Shown: positions 1 through 52,514 of the stretch, one piece after another | How positions within the stretch are numbered: position 1 is the stretch's first letter | Layout: each line of letters begins with the position of its first letter | DNA from: a virus | DNA: 52,514 bases | Reading direction: 5' to 3' (one strand) | IMG/VR virus record: IMGVR_UViG_3300045988_014767 | Span: 1 to 52,514 of that record | Translations under genes and position numbers: made by a program | Notes under the pieces: model-generated | What the model saw: only the letters and a program-made list of their open reading frames with translations | The model's database searches: none | Told to the model about the DNA's origin: nothing

Positions 1-119
1 ATCACGCAACTTGTCGGTCAATTCCTCAACCGCCAACCTGTCATCCTGCTTTCTTGTAAGCAAGCCAAGTTCACGCCCGATTCTGCCAACATGGACATCC
101 AAGGGGATGAACAAAGATG
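1..119. repeat. Terminal direct repeat, left copy (identical to 52396..52514)
   Basis: Base-by-base identity of atcacgcaacttgtcggtcaattcc...gatgaacaaagatg at both ends of the window. Confidence 0.95.
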
Positions 120-702
120 ATGGCTTGACATCATGCCAAATGCCTATATCCACAATGCCATCAGCACGAACCAACCAACGCAACATAAGGTTGAACCGCT
201 TGCAAGCCGAACCGCCCTTGTGTCTGTTGATTGCCGGATTTGAAAGATGCTTGGATGGCTTGCCATCATTTGCATGGATAAACAAACTTCGCAAGGTTTC
301 GATGCCTTTCCACATATCGGGTTGCCCTGCAAATGCAAATTCCAAGGAATCCCATTCATTTGATACGTTGAACGCCCATTGCAAGCCCTTGCACATATAT
401 TGCAAATCCCTGCCAAAGAATGTACGGTGGATGTTGATTTCGGGGTCAATCGTTCGCCAACCATCATCCATCACAAAATCATACGGTTGCCCCTCCATTA
501 CATCAAATAGCATCTTTTGGCATCCGTTCAATATCTGCTTTCGGTTGCCCCATGCTATCAACGCACAAAGGAATGCGGCAACCTCAATATCTTGCTGCTC
601 CGTGAACATCCGGGGGAACTTCACGGGGTCATTTTCAATGAATGCCGGGGTGTTGAACCTTTCAACAAGGGCATCCAATTTGGCTTTCAATTCTTTATTC
701 AT
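1..702 (-). CDS. TIGR02757/DUF2400 family protein (HhH-GPD-like), N-terminal part; the gene wraps the circular junction and ends at 52318
   Basis: Hand translation from ATG at 702 is open to position 1: MNKELKAKLDALVERFNTPAFIENDPVKFPRMF...GGSACKRFNLMLRWLVRADGIVDIGIWHDVKPSSLFIPLDVHVGR... It joins in frame to the 52318..52514 ORF (260 codons in total). The SACKR-LRW-VR and PLDxHV blocks are typical of the family. Confidence 0.75.
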   Translation of the reverse strand, partial: MNKELKAKLDALVERFNTPAFIENDPVKFPRMFTEQQDIEVAAFLCALIAWGNRKQILNGCQKMLFDVMEGQPYDFVMDDGWRTIDPEINIHRTFFGRDLQYMCKGLQWAFNVSNEWDSLEFAFAGQPDMWKGIETLRSLFIHANDGKPSKHLSNPAINRHKGGSACKRFNLMLRWLVRADGIVDIGIWHDVKPSSLFIPLDVHVGRIGRELGLLTRKQDDRLAVEELTDKLRD

Positions 703-761
703 TGTTGCGATTGTTTGCCCCACCGCTCCACATGGTTTTCATGGGAACGGTGGGATTGTGT

Positions 762-1496
762 TTATACTTCAATGATTGCTATATCCGGGGCAATCTGTTT
801 GATTGCTTCCAACTGTTCATCAATAGCCTTGTCCCTCAATTCTTCAATGGTTGCTTGCGCTCCCGGTGACAAAAGCACGAATGCCACTTCACGCCCATCA
901 ATCTTTGCAAAGGTTTCCACCTCCAATGATTCAGGCTTGCCGCCTTTGAAAATGGGGATGTTAAGGTTGAACACCTTGGGCAAGTTTGAATTAACCGTTT
1001 GGGCAAAGTTATCCTTGCGGTTGCCATTCTCTTGAACTTCACGTTCAATCTGGTGGTTCACGGTTGCCGTGAAATTCATCAGCTTTGAAACAAGTTCCAT
1101 GTTTGTTCCCTTGTCGCCAAAAAAGGCACGGTTCATCTTCACGAACAACCCAAGTTCAGTAGGCGACCAAACTTTGCCCGTATTGATACCAAACTCAATA
1201 AACTTGGGATGATATTGCAGTTTGCCGACAACAACGCCACGTTTGTATTCATCGGATTCATTCACAACCAAGGAAATCTTAATTTCCTCACGGTTTACGA
1301 TGATATGGCAATCCTTTTGCTCAAATTGCCCTGCATTGATACGTTTGTTCAAGAACTCACATGGGGCGGTAATAATGCCCTCGATGTTGATTTTCACGGG
1401 TGCTTTGGGGTCAAGCACTTTGGGGGCTGCTCCCTCTCGCAAAATGATTTCATTTTGTCCGGGTGCAAGGTTGATAACCATTTTTTCGTTCTGCAT
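762..1496 (-). CDS. Hypothetical early protein (244 aa)
   Basis: Long ORF co-oriented with and tightly packed against its neighbours. No motif recognised with confidence. Confidence 0.6.
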   Translation of the reverse strand: MQNEKMVINLAPGQNEIILREGAAPKVLDPKAPVKINIEGIITAPCEFLNKRINAGQFEQKDCHIIVNREEIKISLVVNESDEYKRGVVVGKLQYHPKFIEFGINTGKVWSPTELGLFVKMNRAFFGDKGTNMELVSKLMNFTATVNHQIEREVQENGNRKDNFAQTVNSNLPKVFNLNIPIFKGGKPESLEVETFAKIDGREVAFVLLSPGAQATIEELRDKAIDEQLEAIKQIAPDIAIIEV

Positions 1497-1507
1497 AATG
1501 ATGATAT

Positions 1508-1957
1508 TTAATTGTTAGTACATGTTTTATCTGCTTGATTGAAACCACGAACTGCAAAAAGGGTTGGTTGCATTTCATCCGCCGTTGCCGGGCGTTCCTC
1601 CACCAAATCACCCTCCTTATTGTAGAACTCCGTTGTTTTTGTTTCTTGGTCTGTGAAACGGTAACATGGTTCATGCACATATTCGGCTTTTGCCTTGATG
1701 TTAGAAACCATGTTGGCACGGGCTTCTTTCAAGGGTTTCAACCTGCCCTTGTATTTGGATTGCACCTCTTTCAATTCCGCTTCAATCTCTGCAATCTCAA
1801 TGGACACGTTGGCAAGTTTTTCTTTGTGTCCTTGCAACTGCTCCGGGGTATATGCTTTCATGTACCCCTTGTTTTCCACGCCATCCGCATTGTCCTTGAT
1901 GAATTGTTCACGTTGGATGGGATTTGCAATGTCTTTCCCGATTGTTTTGTTGCTCAT
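1508..1957 (-). CDS. Hypothetical coiled-coil protein (149 aa)
   Basis: ORF preceded 9 nt upstream by the recurrent 17-mer motif. Central heptad-like KE-rich segment. Confidence 0.6.
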   Translation of the reverse strand: MSNKTIGKDIANPIQREQFIKDNADGVENKGYMKAYTPEQLQGHKEKLANVSIEIAEIEAELKEVQSKYKGRLKPLKEARANMVSNIKAKAEYVHEPCYRFTDQETKTTEFYNKEGDLVEERPATADEMQPTLFAVRGFNQADKTCTNN

Positions 1958-1966
1958 ACTTCTTTT

Positions 1967-1983
1967 GTTTTATAGTGATACAC
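1967..1983 (-). promoter_or_regulatory. Recurrent 17-mer GTGTATCACTATAAAAC (sense = minus), copy 1
   Basis: One of five near-identical copies, each in sense orientation 9-47 nt upstream of a start codon. Confidence 0.5.
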
Positions 1984-2616
1984 TTATTTGTTAAGTAAGA
2001 AAACCTTGTTGTAAAGGTGGGCGAATTGCTTGCCGAATTGTTCGGCTCGCGATTCCGATTTGAAGCAAAGCCGAGAACCGACAGCCGCATGCGCACCCGT
2101 AGCCGCGTTATCCGTAGACGCAGAGACGAAGCCCGCAGCATCATTGTTGTAAATGAACCAAGGGAAATACTTCCATTGATTTCTATTCGAGAAATCAGGC
2201 ACAAAGCCATCTTCCTTGTTCCATGCTTGTGCGATGGTGAACAACTCATTCAAGGCAATCAATGCTTCAATGTGGCTTGGATTAAGGGATTGCACAAGCC
2301 TTGCAACATCTTCAAGCCTTACCGCATTGCGTGATACCACCTTTTGGGCAACGGTGAAATCCATGTTCGGCTTTCCTCCAAGGCGTTCACGTGCCGTTTC
2401 AAAATCGGTGATTATCTCGTTCACCTCTGTTACTTCAACTTCTTCAAGCAAGAAATCAAAGGGTGTCAAGTAATCATCATCATCCACATCCAAATCCTCG
2501 TTGTGGTTGTTGATGTACTCCATCAGTTCTTCCCCGGCTTCCTTGCGGGTTTTATGCGTGGCAACCATGCAATCTTGTTCGCTGCCATCCGCATATTTGA
2601 TTATAAACTTTTTCAT
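1984..2616 (-). CDS. DGR target protein 2 (210 aa): acidic N-terminal half, VR2 in the C-terminal region
   Basis: C-terminus ...AAGFVSASTDNAATGAHAAVGSRLCF... is encoded by VR2, which matches the TR except at TR adenines. No signal peptide or TM segment seen. Confidence 0.8.
   Translation of the reverse strand: MKKFIIKYADGSEQDCMVATHKTRKEAGEELMEYINNHNEDLDVDDDDYLTPFDFLLEEVEVTEVNEIITDFETARERLGGKPNMDFTVAQKVVSRNAVRLEDVARLVQSLNPSHIEALIALNELFTIAQAWNKEDGFVPDFSNRNQWKYFPWFIYNNDAAGFVSASTDNAATGAHAAVGSRLCFKSESRAEQFGKQFAHLYNKVFLLNK
2042..2056 (-). promoter_or_regulatory. GC hairpin 16 nt 3' of VR2 (GCCGAA-CAA-TTCGGC on the coding strand)
   Basis: 6-bp perfect stem with a 3-nt loop. An analogous hairpin follows VR1. 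Confidence 0.5.
2073..2149 (-). repeat. DGR variable repeat VR2 (77 nt, matches TR 14949..15025)
   Basis: Hand alignment gives 16 differences, all where the TR has plus-strand T (coding-strand A). Confidence 0.8.
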
Positions 2617-2625
2617 GTCTGAAAA

Positions 2626-3369
2626 TTAAAATGGTGATTTATTGAAATTGATTTTCATTCCCGGTGTGGCAATGGAAACCGTTTTGTGTGTTGCTTCCTG
2701 TATGCCATCTTTGAACTCCTTGGCGTTGGCATTACCATCGGAAAGGTGTATCAATACGATGTTATGGACTTGGGACAAATCATTTGCAAGCAAGATTTCC
2801 TTGCACGTGTCAAAGCTGCAATGGCTTTTCATTGTTCTTGCCCTTAACTTGGCTGGCAACAATCCGGCTTCCACATTCGCATCCAAAATGTCTTGTCGGT
2901 AGTTGCATTCAAGCATGATGTTGTTAAGCCCATCAAACATGTATTGCAGATAATAAGTATCAGTTGCAAACAACACCGTGCCACATTCGGGATTTGCGAT
3001 AAGAAACCCGAAAGGTTCATTGGCATCATGTTCAACCTTGAATGGTTGCACTGCAAATTGCGATGAAAGGACATATAAAACACCCTCATCCATTACTTTC
3101 ACCATCGGTTGTGCTTCCAAACCAAGGGCAATGCACGTTCCTTGTGACATATAGCAAGGTATCATGGCATCAAGGCATTTACGCACGTGTTTGGAATGGT
3201 CACCGTGTTCATGGGATATTATGCAAGCCTTGATGCGTTGGATGTCAAAATCCACCGCCTTTTGCACTTCCTTGAACGCAACACCACATTCAATCATCAA
3301 TGCTTCTTTGCCATTGTCCAACAAATAGCAATTGCCCTTGCTGCTTGAACCTAAAATCTTCAATTCCAT
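2626..3369 (-). CDS. MBL-fold metallo-hydrolase (likely nuclease)
   Basis: HxHxDH motif (SHEHGDH). N-terminal KILGSSSKGNCYLL is typical of the beta-lactamase fold. Confidence 0.75.
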   Translation of the reverse strand: MELKILGSSSKGNCYLLDNGKEALMIECGVAFKEVQKAVDFDIQRIKACIISHEHGDHSKHVRKCLDAMIPCYMSQGTCIALGLEAQPMVKVMDEGVLYVLSSQFAVQPFKVEHDANEPFGFLIANPECGTVLFATDTYYLQYMFDGLNNIMLECNYRQDILDANVEAGLLPAKLRARTMKSHCSFDTCKEILLANDLSQVHNIVLIHLSDGNANAKEFKDGIQEATHKTVSIATPGMKINFNKSPF

Positions 3370-3388
3370 GTTCCTTTCGGGTTAATTG

Positions 3389-4369
3389 TTAGAACCCCGG
3401 ATTTGGGGCTTTATTTTCGTTCTCTGCTGCCTTTGCGGTTTCCGTGGGCGTTTCATTTGGCGTGTCGCTTTCGTGCTTAATTTCGCCCGTTTCCGTGTCC
3501 ACAACGGTTTTTTCTCCACCATCATTGCCGGATGTCGGCATATCAAGTGATATGCGCTTGCGGTTAGCATTTTCAGCTTTTTCACGCTCCACCTGTTCCG
3601 TTACATCATCATAATCGGTGTAAATGTCTTGTTGTTCCTCCACGGTACGCATTCCCATTGAAAGTTCCGGGGCATAAGCATTTGTCCACATGGATGCCGC
3701 ACGGTACATCAGCATTTGGCGTGTCATTGTCTGCCACTTGCTGCCATTCTTGGTGTACCATCCCTCTTGTATGGCAAGGCGAACGGAAACGGGGGCGGAT
3801 TCCAACACATTTTCCGAACCTTTCTTGGTGGTGAATGCCACACATTCGATGTCGTGTATCTTTCTGCCATCAAACTGCTTGTTGATGGCTTCCTTGCAAC
3901 GCTTGCTTGGGTTATACACGTAATCGGTATAATCCACCATGCCCAATGCCCCCTTGTCGGTGAACTTGAATTGCAAAGGCTCAAAACGCCCACAAGAATT
4001 GACCGTTGCAATCAGGAACTTTGATGACCACGATGGGCGTCCATAGATAACCGCCATATTCTGCATTACCATCAAAGGGGATGCCCCTATTCGTGTTGAT
4101 ACTTCTACGGCAATCATGCAATTGGCAACCGCCTTGGAACGGGCGGCGGCATTCTCGGCTTGAACCGCTTGCATAACGGCTTCGGATGCTCCTGCCGGAA
4201 TGGGTTTGATAACTGCCCTGTATGTGTCGGGTACAAGGTCACTTGATGCAAACATTTGGCATACTCGTTGCATCGTGTCAAACTGCACGGGGTCAAAGAA
4301 ATTAAACCCTGTTTGTGTGGCTGGCTGCATGGCAACCGTGCCACCATTTGTTTTTTGTAATTCGTTCAT
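3389..4369 (-). CDS. RecT-like single-strand annealing protein
   Basis: Size, position between the ATPase and the nuclease, and RecT-like central/C-terminal blocks (...VIYGRPSWSSKF..., ...MLMYRAASMW...). Charged, low-complexity C-terminal tail. Confidence 0.55.
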   Translation of the reverse strand: MNELQKTNGGTVAMQPATQTGFNFFDPVQFDTMQRVCQMFASSDLVPDTYRAVIKPIPAGASEAVMQAVQAENAAARSKAVANCMIAVEVSTRIGASPLMVMQNMAVIYGRPSWSSKFLIATVNSCGRFEPLQFKFTDKGALGMVDYTDYVYNPSKRCKEAINKQFDGRKIHDIECVAFTTKKGSENVLESAPVSVRLAIQEGWYTKNGSKWQTMTRQMLMYRAASMWTNAYAPELSMGMRTVEEQQDIYTDYDDVTEQVEREKAENANRKRISLDMPTSGNDGGEKTVVDTETGEIKHESDTPNETPTETAKAAENENKAPNPGF

Positions 4370-6330
4370 TGTATTGTTAATTTGTTGTCGTTTGTAACGA
4401 CAAGGTTTATAATTTGGCTTGCTACCGGGATGATTTCATTTACACTTTCTCGGTTGTCAATAAAGATAGGGGCACAAATGCCATAGAAATCACAAAGGGC
4501 GTTTATGATGTCCAATCCGGCATTCACTTGTCCTGCTGTGTTCGCACTTCCATAAGGTACACCATCAACCAAAGGGATGCAAGTTTCAACCGGGTTGCCA
4601 TCCAAGGTGTATTCAAACAAGCGGAATGTTACGAACTTGAACTTTGCGTTGATACGTTTTTCGCATTCCTCAATCTTGGTTTTGGTGAATTGCTCAACCG
4701 TGTATTCTTCTTTTTCGATGTCGGCAATCTGCTGTGCAAGTTCCTTTCCATGCACTTCAAGGGCTTCAATCTCCTTGTGGCAACGCTCGATTGCACCACG
4801 TTTCGCAATGCGTGTGGATATGGCGTTTCGTTTCAACTGCCAATCTGCCTTTTGTTTCTTCAACTCGGTTGTGTCAATCCCCTTGTTGTCGGTTATGATG
4901 GTGGATTGGATGTTTTCAATCTCTTGCATCTTTGCCATATATTCGGGGATTGATTCGGGTTTTATATCCAAAACCGGGACAACCGGGATGGCTTCAAGTT
5001 CCACTTGCTTCTTTGCCAAATCTTCTTTCAGCTTGGCAAGTTCCTTGCGTTGTGTTTCAATGGATGCTTGTATGGTTTCAACCTCTGCATTCATCATTTG
5101 CACTTGTTCGCCCAACTCTTTGCCCTTGGTTGTTATGGCATTCATCTTTTCACTCTTGGTGTTATTGAATATTTCCTTTGCCTTGGCAACCATATCATCG
5201 GGCAATTGTTGTCCGCAATGGGGGCAAGTTGTTTCCCCGGAATACTCCTTTGCATTCTCGGCAAACCATGAGTTGCGCAACGTGTCTTGCTCCGATTTGA
5301 TGGTATCAATACCACGGTGGATTCGTGCGATATTCACTTGTGCGTTATTGGTTTGCTTGACCACATCGGCAATCTCCGCTTCAAGCATCTTGATATTGTT
5401 TTCCAATTCTCGGCGGTTTGCATTGGCTGCAAAGGCATCTTCACGCACCTTGGTTTGTGCTGCAAACATGATTTCTTGGGCTTCATGCTTCAATGTGTTC
5501 ACACGGTTTTGTTTTGCCTGCTCTTGCTCATATTGCTTGCGGATGGCGGCGGTGATGTCGGAAATGCTGTTGTCAATGTCGGCAATCTCCTTGTCAATGC
5601 TTGCCAATTCTGCTTCAAGGGCGGCAAAATCTTCGCTTTCCGGCATCATCTTTTGTGTCTGGTCAATACGTGGTTTGATTTCTTTCAGTTCCTCAACCAA
5701 GCGTTTCTTACGTGCCGAAATTTCCTTTTTGAAATCGGCAAGTGATTTGCCCGAAATCTTATCCATCAGGGCGGCAAACTCCGGCTTGCTTGTCGCAATC
5801 TCGGCATCCGTTACCGCTCCGGCAAGCTGGAACAATTGTTCACGTTGCAATTGCCACTTCATGCCCACGAAAAAGGCGGGATTGGTAAGCATCTTGAAAA
5901 GGTTGGAATCCATGATTTCCTTGATACGTTTGTCGTACTCGGTAACATTCACGGGTGTTTCATTCCACCAACATTCCGTGTGGTTGCCCTTATACACCTG
6001 TTCAACCTGCCCACGGGGTTTCACCCAATCTTCCACGAATGAACGCTTCAAGGTGATTTCCATGCCATCCACATCAATCACACCCGTAACGCTGCACTCG
6101 CATTTGTGTAATTCTTCACCACCCACACGGGTTTTGATTTCATAATCCTTGCGCTCCTTGGCATCCTTGCCGAACAATAGCCAAATAAACGCATCAAAAT
6201 GGCGGCTTTTGCCAAGACCATTGCCGCCGGAAATGGTTGTCACATCGGCATTGAATACCGTTGTGCGTTGCTTTTCCCCCTTAAAGTTGCAAAGGGTAAG
6301 CGATTTCAATGTCACACGTTTCATTGTCAC
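4366..6330 (-). CDS. Rad50/SbcC-like AAA ATPase with long coiled coil and CxxC hook
   Basis: Walker A GGNGLGKS, ~350-aa coiled coil, central CPHCGQ, C-terminal Walker B-like PIFIDNRE. Confidence 0.7.
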   Translation of the reverse strand: MTMKRVTLKSLTLCNFKGEKQRTTVFNADVTTISGGNGLGKSRHFDAFIWLLFGKDAKERKDYEIKTRVGGEELHKCECSVTGVIDVDGMEITLKRSFVEDWVKPRGQVEQVYKGNHTECWWNETPVNVTEYDKRIKEIMDSNLFKMLTNPAFFVGMKWQLQREQLFQLAGAVTDAEIATSKPEFAALMDKISGKSLADFKKEISARKKRLVEELKEIKPRIDQTQKMMPESEDFAALEAELASIDKEIADIDNSISDITAAIRKQYEQEQAKQNRVNTLKHEAQEIMFAAQTKVREDAFAANANRRELENNIKMLEAEIADVVKQTNNAQVNIARIHRGIDTIKSEQDTLRNSWFAENAKEYSGETTCPHCGQQLPDDMVAKAKEIFNNTKSEKMNAITTKGKELGEQVQMMNAEVETIQASIETQRKELAKLKEDLAKKQVELEAIPVVPVLDIKPESIPEYMAKMQEIENIQSTIITDNKGIDTTELKKQKADWQLKRNAISTRIAKRGAIERCHKEIEALEVHGKELAQQIADIEKEEYTVEQFTKTKIEECEKRINAKFKFVTFRLFEYTLDGNPVETCIPLVDGVPYGSANTAGQVNAGLDIINALCDFYGICAPIFIDNRESVNEIIPVASQIINLVVTNDNKLTIQ

Positions 6331-6333
6331 GAA

Positions 6334-6618
6334 TTATTTAGAGTTGTTGAATAATAGCAATGCTTTGTCGGCATCAACCACGATGATACGCCCATGTTGG
6401 GTGATGGCATCATCAATCCGCCCGGATGCCTTGATGCGGTTTGCTGTTGTCATGCTGCAATTGAACAATTGTGCAATCCCGGAAATTCCATACACAAGGC
6501 GTTTCGTTTGCTCCGGTTTTTTTTCAATCACCGGGGCTTGTGCCTTGGCAATCAAATCCATCAGTTGCCCAACGGTTAAATCAATAATCCTTGTTTCTGG
6601 TGTGATTGTGCCAACCAT
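6334..6618 (-). CDS. DUF3853-like HTH DNA-binding protein
   Basis: YGISGIAQLFNCSMTTANRIKASGRIDDAITQHGRIIVVDADKAL resembles the Bacteroidales DUF3853 HTH family. Confidence 0.55.
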   Translation of the reverse strand: MVGTITPETRIIDLTVGQLMDLIAKAQAPVIEKKPEQTKRLVYGISGIAQLFNCSMTTANRIKASGRIDDAITQHGRIIVVDADKALLLFNNSK

Positions 6619-6629
6619 AATTTCATGTT

Positions 6630-6851
6630 TTAATCATCAAACATATCTTCTTCCTCAAAGTAATCAGGAACGGGAATGCTTTGCATTTTCCATCCCGGTA
6701 TTACCACGTTAATCACTTCGATAAGATACACCCACAATGGGGCATCCACTGTTGAACAAAGCAAGCACAAGGCGATACAGAACCACCACACGATTGCTTT
6801 TTGTTTCCACGTTAAACCTTTAAGAAAAAGGGCATCTTTCAATTCTTTCAT
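6630..6851 (-). CDS. Small membrane protein (73 aa, two hydrophobic helices, acidic tail)
   Basis: AIVWWFCIALCLLCS and LWVYLIEVINVVIPGW segments. Confidence 0.5.
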   Translation of the reverse strand: MKELKDALFLKGLTWKQKAIVWWFCIALCLLCSTVDAPLWVYLIEVINVVIPGWKMQSIPVPDYFEEEDMFDD

Positions 6852-6862
6852 TGTTGCGAAAA

Positions 6863-7240
6863 TTAAAATTCATAATCTGTTAATCCATCCGCTTTGCGGC
6901 GGCTGCTCATGCGGCTTACTCTGCACGGGGTGTTGCGAACCCGGATAACCACATTGTCAAATCTCATCATTTGGGGTATCAGCACGGCAAGCAAGCAAAG
7001 TGAAATTATCTTGCGCCTTAATGGTGACAAATCAAATGATATGTGGAATGTCGTGCAAAACCACCACGCGGACAACTCATTTACCTTTTCACACCCGGTT
7101 TTGATGAATATGTTCCGGGCGTGGTTTTCAACTGTACGTTCCGAAATGAAAAGGCGATTTGCAATGTCCTTTTTGCTTGCGCCCCATGCGAACAATTCCG
7201 CAATTTCGGATTCGCGTTTGGTAAGTTTTACGGTTTCCAT
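6863..7240 (-). CDS. LuxR/GerE-type HTH regulator with C-terminal hydrophobic segment
   Basis: LTKRESEIAELFAWGASKKDIANRLFISERTVENHARNIFIKTG is a GerE HTH. The METVK start abuts the upstream stop. A IISLCLLAVLIP segment follows. Confidence 0.65.
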   Translation of the reverse strand: METVKLTKRESEIAELFAWGASKKDIANRLFISERTVENHARNIFIKTGCEKVNELSAWWFCTTFHISFDLSPLRRKIISLCLLAVLIPQMMRFDNVVIRVRNTPCRVSRMSSRRKADGLTDYEF

Positions 7241-7241
7241 A

Positions 7242-7460
7242 TTATTCCCCCCACACGTCTTTGATGCCGTACTTGGCGAATACCTTTTCCACATTGTGCG
7301 CTTCAAGCACATTCGGGATGACATTGCCTTTCAACCGCTGCAAGAACGCCGCGCGCGTTGTTACGTTGAATGCTTCCATCAGTTCACGGCGACATGCCGC
7401 GATGTCCGCTTGGCGCAACTGCAACCAACCCTTGTTAAATGAAAACTGTTCTTTACTCAT
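7242..7460 (-). CDS. Small early protein (72 aa), paralog of the C-terminal domain of the adjacent HNH protein
   Basis: EQFSF..GW.Q.RQ.D...QRL.GN..P...F.K.GI...WG pattern shared with residues ~125-194 of the 7467..8051 product. Confidence 0.6.
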   Translation of the reverse strand: MSKEQFSFNKGWLQLRQADIAACRRELMEAFNVTTRAAFLQRLKGNVIPNVLEAHNVEKVFAKYGIKDVWGE

Positions 7461-7466
7461 ATAATT

Positions 7467-8051
7467 TTAGTTTTGCGGAACTCCCCAAATTTGGGTTATT
7501 CCATGTTTATGAAATATTTCTTCAATCTTCCAATACTCCGTTATCTTGGGTTCTATGTTTCCATATAAGCGTTGATACCATGAAACTTTTTGTTTGAGGT
7601 TCAAGGATGTAAGAATTTCATCCTTTACCTCTTGCAAATCGGATTGGCGAACTTGTGACCATCCAAGCAAGAATGAAAATTGTTCATGCCCCGGAATCAC
7701 TTTGCATCCATCGTAAGCACCAATTTCATACGCTTTCTTTGTGTTATCAGAATATGTAACCCATTCAAGATTATCAACTCGGTTGTTGTGCTTATTTCCA
7801 TCAATATGATTCACGCATGGATAATTATTCGGATTTGGCAAAAATGTTTCAGCAATAATACGGTGTACACAAACATCTTTCCGAACTTTGTTCATATCAT
7901 ACAACTTGGTTATTGTGTAATTATGCCCACCATCTGTTCTTGGAATGCCGATGCGCTTATATGGCTTCCCATTACGGATTTTATATATAAAACCGTATGT
8001 TGATGCCATATACAAGCCCTCATAACCTTTAATTTCCTTAAATTCTTCCAT
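7467..8051 (-). CDS. NUMOD4/HNH homing-type endonuclease fused to a copy of the neighbouring 72-aa domain
   Basis: IKGYEGLY...(NUMOD4-like), VNHIDGNKHNNRVDNLEWVT (HNH_3). C-terminal 70 aa are homologous to the 7242..7460 product. Confidence 0.7.
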   Translation of the reverse strand: MEEFKEIKGYEGLYMASTYGFIYKIRNGKPYKRIGIPRTDGGHNYTITKLYDMNKVRKDVCVHRIIAETFLPNPNNYPCVNHIDGNKHNNRVDNLEWVTYSDNTKKAYEIGAYDGCKVIPGHEQFSFLLGWSQVRQSDLQEVKDEILTSLNLKQKVSWYQRLYGNIEPKITEYWKIEEIFHKHGITQIWGVPQN

Positions 8052-8078
8052 GTATTCTTCAAATTGAGTATTTTTTGC

Positions 8079-8111
8079 TATTTTTGCGAGTTAATTATTT
8101 ATTTACCTTTG
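8079..8111 (+). promoter_or_regulatory. Two plus-strand -7 boxes (TATTTTTG 8079..8086, TACCTTTG 8104..8111) upstream of the XRE regulator
   Basis: Match to the Bacteroides TAnnTTTG consensus in the divergent intergenic region. Confidence 0.45.
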
Positions 8112-8133
8112 CATTGTTTTTAATTCCGTGCTG

Positions 8134-8141
8134 CAAATGTA
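8134..8141 (-). promoter_or_regulatory. Minus-strand -7 box (TACATTTG) for the leftward early operon
   Basis: CAAATGTA on the plus strand is TAnnTTTG on the minus strand. It lies downstream of the rightward boxes, so the transcripts would overlap. Confidence 0.4.
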
Positions 8142-8210
8142 CGGATTAAATTCGGATTGTGCAAACATTATCAGAATTATTTTCGGATTTAATATAAAAA
8201 AGATACGTAT

Positions 8211-8612
8211 ATGGGCAATAAAGACGAAAAAAACGCCATTCGTGAATGGATTGAAACCATTAAATACAAGAAAAGGATGACCCAACAAGACATTGCAAAA
8301 GAATTGGGTGTGTCCAAAACATATCTATCCGATGTTATTACGGGGCGTTCCCCTTATTCGGATAAACTAAAACAAAGGCTTTCCGAACTCTATTCGGATT
8401 GCATTGTTGATTCCCCAGTCATGTATGGCGGAAATGTGGAACAAGCCAACGTAATGGGCGACAACATCAAGAATGCCGCCGATACCGGGATGCAAAGCGA
8501 ATTATCCAAGTTGATTGATTTGCTTGCGTCCAAGGAATTGTCGTTGCAAAAGGCGCAAGAACACATTGACCGCCTGTTGGCAATCATTGATAATCTCACA
8601 AAACAAGGATAA
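8211..8612 (+). CDS. XRE-family HTH regulator (CI-like candidate, no S24 peptidase domain)
   Basis: MTQQDIAKELGVSKTYLSDVITGRS is an HTH_3 motif. The C-terminal part is coiled-coil-like. Confidence 0.7.
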   Translation: MGNKDEKNAIREWIETIKYKKRMTQQDIAKELGVSKTYLSDVITGRSPYSDKLKQRLSELYSDCIVDSPVMYGGNVEQANVMGDNIKNAADTGMQSELSKLIDLLASKELSLQKAQEHIDRLLAIIDNLTKQG

Positions 8613-8614
8613 GA

Positions 8615-8809
8615 ATGGAAACAATCACAATCAACGTTGCCGATTATTATGGCAACCCATCTTATTATTCGGTCATGCCGGATGCCATATTTGATGCCCT
8701 TGAATTGGCATCGCTCAAAGGTGAACAAACAACCGACATCAACAAAGAATTGTTTGATGCCATGATTGAAGCATACAAAACCAAGATGGCACAATGGGAA
8801 AGCAAGTGA
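8615..8809 (+). CDS. Hypothetical protein (64 aa)
   Basis: ORF tightly coupled to the upstream gene. Confidence 0.45.
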   Translation: METITINVADYYGNPSYYSVMPDAIFDALELASLKGEQTTDINKELFDAMIEAYKTKMAQWESK

Positions 8810-9231
8810 AAAACTATTGGATTGCACTTGCATTGATATTTTTGCAATTGCTTAGTGGGTGTTCTTCATCAGATGACGATACGCCCGATGTGGCATTGTC
8901 CGACATATCCGGGGTATGGCTTGAATATGCTTACTTGTGTTCGGATGGTTATTTCGTGGACATATCAGATACCGGGGATTGCATATACTTTGACTTTGCA
9001 CGCCCAAATACGTTCAATCAATACACAATCAATGATGGGCAAAAGGAAATGTCAATGCAAGGCACATGGACATTCAACCCCGAAACAAGCATGGCAAGCA
9101 TCAAAGAACCGCGTGGATGGGATTTGGAAATTTCATTCACTTTCAAGGATGCCAACGATGCCACATTATATATAATAGGTAAGACTGACAATCAGACAAG
9201 AACAATCAAAGCCAAACGCATAAGCCAATGA
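8794..9231 (+). CDS. Lipoprotein (145 aa), lysogeny-module moron
   Basis: Signal peptide with lipobox LLSGC followed by SSSDDD. Confidence 0.65.
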   Translation: MGKQVKNYWIALALIFLQLLSGCSSSDDDTPDVALSDISGVWLEYAYLCSDGYFVDISDTGDCIYFDFARPNTFNQYTINDGQKEMSMQGTWTFNPETSMASIKEPRGWDLEISFTFKDANDATLYIIGKTDNQTRTIKAKRISQ

Positions 9232-9539
9232 AAAAGTCTATCAACCCAAAGGCAATTGAAATCCAACGGCGATTCTTCGCGGCTTTGGAACTTGTTATTG
9301 CATCAAAGCAATTGAAAGGCTTGAAAACCTTTTGTGAAAGCCATGATTTGAACCGAACCAAGTATTCACGCATAAAAAATGAATTGGATAAGCCACTTGA
9401 AGCGACAAAATACAAAATGATTGATTTGGATGCCCTTGCCGCCCTGTGTTCGGATTTCGGGGTCAATCCTGAATGGCTGTTGCTTGGCATTGGGGATATG
9501 TTGAAAAAGGATAAGCCATGCACATCAAGAAAAAAATAA
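9228..9539 (+). CDS. Second repressor-like HTH protein (103 aa)
   Basis: C-terminal ...LAALCSDFGVNPEWLLLGIGDM resembles CI/C2-type HTH domain ends. Confidence 0.5.
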   Translation: MKKSINPKAIEIQRRFFAALELVIASKQLKGLKTFCESHDLNRTKYSRIKNELDKPLEATKYKMIDLDALAALCSDFGVNPEWLLLGIGDMLKKDKPCTSRKK

Positions 9540-10795
9540 AATTCTTACTCCACAAGCGTAATCCAAACCAATTGACAAACCTTGCCATCCGCTTGCGCAT
9601 TACGCTTCATGGAGAACGCCCCTTGGACTTTCCAACTGGGCATAATATAGACATCACGGATTGGGATGCCGAAAAGGGGCGTGCCTTGCCCTCTTGCAAA
9701 GCTGCATCAGACATCAACCGCACCATTGATGAATGGATATCTATTTGCAATGAAATCTTCGCCCGTTATGAACTTCTTGAAAAGCGCATACCGACACCGG
9801 GCGAAATCAAGGATTTGTTCAATGATATGGTGGGGAGAAAGACAAAGTCGAATGCCGGGTTGCCATCCGTGAATGATGGCTTTTTTCCCGTGTTTGATGT
9901 GTTCACAAATGAAATGGGAAATCAAAATCAATGGACATCATCAACACATCAAAAGTTCAATGCCTTGCGGCAACATCTTAAATTGTATGATGCAAAATTA
10001 TCCTTTCCGACAATAACGGAAAGCAAGTTGCAAGGATATGTGGATTATCTGTTGAAAAAGGGATTGAGGAACACGACAATTGCCAAGAACCTTGCCTTTT
10101 TGCGTTGGTTCTTGCGTTGGGCTGCAAAGAAAGGCTATTATCAAGGCACGTTGCATGATACTTTCAAGCCTAAATTAAAGGGCATTGATGGAAATTCCAA
10201 GGAAATAATCTTCTTAACCCGTGACGAAATTTCACGCCTTGAATCTTGGCAATTTGCACCTACACAAGAAAGCCTTGCACGTGTCCGGGATGTGTTCTTG
10301 TTCTGCTGCTTTACCGGGTTGCGTTATTCGGATGTCGCCAAACTCAAACGTGCCGACATCAAGGATGGATTTATTGATGTAGTCACACAAAAAACAAATG
10401 ATGGATTGCGTATTGAGTTGAACAAGCATTCACAAGCAATATTGGACAAATACAAGGATGAAAACATCCGTGGTGGGCTTGCATTGCCTGTTATCTCAAA
10501 CGTGAAAATGAACGTGCAATTGAAAGCAATGGGGCAAGTTTGCGGAATCGATGAACCAACAAGAATTATATATTTCCATGGAAATGAAAGGCATGAACAA
10601 GTATTGCCGAAATGGGCATTGCTCACGACACATTGCGGGCGGCGAACCTTTGTTGTTACCGCCTTGCAACTTGGCATCCCAAGTGAGGTGATTATGAAAT
10701 GGACTGGGCATTCAGATATGAAAGCCATGAAACCTTATATGGCAATCGTGGATGAACTCAAAGCCCGTGCAATGTCAAGGTTTGATGAATTTTGA
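9518..10795 (+). CDS. int: Tyrosine site-specific integrase (Bacteroidales phage/ICE type)
   Basis: N-terminal arm-binding-like region, SAM-like core, catalytic-domain blocks TGLRYSD, HCGRRTF, WTGHSDMKAMKPYMAIV. Confidence 0.85.
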   Translation: MHIKKKIKFLLHKRNPNQLTNLAIRLRITLHGERPLDFPTGHNIDITDWDAEKGRALPSCKAASDINRTIDEWISICNEIFARYELLEKRIPTPGEIKDLFNDMVGRKTKSNAGLPSVNDGFFPVFDVFTNEMGNQNQWTSSTHQKFNALRQHLKLYDAKLSFPTITESKLQGYVDYLLKKGLRNTTIAKNLAFLRWFLRWAAKKGYYQGTLHDTFKPKLKGIDGNSKEIIFLTRDEISRLESWQFAPTQESLARVRDVFLFCCFTGLRYSDVAKLKRADIKDGFIDVVTQKTNDGLRIELNKHSQAILDKYKDENIRGGLALPVISNVKMNVQLKAMGQVCGIDEPTRIIYFHGNERHEQVLPKWALLTTHCGRRTFVVTALQLGIPSEVIMKWTGHSDMKAMKPYMAIVDELKARAMSRFDEF

Positions 10796-10799
10796 TGAT

Positions 10800-10851
10800 G
10801 TACACGAAAAATGGAACAAAAACCCATGTACACGATTTTGTACACGATTTT
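10800..10851 (+). repeat. Three direct GTACACGA(A/T)(A/T)(A/T) repeats (putative integrase arm sites, left set)
   Basis: gtacacgaaaa at 10800; tgtacacgatttt at 10827 and 10839. Confidence 0.55.
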
Positions 10852-10954
10852 AACGCCCTCAAATGGTATTGTGTGGTATTGTAAAACACCGATGGAAAAG
10901 GCGAAAAGCCTTGTTTTCTGCAAAATGGCATTTCGTGGAATTGTACTTTATCAA

Positions 10955-10978
10955 GGGTTTGACTTCCCCTCTCTCCGC
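10955..10978 (+). other. Candidate attP core resembling the 3' end of a tRNA-Ser (T-loop-like TTTGACT, acceptor TCTCTCC, discriminator G)
   Basis: gggtttgacttcccctctctccgc compared with the canonical GGTTCGAATCC-CTCTCTCCG-CCA. It lies between the two arm-repeat sets. No full cloverleaf is present. Confidence 0.35.
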
Positions 10979-11011
10979 AATAAACATTGATTTTCAATGA
11001 TTTACTAAATT

Positions 11012-11035
11012 TGTACACGAAAATGTACACGAAAC
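11012..11035 (+). repeat. Two tandem TGTACACGAAA(A/C) repeats (putative arm sites, right set)
   Basis: tgtacacgaaaa at 11012 and tgtacacgaaac at 11024, in the same orientation as the left set. Confidence 0.55.
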
Positions 11036-11065
11036 GCCCGAATTTTAACACTTTCGGGCGTTTTT
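11032..11065. terminator. Bidirectional-type intrinsic terminator hairpin
   Basis: 11-bp stem aaacgcccgaa/ttcgggcgttt, 10-nt loop, A-tract 5' and T-tract 3'. Confidence 0.55.
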
Positions 11066-11102
11066 CATTATTAAAAATCAGGCACCACCCCATAAGATTG
11101 AA

Positions 11103-11150
11103 GCCCGGCAAAACCGGGCTTCTGCATTGTTCCCCGGTGCAACTCCGGGG
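11103..11150 (-). terminator. Two GC hairpins downstream of the lysis cassette
   Basis: gcccgg-caaaa-ccgggc (11103..11119) and ccccgg-tgcaact-ccgggg (11132..11150). Weak U-tracts. Confidence 0.4.
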
Positions 11151-11226
11151 CTTTCGCAACAATGTGAGTGCAAAGTTAATGGATTTTTCATAAAATCTTG
11201 CGTATTCCTGCAAGTATCTTTCTAAT

Positions 11227-11736
11227 TCAATCCAAAATGGGCATTCTTTTCCAATATAACACCAAGGCAAGTGCAATCACGGCAATGCAAGCCCAACGCC
11301 AATTGAATGATGATGTTTTTGTGGCTTCTTGCTTTTGGATGTGGTTTTGCTGCTTTGACAACTCCGCATTTTCTTGCGTTTCCTCGCTTTCCTTGGATTC
11401 GTTGCTTTTGCCGCTTTGTTCCACACCTTTTTCAATGATTGTTTGCTTGATGCCCTTGATTGCTCCCTTGACATTGCCAAAGGTAGGCAAACGGACATCC
11501 GCCATTGGTGGTGTATCTGTTGCCGTATCAGGGGCAAAAAATGTGATTTCGGTGATTGTTACCTTGCCCGTTTCCGTGCGTGTGGTGTCAATCGCCCGTT
11601 GTTCCCTCTCGATGCGTGCCGATGATGCCGCCACGCTGTCCACGTTGCTTTTGTCGCTCTGGCTTTCCATGTTCCGGGTTGCCCGGCATGACACAAGGGC
11701 AATAAGCAAAATCAGGTATGAAAGAAACTTTCCCAT
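11227..11736 (-). CDS. Unimolecular spanin candidate (N-terminal lipoprotein signal plus C-terminal TM)
   Basis: MGKFLSYLILLIALVSC lipobox and C-terminal WACIAVIALALVLYW. Sits immediately after the endolysin. Confidence 0.6.
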   Translation of the reverse strand: MGKFLSYLILLIALVSCRATRNMESQSDKSNVDSVAASSARIEREQRAIDTTRTETGKVTITEITFFAPDTATDTPPMADVRLPTFGNVKGAIKGIKQTIIEKGVEQSGKSNESKESEETQENAELSKQQNHIQKQEATKTSSFNWRWACIAVIALALVLYWKRMPILD

Positions 11737-11738
11737 AA

Positions 11739-12332
11739 TCACAACTTTTTGATGTCCTGCAAACGGTTCAACCACCCCTTGATAAAACGCTTTTGGGTGT
11801 ACTTCAACAATTCCGCATCGGTTGCCTTTCGCCCAATCTTCTTTTCATAGGCTGCAACACTGTTTGAAACAATGGCATTCAAGAACTTCACACGTTCTTG
11901 ATATATCGCATCAAACAATTCTTCGGGGTCTGCAAAGTTCACCGCCGAAAGGGTTTTATCTCCAACGATGCCATCAACCTTGACCCCAAGCAATGCTTGC
12001 GGCTTCTTGATGCCGTGGATGCCTGACCCCCAAACCCAATCAACAAGGATGTTGGCAACCTTTTGGGAATGGATGTCATCGGCTTTCCATTTATCCCAAA
12101 ACATAGTTTTCACTATCTCGCGCCAATGGGCATCGGGTATGTTCTTCAAGCGTTCCACCGTTGGGCGTGGATAACCCTTGCGTTTGCAATATGCTTCATA
12201 CGTTGCCAAGGTAACGCCCTTGTTTGTAGCCCCGCCCCTGTCGGTGGGGTCATTCACAAATCCGCCCTCCCATTTAAGGATGAACGGAATCAACTTATCA
12301 ATGTTTGCCATCTTCGTTGTCTTTTGGTTCAA
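11739..12332 (-). CDS. Endolysin, GH108-type muramidase with PG-binding C-terminal domain
   Basis: [28 protein letters not shown] is the GH108 signature. The start may be the internal MANIDK at 12311. Confidence 0.8.
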
Positions 12333-12903
12333 TGTATGATGGACATTTTGTTACATCACAATGTACCTTACCACGATAAGCACATACCATGTTGCCGCAA
12401 CGGGGTTTTATCTCCGGCGGTTGTGGTTGTTCCTCTTTCAATTCGTGCAAGTCGATGTCAAAATGCCTTTCCGTTTTATCCACCATTATGCGCTGGGCAA
12501 TCTTCGCCCACTTTGCATCATTGCAACTTGATTCATTTTCAAGCATTGACCAAATTTGCCAAAAGCACACCGCCCCGGCAACGATTTGGGGCAAATGCAA
12601 GGAAACTTCGGGAAATACCATCACATCAATCAGATGCACAAGTATTGTCAAGGAATACACCTTGATAAGCGTTACAAAGACACGCCCGGCATAGTTGGAT
12701 TTGAATTTTCCATCATTCGCACCGGGAAATCTTTTCTTCACTCTCTTTGACAACGCCCAAGCCGTGTAACAATCAGCAAGCACGGCAAGGGTACACACAA
12801 GGATGAATGGGAACGTGGGACGGATAACCGCAATGCACGCACCAACCAAACCCATAATGTGTTTGCCAAAGAACGAAACGATTGTTGAATGAATGTTCGT
12901 CAT
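12298..12903 (-). CDS. Holin (holin_4_1-like) with Cys-rich cytoplasmic C-terminal extension
   Basis: Three hydrophobic helices and a WSMLENESS block. The ~60-aa tail has C-x5-C-x8-C-x5-C. Confidence 0.65.
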
Positions 12904-12912
12904 AACTTGAAA

Positions 12913-13323
12913 TCATGTAAAATGAAACATCTTGCCAACCTTTGCGATTGTGGTGTCAAACACAATGAAATCCACGGGCGGCAAGCCTTTTTGCAACCGT
13001 TCCGTTTTCCATGCTTGTTGCACCTGTTTCATTTCAGCCATCAAGTTATCTGACCCGGTAAAAACTGAACGGCGTGTGCCAACCACTTTCCCAAATTCAT
13101 CCTTGACAAAATAATCCCCATTCTCATCGGGGGTATCACGGAATTGGGCATCTGGCACAACTTGCATTTGCATACGCATCCCGGATGCGTTCTTTCCCGG
13201 AAATTTGGTTGGCTCGATTTTGGCTTTCTCAATGACAATTCTTTTGTCAAATAGTTCATCCAAATCAATGCCTTTACCAATTATCGCATCCGTTTCAATG
13301 TTGGAATCGCAAAATCTTGGCAT
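12913..13323 (-). CDS. Hypothetical protein (136 aa)
   Basis: Co-oriented ORF between the RT and the holin. Confidence 0.5.
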   Translation of the reverse strand: MPRFCDSNIETDAIIGKGIDLDELFDKRIVIEKAKIEPTKFPGKNASGMRMQMQVVPDAQFRDTPDENGDYFVKDEFGKVVGTRRSVFTGSDNLMAEMKQVQQAWKTERLQKGLPPVDFIVFDTTIAKVGKMFHFT

Positions 13324-13337
13324 AATTCACACACTCT

Positions 13338-13727
13338 TTAATTGTCCGACAAATCCTTGATGATTTTGGCATCCAAATCCTCGGTAAACTGCAAGTATTC
13401 CTTGTATTCGGCAACTGCCGCTTCATTTGGGGCAATGCCCAAAACGTGTTTGTTGTACGAATTGACCAAGGAAAATTCCGCCGTTTCATCAATGACGGAA
13501 CGGATGAAAGCACGCTTCAAGTTTGCCTTGTTGGGTTTGTCAAACGTGCGTACCTCATAGCATTTCCACCCGATTTGCGTTTCCTCGGTCTGCCCCTCCG
13601 GGATTCCCATTTCGGGTTCAATGTTGATTCGGTACACTGTTGAACCATCGTTATCATGTTCGATAACTGCCGGAATGCCATGCGCCATGTCATAATGGGC
13701 GTTTGGCTCTATCGAATTTAATTTCAT
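13338..13727 (-). CDS. Hypothetical protein (129 aa), overlaps the RT 3' end by 38 nt
   Basis: Co-oriented ORF. It does not look like an Avd four-helix bundle. Confidence 0.5.
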   Translation of the reverse strand: MKLNSIEPNAHYDMAHGIPAVIEHDNDGSTVYRINIEPEMGIPEGQTEETQIGWKCYEVRTFDKPNKANLKRAFIRSVIDETAEFSLVNSYNKHVLGIAPNEAAVAEYKEYLQFTEDLDAKIIKDLSDN

Positions 13728-14787
13728 ACGGAAATGAATTTGAAAGTTTGTTGAAAAAATGAATCGAATTTGAATACTTGCACCATCCCCACCAACTGCA
13801 AATGGCTTGCTTGTACTGCTCTTTCGTTGGTTTCTTCTTGCGCTTGTTCAACTTCGCCACCCGGCGGCAAAGATTTTGTTTGATGTTCTTGCGCAACAAC
13901 GTATGGGTGTGATAAAACACGAAACCAAGGAAATCAATGCCCCGTTTGTCCACGGGGAACACTTGATAATTACGTTTCACCTTTAATTGCAGCTTGCAGA
14001 AATAAGCCCGGATTTCGTGCAAAAGGTCATGCAATGATTGCTTGTCAGGTGCAAGGATAACAATATCATCGGCATATCGCCAATAATACTTTACGCGCTT
14101 TGCTTCCTTTATCCAATGGTCAAAGTATGCCAAGAACAAATTGGCAAAGTATTGGGAAAGATAATTGCCGATTGGCACGCCGTTCAATGATGTTGCCACC
14201 ATTTCACCCGTTTCAATGTCCGTGACAAAGTTTCGGATTGGCAAATCAGTGTTGGCGGATGAATCAATGATTTCATCCAACAATGCCAAAAGGCGATTAT
14301 CTTTTATCTTTCGCCTTACCACAATTTTCAACACTTCATGGTTGATTGATGGATAAAACTTGCGGACATCTATTTTTAAGCAATACTTTGTTCCCTCCTT
14401 GTCTTTCTTCAATGCCTTTTTCAAATCCTTGGCACAAGCATGGATGCCACGCTTCTTGATGCAAGAATATGTGTTGCCATTGAACACGGACACCCATATT
14501 GGTTCAAGGATGTTCATTACCGCATGATGCAAGATTCTGTCGGGAAAGTATGGCAATTGATAGATTTGCCGCTCCTTTGGTTCAAAAATCGTGAAAACGT
14601 GATATTTTGATGTCTTGAATGTTCCGTTTTTCAAACTCTCATGCAATGCAAGGATGTTGGCATCCCTGTTCTTGTCGTGCTGCTGCACACCATAGGAACG
14701 CAACTTGCCCTTGCGGGCTTTCTCATCCGCAAGTTTCAAGTTTTCCAAGGATATGACCTTTTCAAAAAGATTGCCAATTCTTTTCAT
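13690..14787 (-). CDS. DGR reverse transcriptase
   Basis: YADD catalytic motif (YWRYADDIVILA), DGR-typical GVPIGNYLSQYFANLFL block, N-terminal FEKVISLENLKLADEKARKGK. Confidence 0.9.
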   Translation of the reverse strand: MKRIGNLFEKVISLENLKLADEKARKGKLRSYGVQQHDKNRDANILALHESLKNGTFKTSKYHVFTIFEPKERQIYQLPYFPDRILHHAVMNILEPIWVSVFNGNTYSCIKKRGIHACAKDLKKALKKDKEGTKYCLKIDVRKFYPSINHEVLKIVVRRKIKDNRLLALLDEIIDSSANTDLPIRNFVTDIETGEMVATSLNGVPIGNYLSQYFANLFLAYFDHWIKEAKRVKYYWRYADDIVILAPDKQSLHDLLHEIRAYFCKLQLKVKRNYQVFPVDKRGIDFLGFVFYHTHTLLRKNIKQNLCRRVAKLNKRKKKPTKEQYKQAICSWWGWCKYSNSIHFFNKLSNSFPYEIKFDRAKRPL

Positions 14788-14948
14788 TGTCTTTCAAGTT
14801 TGCTTGTATATTAGGATTCTTCGGGTTGCCCCTACCAAAACCGTTCAACTTATTCTATTTTCTGCCGCCGGGCTTCTGTTCCCGGCTCATTCAACCCCGG
14901 ATGGGTTGTTTTTGTGGCAAGGTTTCCGATTAGCAACTATATTTTTAC

Positions 14949-15064
14949 AAGCATAGCTGAGAACCGATATTCGCATTCGCATTCGTAGCCGTGTTATTCG
15001 TATTCGCATAGACGAAGCCTGCATTCGCCGTATTATTCGCATTACCGCTGAACAAAACGCCACG
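14949..15064 (-). repeat. DGR template repeat (TR), 116 nt
   Basis: Non-coding copy between the target gene and the RT. The coding-strand reading RGVLFSGNANNTANAGFVYANTNNTATNANANIGSQLC has 10 AAY codons and 30 adenines. Confidence 0.9.
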
Positions 15065-15123
15065 ACACGGACAACCTTATTTTTTTCATTCAATCACACC
15101 GACATATCGGAATGGGCGATTTG

Positions 15124-15136
15124 GGCGTTTCACGCC
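15124..15136 (-). promoter_or_regulatory. GC hairpin 18 nt 3' of VR1 (GGCGT-GAA-ACGCC on the coding strand)
   Basis: 5-bp stem with a 3-nt loop, at an offset similar to the hairpin after VR2. Confidence 0.45.
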
Positions 15137-16458
15137 GCTTCGATTTGCGGGTCAAAGCAAAGCCGAGAACCGATATACGCAGTCGCATACGTAGCCGTGC
15201 TATCCGTACGCGCACAGACGAAGCCCGCAGCCGCCGTACTAGACGCACGACCGCCGAACAAAACGCCACGTTCACTTTCTCCCGATGTTGGTATGTTGGT
15301 GTAGAAATAATCGCAAAAATACGTTGTACTTCCACCACCTACCGCCAACGGCATGATTTCGCCATCTTCACCAAGGATAAGGGCTTTAACATAACCATCT
15401 GAACGTGGCAAGTTTCCACGATAATCATAATTGGTTGTGCCGGATGATGTGAAATTCGCCGGGTTGTCGCATACATAGAATTTGGACAAGCCGCCCGATT
15501 CTTCGCTTTGGATGATGCACTTGCACCCATCTGTCCACTTCCATATATGCCCGAATGGGTTTTCAACGCCACGGTAACGCGGAACGGCAAAGGTTTTCAC
15601 GGTTGAACCATCCGAGCCAATCACGTTGTAATCCACCGTTCCCGTATGGTTGCCAAGGCTGTTTGTAACTCCACAAGGCACAAGGGGATAATAACCATTA
15701 TAGTTACTCCATGATGTGCCATCCCATGTTGTGACACCTGCACCCAAGCCACCTTGATGATAACCGTTTTCATCCAAAGCCGCATTGAAATCAGCTTGTG
15801 AATTGAAATTGGCATATTCAACGGCGAATAACCACCACATCATTTTGTGCAAGCGGTACAAGTTGCAATTCCATTCCGTTGAACCACGCTTGCGGGCGTA
15901 TGCACGGAAATTGGTTAATGAAATGTTAGTTGCTGGCATTCCAAGCATCGTGCGGTATGTGCCATCACGGGTTGCATCATTGTTGCCACCTCGATAATCG
16001 GCATCAGTATTACAGACGGATGCAAGGGTGGTTGTGGAACGCTTCACGGTCGCTTCCACGCTGCCGATGTACCCTTTTCGCCAAAGATGGAAACCGGGCA
16101 AAGGTTCGGTGGATTGCAGATGTCGGCATTTGTTGCCATCCGTTTCAAAGCGGACATACATATCGGGCAACTCTGTTTCAATCTGCCCGGTTGCTCCCGT
16201 GAGGTCTGCCGCCGCTCCATTGTCCTGTTTGGTGGAATCATTGGCGTGCAAGTAATATGCAACGCTGCCATCATCTTTCAAGATGCAATTGCGCATCATG
16301 CTTTGCAAGGGCAATTCCTTGTGCAACTCCATCTTGCCGATGCGTGTGGGCTTCGGGTTGGAAACCGTGGTGTCCCACTCGATGCCATAATAATAATCAT
16401 AAGGGAATGTTGGCTTTGTGCTGCCAACGCCTACCATTAAACCCATATCAATAACCAT
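15130..16458 (-). CDS. DGR target protein 1 (442 aa), probable receptor-binding protein with C-terminal VR
   Basis: C-terminus RGVLFGGRASSTAAAGFVCARTDSTATYATAYIGSRLCFDPQIEAA is encoded by VR1. The gene follows the fibre genes. Confidence 0.85.
   Translation of the reverse strand: MVIDMGLMVGVGSTKPTFPYDYYYGIEWDTTVSNPKPTRIGKMELHKELPLQSMMRNCILKDDGSVAYYLHANDSTKQDNGAAADLTGATGQIETELPDMYVRFETDGNKCRHLQSTEPLPGFHLWRKGYIGSVEATVKRSTTTLASVCNTDADYRGGNNDATRDGTYRTMLGMPATNISLTNFRAYARKRGSTEWNCNLYRLHKMMWWLFAVEYANFNSQADFNAALDENGYHQGGLGAGVTTWDGTSWSNYNGYYPLVPCGVTNSLGNHTGTVDYNVIGSDGSTVKTFAVPRYRGVENPFGHIWKWTDGCKCIIQSEESGGLSKFYVCDNPANFTSSGTTNYDYRGNLPRSDGYVKALILGEDGEIMPLAVGGGSTTYFCDYFYTNIPTSGESERGVLFGGRASSTAAAGFVCARTDSTATYATAYIGSRLCFDPQIEAA
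15155..15270 (-). repeat. DGR variable repeat VR1 (116 nt)
   Basis: 19 differences from the TR, all at TR coding-strand adenines. Confidence 0.9.
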
Positions 16459-16732
16459 ATTTTAAGTTAATACTTGACAACGATGTTGCCTTTACCTTTC
16501 TCACGATTTCAGGATTCCAACCGCAATCAAATTGCGTTTCGATGAAATCCCCATCTTTCATTCCGGCAAGCTGCACCGACAATTTGACGGGCTGAATGCC
16601 ATCATTCTTGATGTTGAAACACATACCATCCGCAAGGCTGAAATCGGCATTCTGCAAGTTGTCAATAACTCCCATCTTGCCAATCTGTGCGGAAACGTGT
16701 TCACCACTTCTTGTTGTGTCCATACTTTTCAA
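16448..16732 (-). CDS. Hypothetical tail-module protein (94 aa)
   Basis: ORF overlaps the target-1 start by 11 nt. A -7 box and the 17-mer lie upstream. Confidence 0.55.
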   Translation of the reverse strand: MKSMDTTRSGEHVSAQIGKMGVIDNLQNADFSLADGMCFNIKNDGIQPVKLSVQLAGMKDGDFIETQFDCGWNPEIVRKVKATSLSSINLKYGY

Positions 16733-16743
16733 ATTTTTGTTTG

Positions 16744-16751
16744 CAAAGTTA
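16744..16751 (-). promoter_or_regulatory. Minus-strand -7 box TAACTTTG
   Basis: CAAAGTTA on the plus strand, 12 nt upstream of the ATG at 16732. Confidence 0.4.
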
Positions 16752-16758
16752 CATTATT

Positions 16759-16775
16759 GTTTTATAGTAATACAC
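16759..16775 (-). promoter_or_regulatory. Recurrent 17-mer GTGTATTACTATAAAAC, copy 2
   Basis: Sense orientation, 26 nt upstream of the ATG at 16732. Confidence 0.5.
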
Positions 16776-16802
16776 TTTGGTGGATAACTTGGGCATAACT
16801 TA

Positions 16803-16994
16803 TCAGTTTTCGGGGCTTTCCGTGGCTTCTGCTTCCACGATTTGCCACGATTGAACCAATTTACCATCCACCACTTCAAGCGTTTCAACCACGGCTTTTC
16901 CCGGTTCTGCCGTGGGTTGTTCACTTGGCACGAAATCAATAAACCCGGTGTTTCTCAATTCCGTTATATATTCACCTTGTTTGTATTTTGCCAA
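16803..16994 (-). CDS. Hypothetical protein (63 aa)
   Basis: Short co-oriented ORF directly after the fibre gene. Confidence 0.4.
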   Translation of the reverse strand: MAKYKQGEYITELRNTGFIDFVPSEQPTAEPGKAVVETLEVVDGKLVQSWQIVEAEATESPEN

Positions 16995-17004
16995 TAGTTG
17001 TCCA

Positions 17005-20000
17005 TTACCAATCCGTTGTATTGATTATCATAAAAGTAAACCCGGAATTATTTGGTGTATCATCATCACCCGTGTACACGTTGAATCCTTGCGCCGTTTT
17101 ATCATATATAGCCGCATATCTTCCCGTTGTTCCCTCTCCCGTGGCATCGCAAGTAGCAAACACGATATAGTTATTGGCACTTGAAAATGGGGGATTGATA
17201 GTGACACTATAACGCCCGGTATTTGTTTTTTTTACCGCTACCGTTGCACCATCATAACGCATCACTTTATTTAATGTGCCATCACTGCTTACATTACCCA
17301 TGTAAGAAGCATGAAGTGTTCGGCCTCTCATGTGTGTTGGGTCGGTATAAAATCTCCGTAGAATAATCCATCCATAAAACTTTTGGTTATCACCGTAACC
17401 AATCATTTCAACGGCTTCATACTCATTCAGGGTTAGTGTTGAATATGTTTTACCATTTTCATAAAAATACTTACCGCTTGGTGCATTTGCGGATAATGCG
17501 CCATAAGGGTAATTACCATTGAATTGTCCATTCATTACAATGGCTCTAAATCCACTATATTTCATATCAAACGGTATTTGAATTGCTGTTTCCCACGAAC
17601 CACCATTAGCCGTGATTACAACATTGTTGTTATTCTGTAATCCGGGTGTTGATATTGTTATACCATCACCACCACCAACCACATAAAAGCCATTTTGAAA
17701 AGCATTCGTAAAAGAACCATTGATGACAACATCGGTTAAGGTAGTGAATTTGATTGTACCCTTATTGATGTAAGCCTCACCTTTTACAATTGCCTTTTCC
17801 ATGACAACCGAACCATCTTGTTGCACCCTGAATGGGGCGGTTGCACGATTTTCAAAGGATGCACCAGCCCAAAAGCGGATTGATGATGCCGCCGTGCCGT
17901 TGCCCGTGATACCTGCAAGTATTGATTGGTTGTCACCCGCAACTTGGATTGTGCCGGATGTAACAATGCCGCCATCAATGGTTGTCTTGGTGTTGTCATA
18001 GTACACGGCAATCACCCAATCATTCACATTGTATGATTGTGTTGATGTCTTTCTCGTTATGCAACGCCTTAACTCTTTGCCATCAACCCACAAATCACCC
18101 ACATCATAAGGCACGGTCGGGGTTGCAACGAACACACGCCTTTTGCCATCCGCCGTGTCTTGCGCCTTGCTTGCTGCTTCATACGCTGAAATTGCCGTGG
18201 AATCTTCAATCAATGCCCACCCATATACCGTAAACACAACATTGTTTATTGTTTTGCTTGTTTGTCGGTAACAACGCAATTCCTTGTTGGTGGTATGATA
18301 CCACATATCGCCAACGTGTTTTGCTTTAATTGCATTAGTTGTCCAACGCGATGCCGGGTCGGTGGTTTGAAACCACGTTTCAATCTTGCCATCAATTTGG
18401 TTTGTAAGACTTGACAAATTAGGATTATAGGTGTTTTGCACAAAATCAGACAATGCCGAATCATCAGTGTACCCGGTTGCCTTACCCCAATCACTTGCAG
18501 TGTACGAGCCGGATGCCCTTGACTTTATACAACGTAACAAATCACCTGTTTCACCTTGCGCCCACAAATCACCCACATCATAAGGCACGGTCGGTGTTGC
18601 GACAAACACACGCCTTTTGCTATCCGCCGTGTCTTGCGCCTTGCTTGCTGCAATCGCCGCATCAATGGCATCTTGGTTTTTGATTTCTTCCCAAAGGTAA
18701 TTGCCATTACTTTTGATATAGTGATAAAGGCGGTTTGAAGATGTATTAAACCATTGGTCTCCCACGTGTTTTGCCTTTTCTTCATCCGTTGTCCAATTGC
18801 TTGCGGGGTCGGTTGTTGTGTACCAAGATTCAACCTTGCCATCCAATTGATTGTATATATCGGATATGGTATCACCGAACACGCCATCAATAAACGCATT
18901 CAAGTTTTCATCCCCGGTGTAATTCGTTGCCAAATCCCAATCAGATGCTTGGTATATGATGCTACCGCCCGCCGCTCTTGCAACGATGCACCGTTTCAAG
19001 AACGTGCCGGATGCCCACAAATCGCCAACATCGTATGGGGCGCGTGGGGTTGAAACAAACACACGCCTTTTACCATCTGCGGTGTCCTGTGCTGCCGCCG
19101 CTGCTGCCAATGCTTCGGCAACGCCCGTGTCCCTTATTTCAACCCATGCGTATGTGCTGCCATCCTTTGAAAAACGATAACCGATGCCGGAATCATTGTC
19201 ATAATACATATCGCCAAGATGTTCTTCTTTATCCTTGGTTGTTGTCCATTCACTTGCCGGGGCATTCTCCAAGGTCGGAACACCGTTACCGAAATGGGTT
19301 TCAATTACACCATCCAATTGTTTGTATATGTCTGCAATAGCGGAATTGTAGGTGTTTTCAATAAAATCATTCAACGATTCATCGCCCGTGTAATTCGTGG
19401 CATCCTCCCAATCGCTTTCAACCATCGCACCGGAAAGCCGTGTTTTCATTGAACGCTTTAAGAATGTGCCGTTTGCCCAAAGGTCGCCACGGTCGTATGG
19501 CGTTGTTGGGGTGTCCACGAACACACGGCGTTTGCCATCGGCGGTGTCTTGTGCCTTTGATGCGTCTTGCAATGCTTTTAACGCATCGGCATCCTTGATG
19601 ATTTCCCACGCCAAAGATGATGAATACCGTTTGGCTTCATTTGTGCTTGTATTATACCATAAATCGCCAACGTGCTTTTTCCGTTCTTCCGATGTTGTCC
19701 ATGACGTTGATGGGTCATCCGCGGTGAACCATGTTTCAATTTTACCATCAATTTGCGTTTCAAGACCTGCAAGTAACCCGGGCAACGTATTATTGATGAA
19801 ATCCTTACTTTCCAAGGCTTCCGCACCCAATTGTTCAAGGGTCTTTTTCTCTCCATTTGATGTAAAAACGATACGCCCGCCAATCTCCGAATTGTCCAAA
19901 TCAAAGTATGTTGTGCCATCTGCCGATTCAATGCGCCCAGTCTTTATGAAACGCCCGTTTATCATGGTGAAACCATAAGTTAGGGCAATTGAACGCACGT

Positions 20001-21984
20001 TTGTTGTCAAATCCACCGAATTAAGCACACCAATCAAAAAGAAATATACATTGGGGTTTTCCTCGCAAGTGTGTTGCGCGGTTGTTACCTCAAAGACACC
20101 GTTACTATTATCACGATAACATACGGCATAGATGTAATATGCTGCCGTGGATGAAACTAATGTAATTTGCCCATCTTGAATAACCCATGAACGGGGTGCA
20201 TCGGGGTTGATGGTGTAATGGGTAAGAACACCACCTTGCCACTTCAAGATGTTTGGGTTGCCGCCAAAATTGGGTTGAAACACGGTGTTGGTTAAGCCAA
20301 ATTGCATTGACTTCGCACCAACGGACAATGCCAACGTGTCCACGCTTTCGGGCGTTATTTTGTCCTTGTAATAACCCCCTGTTTCCGGGTCAAAAACCAT
20401 GTTCAATACTTCACGGGATGAAAGCCAATTTGCCCTTGCCCTTGATGGGTCTTTAAGGTTATTGATGGTTAAAACCTTGTCAATGTCCACCAATTCGGAA
20501 ATTACCCTTGTTGTAATATCCGCATTCGTTTGGGTGTCGGATATTGTCAAGGTGTAATCGTAGGGTTCAAGCACATTGCGCACAAATGATTTGATGCGGA
20601 TTGCCTTGTCAATGCCCAAATCGGCATCAACCACTTTGAGGAAATCACCCGGTGCAAATACATTCATTATCCCGGCATCACTCGTTGCCAAATACTTTTC
20701 GATATATTCCTTGGTTACGGAAACACCGTATTGCACCTTTGGTTGGCTGTTTTGGTCATAGTATTTGTTGCCCTCCTCTGCCAACTTCTTTTCCGCTTCT
20801 TCCTCAATTTCCTTGGAATAAGCAATGTCAAGCACCTTGTATGTGTCATTCACACCAAATTGGAATGCCAGGGATGTTGCGGATGGGAACACATCGCCCC
20901 TGTCATCTGTCAATTTAACCAAGGTGAACTTGTGTGTTGCATGGTCGTATGCGTGAACCTCAAATTCATATCCTGCAAGGTTGCCAGTGTTGAAATGTAC
21001 CTTTGCGGATACTCCAGCAATCAGGTACAAGGTTTGCCCGGCGGCATCGGTTGCGTTCAAATCAAAGGGGAATGTTTCATCAATGAATGACAATACATCG
21101 CTATCCACAATTGATGTAACCTTTCCCGTGAACGTGGGTTTGATGTCAAAGTTCTTTCGCCCCTCAAAAATGCCGTATTTTGCCACCGCTTCCGCCTTTT
21201 CAATATAGGATGTGGACTTGTCCTTTCCAAACATACAAAGGCGGTCAGCGCGATATTTTGATGTAATGTTTTCCGTGCTGCCAAATACTTTCAAACGTGT
21301 TATGATGTTGGCGGATGACACGTTTTCACGGGTCATGGAATATAAGCCCTTGTTCTTCCCGTATTCAAACGTGAATGACAATGTTTGCCCCACTTTTTCA
21401 TATAGGTTTATGGTGTAAACTCCATCCACCTTTTCAATCTCAAATTCTACATTGAAATTGTCTTGGCTGCACAAGGTTTGCAGAACGGACAAGCAATTGT
21501 CGGATTCCCCAAAAGTCAAAGTTTTGTCACCTATTGTTTCGGGGCATACACCAACCGCCCATTTACCGGGGAATACACGATTTGCATTGCTCACCAACAC
21601 ATCAAGAAAGCGTTTCAAATCACCTGTCAATGTGTCGCCCTGAAAGTCTTGCAACTCATTCTTGGTGGTGTCAATGGTCAAATCGTATGTTACGCGGAAA
21701 AGGTCATATTGAATGCCCTCAAATTCCAAGTCATATTGAAATTCAGCCATGCCCGTTTTCTTTACCTTTGGCAAACGGTTCAACTTGTAATCACGCCCGA
21801 ACACGGTTATTGTGTCCCCAATCCCATACGATTGTGGGAAAGGGGAAACAACCGTGATATTGATGGTGTCCTCGGCATTCAAAGCCCAATTTTGCTTTGC
21901 CGCCGTTATCCCGGTTGCCGTGCGCCTTGATTCAATAGGCACACGGCTTCCATTGGGTTTTGTGATAATTATATTCGCTCCCAT
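17005..21984 (-). CDS. Tail fibre / host-specificity protein (1659 aa) with four internal ~150-aa repeats
   Basis: Position after Dit, Tal-like N-terminus, and the repeated DGKIETWF..W.T....KHVGD.W....AQDTADGKRRVF..TP..PYD.GDLW units. Confidence 0.8.
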   Translation of the reverse strand: MGANIIITKPNGSRVPIESRRTATGITAAKQNWALNAEDTINITVVSPFPQSYGIGDTITVFGRDYKLNRLPKVKKTGMAEFQYDLEFEGIQYDLFRVTYDLTIDTTKNELQDFQGDTLTGDLKRFLDVLVSNANRVFPGKWAVGVCPETIGDKTLTFGESDNCLSVLQTLCSQDNFNVEFEIEKVDGVYTINLYEKVGQTLSFTFEYGKNKGLYSMTRENVSSANIITRLKVFGSTENITSKYRADRLCMFGKDKSTSYIEKAEAVAKYGIFEGRKNFDIKPTFTGKVTSIVDSDVLSFIDETFPFDLNATDAAGQTLYLIAGVSAKVHFNTGNLAGYEFEVHAYDHATHKFTLVKLTDDRGDVFPSATSLAFQFGVNDTYKVLDIAYSKEIEEEAEKKLAEEGNKYYDQNSQPKVQYGVSVTKEYIEKYLATSDAGIMNVFAPGDFLKVVDADLGIDKAIRIKSFVRNVLEPYDYTLTISDTQTNADITTRVISELVDIDKVLTINNLKDPSRARANWLSSREVLNMVFDPETGGYYKDKITPESVDTLALSVGAKSMQFGLTNTVFQPNFGGNPNILKWQGGVLTHYTINPDAPRSWVIQDGQITLVSSTAAYYIYAVCYRDNSNGVFEVTTAQHTCEENPNVYFFLIGVLNSVDLTTNVRSIALTYGFTMINGRFIKTGRIESADGTTYFDLDNSEIGGRIVFTSNGEKKTLEQLGAEALESKDFINNTLPGLLAGLETQIDGKIETWFTADDPSTSWTTSEERKKHVGDLWYNTSTNEAKRYSSSLAWEIIKDADALKALQDASKAQDTADGKRRVFVDTPTTPYDRGDLWANGTFLKRSMKTRLSGAMVESDWEDATNYTGDESLNDFIENTYNSAIADIYKQLDGVIETHFGNGVPTLENAPASEWTTTKDKEEHLGDMYYDNDSGIGYRFSKDGSTYAWVEIRDTGVAEALAAAAAAQDTADGKRRVFVSTPRAPYDVGDLWASGTFLKRCIVARAAGGSIIYQASDWDLATNYTGDENLNAFIDGVFGDTISDIYNQLDGKVESWYTTTDPASNWTTDEEKAKHVGDQWFNTSSNRLYHYIKSNGNYLWEEIKNQDAIDAAIAASKAQDTADSKRRVFVATPTVPYDVGDLWAQGETGDLLRCIKSRASGSYTASDWGKATGYTDDSALSDFVQNTYNPNLSSLTNQIDGKIETWFQTTDPASRWTTNAIKAKHVGDMWYHTTNKELRCYRQTSKTINNVVFTVYGWALIEDSTAISAYEAASKAQDTADGKRRVFVATPTVPYDVGDLWVDGKELRRCITRKTSTQSYNVNDWVIAVYYDNTKTTIDGGIVTSGTIQVAGDNQSILAGITGNGTAASSIRFWAGASFENRATAPFRVQQDGSVVMEKAIVKGEAYINKGTIKFTTLTDVVINGSFTNAFQNGFYVVGGGDGITISTPGLQNNNNVVITANGGSWETAIQIPFDMKYSGFRAIVMNGQFNGNYPYGALSANAPSGKYFYENGKTYSTLTLNEYEAVEMIGYGDNQKFYGWIILRRFYTDPTHMRGRTLHASYMGNVSSDGTLNKVMRYDGATVAVKKTNTGRYSVTINPPFSSANNYIVFATCDATGEGTTGRYAAIYDKTAQGFNVYTGDDDTPNNSGFTFMIINTTDW
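18010..19750 (-). repeat. Intragenic tandem repeat, 4 units of ~450-474 nt
   Basis: The cacaaatcacccacatcataaggcacggtcgg block at 18089 recurs at 18563, with diverged copies near 19016 and 19484. Confidence 0.8.
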
Positions 21985-23174
21985 ACAACAATTGCATTTG
22001 TGTCAAATGATGTAATTTCATCCACGCACCCGGTGACAACGGGGAAATAATCGCCGTTGTCCGAATAATCATGGGTAATTTTCAAATCAGTTCCGGCAAT
22101 GTCATAATCAACGCTGCCATCACCCCAATAGATGTTCACATACTTGGTGGTTGTTATTGTGATTGTGCAAGTTTTGGTGGATTCGCCAACGCGGATGTGC
22201 TTCAATACCTTTTTCACGGGTTCAGGTTCTTTCAACTTCAACTTGAACGTGCCAACCATCAGATTATCGTTCCACTCCTTTTCAACCTCGATTGCATCGG
22301 TGGAATACACTTCATAAATCAAGGGTTTAACCGGGTGGACATCCACGACAAGGCGGTTTGTTCCTCGCTTGTCAAACAAGCGTTGGAAATCATTTATCTT
22401 CTTGATGAAATCCATCTTGGATTCCGCCTTGCAGAAACACGAAAGGGTTATTTCCCTTGTGTCATAGTATTTATGCGCCAAATCTACGCTTTGCCCGTGG
22501 TAATTATCCCAGTTTACAGACATAGGGTCTTTCAGCTTCGGGCGGTTCAACAAGCCATCGGATGATGCGACATAGATTCCATAATCCTTGAAATCATGTC
22601 CATCAATCAAATATGCTTGTTGCTTTGATGATGACAATTCATTGATTATGTCCTCTTGGGATAATGCGATATTATAAATCTTTGCATCATCCAGCAATCC
22701 AAAGCCATATTCACCACCATAGAAATCTTGATTAAGCGACACGCCAAGCAATGTACCGTTTCTCACCACCTCTTTAAGCAATGATGAATTAACATAGAAT
22801 TGGAACACGCTGCCACGCCGTACAAGGGCAAGCGAAAACCATGTTCCCGCCTTTGCTTCAATATGAACTTCGATATAGTTCTTGTAGCCTGAAAAGTTCA
22901 AAACCCAAATGAACTTTTCAGGTGTGCCAACTTCGCATTCCCTGCCTTGCACCCACATAATCATAGAAAAATTCACGCTCATGTTGGGTAATACGCTTTT
23001 GGACACCTCACACGTATCAGCCCCGGCAAAAGATATGGCATTGCCATTCTTGCCACCAACAAATCGCGCCCCGGTAACAATGCCATCGGCTCGGTTGCTT
23101 GAATAATCGTATGCGGTTGTGCTGCCATCACTTTCATCAAATGGCATTTGGAAGATTATGTTGTTCGTACTCAT
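21969..23174 (-). CDS. Distal tail protein (Dit-like) with N-terminal LamG/concanavalin-like domain
   Basis: LamG-like N-terminal ~180 aa (…GKNGNAISF…LDDAKIYNIALS). The C-terminal half resembles siphovirus Dit. Located between the TMP and the fibre. Confidence 0.55.
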   Translation of the reverse strand: MSTNNIIFQMPFDESDGSTTAYDYSSNRADGIVTGARFVGGKNGNAISFAGADTCEVSKSVLPNMSVNFSMIMWVQGRECEVGTPEKFIWVLNFSGYKNYIEVHIEAKAGTWFSLALVRRGSVFQFYVNSSLLKEVVRNGTLLGVSLNQDFYGGEYGFGLLDDAKIYNIALSQEDIINELSSSKQQAYLIDGHDFKDYGIYVASSDGLLNRPKLKDPMSVNWDNYHGQSVDLAHKYYDTREITLSCFCKAESKMDFIKKINDFQRLFDKRGTNRLVVDVHPVKPLIYEVYSTDAIEVEKEWNDNLMVGTFKLKLKEPEPVKKVLKHIRVGESTKTCTITITTTKYVNIYWGDGSVDYDIAGTDLKITHDYSDNGDYFPVVTGCVDEITSFDTNAIVVWERI

Positions 23175-23185
23175 ATCCTATGATT

Positions 23186-23692
23186 TTATTTGTTTGACTT
23201 GTCCCGGAATTTCACCACGGCATCATCCGTGGCATTATATGAAACCTTGCCACCATGCTTGTTCACGCATACTTTCGCCCGGTCGTATGCACATACATTC
23301 ACAATGGCATCATCATACACATCAATCATCACAAAGGCATTGCCCTTGGCAATGATGTTCAAGGCGGCTTGATGCTTCGCCCAGACCTCAACAACGGCAT
23401 ATTCATCCGCTTCAACCTTGCCATTGGTTTCGCCAAGGGCAATGCACTTGGATAGGTTTTTCAATTCAATAGCATCATCAAGGAAAACACCGTGTTTCTC
23501 CATGATACCCTTGAAATGCTCACGGATAAAATCATTGGATGGATAATTGTGTTCAAGGCAAAAATCAAGCCCACGGATATACATTTCAACCAAGGCTTCC
23601 TTGTCCTCCAATGTTTTTAATTCATTGTACCACGGTTTGCAAATTCCGTGTTCTTTTGCTCGCTTCGCAAGCTGCTTTGTAATGTTGTTCAT
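23186..23692 (-). CDS. Hypothetical tail-module protein (168 aa)
   Basis: Start trimmed to MNNITK, just after the TMP stop at 23703. Confidence 0.5.
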   Translation of the reverse strand: MNNITKQLAKRAKEHGICKPWYNELKTLEDKEALVEMYIRGLDFCLEHNYPSNDFIREHFKGIMEKHGVFLDDAIELKNLSKCIALGETNGKVEADEYAVVEVWAKHQAALNIIAKGNAFVMIDVYDDAIVNVCAYDRAKVCVNKHGGKVSYNATDDAVVKFRDKSNK

Positions 23693-23702
23693 ATCATTGT
23701 TT

Positions 23703-26700
23703 TTATGCCAATCCTTGTGAACGCAAAGCATCACTTGATTGGTTGGTTTCCAAAATCGTAATAATCCGCTCGATGCGTGCCAAATACTTGTTGTAAGATG
23801 TGTTTGCAACAATGGTATTCAAGGCTTGCAAAGACTGTCGCAATATCTGCGTTGATTCAAGTTGGTTGATACGGATGGCATTCATTTGCCCGGCAAGGAT
23901 GTTGGCGGTTTCCTCGCTCACACCCTTAACCGCACCCGTTAATGAATCATCGGTATCATCAAGCCCCAAATCCGCAAACAAATCTTTGTAGATGTCCAAG
24001 GCTTGATTGAAATTGCTTGTTGCTGCCGCCACTTGTTGCCGGAATCGGGCAATCTCTGCATCGGATAATCCATCAAAAATGAAATCATCGCCATTCCAAT
24101 AGCCCATATCCTTTTCCAATTGGTCAAGCGCACTTTGCAATTGCTGTTCCAAGAACTTCTTTTTCAATTGGTTCACGACAAGGTTTTGCAACACTTCATT
24201 CACGGTGGTTTCCATCGCTTTTGCGGCATCTTCGCCACTCTTGAATGCTTCAACCAATGAATCACCCAATTGGCTTGCAAAATCCTTTGCGTTTGTCTGC
24301 AACAAATCATTGGATATTTCATCAATCATATCTTCAATTTGCCGCCCAAGTTCCGCATATTGCTCCATGAACTCATCCACACGCCCCCAATCGGTGTGCT
24401 TCTTGGAAATTTCGGCTTCCCATGATGCTTTAAGGTGGGCTTGCTGCTCCTGCATATTGCGGATGGCTGCTTGTTGGTTCTTGTACACCTCGCCACCCAA
24501 AGCCTTGTCAATCTGCCATTCAAGTTGCTTGTATGAGTTTTGTAACTTTGTAATGGCTTCTTGATGCTTCTTGATTTGCTTCTCTGCCTTGCGGTCGCGT
24601 GAATTGAACAAGTCAAAAGCGGATGAAAGCAACCCGATTGAACCTTGGATGATTGAAAGGGGGTTGCCCGTTGCAATGCCTTGTGAAAGTTGGCTTGCAC
24701 CCTCCATGATGCCGCCAATGTCATTCATAATGGCTTGGGTTTCCTCATCCATTTGGATGCCCATCTTTTCCAACCCGGATGTTACCGAATTGAAAACACC
24801 ATTCACAAAGTCAATTGAACCGCCAACGGATGAAAATGTATCTTTCAAGGATTGTTTCAACAAATCACTTGATGATTTGCCACTCTCCGTTTTGCGTATC
24901 ATGGCATCCAAGATGTCCATTGAGTTGCCGACATCAACGCCCATGTCAATCTTTCCTTGCAATTCCTGCTTCTTGCGTTTCAGATATTCAAGGTATGTGC
25001 CGCCTTGTTGTGCAAGTTCGGAAAAGGCTTGATTTGCCCCATCTGCAAGCGTGGAATTGCCCGAATTTACCCATGCTTGGAATTGCTTATATTCTTCCTC
25101 CTTGGCTTGCAGTTCACGCAAGAATGGGTCATCGCCCGAAAGCAACTTGTTATCCCTCATCTGCTGCCGCAAACGCTCGTATGCCGCACCAAGGGCGGTG
25201 AATGGGTTGCGTGATTCGATTTCCTTGCGTGCCTTTTCCAACTGTTCGTTGATGGCTTGCAAATCCTTGGGGTTCATTTGTGCCGAAAGGTTGATTTTTT
25301 GGCTTTCTATTTGCCCCATAAGGCGTTTGATGGTGTCGGTTGTCAATCCATCAAGGTTTGAGAAAAGCAATTGCCAATCTGCCGATTTGGTTATCAAATC
25401 GCTTTGCAACCGGGATAATTCTTCTTGTTCCGCCTGTGCAAGCTGTGCAAGCAATAATTGGTCATTGTTCAAAAGGGCAATACGCCGCCTTTCGGCATAT
25501 TGTTCCATGATACGTTGTTTCTTCTGCTCATAACCGCCATATTGGTTCAACATATCATCATAACCGCCGACACCCTTATCATCCTTTTCATATTGCGCAC
25601 GGCGATTGGCAATGGCTTGGTCAATCTCCGCACGCTCGGCATCCGTTGTGGCTTGCATACGCTTGCGGTTAAGCAATTCCACATCCGCATTGAATTGTTC
25701 TTCAAGGCGGCGTTTCTGTGCCACGAATGATGCGTATTGGTTCAATAGGGCTTCCGTTTGTTGGCGTACCTTGTTTTGGGCTTGCTGCTCCGCTTCATCA
25801 AGCACATCTTTTTTGGCGTTGTCAAGTTCCGTGCCATCGCCCGAAAGTTCCTTGCGCTTCTGCTCGATAATGTTCAGCATTTCAATAACCGATTTGGCGT
25901 TGTCAAGGCTTGCCGATAACTCTTGATTGAATGCTTCAAGTACCGTTCTTTTGGTTTCCTCGGCTATCGCATCATTGAGTTGCCGCAATTGCTTGTTCTG
26001 TTCCTTGGTACGGTTGGCAATGTCCACTTGCAAGATGATGTCACGTTGCTTTTTCAGGTAATCAATGTATGTTGCCCCCTCTTTAAGCAACTTTTCAAAC
26101 TCTTTGTTGGCGGATGCAACCAAGATGGCATCACCCGAATTGACCCACTTTTGAAAACGGGCATACTCAGATTTGTACTTTGCCAATTTTTCCAAGAATG
26201 GGTCTTTGGTGGATGTGCTGCCACCTCCACCGCTTCCACCGTTCTTATTTTTATTCCCGGTTATTTTATCAGCTTGTTTCTGCAAATCTTCAATTTCTTT
26301 CATAGCCTTTTGATAATCGGCATTATTAGTCAATTTTTTCAAGGCTTCTTGCTTTAATTGAATGGCTTGTTGTATCGCACCAAGTGACCCCTTGGCATAC
26401 GTTTCGGTTGCATCAATCCCGGCATCTTTCAATTTTTTCAAACCTGCTTTCTCTGCGGCTGCTGCATTCGTGTACCCTTGTGTAATTTCGGCTTTCAGCT
26501 CATCTAATTCTTTTTTCTTTTCCTTTTTAGCCGTGTTTTCACCCTCAACATAATACCCAGTTCCAAAGGATGATGTTTGGACATAATAGCTGCGTGTGTC
26601 AGGCATCGCATTATACTCTTGCTCTGCTTTTATATACTCTTTTATCTTTTCTTGTGCTTGGGCAAGATATATGGATGCTTTTGCCTTTTCTATTTGGGCA

Positions 26701-28358
26701 TCAATAAAGGCTTGCTTATTCTTTACAAGCAAATTTTGGGCATCTAAAACATCCTTGATTGATACACCCAATGAATCAAATGCCTTGGCATTATCTTCAA
26801 TGAATTGTTTTTTTGCTTCCAAATCATCACCAAGTGCATTCCACTTAACGGATAATTCTTCAATGGTTGCAATAGGCTTATATGCGTTTTCTGCAATGGA
26901 TTTATACCATTCCTCTGCTGCTTTCTTGGATTCGTTTGCCTTGCCTATGAAATGCGACACAAGGGCAATCAAAGCCGAAATGCCCGCAAGAATCCAACCG
27001 AACACCGGGATAGATTTTATTGCCGCCCCAACCATACGGAATGCCCCGGCAAGCCCGATATTTGCCGCCGTTCCAGCAACTGCGGATGCCGTTTGCACTC
27101 CTTGGGCTGCCGCCGCCCCGGATGTTGCGGTTGCATTGCCCGTTTTTGCCGCCGTGTTTGCTTGAACCGCCGCCGTGTTTGTGGTGGTTGCGGATGTTTG
27201 GGCAATGGTTGCCGTGGTGTCTGCGGTCTTTGCAACGGTTTCGGCAACTTGTTCACCTCGCCCGATGACTGTAAGTTTGTTCCACCATTCCTTTAACCCA
27301 TTGATGGTTGCAAGACGAAAGGCGGAATCCTTGTTCAATGCTTGTGATACCTGTTGCAATCCCATTGTGATTGACATAAGGGATTGGACTTTCAACATTA
27401 TCTTTTGCAAGTTTTCATTTTCTCCGGCAAATAATGCAACCGCGCCTTGTGCTGCCGTGAATCCACCCACAACACCATTCAAGCCGGAAATGATGCCTTG
27501 GAATTGTGCTTCATCATTGGAAAGGATTTTGCCTTGGGTTTGAATATCCCCTTGGATGTCCTGCAATCTTCCCAATTCTGCCGCCATTTCACGGTATTTG
27601 GCGGTTTGGTCGCCATATTGTTCGCGGTACAATGCCATTTCCTCACGCAATTCACGGATGCGCCCACGCAAGGAAACATGGGCTTGGGCGTTGTTTTCAA
27701 CCGCCGCCCTTGATTGCTCCAACTTGCTTGCCTCCGCTTCCAGTGCATTGGATTGGTTGCGTAACTCCGCCAACAATGATTTGCGTGTTGCCATCTCGCC
27801 TTTGATGGCTTGTGCCTTGTTCCTCAATGCCCGGTATTCTGCATCATTACCAGACTTCAACGCACCATTCATCTGCGTTGTTATCTTTTCATATTCTGCT
27901 TCAAGGGCGGCAAGGGCGTTTTCATTCATTTCACACGCTGCCCCTACCTGCGAAAGCGTTGCCCGGATTTCCTCGGCGGATGATGCCGCCCCGGCATTGG
28001 CACGCTGCAAGTTGTTCAATTCGGTAATCAAGGCAACCATGCCTTGTTTTTCATCTTCAAGTTCAGCCCTTGCCGCATTTGCTTGCTCGATAAGGGCATC
28101 TTGTGCCGCTCCCGGTTGCAACTCGTTAATCTTTGCGTTCAACTCGGCAACGGTATTTTCAAGGTTTTGGATAACCTGTTTTTGTATGTTGATTGATTCA
28201 ACGATTTCTTGTGTTGTCTTGTCCATCACATCACCACTGCCGACAACGGCATTGGAAAAGCCTTGAACCCTCCGCAATGTTTCTTCAATTGCTGCGTTCA
28301 TTTGGTCGTTATCCAAAACGGATGAAAAGGACAATGCACCACCGTTTACATCTGCCAT
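23703..28358 (-). CDS. Tape measure protein (1551 aa)
   Basis: Very long helical/coiled-coil protein with a central hydrophobic segment, located downstream of the frameshifted chaperones. Confidence 0.85.
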   Translation of the reverse strand: MADVNGGALSFSSVLDNDQMNAAIEETLRRVQGFSNAVVGSGDVMDKTTQEIVESINIQKQVIQNLENTVAELNAKINELQPGAAQDALIEQANAARAELEDEKQGMVALITELNNLQRANAGAASSAEEIRATLSQVGAACEMNENALAALEAEYEKITTQMNGALKSGNDAEYRALRNKAQAIKGEMATRKSLLAELRNQSNALEAEASKLEQSRAAVENNAQAHVSLRGRIRELREEMALYREQYGDQTAKYREMAAELGRLQDIQGDIQTQGKILSNDEAQFQGIISGLNGVVGGFTAAQGAVALFAGENENLQKIMLKVQSLMSITMGLQQVSQALNKDSAFRLATINGLKEWWNKLTVIGRGEQVAETVAKTADTTATIAQTSATTTNTAAVQANTAAKTGNATATSGAAAAQGVQTASAVAGTAANIGLAGAFRMVGAAIKSIPVFGWILAGISALIALVSHFIGKANESKKAAEEWYKSIAENAYKPIATIEELSVKWNALGDDLEAKKQFIEDNAKAFDSLGVSIKDVLDAQNLLVKNKQAFIDAQIEKAKASIYLAQAQEKIKEYIKAEQEYNAMPDTRSYYVQTSSFGTGYYVEGENTAKKEKKKELDELKAEITQGYTNAAAAEKAGLKKLKDAGIDATETYAKGSLGAIQQAIQLKQEALKKLTNNADYQKAMKEIEDLQKQADKITGNKNKNGGSGGGGSTSTKDPFLEKLAKYKSEYARFQKWVNSGDAILVASANKEFEKLLKEGATYIDYLKKQRDIILQVDIANRTKEQNKQLRQLNDAIAEETKRTVLEAFNQELSASLDNAKSVIEMLNIIEQKRKELSGDGTELDNAKKDVLDEAEQQAQNKVRQQTEALLNQYASFVAQKRRLEEQFNADVELLNRKRMQATTDAERAEIDQAIANRRAQYEKDDKGVGGYDDMLNQYGGYEQKKQRIMEQYAERRRIALLNNDQLLLAQLAQAEQEELSRLQSDLITKSADWQLLFSNLDGLTTDTIKRLMGQIESQKINLSAQMNPKDLQAINEQLEKARKEIESRNPFTALGAAYERLRQQMRDNKLLSGDDPFLRELQAKEEEYKQFQAWVNSGNSTLADGANQAFSELAQQGGTYLEYLKRKKQELQGKIDMGVDVGNSMDILDAMIRKTESGKSSSDLLKQSLKDTFSSVGGSIDFVNGVFNSVTSGLEKMGIQMDEETQAIMNDIGGIMEGASQLSQGIATGNPLSIIQGSIGLLSSAFDLFNSRDRKAEKQIKKHQEAITKLQNSYKQLEWQIDKALGGEVYKNQQAAIRNMQEQQAHLKASWEAEISKKHTDWGRVDEFMEQYAELGRQIEDMIDEISNDLLQTNAKDFASQLGDSLVEAFKSGEDAAKAMETTVNEVLQNLVVNQLKKKFLEQQLQSALDQLEKDMGYWNGDDFIFDGLSDAEIARFRQQVAAATSNFNQALDIYKDLFADLGLDDTDDSLTGAVKGVSEETANILAGQMNAIRINQLESTQILRQSLQALNTIVANTSYNKYLARIERIITILETNQSSDALRSQGLA

Positions 28359-28364
28359 ATATAC

Positions 28365-28664
28365 CTACATTAAAGAATTAACATAATTCAAAACTTGTTG
28401 TTGGTTATCCTCCGTCAATTCGATTTCACGCACGTTGTCATCTTCGGTGTCATAACTTGGTGCATCAATCATCATGCGTTGGACAATTGACCATGCAATG
28501 CCATGTAGCAAGTAATCATACGACCATCCGAAATGCTCACAGATTGCACCCCGCCGACCGTGTGGACTATTCAACCCACGTTGCTTTGCTCTATCGGATT
28601 CGGCATTGTGGTTCTGTCTGTGGACATCAATCTGATAGAGTTCAAAAAATCCCCAAGGTTGCAC
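28365..28664 (-). CDS. -1 frame extension of the tail assembly chaperone (T-like part of the G/GT pair)
   Basis: Overlaps the 3' end of 28571..29155 in the -1 frame. The slippery heptamer lies in the overlap. Confidence 0.6.
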   Translation of the reverse strand: MQPWGFFELYQIDVHRQNHNAESDRAKQRGLNSPHGRRGAICEHFGWSYDYLLHGIAWSIVQRMMIDAPSYDTEDDNVREIELTEDNQQQVLNYVNSLM

Positions 28665-29155
28665 ATGGTATTGATAAGCACATACAATTGATAAAGCCTT
28701 GATGGTTTGATGGTACGCAAGAAAAGGCGTGTCAATTGCTCCAATTTGGCTTCATCCTCAACCCATCGTGTGCCACCCTTTCCGGGAATGGCAATCAACC
28801 TATCTTCGCCAAGCACGGCGATGGCAACTACCTTTGCGCAACGCTCACAATGCTTGTGGGCATAATGTCTTGCCGCAACCATGCCATCACTTGATTTCAA
28901 TGCTTCTTCATCAATGGCAAATTCTATCCATTCGGATGAAAGGCGGTCAAGGGTTGCAAGGGTTGGTTCATTGATGGTGAACCTCCTTGTTACTTCTTTG
29001 GGGGTATGTTTCTTGAAAAATCCCCAACGCTTCACGGTTTCAAACTCAACATCCTTGACCTCAAAAGACACGCCCTTACCAATCAAGGTGTTCAACTCTT
29101 GCCGTTCCTGCTCCAATTTTTCTTGTTCCTTGCTCATATTATTGTGATTAAACAT
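28571..29155 (-). CDS. Tail assembly chaperone (G-like)
   Basis: Located between the major tail protein and the TMP. Start trimmed to MFNHNN. Confidence 0.6.
   Translation of the reverse strand: MFNHNNMSKEQEKLEQERQELNTLIGKGVSFEVKDVEFETVKRWGFFKKHTPKEVTRRFTINEPTLATLDRLSSEWIEFAIDEEALKSSDGMVAARHYAHKHCERCAKVVAIAVLGEDRLIAIPGKGGTRWVEDEAKLEQLTRLFLRTIKPSRLYQLYVLINTMCNLGDFLNSIRLMSTDRTTMPNPIEQSNVG
28643..28649 (-). promoter_or_regulatory. Slippery heptamer T_TTT_TTG (programmed -1 frameshift site)
   Basis: Zero frame reads GGG GAT TTT TTG AAC; the -1 frame reads GGA TTT TTT GAA and stays open to 28365. Confidence 0.6.
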
Positions 29156-29158
29156 TGA

Positions 29159-29187
29159 AGCCCCCAAGGGCTGTTGCTCCGGGGGCT
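29159..29187 (-). terminator. Stem-loop between the major tail gene and the chaperone gene
   Basis: agccccc...gggggct 7-bp GC stem. No clear U-tract. Confidence 0.35.
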
Positions 29188-29216
29188 TCGGGTTTCACTT
29201 TCAGGTTGCCCCGCTT

Positions 29217-29729
29217 TTAAGTTGTCGCGGGTTTCGCTCTCATCGCCTTTCCCGATGATACCGCACAAGGGGTAACGGTGAAATCGACAAGGAAAATACC
29301 CTTTGCCGACATATCGGCGTTGATGATGGCTTCGATGTCGCCATTGGGGATTTCAAAGTTCAAGCCCTGTTCGGCTTTCACCAAGATAGCCTTGTTTGCA
29401 ACGACTTCATCACCATCAAAACCCCAAACGGGGGCATCGGATGTACCCACGTTTTCGCCACCGACATAATCAATCAAATCTTGCACGTTGGCATCCATGA
29501 TTGAGAATGTAAGTTTCGGCATCTTCTTGGATTTCTTGCGCACTTCGGGGGCTGCCTTGCCCTCCTCGTAATGCTCCGTCACATCGGCGGCATCCTGCGC
29601 AATCTTGCAAGTATCTTTGTAGGTCTTGCCGATTTTGGCAAGCGAGCCGGGCATCACACCAGTTGTTGATGCTGCACCAACTTGGATTTCACACAGACCA
29701 AGCGTGATTAAAGATGTTCTTTCTGCCAT
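29217..29729 (-). CDS. Major tail protein
   Basis: Position upstream of the chaperones and size (~170 aa). Start trimmed to MAERT after the upstream stop. Confidence 0.55.
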   Translation of the reverse strand: MAERTSLITLGLCEIQVGAASTTGVMPGSLAKIGKTYKDTCKIAQDAADVTEHYEEGKAAPEVRKKSKKMPKLTFSIMDANVQDLIDYVGGENVGTSDAPVWGFDGDEVVANKAILVKAEQGLNFEIPNGDIEAIINADMSAKGIFLVDFTVTPCAVSSGKAMRAKPATT

Positions 29730-29736
29730 GATGAAA

Positions 29737-30138
29737 TTAAATTTGAATGTTCCAATCAATGCGGATGTTCACGAAATGTTGCCGTGTGTTTGGCTCATAC
29801 ATGATTGTCATGTTGCCGGGTATGGCTTTAATTCCGTGGATTTCCGCTTTTCTCACTATTGCCAAGACTTCTTTTGCCAAGGCTTTCAATCTCGTGCGGT
29901 TTGCTGACAACACCGATTTGCCCTTGATTTTCTTGGGGGTGTCCGGGGTATAGATGTTGATGTTGCTTGTACCTATTTGCGGCAAGCCGTCTTGCGTCAA
30001 ATCAACGGTATTCACGGCAATATCTTCATCCTGCGAATTGTCCGGGCGGTCACCATCATGGTAACAAGCACCCTTGATGGATGTGTTGCCATTGAGCAAG
30101 CCAAACAAGATTTCGTTGGTATCAAATGATGTAATCAT
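29737..30138 (-). CDS. Tail terminator / neck protein candidate
   Basis: Synteny only (between the gp10-like protein and the major tail protein). Confidence 0.4.
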   Translation of the reverse strand: MITSFDTNEILFGLLNGNTSIKGACYHDGDRPDNSQDEDIAVNTVDLTQDGLPQIGTSNINIYTPDTPKKIKGKSVLSANRTRLKALAKEVLAIVRKAEIHGIKAIPGNMTIMYEPNTRQHFVNIRIDWNIQI

Positions 30139-30602
30139 TCGGCTGCACGTTTAATGTTAGTAATAAGTTTCTCCAACATCCGGGGCAATTCCCGTTGGGC
30201 AAGATGTTCCGCGCTTGATAGCACATTATATCCTCTCGCTTCAACGTATGCGGCATAATTCATTCCGGCAACCACAACAAGGGCAACACCCTTGGTTTGT
30301 TTTCCCACCTTATCGGCAATGGTTTGCCCGGCTTTCATTCCTTTTGCGGCTGCACCGCTTTCCGCTCCGCTCGCCGCATCGAATTGGGTATGAACGGCAA
30401 CGCCATCCACAAAGATTTGATAACCCGTGGACGATAGCAACGCCCCGGTTTGCATCATATACCCTTTGTTGTTTCTTGCTTCAATCAAGCACATTTCGCC
30501 CAGCCTTTGCAAGCTGGCAATCTGCTTTTTTTCAATCTCATTCAAGAAAGCATCAAAGCGGTTGCGCACATCATCCTTTGTGAAATTCGCCTTTATACCC
30601 AT
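30135..30602 (-). CDS. HK97 gp10-like neck/tail component
   Basis: Synteny and an N-terminal pattern resembling the HK97 gp10 family. Confidence 0.45.
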   Translation of the reverse strand: MGIKANFTKDDVRNRFDAFLNEIEKKQIASLQRLGEMCLIEARNNKGYMMQTGALLSSTGYQIFVDGVAVHTQFDAASGAESGAAAKGMKAGQTIADKVGKQTKGVALVVVAGMNYAAYVEARGYNVLSSAEHLAQRELPRMLEKLITNIKRAAE

Positions 30603-30928
30603 AACCGTGAATGTAATTGTGCTTTGTCAAAGTTCAAGCATATTCCGGCAATGCGGATGTCCGAACAATCCATATCGTTTGCAATCACTACCATTGCACC
30701 TTTGGCAACCATTGGGCAAGTTGTGGGCAACTGAATAACGGATGTCGCTTTTTGGGTTTTCCCTCCTGCAACTTGGTATTCCGTACCCTTGCCATCGGAT
30801 TCCTCACGGCACATGGAAATGAACTTGCGCGATGATTCGCATTCAACCCAATTGCCCCCGGCATCCTGCACGGATTCGGCGGCTTCCTCAATGAAAAGGA
30901 AATGGGGGTATTGCTTTACTGCTGCCAT
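30593..30928 (-). CDS. Head closure / head-tail adaptor candidate
   Basis: Synteny. Start trimmed to MAAVKQ next to the upstream stop. Confidence 0.4.
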   Translation of the reverse strand: MAAVKQYPHFLFIEEAAESVQDAGGNWVECESSRKFISMCREESDGKGTEYQVAGGKTQKATSVIQLPTTCPMVAKGAMVVIANDMDCSDIRIAGICLNFDKAQLHSRLWV

Positions 30929-30929
30929 A

Positions 30930-31244
30930 TCACCATATATTTGAGCGGTTGCGAATTTTCGGACGTGTGGCAAGCACATTATCTTTGCCAAGTTCGTGAC
31001 ACAAGGCATTGTAATACATCTTAACGGCATCCATGTTCCAAGAAACGGAATATCCACCCTCCGACACGTTTTGCATAGTGCCTTTGAGGATGACCGAAAA
31101 GCGGTCATAAACCGCCGTATCACATTGCTTGCAATCAACTTCGGCATCGGCTTGAACTCCACCTTTTATCATGATGATTTCAATATCATCATCGGAAAGG
31201 TTAAGCCCGTTCAATGCCTTGGTAAGATATTCTTTGTTCGTCAT
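30930..31244 (-). CDS. gp6-like head-tail connector candidate
   Basis: N-terminal LTKALNGLNLSDDDIEIIM pattern and its position after the capsid gene. Confidence 0.45.
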   Translation of the reverse strand: MTNKEYLTKALNGLNLSDDDIEIIMIKGGVQADAEVDCKQCDTAVYDRFSVILKGTMQNVSEGGYSVSWNMDAVKMYYNALCHELGKDNVLATRPKIRNRSNIW

Positions 31245-31268
31245 AATCCATCTTGCTTTCAGAACTCC

Positions 31269-31303
31269 GGGGCGGTGTCCTACGCTTTAACCGCCACCGC
31301 CCC
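31269..31303. terminator. 9-bp GC stem-loop just downstream of the major capsid gene
   Basis: ggggcggtg...caccgcccc. The T-run is on the plus side only. Confidence 0.35.
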
Positions 31304-31314
31304 TTTGTTCAATG

Positions 31315-32421
31315 TTAGTTCTTGTTCCACGATGTCGCATTAACCTGCATCAAAACGCTTCTTCCGGCAAGATTCCACGCGGGGAAAAGGTTTGCAATTC
31401 CCTCGGTAACCTCCTGTACCGGGCTTTCGTTGGAATACTTCTTGACAAGGGTGTGTCCGTGCATAACCTTTTCGGCTACGCTGCCGGGCATTGCCTTTGC
31501 GTCAATCGGCTTTTTCCAATACGTGTTGCCAAGTACCTTGCTTTCGCTGAAAAGGATAACATCATCCTCAAACGGATTTTCAGTGATGCGTGTGCCATCG
31601 GCAAGTTCCAATGTGATGTCTTGGTCAATCACAATGATTTGCAAGCCACGGAACAATTCCTTTTTCTTGGCAAGGTAAGCATTCACGGTTGCAAGGTCGG
31701 GGGCATCCTGTGTGTCGGTTACGTTCTGAATGAATGTGGCACACTTCTTATAAACTTCCTCTTGGGCGGCAAGTTTCTCAAAAGTATCAACATTCATAAA
31801 CGCAAACTTGTAGGTTGCGCCATACAACTTCTTGCCCAGCTTCAGGGCGGCGGGGAAATCCTTTGTGAAAGGCTTTCCGGCTGTTCCTGCCGTGTAATCG
31901 GTTGTTACGCCGATTTTCTGCTCTGCCGGGATAAGGTAATCAACATCGTATTCGGTTACGACTGCTGCATTGTTGGAATTGGTGAACTTCACCTTGCCAA
32001 GTGAAATTTGCTTCAACGCAATCCACTCGGCACGTGCTGCAACGCCATCCCAACAAAATTTGGTGTCCTCTGCCCAAAACTCCACAAGGGCTTTGAGGTC
32101 GGGATTATTGCTCGACATGGCAACCATGATGTCATATTCGGTCAATTCATCCTCGTTTTTCTCTCGCGATATGGTAATCTTGGGGATGTCACCTTGGATG
32201 CGTGAAATCGCTTCACGGGTCTTTCTCGGAATTGTCGCACCCCTTGCCACAAGGTCGGCGGCAATCTTCAAGCCGGATTGCGCTTCAAGCATCTTCCACG
32301 TGAGGAAATTGGTTTCCTTCAACGGGAAAAGGGTTGGATAATAATAGTCTTTGAGGTCGTAAGTGCGAATTACGGCTTCCATGTCCTTTTCATTCAACCC
32401 TACCATCAAACTCTTTTGCAT
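31315..32421 (-). CDS. Major capsid protein (lambda gpE-like family)
   Basis: 368 aa following scaffold and decoration genes. N-terminal YYPTLFPLKETNFLTWKMLEAQSGLKIAADLVARGATIP resembles Phage_cap_E. Confidence 0.7.
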   Translation of the reverse strand: MQKSLMVGLNEKDMEAVIRTYDLKDYYYPTLFPLKETNFLTWKMLEAQSGLKIAADLVARGATIPRKTREAISRIQGDIPKITISREKNEDELTEYDIMVAMSSNNPDLKALVEFWAEDTKFCWDGVAARAEWIALKQISLGKVKFTNSNNAAVVTEYDVDYLIPAEQKIGVTTDYTAGTAGKPFTKDFPAALKLGKKLYGATYKFAFMNVDTFEKLAAQEEVYKKCATFIQNVTDTQDAPDLATVNAYLAKKKELFRGLQIIVIDQDITLELADGTRITENPFEDDVILFSESKVLGNTYWKKPIDAKAMPGSVAEKVMHGHTLVKKYSNESPVQEVTEGIANLFPAWNLAGRSVLMQVNATSWNKN

Positions 32422-32443
32422 ATTCGCTTAATTGTTTTAGGGG

Positions 32444-33010
32444 TTAAACATAAACCACACCTTTAAGGGCGGTTTTGATAGCATCATTCACGATGGGGGC
32501 GGTTGCCTTGTTCACTACACCGATAACCCATGCACTGACAAACAAGTTGGTGTCGCTCTTGACATCTTCGTTGCTCCCGGCAATGGCAACCGGGGTAACT
32601 TTCAATGTCTTGTTCGCTCCACTTGATTCAAATGCACAAGTTCCGGCGGCAATCTTGGATGCCGAAAGGGTTGTGCCTACGGTGATGATGTCCTTTGCGG
32701 GGTCGGACTTGTCAATCGCGGTGATGGTCTGACCGTTGCAATCTGCTGTTGCGAAACGGTCACCAACCTTGAAATGATGCCCCTTGGCAACTTCGTATGA
32801 TGTTGCACTTGCTGCCGCTTCGGTAACGATTTGGGCGGTCTTGCAAACCGCATACAAGCCATTTGCATCAACACCAATTGGCGTTCCCTCAAACAATGCC
32901 GTGCCGCCCAGATTGGCAACCTTAACGGTAACGCCACCGGGGATGTCTGCAACGCGATGCAAGATGCACTTGACAACGCGGTTGTCTTTCTTTCGTTCAA
33001 TCTGCAACAT
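32444..33010 (-). CDS. Head decoration / head fibre candidate
   Basis: Synteny between scaffold and capsid. Ala/Gly/Thr-rich beta-type sequence. Confidence 0.35.
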   Translation of the reverse strand: MLQIERKKDNRVVKCILHRVADIPGGVTVKVANLGGTALFEGTPIGVDANGLYAVCKTAQIVTEAAASATSYEVAKGHHFKVGDRFATADCNGQTITAIDKSDPAKDIITVGTTLSASKIAAGTCAFESSGANKTLKVTPVAIAGSNEDVKSDTNLFVSAWVIGVVNKATAPIVNDAIKTALKGVVYV

Positions 33011-33028
33011 TGTTGTTGGTTTTTACGG

Positions 33029-33718
33029 TTAAACTTCTTTGCCCTTGAATGTATCATTTTCGGGCTTCTGCGATGCCACGAAATCGGCAACACCCTTGGA
33101 AATACCATCTTCACCTTTTTGGGCGAAAAGGGGCTTTCCACTTGCACCGCCAAGGGCGGCATTCGCCACATTCTGATTTGCGGTTGCGATGTCCGTTTCC
33201 TTGTCTTTCAGGTATTCCGCAAACTCATCATCGGTTTCAAACTTCATGCGGGCGAAATCTTTCAAGGTTTGTGCCTTGAATGTTTCATCCTTGCATCCGT
33301 TCAACTTCTCATTGAGTTGGGCAAGCCTTGTATCGGCAAGGTTCTTGGTTTCGTAACCTGACAACTTTTCTTCAAAGGGCTTGACTGCTGCCGCAACTGC
33401 CGCTTTGACAATCTCCGCAAGGTTTTCCGGGTTCTTGTTCGGGTCACCGCCGGGTTCGGTTTCCTTTTCCTTGAAATCGTACTTCTTGCGCAAATTGGTT
33501 TCAAAGGTCTTGTTACTCTCGGACACCTCTTTGTCCACATCCTTGCGATAATCCTTGATAAACTCGTTCACTTGCGCATCGGTGAGTTTGTCCACAAGGG
33601 TTTTCGCTTCTTCTTCGGTTGCTGCTTGTAGGGCAAGGATGCCCGCCATAACTGACAATCCGTCTTTCCGCACGCCTTGGAACTTCGCCACAAGTAATGC
33701 CAAAATTGTTTTCTTCAT
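33029..33718 (-). CDS. Scaffolding protein candidate
   Basis: Helical, charged 229-aa protein upstream of the capsid gene. Confidence 0.5.
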   Translation of the reverse strand: MKKTILALLVAKFQGVRKDGLSVMAGILALQAATEEEAKTLVDKLTDAQVNEFIKDYRKDVDKEVSESNKTFETNLRKKYDFKEKETEPGGDPNKNPENLAEIVKAAVAAAVKPFEEKLSGYETKNLADTRLAQLNEKLNGCKDETFKAQTLKDFARMKFETDDEFAEYLKDKETDIATANQNVANAALGGASGKPLFAQKGEDGISKGVADFVASQKPENDTFKGKEV

Positions 33719-33753
33719 CTGAATTGAATGTATTAAGTTTCACAAATCACCTA

Positions 33754-33761
33754 CAAAGATA
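33754..33761 (-). promoter_or_regulatory. Minus-strand -7 box TATCTTTG upstream of the scaffold gene
   Basis: CAAAGATA on the plus strand. Confidence 0.4.
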
Positions 33762-33765
33762 CCGT

Positions 33766-33782
33766 GTTTTATAGTGATACAC
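33766..33782 (-). promoter_or_regulatory. Recurrent 17-mer GTGTATCACTATAAAAC, copy 3
   Basis: Sense orientation, 47 nt upstream of the scaffold ATG. Confidence 0.5.
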
Positions 33783-33856
33783 TTAATAAAAGGCGGTTAG
33801 TTATGCTTAACTTATCAACAATTTTGCAATGCAAGTGCATTTTTTCGCCAAAAAAG

Positions 33857-33887
33857 TTTGTTGTATTAAATAAAACAACTATCTTTG
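33857..33887 (+). promoter_or_regulatory. Plus-strand promoter (TTTG -33 at 33857..33860, TATCTTTG -7 at 33880..33887) for the accessory island
   Basis: Both consensus boxes are present, with a 19-nt gap between them. Confidence 0.55.
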
Positions 33888-33889
33888 CG

Positions 33890-33906
33890 GTGTGTTACTA
33901 TAAAAC
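33890..33906 (+). promoter_or_regulatory. Recurrent 17-mer GTGTGTTACTATAAAAC, copy 5 (plus-sense)
   Basis: Immediately after the -7 box and 40 nt upstream of the ATG at 33947. Inverted relative to copy 3 in the same intergenic region. Confidence 0.5.
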
Positions 33907-33946
33907 ACAATGCAACATAAGTATAACAATAAAAACTTTCGCAATA

Positions 33947-34177
33947 ATGGCAACAACAATTGAGGATTTGAAAAATCAAATCATGGAAAGGGCAAAAGCC
34001 CAAATCACAACCGCCGAACATGATTATCAAAAGGGCATCGAGGATTGCAAAATGGGTGTGTATGATAAATGGTTTCGTTACCACCGCAAGGATGATGGCA
34101 ATGCCTATGATAAAGGTTGGGTGTTCCAAAACCAAACAATACAATGTGAAACGGTTTCTTTCCTGCCGGGCTTATAA
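33947..34177 (+). CDS. Hypothetical protein (76 aa)
   Basis: First ATG after the promoter (MATTIEDLKNQ...). Confidence 0.5.
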   Translation: MATTIEDLKNQIMERAKAQITTAEHDYQKGIEDCKMGVYDKWFRYHRKDDGNAYDKGWVFQNQTIQCETVSFLPGL

Positions 34178-34207
34178 TTCAAGTTTAACAAATAATCTTT
34201 CGCAACA

Positions 34208-34474
34208 ATGAAACAATGTATCAAAGAACAAATTGAAAAGTTGGATTATGAAACCCAACTTCGTGTGAATGAAACAATCCAAGCCCTTGACAATGGCAAG
34301 GCAAGTTCCATTGAATTTTATTCCGATGGTTCGGGGGTTTCCTTTGAATACCATCACCCAACAATCAACCACGGATGCCCCGGCACGTTGGCATCATCAT
34401 TCCGGACGGAACAAGCCTTGATAATACTTGCCGGACATCGCTTGTGTTCACATAAACTTCCCAAATGCTTTTGA
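34208..34474 (+). CDS. Hypothetical protein (88 aa)
   Basis: Co-oriented ORF. Confidence 0.45.
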   Translation: MKQCIKEQIEKLDYETQLRVNETIQALDNGKASSIEFYSDGSGVSFEYHHPTINHGCPGTLASSFRTEQALIILAGHRLCSHKLPKCF

Positions 34475-34478
34475 TGAT

Positions 34479-34847
34479 ATGGTTGGAAAATCAAGTTTAT
34501 ACACGCCGCGTTGCAAGGACTTCAACGCGGCATTCAAAGGTTTGGCGAACGTTACCACGCACGCAACCGAAACAAACCATTACGATGGCACATTTACCGA
34601 TTTTGACGGGTCGGTTTACATCAATCACCGCGAATGGGTATCAATCGCCGAAACCGATGGCAAGTTCATGGTTTATATCAACAATCCCGGTTGCCCTGTG
34701 GATGCCGATGGATGCTCGGTGTTCACCAAGGAACACCCGCAACAACAATGGGTGTTCGGGTATTACGAATCATTCAAACGGGCATTGAACCGCGCAATGG
34801 CAATTGTTCGCGGTTACACATACCCCGCACCCATTGAAATATGGTGA
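34479..34847 (+). CDS. Hypothetical protein (122 aa)
   Basis: ATG (MVGKSSLY) 5 nt after the upstream stop. The listed TTG start at 34428 is less likely. Confidence 0.45.
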   Translation: MVGKSSLYTPRCKDFNAAFKGLANVTTHATETNHYDGTFTDFDGSVYINHREWVSIAETDGKFMVYINNPGCPVDADGCSVFTKEHPQQQWVFGYYESFKRALNRAMAIVRGYTYPAPIEIW

Positions 34848-34875
34848 TTATTCACTTTGTATTAAATAAATTAGT

Positions 34876-34883
34876 TACCTTTG
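34876..34883 (+). promoter_or_regulatory. -7 box TACCTTTG ending 2 nt before the ATG at 34885 (possible leaderless transcript)
   Basis: Consensus match in the 37-nt gap. Confidence 0.35.
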
Positions 34884-34884
34884 T

Positions 34885-35457
34885 ATGATGACAAAACAAG
34901 ATTTTGAAGCCCTTGCAAGCAAATATGGCTTGGATGTGGATTTCGTGCATCAGTTGCACGAAAAGGTTGTGGACAAGGAAAACTTCGCCCGTGCGGTGAG
35001 GATGTTTGTAAATGGCACGTTGCCATACGATGTTGCAATGGGGGATGCTCCCATCAACATTGCGGAACTTCGCCATCAGGTCGCCCAAAATCTGCTTGTG
35101 TTCCGCAAGCACAAAGCCGAAAAGGTAAGGCAAGCAATGGAACAACAACGCAAGATTGTGGATTATTACAACGGATGCCAACGGCTTGTGATGCACCATC
35201 GGGGCAAAAAGCAAATCCGGGAAATGGTTGCAATCAAGGATGGCATCATTGTGGCTTTCGGGCATTATGAACCCAACCAAGGGGGAATATATGCCGCTAA
35301 CAATCCCGTGATGCCGGATTTCCATTGGCAACCACATGATGCGTTGGCAAGACTTCGCAAGCTGGATAAGGCTTTTTATCGCAAGGTGAAAAAGGCTGCT
35401 TCCAATTCGCCCAAAGAATGGTTTGATTTTACAATAACAACAATAGCAAAACAATGA
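34885..35457 (+). CDS. Hypothetical protein (190 aa)
   Basis: Co-oriented ORF. Confidence 0.5.
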   Translation: MMTKQDFEALASKYGLDVDFVHQLHEKVVDKENFARAVRMFVNGTLPYDVAMGDAPINIAELRHQVAQNLLVFRKHKAEKVRQAMEQQRKIVDYYNGCQRLVMHHRGKKQIREMVAIKDGIIVAFGHYEPNQGGIYAANNPVMPDFHWQPHDALARLRKLDKAFYRKVKKAASNSPKEWFDFTITTIAKQ

Positions 35458-35687
35458 ATGGAACGACAATATACCACGTTTCCTTTGGCGATGATGACAA
35501 CCATTATTTCGGTTCAATAGCCGCCATCTTTGACCACTTCACACCATCCCAACTTGGTGTGTCTGCTTCCCGGTTGTGGAATTATGGTATCACGGAATCC
35601 AAGCCATACCGCAACGAAAAGGTTATCATCCGCCGTGGGGTGATACATCGCAAGAAAACGAATCGCAAGAACCCAAACACCAAATGA
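35454..35687 (+). CDS. Small basic protein (77 aa), possible DNA binder next to the iteron array
   Basis: Overlapping ATGA junction and basic C-terminus RRGVIHRKKTNRKNPNTK. Confidence 0.45.
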   Translation: MNGTTIYHVSFGDDDNHYFGSIAAIFDHFTPSQLGVSASRLWNYGITESKPYRNEKVIIRRGVIHRKKTNRKNPNTK

Positions 35688-35710
35688 AATGCACATGTAA
35701 TACAAGTGCA

Positions 35711-35848
35711 ATGCAAATGCATCGTTTCTTTATGCAATTGTATACCACTTCAATGCAAATGCATTCCAAATGAAGTGCAAATGTAACGCAAATGCATTTA
35801 GGACATTTCACATCATTGCAAATGCATCAAAATTCAATGCAAATGCAT
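35711..35848 (+). repeat. Iteron-like array: five GCAAATGCAT copies plus degenerate copies
   Basis: Copies start at 35713, 35755, 35788, 35818 and 35839, giving spacings of 42, 33, 30 and 21 nt. Confidence 0.7.
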
Positions 35849-35857
35849 CAGTTGTTT

Positions 35858-35872
35858 ATGCAATTGCATTGC
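35858..35872. promoter_or_regulatory. 15-mer ATGCAATTGCATTGC (contains the 12-bp perfect palindrome ATGCAATTGCAT), copy 1
   Basis: Exact copies also at 43949 and 45152. Confidence 0.6.
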
Positions 35873-35885
35873 TTTTGCATGACAT

Positions 35886-35939
35886 AAAGGAAATAATATA
35901 TATATACTCTATATATTTCATTTCATTACATATATAGAG
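35886..35939. other. AT-rich tract with a 10-bp perfect inverted repeat (ctctatatat / atatatagag)
   Basis: Arms at 35907..35916 and 35930..35939. Immediately follows the iterons. Confidence 0.6.
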
Positions 35940-36012
35940 AGAGGGGTAAAAACCCCTTTCGCCCCAAAAATCGGGATAAATTTCAAAGATTTGGCATTTT
36001 TCCCCCGAATTA

Positions 36013-36044
36013 TTTGCACGGTTCGTGGATTTGTTGTACTTTTG
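36013..36044 (+). promoter_or_regulatory. Promoter of the antirepressor transcript (TTTG 36013..36016, TACTTTTG 36037..36044)
   Basis: Both consensus boxes are present, with a 20-nt gap between them. Confidence 0.55.
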
Positions 36045-36048
36045 CGGT

Positions 36049-36244
36049 GCTATACATCATATCAAAGGCGGAACGCAAGAACCGCAAACAATCCGTTGGC
36101 GGTATTTTTATACCCTGACGGCAAACATATCGGCATTGTACCCCCGTGTTGAGCGTTAATGCGCCAACTGCCTTTGATGGTGTATAGCAACGGGAAAGGC
36201 AATGCCGTTTTTCTATTGCCTGAAACTTTCATAAATGCTATACA
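36049..36244 (+). ncRNA. Structured ~195-nt 5' leader of the antirepressor gene (candidate cis-regulatory RNA)
   Basis: 19-bp long-range helix 36049..36069 / 36170..36188. The 9-mer TGCTATACA occurs at 36048 and 36236, and its complement TGTATAGCA at 36181. Confidence 0.45.
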
Positions 36245-37141
36245 ATGAAAGATTCGATTAAAATTTTTGAGAATGCCCAATTCGGGCAAATCCGTACATC
36301 AGTAACGGAAAGTGGAGAACCTTTGTTTTGTCTTGCAGACTTATGTCGTGCATTAGACTTGCAACAAGTTTCAAAGGTTAGACCAAGGCTTAATCAAAAG
36401 GGGGTGCATACTATTCCCCTCCTTACAAATGGTGGAACACAACAAGCGTATTTCATCACCGAACCCAACTTGTACAAGTGCATCTTCCAAAGCCGCAAGA
36501 AAGAAGCGGAACAATTTCAAGATTGGGTGTGCGGCGAGGTACTGCCAAGCATCCGCAAGTCGGGTGGTTACATGGTTGCAAGGGTTGATGAAACGCCGGA
36601 ACAAATCATGGCGCGTGCGTTGATAGTCGCGCAAGAAACCATCAACCGCCAAAAAGCCGCCGTTGCCGCCGCTGAAAAGCGTGCCACGCTGCTTGAAGCC
36701 ACGACCAAGCAAATGACCGTGCAAATAAACGGTTTGGAAAGCCAAAACAAGGAATTGTTGCCCGGCGCAACGTTCGCCAAGGCGGTGGAAACATCCGAAC
36801 ATTCCATTTTAATCGGCGAGTTGGCACGCATCATCAAGCAAAACGGCGTTGAAATCGGGCAAAACCGCCTGTTCCAATGGTTGCGTGAAAATGGATTCCT
36901 TTGCAAAAAGGGCGAATGGTACAACCAACCCACGCAAAGGGCGATGGAAATGGGGTTGTTTGAAATCAAAAAGACGGTCATCACCAAACCATCGGGCGAT
37001 TCCCTTGTAACGACAACCACCAAAGTAACCGGGAAAGGGCAAATCTACTTCGTGAACCGATTCCTTTATGAAAAATCCAAGCGCAACGATGACAAGCCGC
37101 AAATGGGTAACGAATCAAGCAGGAAAGGGGGTGCGCAATGA
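36245..37141 (+). CDS. ant: Antirepressor (Bro-N domain plus KilAC/ANT C-terminal domain)
   Basis: IFENAQFGQIRT...EPLFCLADLCRALDL...FITEPNLYKCIFQSRKKEAEQFQDWV (Bro-N) and RLFQWLRENGFLCKKGEWYNQPTQRAMEMGLFEIK (KilAC). Confidence 0.8.
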   Translation: MKDSIKIFENAQFGQIRTSVTESGEPLFCLADLCRALDLQQVSKVRPRLNQKGVHTIPLLTNGGTQQAYFITEPNLYKCIFQSRKKEAEQFQDWVCGEVLPSIRKSGGYMVARVDETPEQIMARALIVAQETINRQKAAVAAAEKRATLLEATTKQMTVQINGLESQNKELLPGATFAKAVETSEHSILIGELARIIKQNGVEIGQNRLFQWLRENGFLCKKGEWYNQPTQRAMEMGLFEIKKTVITKPSGDSLVTTTTKVTGKGQIYFVNRFLYEKSKRNDDKPQMGNESSRKGGAQ

Positions 37142-37374
37142 AAAAGTATGTTTTGAGCGAACAAACGACACGTCTTTTGAATTGCGTGGAAAAGATGCAA
37201 AGCCTGTATTCGGATGTGTACGAATCATTGCTTGCCATATATTCAAGTGATGATGTTGATGAAATGATTGCAAACAAATTCATCGTTGAGTTTGACGCAT
37301 TGGAAAAGCGCATTGAAGCGTTTGTAATGCAGTCTATCAAGGAAAATATCAACATAACCAATAACGAAATATAA
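37138..37374 (+). CDS. Hypothetical protein (78 aa)
   Basis: ATGA-coupled to ant. Confidence 0.5.
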   Translation: MKKYVLSEQTTRLLNCVEKMQSLYSDVYESLLAIYSSDDVDEMIANKFIVEFDALEKRIEAFVMQSIKENINITNNEI

Positions 37375-37390
37375 AAATGTAGATAAATAT

Positions 37391-37421
37391 TTTGTGAATC
37401 AACGAAAAAGCATTATCTTTG
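37391..37421 (+). promoter_or_regulatory. Orphan plus-strand promoter (TTTG 37391..37394, TATCTTTG 37414..37421)
   Basis: Both boxes are present, with a 19-nt gap between them. No protein gene lies downstream before the convergent minus-strand gene. Confidence 0.5.
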
Positions 37422-37427
37422 CAGCAT

Positions 37428-37577
37428 AAAAGAATACCTTATGATGATTAGGCTTGGGATTGCAGTTCCCTTGACCCTAATTTGATAAAGGCATTCATTC
37501 GCAGAAATATAAGTGCAACTGAATCAGTTGGCGGGATTGCAGTTTCTCGGATTGATTTGGTTGTGCTTATTTTTTTG
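37428..37577 (+). ncRNA. Candidate small RNA / short transcript from the orphan promoter
   Basis: Contains the GGGATTGCAGTT direct repeat (37456, 37533), a CAACTG-AAT-CAGTTG hairpin, a terminal T7 run, and only a 14-codon ORF. Confidence 0.3.
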
Positions 37578-39102
37578 CCATCACTGCGAGTTTGTCGCTG
37601 TCTGTAATACTATGCAGACAAACAGTTCCGTCTTCAAATTCACGAACAATAATCCATGACTTTTCGCCATTTATTTTTATTTCAAATAAATGCGCCTTTG
37701 CATTTGGATTGTGTTTGTCTTTAACCCATCCTACATACTTAGATTGTTTAAGGGTTTTATTGATGTCAAGAATCAATTCGTTTTTCTCTAACATGAATTT
37801 ATGCGGTTGATTCAACCATTCCTTCACTGCACCCTTGGATATTTGTATGGATGTATTGAACATAGAAAGCGATATTGTAGTTGTTGCAATGTTTTGTGCT
37901 TGCTGTTTAATCTCCTTCCGTCTTTTCCGCATGGTTTCAAGCCTTGCCGCCACATCTGCCATAAGGCTTGATTGGATTTCATGTGTTGTCGGCATTGCAA
38001 TCTTCAACCCCTTACCAAGTTGCCCATCAACGAAATTGTCCTTGATGAAATACGGCGTGGATGCCCAACCCTTTTGCGCTTCCGTGTGGTCTTTGACCCA
38101 TGCTTTGAACCCGTCCGGCACATCGGCAACGGCGTTCTTTGCCTGTTGGTGCTTGTATGTCGTGCCGCGCAATGCCGCTTTGAGGTCGCCCAACTCATTT
38201 TCATCAAAGGTTTCTTCATCCATCAATATAGGGGTTGCGTAACACATACATTGAGGATGCCACCCCTTGAACTTGAAAGTTTTTGGGTATCTGCCAACCA
38301 ACTTTTCGCAAATGTCGCATTCGCACAACGGTTCGTGGTTGCTTCGGTGAATTTCAAAGCCAACCACAAAATCCAATGATTGCCAACGCTGCCAATCACT
38401 TTCACGATAAGCCATATTGATTTCCGACCGGGTAAGGCGCATTGCATTCTTGTAACTTGACCTATAAACGCCACGCCCCGGATGGAAAGCCCTTGCAGCC
38501 TTTGACAACACAAGGTTTCCACGTTTATCACGGACACGGCGGAAAAGGCGGTTGGGGTCAAGCAAGTTTTGCCGCACATCCCTTGAAAGTTCATCCGCGC
38601 TTCGCCCCTCTCCCAAACCTACATCAAGGGCGGATTCCAATTGCTCACGGTATTGCCCAACGTATTTCCAAATCCTTTGTGATAAATCCATGCCATCCAC
38701 CTTTCGCCCTTGGAACGCTGCCAAGGCATCCAAGTTTTGGTCTTGCATTTTCTTCAACTGCCCCTTGGACAACTTGGATGTGTCCATGATGGATGCCAAA
38801 AAGCCATCATTCTTTTGGCACGCAAACAACCATTGCTTGCGTGAACCTGTTTCAATGACGGTTTGCATATTGGATGCAAGTTGTTCCGTTATCCTCTGCA
38901 TTTCCTTTTGCACGGATGGGTACATATCAAACGAAAAGGGCTTGTCGGGGTCTATCTTGCCACGTGCTGCCGCCCTTGACACCGCCGTTGTTGCCTTGTC
39001 ATACAAGGCTTGCACGGCTTGGGCATACGCTTCGGTTGTGCGGTAATGTGCCAAATCGTATGATTGGATTGAAAATCTTGTTGTCTTTTGCCGCTTTGCC
39101 AT
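37567..39102 (-). CDS. Head morphogenesis protein (Mu F / SPP1 gp7 family) with ~150-aa C-terminal extension
   Basis: ...NAMRLTRSEINMAYRESDWQRW...HRSNHEPLCECDICEKLVGRYPKTFKFKGWHPQCMCY. Located after the portal gene. Confidence 0.75.
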   Translation of the reverse strand: MAKRQKTTRFSIQSYDLAHYRTTEAYAQAVQALYDKATTAVSRAAARGKIDPDKPFSFDMYPSVQKEMQRITEQLASNMQTVIETGSRKQWLFACQKNDGFLASIMDTSKLSKGQLKKMQDQNLDALAAFQGRKVDGMDLSQRIWKYVGQYREQLESALDVGLGEGRSADELSRDVRQNLLDPNRLFRRVRDKRGNLVLSKAARAFHPGRGVYRSSYKNAMRLTRSEINMAYRESDWQRWQSLDFVVGFEIHRSNHEPLCECDICEKLVGRYPKTFKFKGWHPQCMCYATPILMDEETFDENELGDLKAALRGTTYKHQQAKNAVADVPDGFKAWVKDHTEAQKGWASTPYFIKDNFVDGQLGKGLKIAMPTTHEIQSSLMADVAARLETMRKRRKEIKQQAQNIATTTISLSMFNTSIQISKGAVKEWLNQPHKFMLEKNELILDINKTLKQSKYVGWVKDKHNPNAKAHLFEIKINGEKSWIIVREFEDGTVCLHSITDSDKLAVMAKK

Positions 39103-39103
39103 C

Positions 39104-39319
39104 TTACTTTCTCATCTTAAAATTCTCACATTGGGCATCATTCAGGAACTTGCACCACTTGCCATATTCTGACTTTGCATCATACTTGCAACGGCACAAA
39201 ATCAAATGCCCATCAAGTGCCTTTGAATGCCAATCGTATGAATTGGCACAATCCCGGCAATGGAACTTGGGCTTTTGTGCCTGTTGCTCCGCTGCCGGGG
39301 TTCTTTTAATCCTTGCCAT
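39104..39319 (-). CDS. Cys-rich zinc-ribbon-like protein (71 aa)
   Basis: CRDC...CRC...C..C pattern. Confidence 0.5.
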   Translation of the reverse strand: MARIKRTPAAEQQAQKPKFHCRDCANSYDWHSKALDGHLILCRCKYDAKSEYGKWCKFLNDAQCENFKMRK

Positions 39320-40779
39320 TACGCATCACCCTCCAATTGAGGTTCACCAATGATGAATGAATTATCACGTTGTGATTGCTCATCCAACTTCTTCATTGTC
39401 AATTCGGGGTTTTTGGAAATGCCAACGCCAACAATTGATTCTTCTTGCGAAACAACGGGTTTATTGCCGTTGGCTGTCATCCAATAGTTCAAATCATCAA
39501 TATCGGATGTAATCATGTAAGGCACGATTTCGGGTTCAATGATGATGGTTTCACAATCCTTGGACAAAGCATCGTTCATCATGCCAATGTATGCCAAAAG
39601 CACGTTTACACGGCGTTGCAAGTAATCATCAAAGATTTCACACTTATCTTGGACTTTAAGATGTGCATCCATGAAAAGCAACTTCAAGGCAACACCCGAT
39701 ATTGCCCCCAATCCCTTAACCGCATCAAATGAAATGTCGGGGGTCTGGGTAATGGTGTAAATCAGTTTAAGCAAGGTTTCAATCTCCAACTTGACCGCTT
39801 CGGGGGCTTGCTGCCATGAAACGTATTGCATGGTTGCCCCATCTTCGCCCTCGATAACTGCACCGCTTTCGCCTTTCTGCGCCCAACCATTGATTTGCCC
39901 GGTTGTGAAAATCTTGGGGCTTGCATGGTAATCGTTGGTGTCGGCAAAGTTGGAAAGCAAGGTTTCCAATCTGTCAATCAGCTTGTCCACATCTTCCGTT
40001 TCAAACATGGGTTGATGCCCATAAATGACGGGTATTTTGCCAATGGCAACGGGCTTGGGATAACCGGGGGCGGCTTCATACCCATTTGCCCCATTAACCC
40101 AAAGCCAATGTTCCTTGTCCGTGAATGTTTCAAAGTAATCAACCGCAACATCATTGATGGTACGGGAAAAGGAACGAGAAAATGCCACCATGTCCCCGGT
40201 TTCATCAAAGTATGGATAAAGCGTATCGCCAAAAGCGGGCGAAAACAAAGCACAACGCATCTTATACTTGCTTTCAAAGCCATACTTGGCATTTGGCTTT
40301 TCGACAACAAACCAATACTCCGCACATTCCTTGTAACCAAAGATGGAACGCCCAATCTTGCGGTTCAAAGACTTTGACTTGACATCATGCAAAATGCGTT
40401 TCAAGGCATCTGCAATCATGGTTTCGTTGTCATTCATGGGCGTTGCGTTGTACAATGGTTCATTACCAAAGCAAAATGACACGGCACGTTTGATGATAAG
40501 CCTTTGCAGTGCAAGGGCGACACGTGCGACCTTGACCGTTTTATAATTCGTGCTTTCCCCATCGGTGGTAATCACCTTTTGGGCTGAATCCGCGTTATTG
40601 TCATCATTGACTTGCACACGCTTATCAGGGCGCAAGATAACATTATTGATGTCATGGTTAACGGGGTTCAACGCCTTTTCCGCACTCTCCACATCGGGTT
40701 GTGGGATGAAACGGCATGACTTCAATTCGGAAATCACATCATTTGCCGTTGCTTGCTTGAAAATTTCTTCTATTGTCAT
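39319..40779 (-). CDS. Portal protein (SPP1 gp6-like)
   Basis: 486 aa, directly after TerL and before the Mu-F-like gene. Confidence 0.75.
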   Translation of the reverse strand: MTIEEIFKQATANDVISELKSCRFIPQPDVESAEKALNPVNHDINNVILRPDKRVQVNDDNNADSAQKVITTDGESTNYKTVKVARVALALQRLIIKRAVSFCFGNEPLYNATPMNDNETMIADALKRILHDVKSKSLNRKIGRSIFGYKECAEYWFVVEKPNAKYGFESKYKMRCALFSPAFGDTLYPYFDETGDMVAFSRSFSRTINDVAVDYFETFTDKEHWLWVNGANGYEAAPGYPKPVAIGKIPVIYGHQPMFETEDVDKLIDRLETLLSNFADTNDYHASPKIFTTGQINGWAQKGESGAVIEGEDGATMQYVSWQQAPEAVKLEIETLLKLIYTITQTPDISFDAVKGLGAISGVALKLLFMDAHLKVQDKCEIFDDYLQRRVNVLLAYIGMMNDALSKDCETIIIEPEIVPYMITSDIDDLNYWMTANGNKPVVSQEESIVGVGISKNPELTMKKLDEQSQRDNSFIIGEPQLEGDA

Positions 40780-40791
40780 AAACTCAAAAAT

Positions 40792-42276
40792 TTAAGATAC
40801 ACCAAATAATGCGGCAACATTTGTGCACTTGCCGCCTTTGCGCTTTTCGATTGTCCCTGTCAAGGCATCGGGGGCATCATCATGTTCATTCTGCCCGGCT
40901 TTCAGATAACCACATATCGCCTTGGCGAACTCCGGGAAAAGATGTTTCCACCCTTGGGGCATGAATGTGAGGTTCTGAACCATTGCGGAATGCGAATAAA
41001 TGCGTGTGTCCTTGTTTTCGTGCTGTGCAAAGGATGTGAACTTGGTTTTACCATTTCCCATCAACCTGCATTGCTTTTCCACGTTGTTCTTGAACAACCG
41101 CCCGCCATTATTCGCTTCAACGATGCAATCCGCAACACCATGCTTGCAAAGCATCTTGGCAAGGGTGGGTTCTGTGTATTCAACCGGGCGTGTTGTGTAA
41201 AGCACATCCACAATGTAATTACCGATTTCGGTTTCATCATAGATGATGGCACACAAGTAATCCGCCCCGGTGTCTGCGGTGTCCACATAACAACGCCTTT
41301 TCACGTATTGCGTTGCCGGGCGAACCATGTATTCCACAAATCCGGCTTCGTACATCAAACCCGCACGTGGTTGGGGGTCTTGTTGGTAAAGTGAATCGAA
41401 CACTTGCGGATTTCTCTTTCGTATGGCTTGCAGCTTGGCAAGGTTGTGCCGTTCTGCCCAAAGGGGTTCACCCTCGTTTCGTGGGTCATACTTGGTTGGC
41501 TTGCCCTCCTTGATTGCTTGGTATATGACAACAACCCATCCATCGGGGTTGCTCTCGGCATCAAACACTCCTTGTTGGCGTAATAATGTACCTGCCAAAT
41601 CATCTTCGTGCCAACGTGTAAAGACAATCAATTGTTGCGAATCATTGTGCAAACGTGTTTCGGCAACCGTATCGTACCAATCGGACACACTTTCACGCAC
41701 GATTGGCGACCATGCCGTTTTTGCATCCTTGTATATATCATCCATAATCAGGATGTCCACGGGTTCACCTGTCAATGCACCACCCACACCAACGGTTTTG
41801 AAGCCACCGCGATGCCCCACGATTTCGCACTCATCGGCATTCCTCAACCATGAACCTGCAATGGTTGTCACATTGGACGCATTCAAGCACGTTTCGGGGA
41901 AAATGGCATGGTATTCCGGGGTGTCGATGATACGTTGGATTTCTCGGTTGAACTTGCGTGCCTTGGGTGCATTGTAGGACACAATCGCCAATCGCTTTTC
42001 GGGGTCTTGCCCCAAAAGGAATGCGGGCAATCGCCTTGTTGAACCCTCGGACTTACCATGTTGGGGCGGCATGAACACCATAAGTTTCTTGATGTCACCC
42101 TTGGCGAACTTGGTAAGACAATCATAATATCGGCGGTGGAAATCTGCCGGGCGAAATGTCGGCATCGTGGCAAGGGTGAAACGCAACAAGTTAGAACGAC
42201 TTTCACGATTAAGCCGTTCTTGCATTGCCTTGATTAAGGCTATCTTGTCCGCTCTGCTTGCCTTTGTTGCTGCCAT
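40792..42276 (-). CDS. terL: Terminase large subunit
   Basis: Walker A-like MPPQHGKSE, Walker B ILIMDD, and a C-terminal RNase-H-like nuclease part. Confidence 0.85.
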   Translation of the reverse strand: MAATKASRADKIALIKAMQERLNRESRSNLLRFTLATMPTFRPADFHRRYYDCLTKFAKGDIKKLMVFMPPQHGKSEGSTRRLPAFLLGQDPEKRLAIVSYNAPKARKFNREIQRIIDTPEYHAIFPETCLNASNVTTIAGSWLRNADECEIVGHRGGFKTVGVGGALTGEPVDILIMDDIYKDAKTAWSPIVRESVSDWYDTVAETRLHNDSQQLIVFTRWHEDDLAGTLLRQQGVFDAESNPDGWVVVIYQAIKEGKPTKYDPRNEGEPLWAERHNLAKLQAIRKRNPQVFDSLYQQDPQPRAGLMYEAGFVEYMVRPATQYVKRRCYVDTADTGADYLCAIIYDETEIGNYIVDVLYTTRPVEYTEPTLAKMLCKHGVADCIVEANNGGRLFKNNVEKQCRLMGNGKTKFTSFAQHENKDTRIYSHSAMVQNLTFMPQGWKHLFPEFAKAICGYLKAGQNEHDDAPDALTGTIEKRKGGKCTNVAALFGVS

Positions 42277-42764
42277 TATTGTAATTTCCTTGTCAGTTCC
42301 TCAATGTCCTTTGCAAGTTCTTCATCTGTCTTGGATGCAAACAAATCCTTGCCATCCTTGCCCGTTACTTCCGTTGTCTGCCTGTTCCTCCAATGTTCGG
42401 GGTCGCCATTGGTAAGGGTAAAGATGATTGCCGCCGTGTCCGCTTGGATATGCTTCTTGGTTGTCTTTTGCTCCTTGATGGTGGGTTTGCCGTTCTTGTC
42501 CGGGATGGTTGTTACTGCCGTTTCCGTTACCTCATACCCTTGTATCTTCTTCAACAAGGATTTCTTGGCTTCAATGACGAACATTTGCATCCGTTCCGCC
42601 TTGGCGTCTTCAACCGCCTTGGCAAATTCGGGGTTGTCCTCAATCCATGAATGATATGTGCGTGGGGCAATACCCACTTGGCGGCAAATTTCGGCAATGG
42701 TGTATGTGTCGGACTTGATAAGCCCAACAATCTTTTCCGTTGTTTTCTTACTGAACTTTGCCAT
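42276..42764 (-). CDS. terS: Terminase small subunit (HTH)
   Basis: N-terminal HTH (YTIAEICRQVGIAPRTYHSWIEDNPEFAKAVEDAK). Abuts terL. Confidence 0.7.
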   Translation of the reverse strand: MAKFSKKTTEKIVGLIKSDTYTIAEICRQVGIAPRTYHSWIEDNPEFAKAVEDAKAERMQMFVIEAKKSLLKKIQGYEVTETAVTTIPDKNGKPTIKEQKTTKKHIQADTAAIIFTLTNGDPEHWRNRQTTEVTGKDGKDLFASKTDEELAKDIEELTRKLQ

Positions 42765-42807
42765 TTGAAAATCTCCTTTTTTACATTGATTTTATGCAAT
42801 TTGTGCA

Positions 42808-43359
42808 TCATTCTTTCAACTCACACTTAAAGCCACGGTCTTGCAACTCGCTTAAAAGCATGGATAATTGGGACACATCCCCACACTCAACAATCAACCT
42901 TGTGGAAATCTCCTTTTTGGTTTGTTCCTCTTCCTCGTTGTCGGGTTCTTCCATTGACACATCCACACCCCAATCATCCGGGTTGAAATCAAATTTGGTT
43001 GCCATTTCCGCAATCATCTTTTCATCCCATGAAAGGTTTGCTTTGCCCGTGGCATTATCGGCAAGGGCAAGTTCACGCCCCTTTGATGTGTCAAGGTCAA
43101 TATCCTTTCTCTTAACCGCCACAAGCTGGTTGCCATCCACTTCAACCACCAACACATCCGTAAATCCTATGTCGGCGGCTTTCTCTGCCGTTTTGTTGCC
43201 CGCAATGATACGGTTGTTTTTGTCAATCAAAATGGAACGCCCCAATCCGAAACGCCGCAAGGATTCATCCATCAGCCTATCGCCATACTCCGTGCCTTTG
43301 TTGAAATTCTTGTTGTCAGGAACAAGGCTTTCAATACTCGTTTCAATTATCCTTGCCAT
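42808..43359 (-). CDS. ParB N-terminal domain (ParB-like nuclease) protein
   Basis: SILIDKNNRIIAGNKTAEKAADIGF resembles the ParB/Srx fold motif. Confidence 0.6.
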   Translation of the reverse strand: MARIIETSIESLVPDNKNFNKGTEYGDRLMDESLRRFGLGRSILIDKNNRIIAGNKTAEKAADIGFTDVLVVEVDGNQLVAVKRKDIDLDTSKGRELALADNATGKANLSWDEKMIAEMATKFDFNPDDWGVDVSMEEPDNEEEEQTKKEISTRLIVECGDVSQLSMLLSELQDRGFKCELKE

Positions 43360-43362
43360 ATC

Positions 43363-43938
43363 CTACATGATTAAATGAAACAAACGCATGATGCCGATGG
43401 AAAGCGTTGCACCACATAAAGCACCTATTAAAGTGCAAACGAAATCTATAAGTTCAACCGTACCATGTCCTTTGCCATCCCACCATTCCTTGATTGCCCC
43501 GGCAAGGCAACCGATGGTAAAACCCCATTGCCATCCCAAAAGACAACCGAAAAACAAACCTATTAAAGCACCGACAAGGCAATGTTTGCGTTTGTCGGGC
43601 TGTTTCGTGGCTTCTGCAAGGCTTTTGCCTATCTCTGCAATACTTTCACCCACTTCAAGCAAAAACGCCTTGATTTGGGCTTTTATGGGGGCTTTTTCAA
43701 ACACCCTTTCACCTGTTACGAACACGGGCGGTTGTGTCTTGCCGGACAATACGCCCAACCACACATTACCACCCAACAAAATTTTGATGCGTTCCTTGAT
43801 GGTGGGTTTCCAACAAGAAACACATTGTTTGCCATCATTCCACACGGGCAATGATTGGCATTCACTTTCCGACATCGTGCCGGGGCGTTGCAATACCTTT
43901 GTGGATTGCGGAAAATCAATTGGTTTCATATTTTTCAA
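43363..43938 (-). CDS. Hypothetical protein with C-terminal glycine-zipper membrane region
   Basis: GALIGLFFGCLLGWQWGFTIGCLAGAI and LIGALCGATLSIGI segments. Confidence 0.55.
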   Translation of the reverse strand: MKNMKPIDFPQSTKVLQRPGTMSESECQSLPVWNDGKQCVSCWKPTIKERIKILLGGNVWLGVLSGKTQPPVFVTGERVFEKAPIKAQIKAFLLEVGESIAEIGKSLAEATKQPDKRKHCLVGALIGLFFGCLLGWQWGFTIGCLAGAIKEWWDGKGHGTVELIDFVCTLIGALCGATLSIGIMRLFHLIM

Positions 43939-43948
43939 ACTTGATTAA

Positions 43949-43963
43949 ATGCAATTGCATTGC
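43949..43963. promoter_or_regulatory. 15-mer ATGCAATTGCATTGC, copy 2
   Basis: 10 nt upstream of the ATG at 43938. Shares one base (43963) with the adjacent minus-strand TAACTTTG box. Confidence 0.6.
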
Positions 43964-43970
43964 AAAGTTA
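43963..43970 (-). promoter_or_regulatory. Minus-strand -7 box TAACTTTG
   Basis: CAAAGTTA on the plus strand. Confidence 0.45.
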
Positions 43971-43998
43971 AGGGGTGTATTACAATAACACACCCCTT
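43970..43998 (-). terminator. Stem-loop after the RuvC-like gene (9-bp stem AAGGGGTGT/ACACCCCTT)
   Basis: Perfect 9-bp stem with an 11-nt loop, followed by a T-rich stretch on the minus strand. Confidence 0.45.
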
Positions 43999-44021
43999 GA
44001 CACACGAAAGATATACAAAAG

Positions 44022-44540
44022 TTATCCACCTGCCTTGATGCGGATGGGCAACCCTGCAAATGTCCACGCAAGCAATGCGGCATCCCTTGCATCTTGGTTT
44101 GTCCTGCCCATGATACCCGTGAATGATGCCAATTCCTCATGGGTAATCTTGCGGTCTTTGCCTTTCCAACACTTCACCAATGGGATGTGTGGCAAAACCT
44201 CAATGCCATAATGCTCGCACATTTCGATGATTTTACGCCCTGTTTCATGGTTTGCACCCACATCCTTTGCAATCTTTTCGGCTTGCTTTCCTTGGGCTTC
44301 ATGGAAACATGATTTGGCGTTCATCCATCCGGCTTCAACAACGACAATCAAGGATTCTTGCGTTTCTCCGCTCTTGCTCTTTGCGTGCTGCAAGTAATCA
44401 AGCAACAATGGGAATGCAAGGTTTGACACCTCCAATTGCCGTGTTGATGGTTTCAGGTATGCCACCCCGGACTTTTCCTTGTCGGGGTCAATAGCAATGA
44501 TATTGTCGTATCTGTTAGAACGGTAAACCATCATCACCAT
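44022..44540 (-). CDS. RuvC-like Holliday junction resolvase
   Basis: IIAIDPDKEKSG, VVVEAGW and NQDARDAALLAW acidic blocks. Start trimmed to MVMMVY. Confidence 0.5.
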   Translation of the reverse strand: MVMMVYRSNRYDNIIAIDPDKEKSGVAYLKPSTRQLEVSNLAFPLLLDYLQHAKSKSGETQESLIVVVEAGWMNAKSCFHEAQGKQAEKIAKDVGANHETGRKIIEMCEHYGIEVLPHIPLVKCWKGKDRKITHEELASFTGIMGRTNQDARDAALLAWTFAGLPIRIKAGG

Positions 44541-44913
44541 TGCTTGATTGTTGTTGCTGTTGGTTAGTTGCCGCTTGCTGCTGGGCGTTGTCATCCCCCT
44601 TGATGCCGCAAAGCTGCACTTCACTTGCATTGCAATTCACCGCCACTTGCCAATGGTTGTTCTTGTCTTGGTATTGCTTCAAGGACATACGCCCACGAAC
44701 AAACACCTTGCAACCTTTTTTCAGATAAGCGGTCAATCCACCGCCATCACCATACCAAAGGACGGACACCCATGTTGTTGATTCTATGGTTGTGCCGTTG
44801 GCATCCTTTCGCCTTTCAGAATGTGCCACGTTGAATGCCACATACTTCTTACCGCTAAACTCTTTGATTTCGGCATCCGTGCCGATGTTGCCAATTACTT
44901 CAATTTGTAACAT
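44515..44913 (-). CDS. ssb: Single-stranded DNA-binding protein
   Basis: OB-fold N-terminus, Q-rich linker, and acidic tip DDGLPF. Confidence 0.85.
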   Translation of the reverse strand: MLQIEVIGNIGTDAEIKEFSGKKYVAFNVAHSERRKDANGTTIESTTWVSVLWYGDGGGLTAYLKKGCKVFVRGRMSLKQYQDKNNHWQVAVNCNASEVQLCGIKGDDNAQQQAATNQQQQQSSNGDDGLPF

Positions 44914-44915
44914 GA

Positions 44916-45134
44916 TTATCTTTTATTTAAGTTATCATCTATGAACCCAACTTCCGTTCCAACGTAAATTCCACGGCGGAACATCGCTTCAAGTTCTTCT
45001 TCATTCTCAATCTCTGCTTCGGTGTCATCATCATACAAGGCATACAATGTTTGTTCGCCGAATAATTGTTTCGCTTCCGCTTCTGTGCGCACGTGCCACA
45101 CAAAGCCATCATCGTTAATCTTAACACGTTTCAT
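44916..45134 (-). CDS. Hypothetical protein (72 aa)
   Basis: Co-oriented ORF. The 15-mer lies 17 nt upstream. Confidence 0.5.
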   Translation of the reverse strand: MKRVKINDDGFVWHVRTEAEAKQLFGEQTLYALYDDDTEAEIENEEELEAMFRRGIYVGTEVGFIDDNLNKR

Positions 45135-45151
45135 GTTGCTTTGCTTTTGTT

Positions 45152-45166
45152 ATGCAATTGCATTGC
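45152..45166. promoter_or_regulatory. 15-mer ATGCAATTGCATTGC, copy 3
   Basis: Exact copy in the 38-nt gap between the MazG-like gene and the 72-aa gene. Confidence 0.6.
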
Positions 45167-45172
45167 ATTTGG

Positions 45173-45697
45173 TTAATACTTTTTGCCATGCCGGATTGGG
45201 CGCATGATGTTATAACGCATCTTCGCTTCAATGTAGGCGGCAAGGTCAATGCCATTGTAATGCGCCCAATTGAAAACGTAATCAAGTCCGAATTGAATAC
45301 GCTTTTCAATACCGATTGCATCCTTGGATAATCCCTTGCACAAGGCAAAGGCATTTTCCGTGAATGAAAACTTGCCGAAAGCCCGGTAATATCGGCAAGG
45401 CTGCATCTTGGTGAAATCAACGCCCAACGCTCCGGCAAGGTCTGCAAGGCGGATGGCAACATCTGCCAATTCATCTTCAACACTGCTTTTGATGAACTGT
45501 TCAAATCCGGCTTGTTTGTTCGGCATCTTGGCATACCCATCATAATCGGCGTGATTGCCCTTTCTGTCTGCTTCCACGGCTTCGCATACTTCCGTGAGAA
45601 CAAGGCACAAGCAATGTTCATTGCTCAATTTACGTTCCCAAAATCCGTGTTTTACGGCATTTTCATGGGCTTTGGTTGCTAAATCATTGTAATTCAT
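45173..45697 (-). CDS. MazG-like nucleoside triphosphate pyrophosphohydrolase
   Basis: LTEVCEAVEA and ELADVAIRLADLA acidic helices. Start at MNYNDL. Confidence 0.55.
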   Translation of the reverse strand: MNYNDLATKAHENAVKHGFWERKLSNEHCLCLVLTEVCEAVEADRKGNHADYDGYAKMPNKQAGFEQFIKSSVEDELADVAIRLADLAGALGVDFTKMQPCRYYRAFGKFSFTENAFALCKGLSKDAIGIEKRIQFGLDYVFNWAHYNGIDLAAYIEAKMRYNIMRPIRHGKKY

Positions 45698-45738
45698 TTT
45701 GTGAAATCTTCTTTTTTTGTTATACATATACCCGGTAT

Positions 45739-46824
45739 TTAATCGTTTGTTACTTCAAATTCTATCTTGGAAAGGTTATTGGCGAATATCTTACCGCACA
45801 AATCAAGGTTGGCATTGGTTTCCAACTTGAAATCTGCCGGGAAATACTGCATCATCAACTTTTCAAGGGCTATCATTTGGGGATTGTCGATTGATTGGCT
45901 TCTCCCCATCTTGGCGGCAATAACGGCATCCATGCGCTTGTTGTGTGCTTTCAAGTATCGCACCATCAGCACGGCAATGGCTGCATCTGTCCGCATTATA
46001 TCATGTGGCATTTCGGGGGCGTGGCTCTTGATGTATTGGTTTACTTGATACCAAAGAATGGTCAAGTGATAATTGCATTCATCCATGAATTGCAAGGTTT
46101 GTGATTCAATACGGTGGATGTGCGTAAAATCAAGGTCAAGGCGTAACACATCAAGATATTTTTGCCGCAACTCCTTGATTGAACGCCCCAACTTCTTGAA
46201 CTCTGAAATCCGATTGTCCGCACAATACTTCAAAGCCTTTTCAGCATATACCCATGCAACCTTTGAAATGATAAGCGGTACAAAGGCAATCATCATGTTT
46301 TCTTCCCATGTGAACGTGTCAAGCATGGTTTGGGCATCCCTGCGGGCAAGTTCCTTGAATCTGGCTTCACTCATCGGGGCTTGCACATTCTTGATTGCAT
46401 TGCCAACATTCGGGGCAATCTCATTGTTCCAAATGGTATCAAACATCCTTTTTTCTGCTGCTTTTATTTCAGCATCCGAAAAAGTTTGTGTCACTTCCTT
46501 TTTCGGGGCTTCCTGTTTCGGTTGCTCAATAGGTTTGCCCTTGGCGAACTCATGGGCATCAATAACCGGGGCATCAACGCAAGAAATGATTGTTTCCTTT
46601 GGCTTCATAAGGGGGCAAACATCAACCCCCTTAACCAATTTCACGCTTCTTTCGTTTATCTGCCAAAGCCCCTTTTGTTGGCATTCCATATCACGTTGCA
46701 AGGCACACTTGTAAAACGTTGCTTTGGATGTGTTAATGGCTTTCGTGCATCTGCAACAATTCTTTTCTTGCCATAACATCATTTGTATGTCATTGGCAAA
46801 TATGCGTTCCGTTGTCGCTTTCAT
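45739..46824 (-). CDS. Hypothetical protein (361 aa) with Cys-rich N-terminus
   Basis: Long co-oriented ORF. No family recognised. Confidence 0.6.
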   Translation of the reverse strand: MKATTERIFANDIQMMLWQEKNCCRCTKAINTSKATFYKCALQRDMECQQKGLWQINERSVKLVKGVDVCPLMKPKETIISCVDAPVIDAHEFAKGKPIEQPKQEAPKKEVTQTFSDAEIKAAEKRMFDTIWNNEIAPNVGNAIKNVQAPMSEARFKELARRDAQTMLDTFTWEENMMIAFVPLIISKVAWVYAEKALKYCADNRISEFKKLGRSIKELRQKYLDVLRLDLDFTHIHRIESQTLQFMDECNYHLTILWYQVNQYIKSHAPEMPHDIMRTDAAIAVLMVRYLKAHNKRMDAVIAAKMGRSQSIDNPQMIALEKLMMQYFPADFKLETNANLDLCGKIFANNLSKIEFEVTND

Positions 46825-46825
46825 A

Positions 46826-46987
46826 TCAGAATGCTATATTATAGTTCTTGCCCTTTAAGGATGGGCGTTTTTCCTCCACGAACTTTGCAATGTCCTCCGG
46901 GGTAATGGGGAACAAAGGGCAATATCTGTATTTCATGGTGCATACAAACCGCCCATTCAACATGACATCAAAAATCAAATCTTTCAT
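46826..46987 (-). CDS. Hypothetical protein (53 aa)
   Basis: Start trimmed to MKDLIF after the methyltransferase stop. Confidence 0.4.
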   Translation of the reverse strand: MKDLIFDVMLNGRFVCTMKYRYCPLFPITPEDIAKFVEEKRPSLKGKNYNIAF

Positions 46988-47006
46988 TGTTGCGAATGTT
47001 TTTGTT

Positions 47007-47771
47007 TTAGAATAAACTTGGTTGAATTGGTTGGGACAAAACCTTTTCGTTTGCCGCCTTGAAAAACTCTTTCTTGATTTCAAATCCATACGCACGCCGC
47101 CCAAGTTCCATTGCGGCAAATAGCGTTGAACCACTCCCGGCACATGGGTCAATGACCACATCGCCGGGGTCAGTGAAAATCCTTATCAGGTATTCAAGCA
47201 ACGGCACGGGCTTTTGTGTCGGGTGTATCTTCGGGGTTCTATTGTCACGCATCCAATCTATGCAATTGAACACCATACCCCCCCCAACTGCATCATTGTT
47301 GAACTTGGGCAACTTGTCCCGGTAAAGCAAAACGCCATATTCACAATTTCCCACAATCTTCATGTTCGCTTTAAGGACTTGTGCCGAAAAGTTCTTGCGG
47401 AATACAAGATTGATGTAATGGTTGAACCCATACCGTTTTCCAAGTTCAATGTATTTGAATTGTTGCTCAAACTCGCAAAACACAATCATGCAAGGTGATT
47501 TCCCGGATTCCTTGGGTTCTTTCACAAGCATTTGTGAACAAAAGTGCATAAATTCAGCCGGGCGAAAATCCTTGTCCGTGTCAAAAAATTCCTTTCCTGC
47601 CTTGTCGGATTCGCCATTCTTGTTATCACCTCCAACGTACCATGATGGGTTGGATGCGTATGCGTTCACGCCCAAATTATAGGGCGGGTCTGCAATTATC
47701 AATTGTGCCTTTGGTATTCCATAAACCTTAAAGTTTTGGAAATGGTCATTGAATAATTCTACTTGCTTCAT
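47007..47771 (-). CDS. N6-adenine/N4-cytosine DNA methyltransferase (beta class), orphan
   Basis: IIADPPYNLG (motif IV) precedes DPCAGSGSTLFAAMELGR (motif I). Confidence 0.8.
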   Translation of the reverse strand: MKQVELFNDHFQNFKVYGIPKAQLIIADPPYNLGVNAYASNPSWYVGGDNKNGESDKAGKEFFDTDKDFRPAEFMHFCSQMLVKEPKESGKSPCMIVFCEFEQQFKYIELGKRYGFNHYINLVFRKNFSAQVLKANMKIVGNCEYGVLLYRDKLPKFNNDAVGGGMVFNCIDWMRDNRTPKIHPTQKPVPLLEYLIRIFTDPGDVVIDPCAGSGSTLFAAMELGRRAYGFEIKKEFFKAANEKVLSQPIQPSLF

Positions 47772-47784
47772 TGTTAATCATTTT

Positions 47785-47801
47785 GTTTTATAGTAATACA
47801 C
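47785..47801 (-). promoter_or_regulatory. Recurrent 17-mer GTGTATTACTATAAAAC, copy 4
   Basis: Sense orientation, 13 nt upstream of the ATG at 47771. Confidence 0.5.
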
Positions 47802-47807
47802 TTATCG

Positions 47808-48878
47808 CTAAATTTTTGATAACCAATAATCATAAATGCGGCTTGCCACTTGTGCCATCATAACGGGTGGAACACTCATACCACACACATAATGCGGTTG
47901 TTGCCCTGAAAAGTCGTAATCCTGTGGGAATGATGAAATGCAACATACTTCGCTTTGCCCAAGATACAACGGCTTATCAAAATGTATCAAACACGTTTTC
48001 TTGCTTGCAAGGGTGGGGCATATCTTATCGGTGTACACATACGCTTGATTAAAGTTTGAACCTTTGCCATACAAGCGGAAATTGGCATCACCTTGGTTGG
48101 TATCTCCATATTGTCGGTTTTCCCACAATGTACGCACCACCTTGGAATTGACTTCATCACCTGAATAATCCGCCACTTCACGGAACAATATAGGCTTTTC
48201 GTTGAACTCCATTTCAATGCGTGGTGTCATGTCAAACAATCCATCTTGCACCAACACCGGGGATGCGATGTCCTTACGCAAGCAAAGGAAAAAGACACGT
48301 TCACGCCTTTGGGGAACACCCATTTGTTGTGCATCAAGCAAGAAATGCTTAACGTAATACCCGGCATCCTCAAAGCCTTGGTAAATACGCCTTACATAAT
48401 CCTTGGCGTTGCCCAACACAAGCCCTTTCACGTTTTCAGCAACAACCACTTTGGGTTGCAACTTCTTGGCAAGGTCAATAAAATCAAAGAACAACGTATC
48501 AAGCACCTGTTCGGCTTGTCCCTCACGAAAATGCTTCAACTTCCCCCAAGCATCTTCCCGGCTTCCTGCCATGCTGAATGTGGAACAAGGGGGCGAACCA
48601 TCGAGGATGTCAAGGTTGAACAACTCCGGAGGCAAATCCTGCCTTTCCTTGAATGTTTGGATTGGTTCAAGGAATGGGAAACGTGGATTATTGTTTTGGC
48701 AATACGTGTACATCATGCGGTGGTCTATCTCATTGCATCCGATAACATCAAAGCCCGCAAGTTTGTAACCCATCGAACAGCCCCCCCCACAAGCAAAGCA
48801 AGAAAACACCTTGCCTTTGTCTTTGGTAAAGTTGGCATCCGCCAATTTCCATCGGTAATCAAATTTGTGTGTGTTCAT
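47808..48878 (-). CDS. dcm: DNA cytosine-5 methyltransferase, orphan
   Basis: FSCFACGGG (I), GSPPCSTFS (IV), ENVKGL (VI), QRRERVFF (VIII). Confidence 0.85.
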   Translation of the reverse strand: MNTHKFDYRWKLADANFTKDKGKVFSCFACGGGCSMGYKLAGFDVIGCNEIDHRMMYTYCQNNNPRFPFLEPIQTFKERQDLPPELFNLDILDGSPPCSTFSMAGSREDAWGKLKHFREGQAEQVLDTLFFDFIDLAKKLQPKVVVAENVKGLVLGNAKDYVRRIYQGFEDAGYYVKHFLLDAQQMGVPQRRERVFFLCLRKDIASPVLVQDGLFDMTPRIEMEFNEKPILFREVADYSGDEVNSKVVRTLWENRQYGDTNQGDANFRLYGKGSNFNQAYVYTDKICPTLASKKTCLIHFDKPLYLGQSEVCCISSFPQDYDFSGQQPHYVCGMSVPPVMMAQVASRIYDYWLSKI

Positions 48879-49444
48879 ACTCTCTTTGCCACGATGTCAA
48901 ACACCGCCTTTGTTAGTTCAATGTCATATAACGCATTATGCAATGAATCACCATCCACCTGAACACCAAGGGTTGCGGCGACTGTGGATAACTTGAAATT
49001 CTCCATGTCCGAGCGAATGTCCAAAAGATAATTCGTTGCAAGTACCATTACATCCAAAGTATTTGCCCAAAACCACGAACCAAAGTATTTGTCGGCATTC
49101 TGCAAGAAAAAGCCACGCAAGAACTGGTTATCAAAGGCGGCATTATTGTACCCGACCAAAAAGAACTTGTCCTTTTTGTTGAACTTGTCCACATACTTGC
49201 CGAGCATTGCGACAAATTGGGCATACACTGTTGCCATCGGTGGATATTGGGCGATTTGTTCACGGGTGACACCTGCAACCGCCAACGCTTCATCCTCAAT
49301 GATTGCCTTGGGGTTTGGCTGCACATGGAAATCAAAGGATTCTTTCACGATGCCATCAATCACTATTTGCCCGGATATTTGGTGGATTCCGTGCTTTCCG
49401 GGGTTTGTCCCGGTTGTTTCCAAATCAAAGAATAATAATTTCAT
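48875..49444 (-). CDS. DEDDh 3'-5' exonuclease (DnaQ-like)
   Basis: FFDLETTG (Exo I), GYNNAAFDNQFL (Exo II), HNALYDIELT (Exo III). Confidence 0.75.
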   Translation of the reverse strand: MKLLFFDLETTGTNPGKHGIHQISGQIVIDGIVKESFDFHVQPNPKAIIEDEALAVAGVTREQIAQYPPMATVYAQFVAMLGKYVDKFNKKDKFFLVGYNNAAFDNQFLRGFFLQNADKYFGSWFWANTLDVMVLATNYLLDIRSDMENFKLSTVAATLGVQVDGDSLHNALYDIELTKAVFDIVAKRV

Positions 49445-50034
49445 TTTGTAGATGTATTTAATATATTATTTACTCTCGTTGCCAACTCTCTGAATTGCAC
49501 ATTGAAACGGAAATCATCTTCGTACTTCCGCAATAAATGCAACATGGATGAATGGTCACGATGCACATATTTGGCAATCTTTGTCAGCTTCATTTTCATC
49601 GCCCGGCAATGGTAAACGAAAATCATGCGTGCATAAAACCCATCACGCTTGCGGCTCTTGGTAATGTAATCCGAAAACTTTAACCCGGTTACTTCGTGGA
49701 TTGCGTTCTGAATACGCATCACCTTGGCATTGTCACGAACAATGTTGCTTTCAAACCAAATATCCTTGCCCGTGCGCATGGCAATGTCATATTCTATTCC
49801 TGCACCTGTTGAATCCATCCAATTATCCATCATATAGATGGCATCACATGACAAAAGCAATTCAATATCCTTAACCATGTGTTGTTCCCAAGGTGCATCA
49901 TCCGGCAATCCCTTTTCCAAAGGGTTCACGGCTTCAAAACCGATTTCATCAAGGAATGCTTTTGCATCGGCAAATCTTACCTTGACATCATCTAATGGCA
50001 AACCGCTTATCTTGCCCGAAATATATATCCTCAT
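49441..50034 (-). CDS. Fusion of a DUF4406 (nucleoside 2-deoxyribosyltransferase-like) domain and a DnaA domain-IV-like HTH
   Basis: N-terminus MRIYISGKISG...CDAIYMMDNW..S.GAGIEYDIA. C-terminus SRKRDGFYARMIFVYHCRAMKMKLTKIAKYVHRDHSSMLHLLRK. Confidence 0.6.
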   Translation of the reverse strand: MRIYISGKISGLPLDDVKVRFADAKAFLDEIGFEAVNPLEKGLPDDAPWEQHMVKDIELLLSCDAIYMMDNWMDSTGAGIEYDIAMRTGKDIWFESNIVRDNAKVMRIQNAIHEVTGLKFSDYITKSRKRDGFYARMIFVYHCRAMKMKLTKIAKYVHRDHSSMLHLLRKYEDDFRFNVQFRELATRVNNILNTSTK

Positions 50035-50813
50035 AATGTTTGCCCTTTCTGCTGCTTGAACAAGAACTTGTTGATGAAATACTCCTTGCCCTTTCCCGTT
50101 ACCATCGTGCGTGTTGTTGTCATCACTTCATCGGTTTTGGGATTTGTCCACGTTTGCGGCTTCAACTCAAACAACCCCATGTCAAGGGCTTTTTGTGTCG
50201 GTTGGTTTCTTGCTGTGCCTACGCTGCACAAGTAATCATTATCACGCAACCATTGGAAAAGCCGGATTTCGCCCATGTCCACGCCATTTTGTTTTAACAA
50301 CTTGGCAAGTTCATCAATCCCACATGATGATGGTGAATTGATGATTGCGGTTGCAAATGCCACCTTGGGGGCTTGGGCTTCAAGCTGCTTTTGCTGGGCT
50401 TCGATTGTTTCCGCTTGCTCTGCCGCCAATCGCAACGCTTGGGCAAATGTTTGTGGTATTGCCGGGGTTGCTGGGGTAAGTTCCTTGATTGCTTGTTCCA
50501 TGCGGTTGAACTGTTCAATGAATGCCACCTTGAATGCCATTGCCTTTTCCCCGGTCAATGACATGGTGAGCAATGAAAACCCATCACGGTTCATCAGGAA
50601 CATGGGTTGCCGCTTACCTTGGGCATCCGTGTATGTGGTTTCGGCAAACCATTTTTGGTTGGCTAAATTTTGAGCCGACCCCAAAATGTTACGGATTGAC
50701 TTCATAACATTCTTGTGTTGTTTCTCAAACACCCTTGCAACCTTAACCGAATCAGTTACGGGCGTTCCTCTGTTTGTCTTATAGACAACTTCGGCTTGGA
50801 TAATGTCGTTCAT
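50031..50813 (-). CDS. Rha-family regulatory protein with KilAC domain (second antirepressor-type protein)
   Basis: TDSVKVARVFEKQHKNVMKSIRN (Rha) and RLFQWLRDNDYLCSVGTARNQPTQKALDMGLFELK (KilAC). Confidence 0.75.
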   Translation of the reverse strand: MNDIIQAEVVYKTNRGTPVTDSVKVARVFEKQHKNVMKSIRNILGSAQNLANQKWFAETTYTDAQGKRQPMFLMNRDGFSLLTMSLTGEKAMAFKVAFIEQFNRMEQAIKELTPATPAIPQTFAQALRLAAEQAETIEAQQKQLEAQAPKVAFATAIINSPSSCGIDELAKLLKQNGVDMGEIRLFQWLRDNDYLCSVGTARNQPTQKALDMGLFELKPQTWTNPKTDEVMTTTRTMVTGKGKEYFINKFLFKQQKGQTL

Positions 50814-50834
50814 ATATCAAATTTTAGTTAGTGT

Positions 50835-51584
50835 TTATAATTTGCGGCGGTCTTTGCCTTTTATCTCAAAATAGTTGCACATTTCAACAAGGCGGCTTGC
50901 CACCCTATCGCCGTACCTATCAATCAGAATATCACCATTTATGCGCAAGTTGGATGTTATGAATGTCATTTCATCCTGCTTGTCCCCACGGTATTCAATC
51001 AGGTTACGCACCACATCAAGGCGGTTGCCCATGTACAAGGATTCTTGGGGTTCATTTCCGAAGTCTTGGATGCCCAACATGGCTTGTTTCTTATACTCCA
51101 TGATGCTGCCTTTCTCCGCCCACACATCACACAAGGCATCAGCCCTTACCGTGCGCCACCAAAGGGGGCGTGGTTCTGTATCATCACCCCAAAGAACCTT
51201 GAAATTCCATGCCGCACAATATGCGTGCATGATTTCCAAACACCATGATTTGCCCGAACCCGTGTTGCCCGCAATGTAGATGCCACGGTTCAACCTGCCC
51301 GGAACAATTTGCCGTGAAATCGGGTCAATGCACTTCATCGTACCATCCCCATGCGCCCACTTGATAAAATTCTCATAGGCAAAGTGGTTTTCATCATCAA
51401 TCACAAACGCCGGATTGCGGCTTTTGCCGATTGCTTCCACAATCTTCAAGGCTTCCACCACATCATATTGCGTGTATTGATAACGCTTGAACCCGGTGAA
51501 CATCCCACGGCGTTCAATTGCTGTCAATACCTGTGCGATTGATGGCATTGCCACTTTCTTATTGTCGTTGTTCTGTGTTACCAT
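50835..51584 (-). CDS. DnaC/IstB-like ATPase (helicase loader candidate)
   Basis: Walker A GNTGSGKS. Located downstream of the replisome organizer. Confidence 0.55.
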   Translation of the reverse strand: MVTQNNDNKKVAMPSIAQVLTAIERRGMFTGFKRYQYTQYDVVEALKIVEAIGKSRNPAFVIDDENHFAYENFIKWAHGDGTMKCIDPISRQIVPGRLNRGIYIAGNTGSGKSWCLEIMHAYCAAWNFKVLWGDDTEPRPLWWRTVRADALCDVWAEKGSIMEYKKQAMLGIQDFGNEPQESLYMGNRLDVVRNLIEYRGDKQDEMTFITSNLRINGDILIDRYGDRVASRLVEMCNYFEIKGKDRRKL

Positions 51585-52321
51585 TCTTCGTTTGCTTTTT
51601 TGGTTGAACCTTGATTTTTTCTTTTCGGGAACTCATATTCACGTTTTTGCCATGTAACCATTGCGGCTTTCCAATCTTTCATTTTGTTCTTTCCGACCAT
51701 CCAATTTTTTGATTGGTAAAAGGCAATGAATGCTTCCGCATCAAACGTGTAATTCATTTCCTTAATTCTTGCCTTGACTTCTTCAAGGGTGGGCGGCACA
51801 AACCGCTTGGCGGTTTCGTGCTTTTCTTTAATACTTTCTTTTATATTATTCTTTTCTTTTATTTCCTTTTCTTTATGTCCTGCACTTGCATTGCTTGTGG
51901 TATGCACTTGCATTTCATTAGCATTATTGACAATCGGATTATCTGTTGATTGGATGGATGCTTGGCTTTGATTTTCAAGGTTATGCCGCCATCGTGCCAA
52001 TGCTGCCAACTTCCGTTTGTCGGAAATATCCTTGCGGCGGTTCAAACGGTTCAAAACGCTTTCCGACCACATTTTTTCACCATCATTTTTGAACAATCCA
52101 TAATCATGCACAAGCCTTTCAACCACGTTGCAATCCACGTGCAATGCAAATGCAATGCTTTTGCAAGAACGTATCGGCAATGTGCCGCCTTGCTCATATA
52201 GTTGTTCAATGATGCACCAAAACACGCCGATGCCCTCAACGCCAAGGTCAATCAAAACATCTTGCAATTTAGGGTCATTCCGGGCATTATAATCGTGCTG
52301 GAAATAGAATGTTTCTTTCAT
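51578..52321 (-). CDS. Replisome organizer (DUF4373 / Lin1244 N-terminal domain)
   Basis: FYFQHDYNARNDPKLQDVLIDLGVEGIGVFWCIIEQLYE, followed by a KE-rich linker. Confidence 0.7.
   Translation of the reverse strand: MKETFYFQHDYNARNDPKLQDVLIDLGVEGIGVFWCIIEQLYEQGGTLPIRSCKSIAFALHVDCNVVERLVHDYGLFKNDGEKMWSESVLNRLNRRKDISDKRKLAALARWRHNLENQSQASIQSTDNPIVNNANEMQVHTTSNASAGHKEKEIKEKNNIKESIKEKHETAKRFVPPTLEEVKARIKEMNYTFDAEAFIAFYQSKNWMVGKNKMKDWKAAMVTWQKREYEFPKRKNQGSTKKANEEW
51881..51914. repeat. Direct repeat TGCACTTGCATT x2 (22-nt spacing) next to an AT-rich linker-coding tract inside the organizer gene
   Basis: Copies at 51881..51892 and 51903..51914, with an AT-rich tract at ~51830..51877. A related word GCAATGCAAATGCAATGC lies at 52141..52158. 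Confidence 0.5.
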
Positions 52322-52514
52322 GGCTGCTTGTGCTTTAATGATTCACCATATCCGAATAATGCAAAATCATACTTGCAAGGGTCTTGGATGTCGAAATCAC
52401 GCAACTTGTCGGTCAATTCCTCAACCGCCAACCTGTCATCCTGCTTTCTTGTAAGCAAGCCAAGTTCACGCCCGATTCTGCCAACATGGACATCCAAGGG
52501 GATGAACAAAGATG
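52318..52514 (-). CDS. TIGR02757/DUF2400 family protein, C-terminal part (continues from 702..1 across the junction)
   Basis: ...IPLDVHVGRIGRELGLLTRKQDDRLAVEELTDKLRDFDIQDPCKYDFALFGYG, with the stop at 52318. Confidence 0.75.
   Translation of the reverse strand, partial: SLFIPLDVHVGRIGRELGLLTRKQDDRLAVEELTDKLRDFDIQDPCKYDFALFGYGESLKHKQP
52396..52514. repeat. Terminal direct repeat, right copy (identical to 1..119)
   Basis: Same 119 nt as the window start. Confidence 0.95.

Follow-up and report, generated by a model that had tools for sequence, protein, structure and literature searches.

The stretch of DNA analysed here (the window, 52,514 nucleotides of a virus record) belongs to a phage of gut Bacteroidales and carries a 119-nt terminal direct repeat, which indicates that the genome is circular and, in the window, circularly permuted, with a unit of 52,395 bp. 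A DGR cassette is encoded on the minus strand and encompasses a tail protein gene with a variable repeat (VR1), a template repeat (TR) and a reverse transcriptase (RT); the spacer between TR and VR1 is only 90 nt long (Table 1). The RT contains the DGR hallmark motifs IGNYLSQ, at residue 206, and YADD, at residue 238. The VR1 target shows a weak FGE-sulfatase match (E=0.017), and a homologue of this phrog_5302 protein is called 'tail collar fiber protein' by one source. Among the ORFs flanking the RT (12913-13727 and 14788-15154), no Pfam, PHROG or NCBIfam match to an Avd accessory gene was found; two small ORFs 3' of the RT encode acidic products (pI 4.75 and 5.86) without a known family, unlike the basic Avd. 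Avd is optional, being present in some DGRs and absent from others. Megablast of positions 1-20000 of the window found no close relative among GenBank phages.

An A-tolerant scan of both strands identified three copies of the repeat in the window, namely, TR, VR1 and a second variable repeat, VR2, located near the 3' end of an ORF that encodes a 210-aa protein. Because the genome unit is circular, VR2 is separated from the TR by 12.8 kb one way and by 39.5 kb the other, in agreement with the approximately 13 and 39 kb from the RT given in the original prediction. VR2 and the corresponding segment of the TR differ at 16 of the 77 positions, and each of the 16 differences falls on one of the 22 coding-strand adenines of that segment (P = 5.5e-12 for such a distribution arising by chance). 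The substitutions are A to G at nine sites, A to C at five and A to T at two. VR2 is in frame with the AAY codons of the TR, seven of which are encoded in the segment, and the homology ends at TR 15026, where C stands opposite A. The alignment thus reproduces the TR span, the number and the nature of the differences and the abrupt stop at a non-A mismatch that were originally described, but moves VR2 by 10 nt: the span of 2073-2149 given for it was off, and the ungapped alignment places it at 2063-2139.

The VR2 gene is part of a block of genes transcribed in one direction that includes an HNH endonuclease, a sigma/HTH regulator, the SbcC-like ATPase, RecT, the MBL-fold hydrolase, the VR2 gene itself and, 26 nt further downstream, phrog_12688 and DUF2303 genes. 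Past the circle junction, the same block continues with a replication initiator, a DnaC-like loader, Ant and methyltransferases; it runs divergently from a repressor and an integrase. Scans for sigma-70 promoters and for terminators, which are uninformative for Bacteroidota, detected no convincing terminator between or around the genes of the VR2 operon. The order SbcC, RecT, MBL, VR2 gene is retained in more than 50 related loci (53-95% protein identity), the hosts in the genome records being Prevotella, Parabacteroides and other Bacteroidales. This synteny bears out the setting that had been proposed for the gene, between an MBL-fold hydrolase and small early genes and outside the virion genes. 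A non-structural, early and cytoplasmic role of the VR2 protein is predicted from the gene context and, as a prediction, is well supported.

Table 1 Features of the DGR cassette, the remote VR2 gene and its operon in the window
Feature	Position	Strand	Description
VR2 target gene	1984-2616	-	210-aa soluble protein, phrog_11581
Tentative hairpin GCCGAA-CAA-TTCGGC	2032-2046	-	16 nt downstream of VR2
VR2	2063-2139	-	77-nt block corresponding to TR 14949-15025; ungapped alignment; codons 160-185 of 210
IMH-like 3' element GGTTCTCGGCTTTGCTT	2063-2079	-	identical in VR1 and VR2; TR has GGTTCTCAGCTATGCTT, two fixed differences
Hypervariable core of VR2	2082-2123	-	17 adenine-templated sites in 11 codons (165, 167-171, 173, 174, 176, 178, 179)
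5' homology block TGCGGGCTTCGTCT	2124-2137	-	14 nt; TR homology ends upstream
MBL-fold hydrolase	2626-3369	-	upstream operon partner; 9-nt gap to VR2 gene
RecT-like	3389-4369	-	upstream operon partner
SbcC-like ATPase	4366-6330	-	upstream operon partner
DGR reverse transcriptase	13690-14787	-	RVT_1, E=3.7e-19; phrog_1423
Template repeat (TR)	14949-15064	-	116 nt; VR1 takes all 116, VR2 only 14949-15025
VR1 target, 442-aa tail protein	15130-16458	-	phrog_5302
VR1	15155-15270	-	3' end of tail protein gene; 19 mismatches, 19/19 at TR adenines

Variation of VR2 and boundaries of the homing tract

A search of 5.8 billion proteins with the VR2 protein as the query yielded 4,954 homologous 90% clusters. 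In an alignment of the best 120 of these clusters (78-94% identical, nearly all 207-210 aa), the entropy peaks at residues 165, 167, 169, 170, 171, 173, 174, 176, 178 and 179, which correspond to the TR codons TAT, AAT, AAT, AAC, ACG, ACG, AAT, AAT, AAT and ATC, respectively. The sets of residues found at these peaks among the 120 homologues fit the expectation from NNT, TNT, NCG and NTC, and the difference rate is 0.75 per VR codon compared to 0.10 per site elsewhere. Using the neighbouring SbcC-like protein as the query, we also gathered 72 related viral loci, which were complemented by genome contigs and GenBank phage records. The 56 VR2 alleles of related phages collected in this way include 54 unique ones; all four bases are represented at almost every one of the 17 adenine-templated sites, with one base missing at three of them, whereas the non-A positions are almost invariant. 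The coding capacity of the hypervariable core amounts to 4^5 x 15^6, that is, about 1.2e10 peptides.

Five relatives (loci L002, L024, L030, L050 and L073) contain TR, VR1 and VR2 all within one locus. In each of these, VR2 and its cognate TR are distinguished by 9-17 differences, every one of them at an adenine, such that no non-A difference between VR2 and TR is found in six genomes. Lineage-specific non-A changes in the TR, such as GGCTTCGTC to GGGTTCGTG and ACGGCT to ACGCCG, are mirrored in the VR2 of the same lineage, which indicates concerted evolution by homing rather than drift. A relative that is 98% identical to the window (L002) differs from it at 17 nucleotides in the VR2 gene, with 13 of the 17 located inside the VR2 block. 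Judging by this variation between genomes in the population, VR2 appears to be an active target, at present or in the recent past. Two observations had been named in advance as speaking against such activity, invariance of VR2 across relatives and non-A drift indicative of a relic; neither was made, given the near-uniqueness of the alleles and the way the non-A positions follow the cognate TR, and both the gene and its VR are conserved among the relatives. With the mismatches restricted to adenines and the hypervariability in relatives, the original prediction that the TR serves a further target, which is remote and shorter, holds up, and we are very confident that VR2 is a genuine DGR target.

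All 62 VRs compared (56 VR2 and 6 VR1 alleles) have the same 3' element, GGTTCTCGGCTTTGCTT, whereas the TR counterpart reads ...CAGCTA...; among 11 TR-class sequences, A is present at the first distinguishing position in all 11 and at the second in 9. In the Bordetella phage BPP-1, IMH/IMH* is a 3' element that tells VR from TR. By analogy, GGTTCTCGGCTTTGCTT could be an IMH-like homing signal that marks a VR as the recipient. At the opposite end of the tract, homology 5' of the variable core is limited to the 14-nt block, and the non-A changes from C to G that the TRs of relatives carry at positions 9 and 15 of the VR2 block are mirrored in VR2. The 5' end of the cDNA is likely to be resolved into VR2 at this block, in which case VR2 takes only the 3' two-thirds of the TR. 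That VR2 shares the 3' end of the TR but has a 5' boundary of its own, as noted originally, is apparent both in the window and in the alleles of its relatives.

Although 11 of the 16 differences in the window fall among the 17 hypervariable adenines, the other five, at block positions 1, 2, 6, 68 and 72, are fixed or nearly so across the VR alleles. At the 5' edge, positions 1-2 change AAT to GCT (codon 160), and position 6 changes GCA to GCG, a synonymous substitution; at the 3' end, positions 68 and 72 change CAG CTA to CGG CTT. The adenine of the GCA codon (TR 15020; VR2 2134; VR1 15226) is replaced by G in 53 of the 56 VR2 and 5 of the 6 VR1 alleles, and the equally synonymous change from CTA to CTT (TR 14954; partner site 14958) is fixed in every VR. 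These fixed synonymous changes are left unexplained by random adenine mutagenesis combined with protein-level selection; the 3' pair (14954 and 14958) may represent IMH/IMH*. We also considered a conserved hairpin following the VRs, as in BPP-1. Candidates are present downstream of VR2 (Table 1) and 18 nt downstream of VR1 (GGCGT-GAA-ACGCC), but this possibility was set aside, given the weak conservation in relatives and the overlap with a conserved protein motif, which implies coding constraint.

The VR2 protein and the phrog_11581 family

The VR2 protein consists of an N-terminal alpha/beta domain (approximately residues 1-62), an acidic linker (residues 41-75) and a C-terminal domain (approximately residues 86-210) that bears the VR. 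The linker contains 14 D/E and no K/R, in line with the acidic N-terminal half pointed out previously, and the C-terminal half is basic. The maximum hydropathy in a 19-residue window (KD19) is 0.87, so that no TM helix or signal-like N-terminus is discernible and the protein looks soluble, as had been proposed. A DNA-mimic or Gam-like role of the acidic linker was a thought only, for which we found no supporting evidence.

AlphaFold2 produced confident models, with a pLDDT of 89.3 for the whole protein and of 89.0 for residues 86-210. The C-terminal domain is modelled as two helices, followed by a long beta-hairpin and a loop of lower confidence, which contain the first half and the remainder of the VR, respectively, and by two terminal helices. 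To our knowledge, nearly all DGR targets adopt the CLec fold. Sequence-profile searches of Pfam, NCBIfam and PDB with the VR2 protein retrieved no CLec, FGE, DUF1566 or any other match, and Foldseek searches of PDB with the full model and with the C-terminal domain produced no match better than E=0.6, so that the description of the C-terminal part as 'lectin-like' in the original prediction finds no backing in either the profile or the structure comparison. The order of elements in the modelled domain (beta, alpha, alpha, beta-hairpin, loop) could nevertheless correspond to a reduced CLec. In BFVD, Foldseek matched uncharacterised phage proteins only and no structural-protein fold. One of these BFVD matches is a crAss-like protein (E=2.5e-5), and residues 1-40 (2497-2616) of the VR2 protein share 60% identity with the beginning of a hypothetical protein from the crAss-like IAS virus; together, these similarities indicate that the N-terminal domain is common to Crassvirales.

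When the VR2 family was compared with the family of the VR1 tail protein using hhalign, 42 VR columns were aligned and nothing beyond them, suggesting that the same TR-encoded peptide is carried by two otherwise unrelated proteins. The features of an Mtd-like tail protein are accordingly missing: there is no homology beyond the VR, and the gene is located 12.8 kb from the tail module.

The VR2 protein matches phrog_11581 (E=4.5e-20), a family that includes at least 1,098 representative clusters (50% identity) at E<=1e-3. The N-terminal parts of its members vary, and the conserved C-terminal module has the form ...W.K.DGFVPDF...Q.KYFPW...VR...GSRLCF...QFG.QF; in the longer members, no informative N-terminal domains were found, only repeated phrog_11581 units. 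DGR targets of the phrog_11581 type reside in replication, recombination or methyltransferase modules of at least four lineages of Bacteroidales phages.

Among the only annotated phage relatives of the window protein is a LoVEphage protein (OY725593, 57015-57599) that is 31% identical over residues 79-210 (BLASTP E=7e-14; tblastn 30.7%, 2e-6). This gene contains a VR of the LoVEphage TR, in which essentially all mismatches as far as the 3' boundary fall on TR adenines, and is surrounded by genes for four methyltransferases, a Lar-like protein, a Holliday junction resolvase and a tRNA ligase. Based on these sequence comparisons, the window gene appears to be a distant member of the same phrog_11581 family as the LoVEphage target. 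Quimbyvirus and LoVEphage have each been reported to share about 95% identity with one and the same B. dorei prophage (CP011531) and so probably represent one phage type. For Quimbyvirus, two DGR targets have been described, one after the tail fibre genes and a remote, non-structural one ('ORF 80/84') in a defence-related island, and CLec was reported by HHpred for the Quimbyvirus homologue (Benler et al. 2021, PMC8008677). The window phage resembles Quimbyvirus/LoVEphage in combining one target in the tail module with a second, remote target among non-structural genes, but differs in its backbone (52 kb with an SbcC/RecT/MBL module as opposed to about 71-75 kb with methyltransferases and tRNA ligase), in its RT (a single ORF, frameshifted in Quimbyvirus/LoVEphage), in the use of 77 of the 116 nt of the TR by VR2 and in the N-terminal domain of the target, which is distinct from that of the LoVEphage protein.

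The operon arrangement of the window is also seen in Bacteroides phage Versailles (ON453897), an inducible prophage of B. caecimuris I48 (PMC10197239), in which sigma, SbcC, RecT and MBL genes are followed by a phrog_11581 member (10181-10762). This gene contains a remote VR; the DGR to which it belongs lies about 43 kb away, beside a tail protein. Here, adenines account for 14 of the 15 differences between VR and TR, and the remaining one is a T-to-G change near the 3' boundary. In contrast to the window, the VR2 of Versailles spans the whole TR (about 100 nt), and the RTs of the two phages are only 39% identical. In the literature searched, we found no mention of the Versailles gene as a DGR target. 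Its product is deposited in GenBank as a 'tail protein', an annotation that probably reflects similarity in the VR segment only.

A different organization is seen in a Bacteroidales prophage (L081; MAG OY759717, 9809-12447), where three tandem phrog_11581 genes each contain a VR that matches one TR (approximately 11307-11390), with A-only mismatches within the repeat in all three, and are followed by an RT that is 57% identical to the window RT and by two DNA methyltransferases; the RT-adjacent targets are, in this case, all non-structural phrog_11581 paralogues. A Ginsengibacter contig (L084) resembles this prophage in having phrog_11581 as the RT-adjacent target. The window lineage lacks about 22 residues, including a 'VLWGG' strand, that are present in LoVEphage and Versailles, which fits its shorter VR, and the short form with the NQWKYFPW lead-in has its own dedicated TR in L081 and L084.

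Compared to better known systems, the window phage shares with BPP-1 (Mtd, TR, Brt, IMH) the adenine-specific transfer from TR to VR, the location of the VR at the 3' end of an ORF, the IGxxxSQ motif of the RT and a 3' element that separates VR from TR. In BPP-1, however, the only target is an RT-adjacent tail-fibre protein whose C-type lectin fold has been solved, and an Avd accessory protein is present, whereas in the window phage there is a second target that is remote and non-structural, no Avd could be recognised and CLec was not detected in the VR2 protein. Several VRs served by one TR, some of them kilobases away, are also known from Legionella, Treponema denticola and Bacuni phages (Wu et al. 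2018; Hedzet et al. 2021, PMC8143477), but the targets in those systems are paralogous surface or adhesin-like proteins, whereas the two targets in the window have only the VR segment in common.

Diversification of a putative early gene product: proposed explanation and alternatives

Under established DGR biology, the TR would be transcribed, its RNA copied by the RT into cDNA with misincorporation opposite adenines, and the cDNA would then replace a variable repeat; GGTTCTCGGCTTTGCTT on both VRs would be read as the homing signal, and the 5' end of the transfer tract in VR2 would resolve at 2124-2137. The expected outcome is randomisation of the 17 adenine-templated sites in 11 codons, independently of VR1. 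Produced within the infected cell, the VR2 protein would then act as a hypervariable ligand binder that most plausibly engages a polymorphic factor of the host or of a competitor phage in the course of phage-host conflict. Taken as a whole, this explanation, in which VR2 is a currently or recently active second DGR target within a soluble phrog_11581 protein that has a putative intracellular role in conflict, seems to us highly probable. Points that weigh against it are the absence of a recognisable Avd gene, the lack of a C-type lectin match for the domain bearing the VR, the 'tail protein' label of the Versailles homologue and the five fixed A-site differences, two of them synonymous, for which simple random mutagenesis does not account. 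As for the putative target inside the cell, the gene context might hint at a defence or restriction component. More speculatively, phrog_11581 could be a repertoire of DGR-diversified intracellular binders, antibody-like in that they neutralise or sense polymorphic host immunity proteins or else exclude competing phages, built on a compact scaffold that is not recognisably CLec and constituting the sole purpose of the DGR in some phages (L081); we put this forward only tentatively.

If the VR2 protein had an accessory function in the virion or in adsorption, for example as a second receptor-binding factor, and its gene just happened to lie away from the structural module, its diversification would serve host range, like that of VR1. 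Such a role would be in keeping with the templating of VR2 by the same TR as the VR of the tail protein, with the cross-match between phrog_11581 and the VR segment of that protein and with the GenBank label of the Versailles homologue. Yet the profile-profile alignment of the two families covers the VR columns alone, the modules to which the gene belongs in four phage lineages are devoted to recombination, replication or methyltransferases, Foldseek revealed no structural-protein fold in BFVD or PDB, and no oligomerisation or attachment domain was recognised in this small acidic protein, all of which makes a virion role unlikely.

VR2 could also owe its variation to repeated gene conversion from VR1 instead of direct retrohoming. 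VR1 and VR2 are, after all, 77-nt direct repeats, and hybrid VR2::VR1 junctions in some contigs imply that these repeats can recombine or be joined. Gene conversion should make the two VRs of one genome more alike than those of different genomes, but they agree at 6.8 of the 17 sites within a genome and at 6.9 of the 17 between genomes, which indicates that they diversify independently and led us to reject conversion as the source of the variation; moreover, VR2 itself carries a complete IMH-like element, and in L081 members of the family are the only targets and are adjacent to the RT. We regard this route as highly improbable. An even less credible possibility is that VR2 is a decayed relic of past homing, or a product of chance or faulty assembly. 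The shortness of VR2 relative to VR1 and the fixation of 5 of the 16 differences could be taken to suggest decay, but the restriction of mismatches to adenines, with zero non-A differences in six genomes, the co-variation of non-A positions with the TR, the diversity of the alleles (54 of 56 unique), the chance probability of about 5e-12 and the conservation of gene and VR over a range of 53% to 95% protein identity are incompatible with such an origin, and it was rejected as well.

Phage DGRs are usually perceived as host-range devices that act on tail fibres. A conserved and actively hypermutated soluble protein encoded in an early operon points to a second arena, that is, accelerated evolution inside the infected cell. 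The notion of intracellular evolution has been raised once before, for Quimbyvirus. The premise of the original prediction that phage DGR targets are tail proteins overlooks the non-structural target of that phage (Benler et al. 2021, PMC8008677), to which the window protein is homologous, so that the central idea of the prediction has a precedent and is not new. What the present analysis adds is that this known class of target turns out to be a large, widespread and coherent family, represented in at least four lineages of Bacteroidales phages and sometimes the sole target of the DGR. Remote targets were outside the scope of large DGR surveys (Roux 2021), and phrog_11581 targets have probably been under-counted for this reason. 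The question of evolution inside the infected cell could be addressed in a cultivable system, phage Versailles, whose host B. caecimuris I48 belongs to the OMM12 consortium.

In several loci, the VR2 gene is retained up to residue 185 and joined, at the VR, to the 3' flank of VR1, the TR and the RT. This configuration is found in L077 (5987-7093; Prevotella sp. MGM2, NZ_BEWW01000299) and L019 and, independently, in L011 (4245-6059). The gene order in the fused loci is repressor, HNH, sigma, SbcC, RecT, MBL, VR2::VR1, TR, RT and lysis genes, without structural genes, and in L077 and L019 only residues 1-69 of the RT are retained. The fused loci look like the result of a deletion of about 39 kb between the direct VRs of an integrated prophage, leaving a cryptic remnant; in L011, the fusion is possibly a simple assembly collapse at the repeat.

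Elsewhere in the window, clusters of motifs with an 11-nt period (TGCAATGCAAATGCA-like) are present at 35681-35869 and 51857-52176, and also at 33825-33857 and 45129-45173. These clusters resemble iterons or operators; one of them is located in a divergent intergenic region and another within the replication-initiator gene (51578-52321). Beside the tail genes, an ORF of 1,659 aa (17005-21984) contains four tandem repeats of about 450-470 nt that are 70-96% identical to each other and presumably correspond to domain repeats in a large tail fibre or adhesin.

Follow-up and report, generated by a model that had tools for sequence, protein, structure and literature searches.

The untranslated leader of the antirepressor gene ant in a 52,514-nucleotide stretch of viral DNA (IMG/VR record IMGVR_UViG_3300045988_014767; the whole of this stretch is called the window here) is most likely a switch that turns on and off the genes behind the choice between dormancy and killing. 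Judged from its sequence, the leader would be a self-contained two-state RNA that alternates between exposing and burying the start codon, with probable transcription termination, a reading to which we assign a probability of roughly 0.6. The proposed switching strand, of 30 nt (36178 to 36207; X', ACGGGAAAGG, and Y'), would have two complete sets of partners, one upstream and one downstream.

Promoter, fold, and relatives of the leader

The original prediction had placed a consensus promoter ahead of the leader, and comparison with homologues bore this out. A Bacteroidetes-type promoter occupied positions 36013 to 36044 of the plus strand, on which all of the leader elements described below lie, with the -33 TTTG at 36013 to 36016, the -7 box TACTTTTG at 36037 to 36044, and, as read from the sequence, 20 nt between them. 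Among 133 unique homologues, the -7 box (TAnnTTTG) was exact in 103 and had at most one mismatch in 130; in 95 of the 103 homologues with an exact box, it ended 3 nt 5' of the variable 9-mer X1, so that the family keeps both the box and its spacing to X1. Because of the position of the promoter, and given the known -7/-33 promoter type, the RNA is predicted to start at about 36048; the leader adjoins the promoter directly and runs from there to the AUG of ant at 36245. The ant gene (36245 to 37141, plus strand) encodes a Bro-N and KilAC antirepressor of 298 amino acids, as assigned by Pfam (PF02498, 1.8e-17; PF03374, 9.8e-29) and PHROG (PHROG 130, anti-repressor Ant, 1.9e-79). A minus-strand open reading frame of 75 codons' product length (75 aa; 36062 to 36289) lies under the leader RNA.

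The minimum-free-energy (MFE) fold, proposed earlier as a check, showed the 215-nt leader to be far more stable than its shuffled versions (-72.9 kcal/mol versus -51.3 ± 4.3 for 200 dinucleotide shuffles; z = -5.07; none of the 200 as good). In this fold and in the alifold covariation analysis, the 5' end of the leader (36048 to 36069) and a downstream strand (36170 to 36189) formed the closing helix P1, in which 36048 to 36059 pair with 36178 to 36189 (12 bp) and, after a UA bulge, 36062 to 36069 pair with 36170 to 36177 (8 bp). A closing helix had been anticipated, and it was present with compensatory changes in all nine of its outer pairs; its extent needed correction, since it starts at 36048 rather than 36049 and has 8 rather than 7 inner base pairs. 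The innermost 2 bp (36068 and 36069) compete with the first of three enclosed hairpins, P2 (36068 to 36085), which has a GCGG/CCGC stem, the loop AACGCAAGAA, and GC/AU/GU covariation at columns 34/49 and 35/48 of alignment A2. Hairpin P3 (36093 to 36121), with the conserved U-rich loop GGUAUUUUUAUACC, was found in the MFE fold and corresponded to alignment columns 72 to 74 with 84 to 86. In P4 (36148 to 36168), six of the seven pairs showed compensatory changes around a conserved UUAAUG loop, and UAAU(G/A) of this loop was also conserved in loci that had been found by protein homology and were not selected for it.

At least 172 unique homologues of the leader were found in viral contigs and genomes across Bacteroidota; among the matches listed, the element was present in more than 120 species-level genomes, plus many viral contigs. 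An initial search of viral sequences used a 14-base pattern and returned mostly chance matches, which were filtered with nhmmer. Unpaired and junction nucleotides were highly conserved beside freely co-varying stems, an invariance that derives in part from the search pattern, since the pattern itself makes ACCCCCGTG, TAATG, and ACGGGAAAG invariant in the loci taken from genomes. The search for homologues and covariation that had been suggested at the outset thus gave both, with compensatory changes in all helices. Over 70 sequences, 96.4% of the cells in the helices were paired and 28 of 36 pairs were compensatory, versus 32 to 44% paired in slid controls, and none of 500 shuffles reached the observed values. 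Besides the pairings of X, five further helices inside the unit co-varied.

The genes downstream of the element encoded Bro-N/KilAC, Rha, and AntA antirepressors, a SymE toxin, and membrane proteins of small size, all of which call for tight repression. The description of the element as an antirepressor leader therefore holds for this window, where it precedes ant, but not for the family, which is a phylum-wide cassette. As had been supposed, it matched no recognized RNA family: at the gathering score, cmscan against Rfam 15 found nothing in the window or in 12 other family members. A literature search found no published description of this large family from phages and prophages of Bacteroidota, which is apparently undescribed and uncatalogued. 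Two published motifs were considered and rejected as its identity, namely, the Bacteroides-2 motif, which is unrelated in sequence and has no Rfam number in the table of the source (Weinberg 2010), and the Bro-N-associated HMP2_11368, a 62-nt Firmicutes motif (Fremin & Bhatt 2021). A leader peptide starting at the AUG of the P4 loop was likewise rejected. Among 150 members there was no conserved short open reading frame from this AUG, which showed no consistent length or frame and no fixed relation to the main ATG; the frame stopped within 11 codons in 55 of the 150, and its lengths resembled those of control frames. In the window, it ends in a TGA that overlaps the ATG of ant. Finally, the element is not a coding remnant: in Porphyromonas phage records, a CDS is annotated across it, with X3 over an in-frame ATG, and the CDS-annotated element keeps the full X1/X'/X3 triple.

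The putative switching strand and its alternative partners

Two copies of a 9-mer with their complement between them had been noted in the original prediction, and all three were found at the expected places: X1 (TGCTATACA, 36048 to 36056) at the 5' terminus, as the outer 5' strand of P1; X' (TGTATAGCA, 36181 to 36189), the complement of TGCTATACA, within the 3' strand of P1; and X3 (again TGCTATACA, 36236 to 36244), abutting the ATG of ant. When both strands of the window were searched without mismatches, the 9-mer occurred only at these three places. The homologues carried 69 different X' 9-mers, and X1, X', and X3 changed together, which bears out the earlier proposal of a middle element with two mutually exclusive partners. 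All nine positions of a member's own X' paired with its X1 in 89 of 154 cases (1.4% after swapping) and with its X3 in 82 of 154 (53%; 2.1% after swapping); in the alignment, X1:X' was paired in 96% of cells and all nine pairs had changed on both sides. Because it recurs in homologues of different sequence, the arrangement is judged not to be a product of chance. Where X1 differed from X3, both usually still paired with X' by way of G-U (54 of 97 positions), as would be expected of pairing RNA and not of DNA sites. X was also hypervariable, in that only about 30% of pairs with 90 to 100% core identity had the same X', and chimeras with mismatched X were rare (5 of about 154).

A second switching pair, which was absent from the original prediction, is formed by Y1, Y', and Y3. 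Y1 (CGGCAUUG) together with CCCCCGU (36131 to 36147) is the 5' strand of a long-range helix, T, that forms a pseudoknot relative to P1; the 3' strand (36190 to 36207) consists of ACGGGAAAGG and Y' (CAAUGCCG, 36198 to 36207) and adjoins X' without a linker, so that P1 and T may be unable to form in full at the same time. Helix T has 15 bp, two bulges, and a duplex energy of -21.8 kcal/mol. It was picked by alifold from the 70 sequences, with 98.4% of cells paired and compensatory changes in eight of eight variable pairs, and Y' paired with its own Y1 at all eight positions in 131 of 153 members (4.4% after swapping). Directly 3' of the helix, which ends at 36207, lies the U-run UUUUUCU (36208 to 36214). 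The family conserves this run: the 10 nt that follow Y' contained 7.1 T on average, and 147 of 154 members had six or more, against a background of 30% T. Helix T followed by the U-run would probably act as an intrinsic terminator, but its stem encloses a branched loop of some 40 nt with a hairpin inside, and the consensus terminator scan of the plus strand of the leader was empty, so that a simple hairpin terminator was rejected.

Y' is also one arm of hairpin H2 (36197 to 36221), which it forms with the downstream Y3, and helix T and H2 are mutually exclusive because Y' is common to both. The AGGCAAU/AUUGCCU hairpin with its internal U-run had been predicted and was confirmed; the U-run lies in its loop, which carries GCCGUUUUUCU. 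Pairing of Y' with its own downstream sequence (-9.6 kcal/mol) was stronger than after swapping (-6.5 kcal/mol; p = 6e-41). The tail after H2 was not consistently U-rich (mean of 3.5 T in 9 nt); in one subgroup, H2 was extended to ACGGGAAAGCGGAAC/GUUCCCUUUCCCGU, often with U-rich sequence next.

At the start of ant, the MFE fold contained a hairpin, H3 (36226 to 36251; CUUUCAU/AUGAAAG), with the AUG in its 3' arm and X3 presented in its loop, and an H3-like arrangement (UUUCAUUUU/AAAAUGAAA) was seen in a second subgroup, whose downstream genes are different. When the 3' half was folded alone, X':X3 enclosing H2 formed in nearly all members. With X1 present, the X':X3 fold fell short of the MFE fold in stability by about 11 kcal/mol (-61.5 versus -72.7 kcal/mol). 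In the homologues, the 3' end of X3 lay mostly 0 to 4 nt before an ATG; about a quarter of the family members (36 unique) had no X3, and sequestration of the start codon is therefore not the core function of the family.

Translation initiation in Bacteroidota depends on an unstructured start region rather than on a Shine-Dalgarno sequence. With the upstream set of partners, X1 would form the 20-bp P1 that closes P2 to P4, and Y1 with CCCCCGU would form helix T, followed by the U-run. With the downstream set, Y3 would form H2 and X' would turn to X3, next to the start codon. We infer that the first pairing of X' is the on state, in which X3 would be free, the AUG would be held only in the weak H3, and ant could be translated, and that X':X3 is the off state, in which the 9 nt before the AUG would be buried and translation blocked. 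Against this reading, the X1-bound fold is the more stable and X1 is transcribed first, so that X':X3 would form only if X1 were removed, occupied, or outcompeted. Where helix T forms before the U-run, some transcripts would probably end as an RNA of about 165 nt.

Known RNA regulators and rival explanations

The complementary elements of P1 and P7 reportedly differ between heteroimmune phages (Citron and Schuster are said to have described this in 1990). The original prediction had drawn a comparison with c4, which proved apt in layout. In the P1 system, an upstream target (a1b1), the antisense segments (a'b'), and a downstream target (a2b2) precede icd-ant (Weinberg 2010, Additional file 1; PMC8198154), and the upstream copies are proposed to compete with the downstream copies, allowing ant expression (Weinberg 2010; PMC8198154). 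Like c4 (RF01695), the leader would control an antirepressor gene at the RNA level from a single transcript that runs from upstream targets through antisense segments to targets at the translation start and ant, with two separate complementary elements (a/b in P1, X/Y here). X' is complementary to X1 and X3, Y' is complementary to Y1 and Y3, and all co-vary; the likeness is one of logic and not of homology. The leader is judged not to be homologous to c4, as the covariance model gave no cmscan match between 35600 and 36500 at E values up to 10. Moreover, the leader belongs to phages of Bacteroidota with a -7/-33 promoter, is about 165 to 200 nt long (c4 has 77 nt), holds its antisense segments in helices where c4 has them in loops, uses a 20-bp closing helix and a pseudoknot for the upstream pairing, bears no sign of RNase P-type processing, and precedes genes other than ant as well.

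Three further systems share parts of this design. In hok/sok-type mRNAs, coupled covariation of tac, fbi, and ucb/dcb was reportedly described by Gultyaev, Franch, and Gerdes in 1997. There, as here, one element has two alternative partners with three co-varying positions, a long-range helix with the mRNA 5' end sets the opening of the translation start, and the cargo must be kept off (some leaders precede the SymE toxin or small membrane proteins); the leader differs in having no detected antisense gene (no conserved opposite-strand promoter) and in its competing element, which is at the 5' end where that of hok is at the 3' end, and there is no homology. The P22 sar RNA (RF00262) also represses ant translation at its start region, but it is made from the opposite strand. 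Downstream of the ATG, the minus strand carried no TAnnTTTG; its sole match, at 36129, lacked a -33 box and was not conserved, and RF00262 was not matched by the leader in Rfam; sar-type antisense control was rejected, as there was no conserved minus-strand promoter. With riboswitches and attenuators, the leader shares its place immediately after the promoter and a folded conserved core followed by exclusive helices, one beside a U-run and the other covering the translation start. It differs in having no known ligand or leader peptide, in its P1 of about 20 bp, and in that the helix by the U-run closes the loop that holds a hairpin.

In one rival explanation, the conserved core (P2 to P4, the CCCCCGUG and ACGGGAAAG strands, and the UAAUG loop) would bind a small molecule, an ion, or a host or phage protein that sets helix T against H2 and with it termination, read-through, and exposure of the start codon. 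The pseudoknotted core with two alternative 3' structures and the strong conservation of unpaired nucleotides beside co-varying stems fit such a sensor, as does the subgroup with ACGGGAAAGCGGAAC/GUUCCCUUUCCCGU and U-rich sequence, a classical terminator/antiterminator layout. We nevertheless consider a sensor unlikely, because P1 is far above the usual length of ligand-dependent P1 helices, the downstream genes have no metabolic theme that would hint at a ligand, U-rich sequence does not regularly follow H2, and the sequence invariance is partly an ascertainment effect. Far less probable still is an explanation at the DNA level, according to which X1, X', and X3 would be operator half-sites bound by a DNA-binding protein of the particular phage, or inverted repeats of an invertible or mobile segment, and the RNA fold would be incidental. 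In its favor, X1 overlaps the predicted start of transcription, where operators classically lie; X differs from phage to phage, like the operators of heteroimmune phages; and the unit is bounded by X1 and X3 as direct repeats. The retention of pairing with X' through G-U, the many G-U pairs on the plus strand only, and the covariation of the five further helices largely refute it. Nor are the X repeats target-site duplications, since the promoter lies outside the X1..X3 repeat and yet keeps a fixed spacing to X1. Operators, an invertible segment, and target-site duplication were rejected on the G-U evidence and this spacing.

More probable than either of these, though well behind the two-state leader, is an RNA-only immunity system of temperate phages of Bacteroidota, analogous to P1 c4. 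An RNA of about 165 nt, ended at the U-run, would expose X', left free of X1 by the steric strain between complete P1 and T helices. Acting in trans, X' would block X3 on read-through ant mRNA and bind X1 on nascent leaders, favoring termination, and the variable X would be a specificity code that splits related phages into immunity types. The conserved U-run directly after helix T, the lack of a linker between X' and helix T, the identical targets X1 and X3 flanking an antisense segment like a1b1/a2b2 of P1, the display of X3 in a hairpin loop, and a cargo of antirepressors and toxins are consistent with this. The hypervariability of X is as expected of a specificity determinant, but it could also come from recombination within a conserved core, since chimeras exist. 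Against trans action, the lowest-energy fold ties X' up with X1 in a helix of 12 bp where a' and b' of c4 are loop-exposed, the short RNA is a predicted species, and no further X or X' copies were found elsewhere in the window; extra copies as trans targets were rejected, there being none beyond chance.

Meaning for temperate phages of Bacteroidota

The human gut and mouth are rich in temperate phages of Bacteroides, Parabacteroides, Prevotella, Alistipes, and Porphyromonas, and to our knowledge almost nothing is known about how their induction is controlled. Because the leader element precedes antirepressors from three unrelated families as well as several toxin-like genes, it is probably a general control cassette for lysis-lysogeny genes in Bacteroidota. 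Recognition of the leader corrects misannotated open reading frames that run across the RNA, and the model of a two-state leader is directly testable by compensatory mutations in the three 9-mers. The 69 X' types are natural orthogonal variants and possible RNA parts for Bacteroides engineering. If the 9-mer acts in trans, immunity groups of gut phages would be definable from sequence alone. X would then be the address code of heteroimmunity groups, convergent with P1 c4 on an unrelated scaffold, and antirepressors and toxins would be held in a self-reinforcing, heritable OFF state.

Organization and predicted folding of the ant leader

A Bacteroidetes-type promoter was read on the plus strand (TTTG at 36013 to 36016 and TACTTTTG at 36037 to 36044), followed by the 9-mer TGCTATACA at 36048 to 36056 (X1), its reverse complement TGTATAGCA at 36181 to 36189 (X'), and a second TGCTATACA at 36236 to 36244 (X3), immediately 5' of the ATG at 36245. 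This layout was as the original prediction had described it, and the 52.5-kb window contained no further exact copy of the 9-mer in either orientation. The ATG begins ant (plus strand, 36245 to 37141), which encodes a Bro-N and KilAC antirepressor (Pfam, 1.8e-17 and 9.8e-29; PHROG 130, 1.9e-79). The RNA from 36046 to 36260 folded at -72.9 kcal/mol, compared to -51.3 ± 4.3 kcal/mol for shuffled sequences (z = -5.07), and the closing helix and downstream hairpin that had been predicted were both present in the lowest-energy fold. These were P1 (36048 to 36069 with 36170 to 36189; 12 + 8 bp), which encloses the internal hairpins P2 to P4, and H2 (36197 to 36221); a further hairpin, H3 (36226 to 36251), contained X3 in the loop and the AUG in the 3' arm. 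A 29-codon ORF (36159 to 36248) begins at an AUG in the P4 loop, and its TGA overlaps the ant ATG (ATGA). Since this ORF is not conserved across the family, a leader peptide was rejected, and the overlap is probably a coincidence.

The ant cassette lies among small plus-strand ORFs that lack Pfam matches (an island at 33803 to 37374); one of them has a match to PHROG 10608, of unknown function. The island is flanked by a minus-strand block of long ORFs at 17005 to 33718 (ORF calls only) and by a minus-strand block that starts with a head-morphogenesis-like protein (37567 to 39102) and continues with more ORFs up to 42276 (again ORF calls only). For an antirepressor, this setting is unusual. 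Just 5' of the ant promoter (35681 to 35939) are about ten copies of (A/T)TGCAAATGCAT, spaced by 11 or 21 nt and several of them inverted, with an AT-rich palindromic stretch (35879 to 35939) and then a G+C hairpin with a T-run (approximately 35938 to 35962) on the 3' side. The array looks like iterons plus the AT-rich region of a replication origin, or a multi-operator region. MiRNA-like Rfam matches there were weak and were dismissed as reflections of the palindromes.

Homologous leaders and covariation

Rfam 15 gave no match in the window at the gathering score and nothing meaningful over the leader at E values up to 10; 12 homologous loci were likewise without a match, bearing out the expectation that the leader belongs to no recognized RNA family. 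Literature searches returned no description of it. Relatives of the Ant protein in viral contigs yielded 34 loci, 19 of which had the leader at 76 to 86% identity to that of the window, and searching phage records at the DNA level added seven Porphyromonas gingivalis phages in which the core precedes a different gene. Viral contigs were also scanned with a core pattern and filtered with nhmmer, and a tighter pattern was applied to one genome per species. At least 120 genome matches were listed, among them Bacteroides, Parabacteroides, Phocaeicola, Prevotella, Alistipes, Odoribacter, Butyricimonas, Tannerella, Rikenellaceae, Proteiniphilum, Flavobacterium, Chitinophagaceae, and Pinibacter; all searches pooled gave at least 172 unique instances. 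The pattern itself forces the boxes ACCCCCGTG, TAATG, and ACGGGAAAG to be invariant in the genome-derived loci; in the protein-found loci, which are free of this bias, they were kept with few, compensated exceptions. A covariance model seeded with 70 sequences found a single copy in the window (36045 to 36219; 147.7 bits) and recovered non-seed members, namely, a Porphyromonas phage (L035, 96.5 bits) and loci L111 (56.3 bits), L030 (46.8 bits), and L031 (17.9 bits); the sequences preceding more distant Ant homologues (L014 to L025) gave no match.

The structure tested on a 70-sequence alignment comprised the outer part of P1 (X1:X'), P2, P3, P4, and a long-range plus-strand helix, T (36131 to 36147 with 36190 to 36207), which covaries and is a pseudoknot relative to P1. 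Standard pairs occupied 96.4% of 2,482 cells, 28 of 36 pairs had changed on both sides, and the covariation score (0.534, versus 0.196 in shuffles) was reached by 0 of 500 shuffles. Sliding the partners by 1 to 3 columns lowered pairing to 32 to 44%. RNAalifold independently selected T, P2, P3, and P4, as well as P1 on a closer sequence set. The conserved, compensated helices anticipated for homologous leaders were thus found, and frequent G-U pairs on the plus strand indicate that this strand is transcribed. Of 133 unique instances, 103 had an exact -7 box, and in 95 of these the gap to X1 was 3 nt; from this fixed spacing and the known promoter type, we infer that the RNA begins at X1.

Two three-way elements and their downstream genes

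Across 154 analyzable instances, 69 different X' 9-mers were present. Full 9/9 pairing of an instance's own X' was seen with the 5' end in 58% of cases (1.4% with X' swapped in from another instance) and with a downstream site in 53% (2.1% swapped), which supports the proposal of a middle 9-mer with two alternative partners. The downstream site mostly ends 0 to 4 nt 5' of an ATG, and X':X3 enclosed structure with H2 in nearly all members when the 3' half was folded by itself. At positions that differ between X1 and X3, G-U pairing keeps both copies paired with X' in 54 of 97 cases, as is expected for RNA pairing, unlike protein-binding DNA sites.

A second such element centers on Y' (CAAUGCCG, plus strand, 36200 to 36207, preceded by ACGGGAAAGG), which pairs upstream or downstream. 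With Y1 and CCCCCGU upstream (helix T), own pairing was 8/8 in 131 of 153 instances (swapped, 4.4%) among 54 Y' variants; with Y3 downstream (H2), own pairing gave -9.6 kcal/mol, versus -6.5 swapped (P = 6e-41). The strand from 36178 to 36207 therefore has two complete alternative partner sets. In about one-quarter of the family (36 unique members), X3 is missing and P1, T, and H2 are kept, which suggests that the T/H2 choice is the family core and X3 an added translational lock. The 10 nt 3' of Y' are U-rich family-wide (mean of 7.1 T; background, 30%), whereas the sequence 3' of H2 is not; T with its U-run thus resembles an intrinsic terminator with a branched loop and probably ends part of the transcripts.

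Bro-N/KilAC antirepressors are the largest group of downstream products, alongside Rha (PF09669, 1.8e-29), AntA (PF08346, 2.9e-21), small membrane proteins of about 90 aa without Pfam matches (13 members; 85 to 96 aa), other small ORFs, and, in one member on a Flavobacterium collinsii contig (L221), a SymE toxin (PF08845, 2.3e-12). The Escherichia coli SymE toxin is under antisense RNA control. Since these products are unrelated, the conserved RNA cannot be recognizing a common protein product, and promoter and leader together appear to form a portable cassette serving products that need to stay off.

Alternative states and competing explanations

Translation initiation in Bacteroidota needs an unstructured start region. 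The best-supported reading, to which we assign a probability of roughly 60%, is a self-contained two-state leader: with X' bound by X1, the start region would be open except for the weak H3, and pairing of X' with X3 would bury the 9 nt 5' of the AUG, while T and the U-run would probably terminate a share of transcripts. The states could be arranged, as proposed for c4, with upstream partners (X1, Y1) opposed to downstream partners (X3, Y3), or crossed, with P1 plus H2 and X3 free opposed to inner P1 plus T and X':X3. In the window, P1 with H2 and H3 was the nested optimum (-72.7 kcal/mol), enforced X':X3 plus H2 gave -61.5 kcal/mol, and T as a duplex gave -21.8 kcal/mol; family means were -14.0 (outer P1), -10.5 (H2), -22.2 (T), and -12.6 (X':X3) kcal/mol. 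X' ends at 36189 and the T 3' strand starts at 36190, and the 20-nt P1 3' strand sits within the loop closed by T, so by simple geometry full P1 and full T should be strained together. Both crossed states would be close in energy after pseudoknot penalties. The weak point of the two-state model is that X1, present and transcribed first, disfavors X':X3 and must therefore be removed, occupied, or outcompeted; candidate triggers are processing at the 5' end, attack on the 20-bp P1 by RNase III, slow refolding to the crossed state, and a trans-acting RNA.

A less probable reading is that a terminated leader RNA acts in trans through X'. In phage P1, the c4 segments a' and b' have pairing partners both upstream (a1b1) and downstream (a2b2), and the upstream copy has been proposed to compete with the downstream one (Weinberg 2010; see also PMC8198154); the logic is common to both systems, although the leader family has no homology to c4. 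Two observations favor the trans reading: X1 and X3 are, as in P1, identical targets on either side of an antisense strand, and X is hypervariable, the same X' occurring in only about 30% of pairs with 90 to 100% core identity. However, such hypervariability could also come from recombination within the conserved core. Three leaders upstream of Bro-N genes (L211, L160, and L172) look like products of such recombination: their P1 5' strand (X1 plus inner strand) is foreign, derived from a variant other than that of X' and X3, which prevents P1 from forming and leaves X':X3 intact. At two other loci (L087 and L170), X1 and X3 agree, yet mismatch the complement of X' at 2 to 3 positions. The rarity of these natural chimeras argues for selection on matched triples. 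Tandem or partial duplicate elements lie within a few hundred bases at L087 (435 to 602 and 904 to 1054), L170 (3161 to 3325 and upstream), and L257 (7562 to 7758).

An antisense promoter was rejected, no conserved one being found on the minus strand. DNA operators are contradicted by the covarying helices and by X1/X3 differences that keep G-U pairing with X', and mobile-element repeats by the fixed spacing of the -7 box to X1. A coding remnant was likewise rejected: in Porphyromonas phage phage019b_ATCC49417 (PP754931.1; L035), a "hypothetical protein" CDS (2912 to 3481) spans the entire element, and the triple is kept (X1 and X3, TGCATTCCA; X', TGGAATGCA) with X3 over an in-frame ATG at 3149. 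The real protein is thus probably about 110 aa, with the N-terminal 79 codons misannotated. Six related phage records share this probable misannotation.

The assignment of on and off states, like the trigger and an action in trans, is a proposal. Comparison of the sequences strongly supports an uncatalogued family of structured leaders that spans the phylum and carries two coupled three-way elements that covary, a finding larger in scope than the original prediction in both its phylum-wide family and its second triple.
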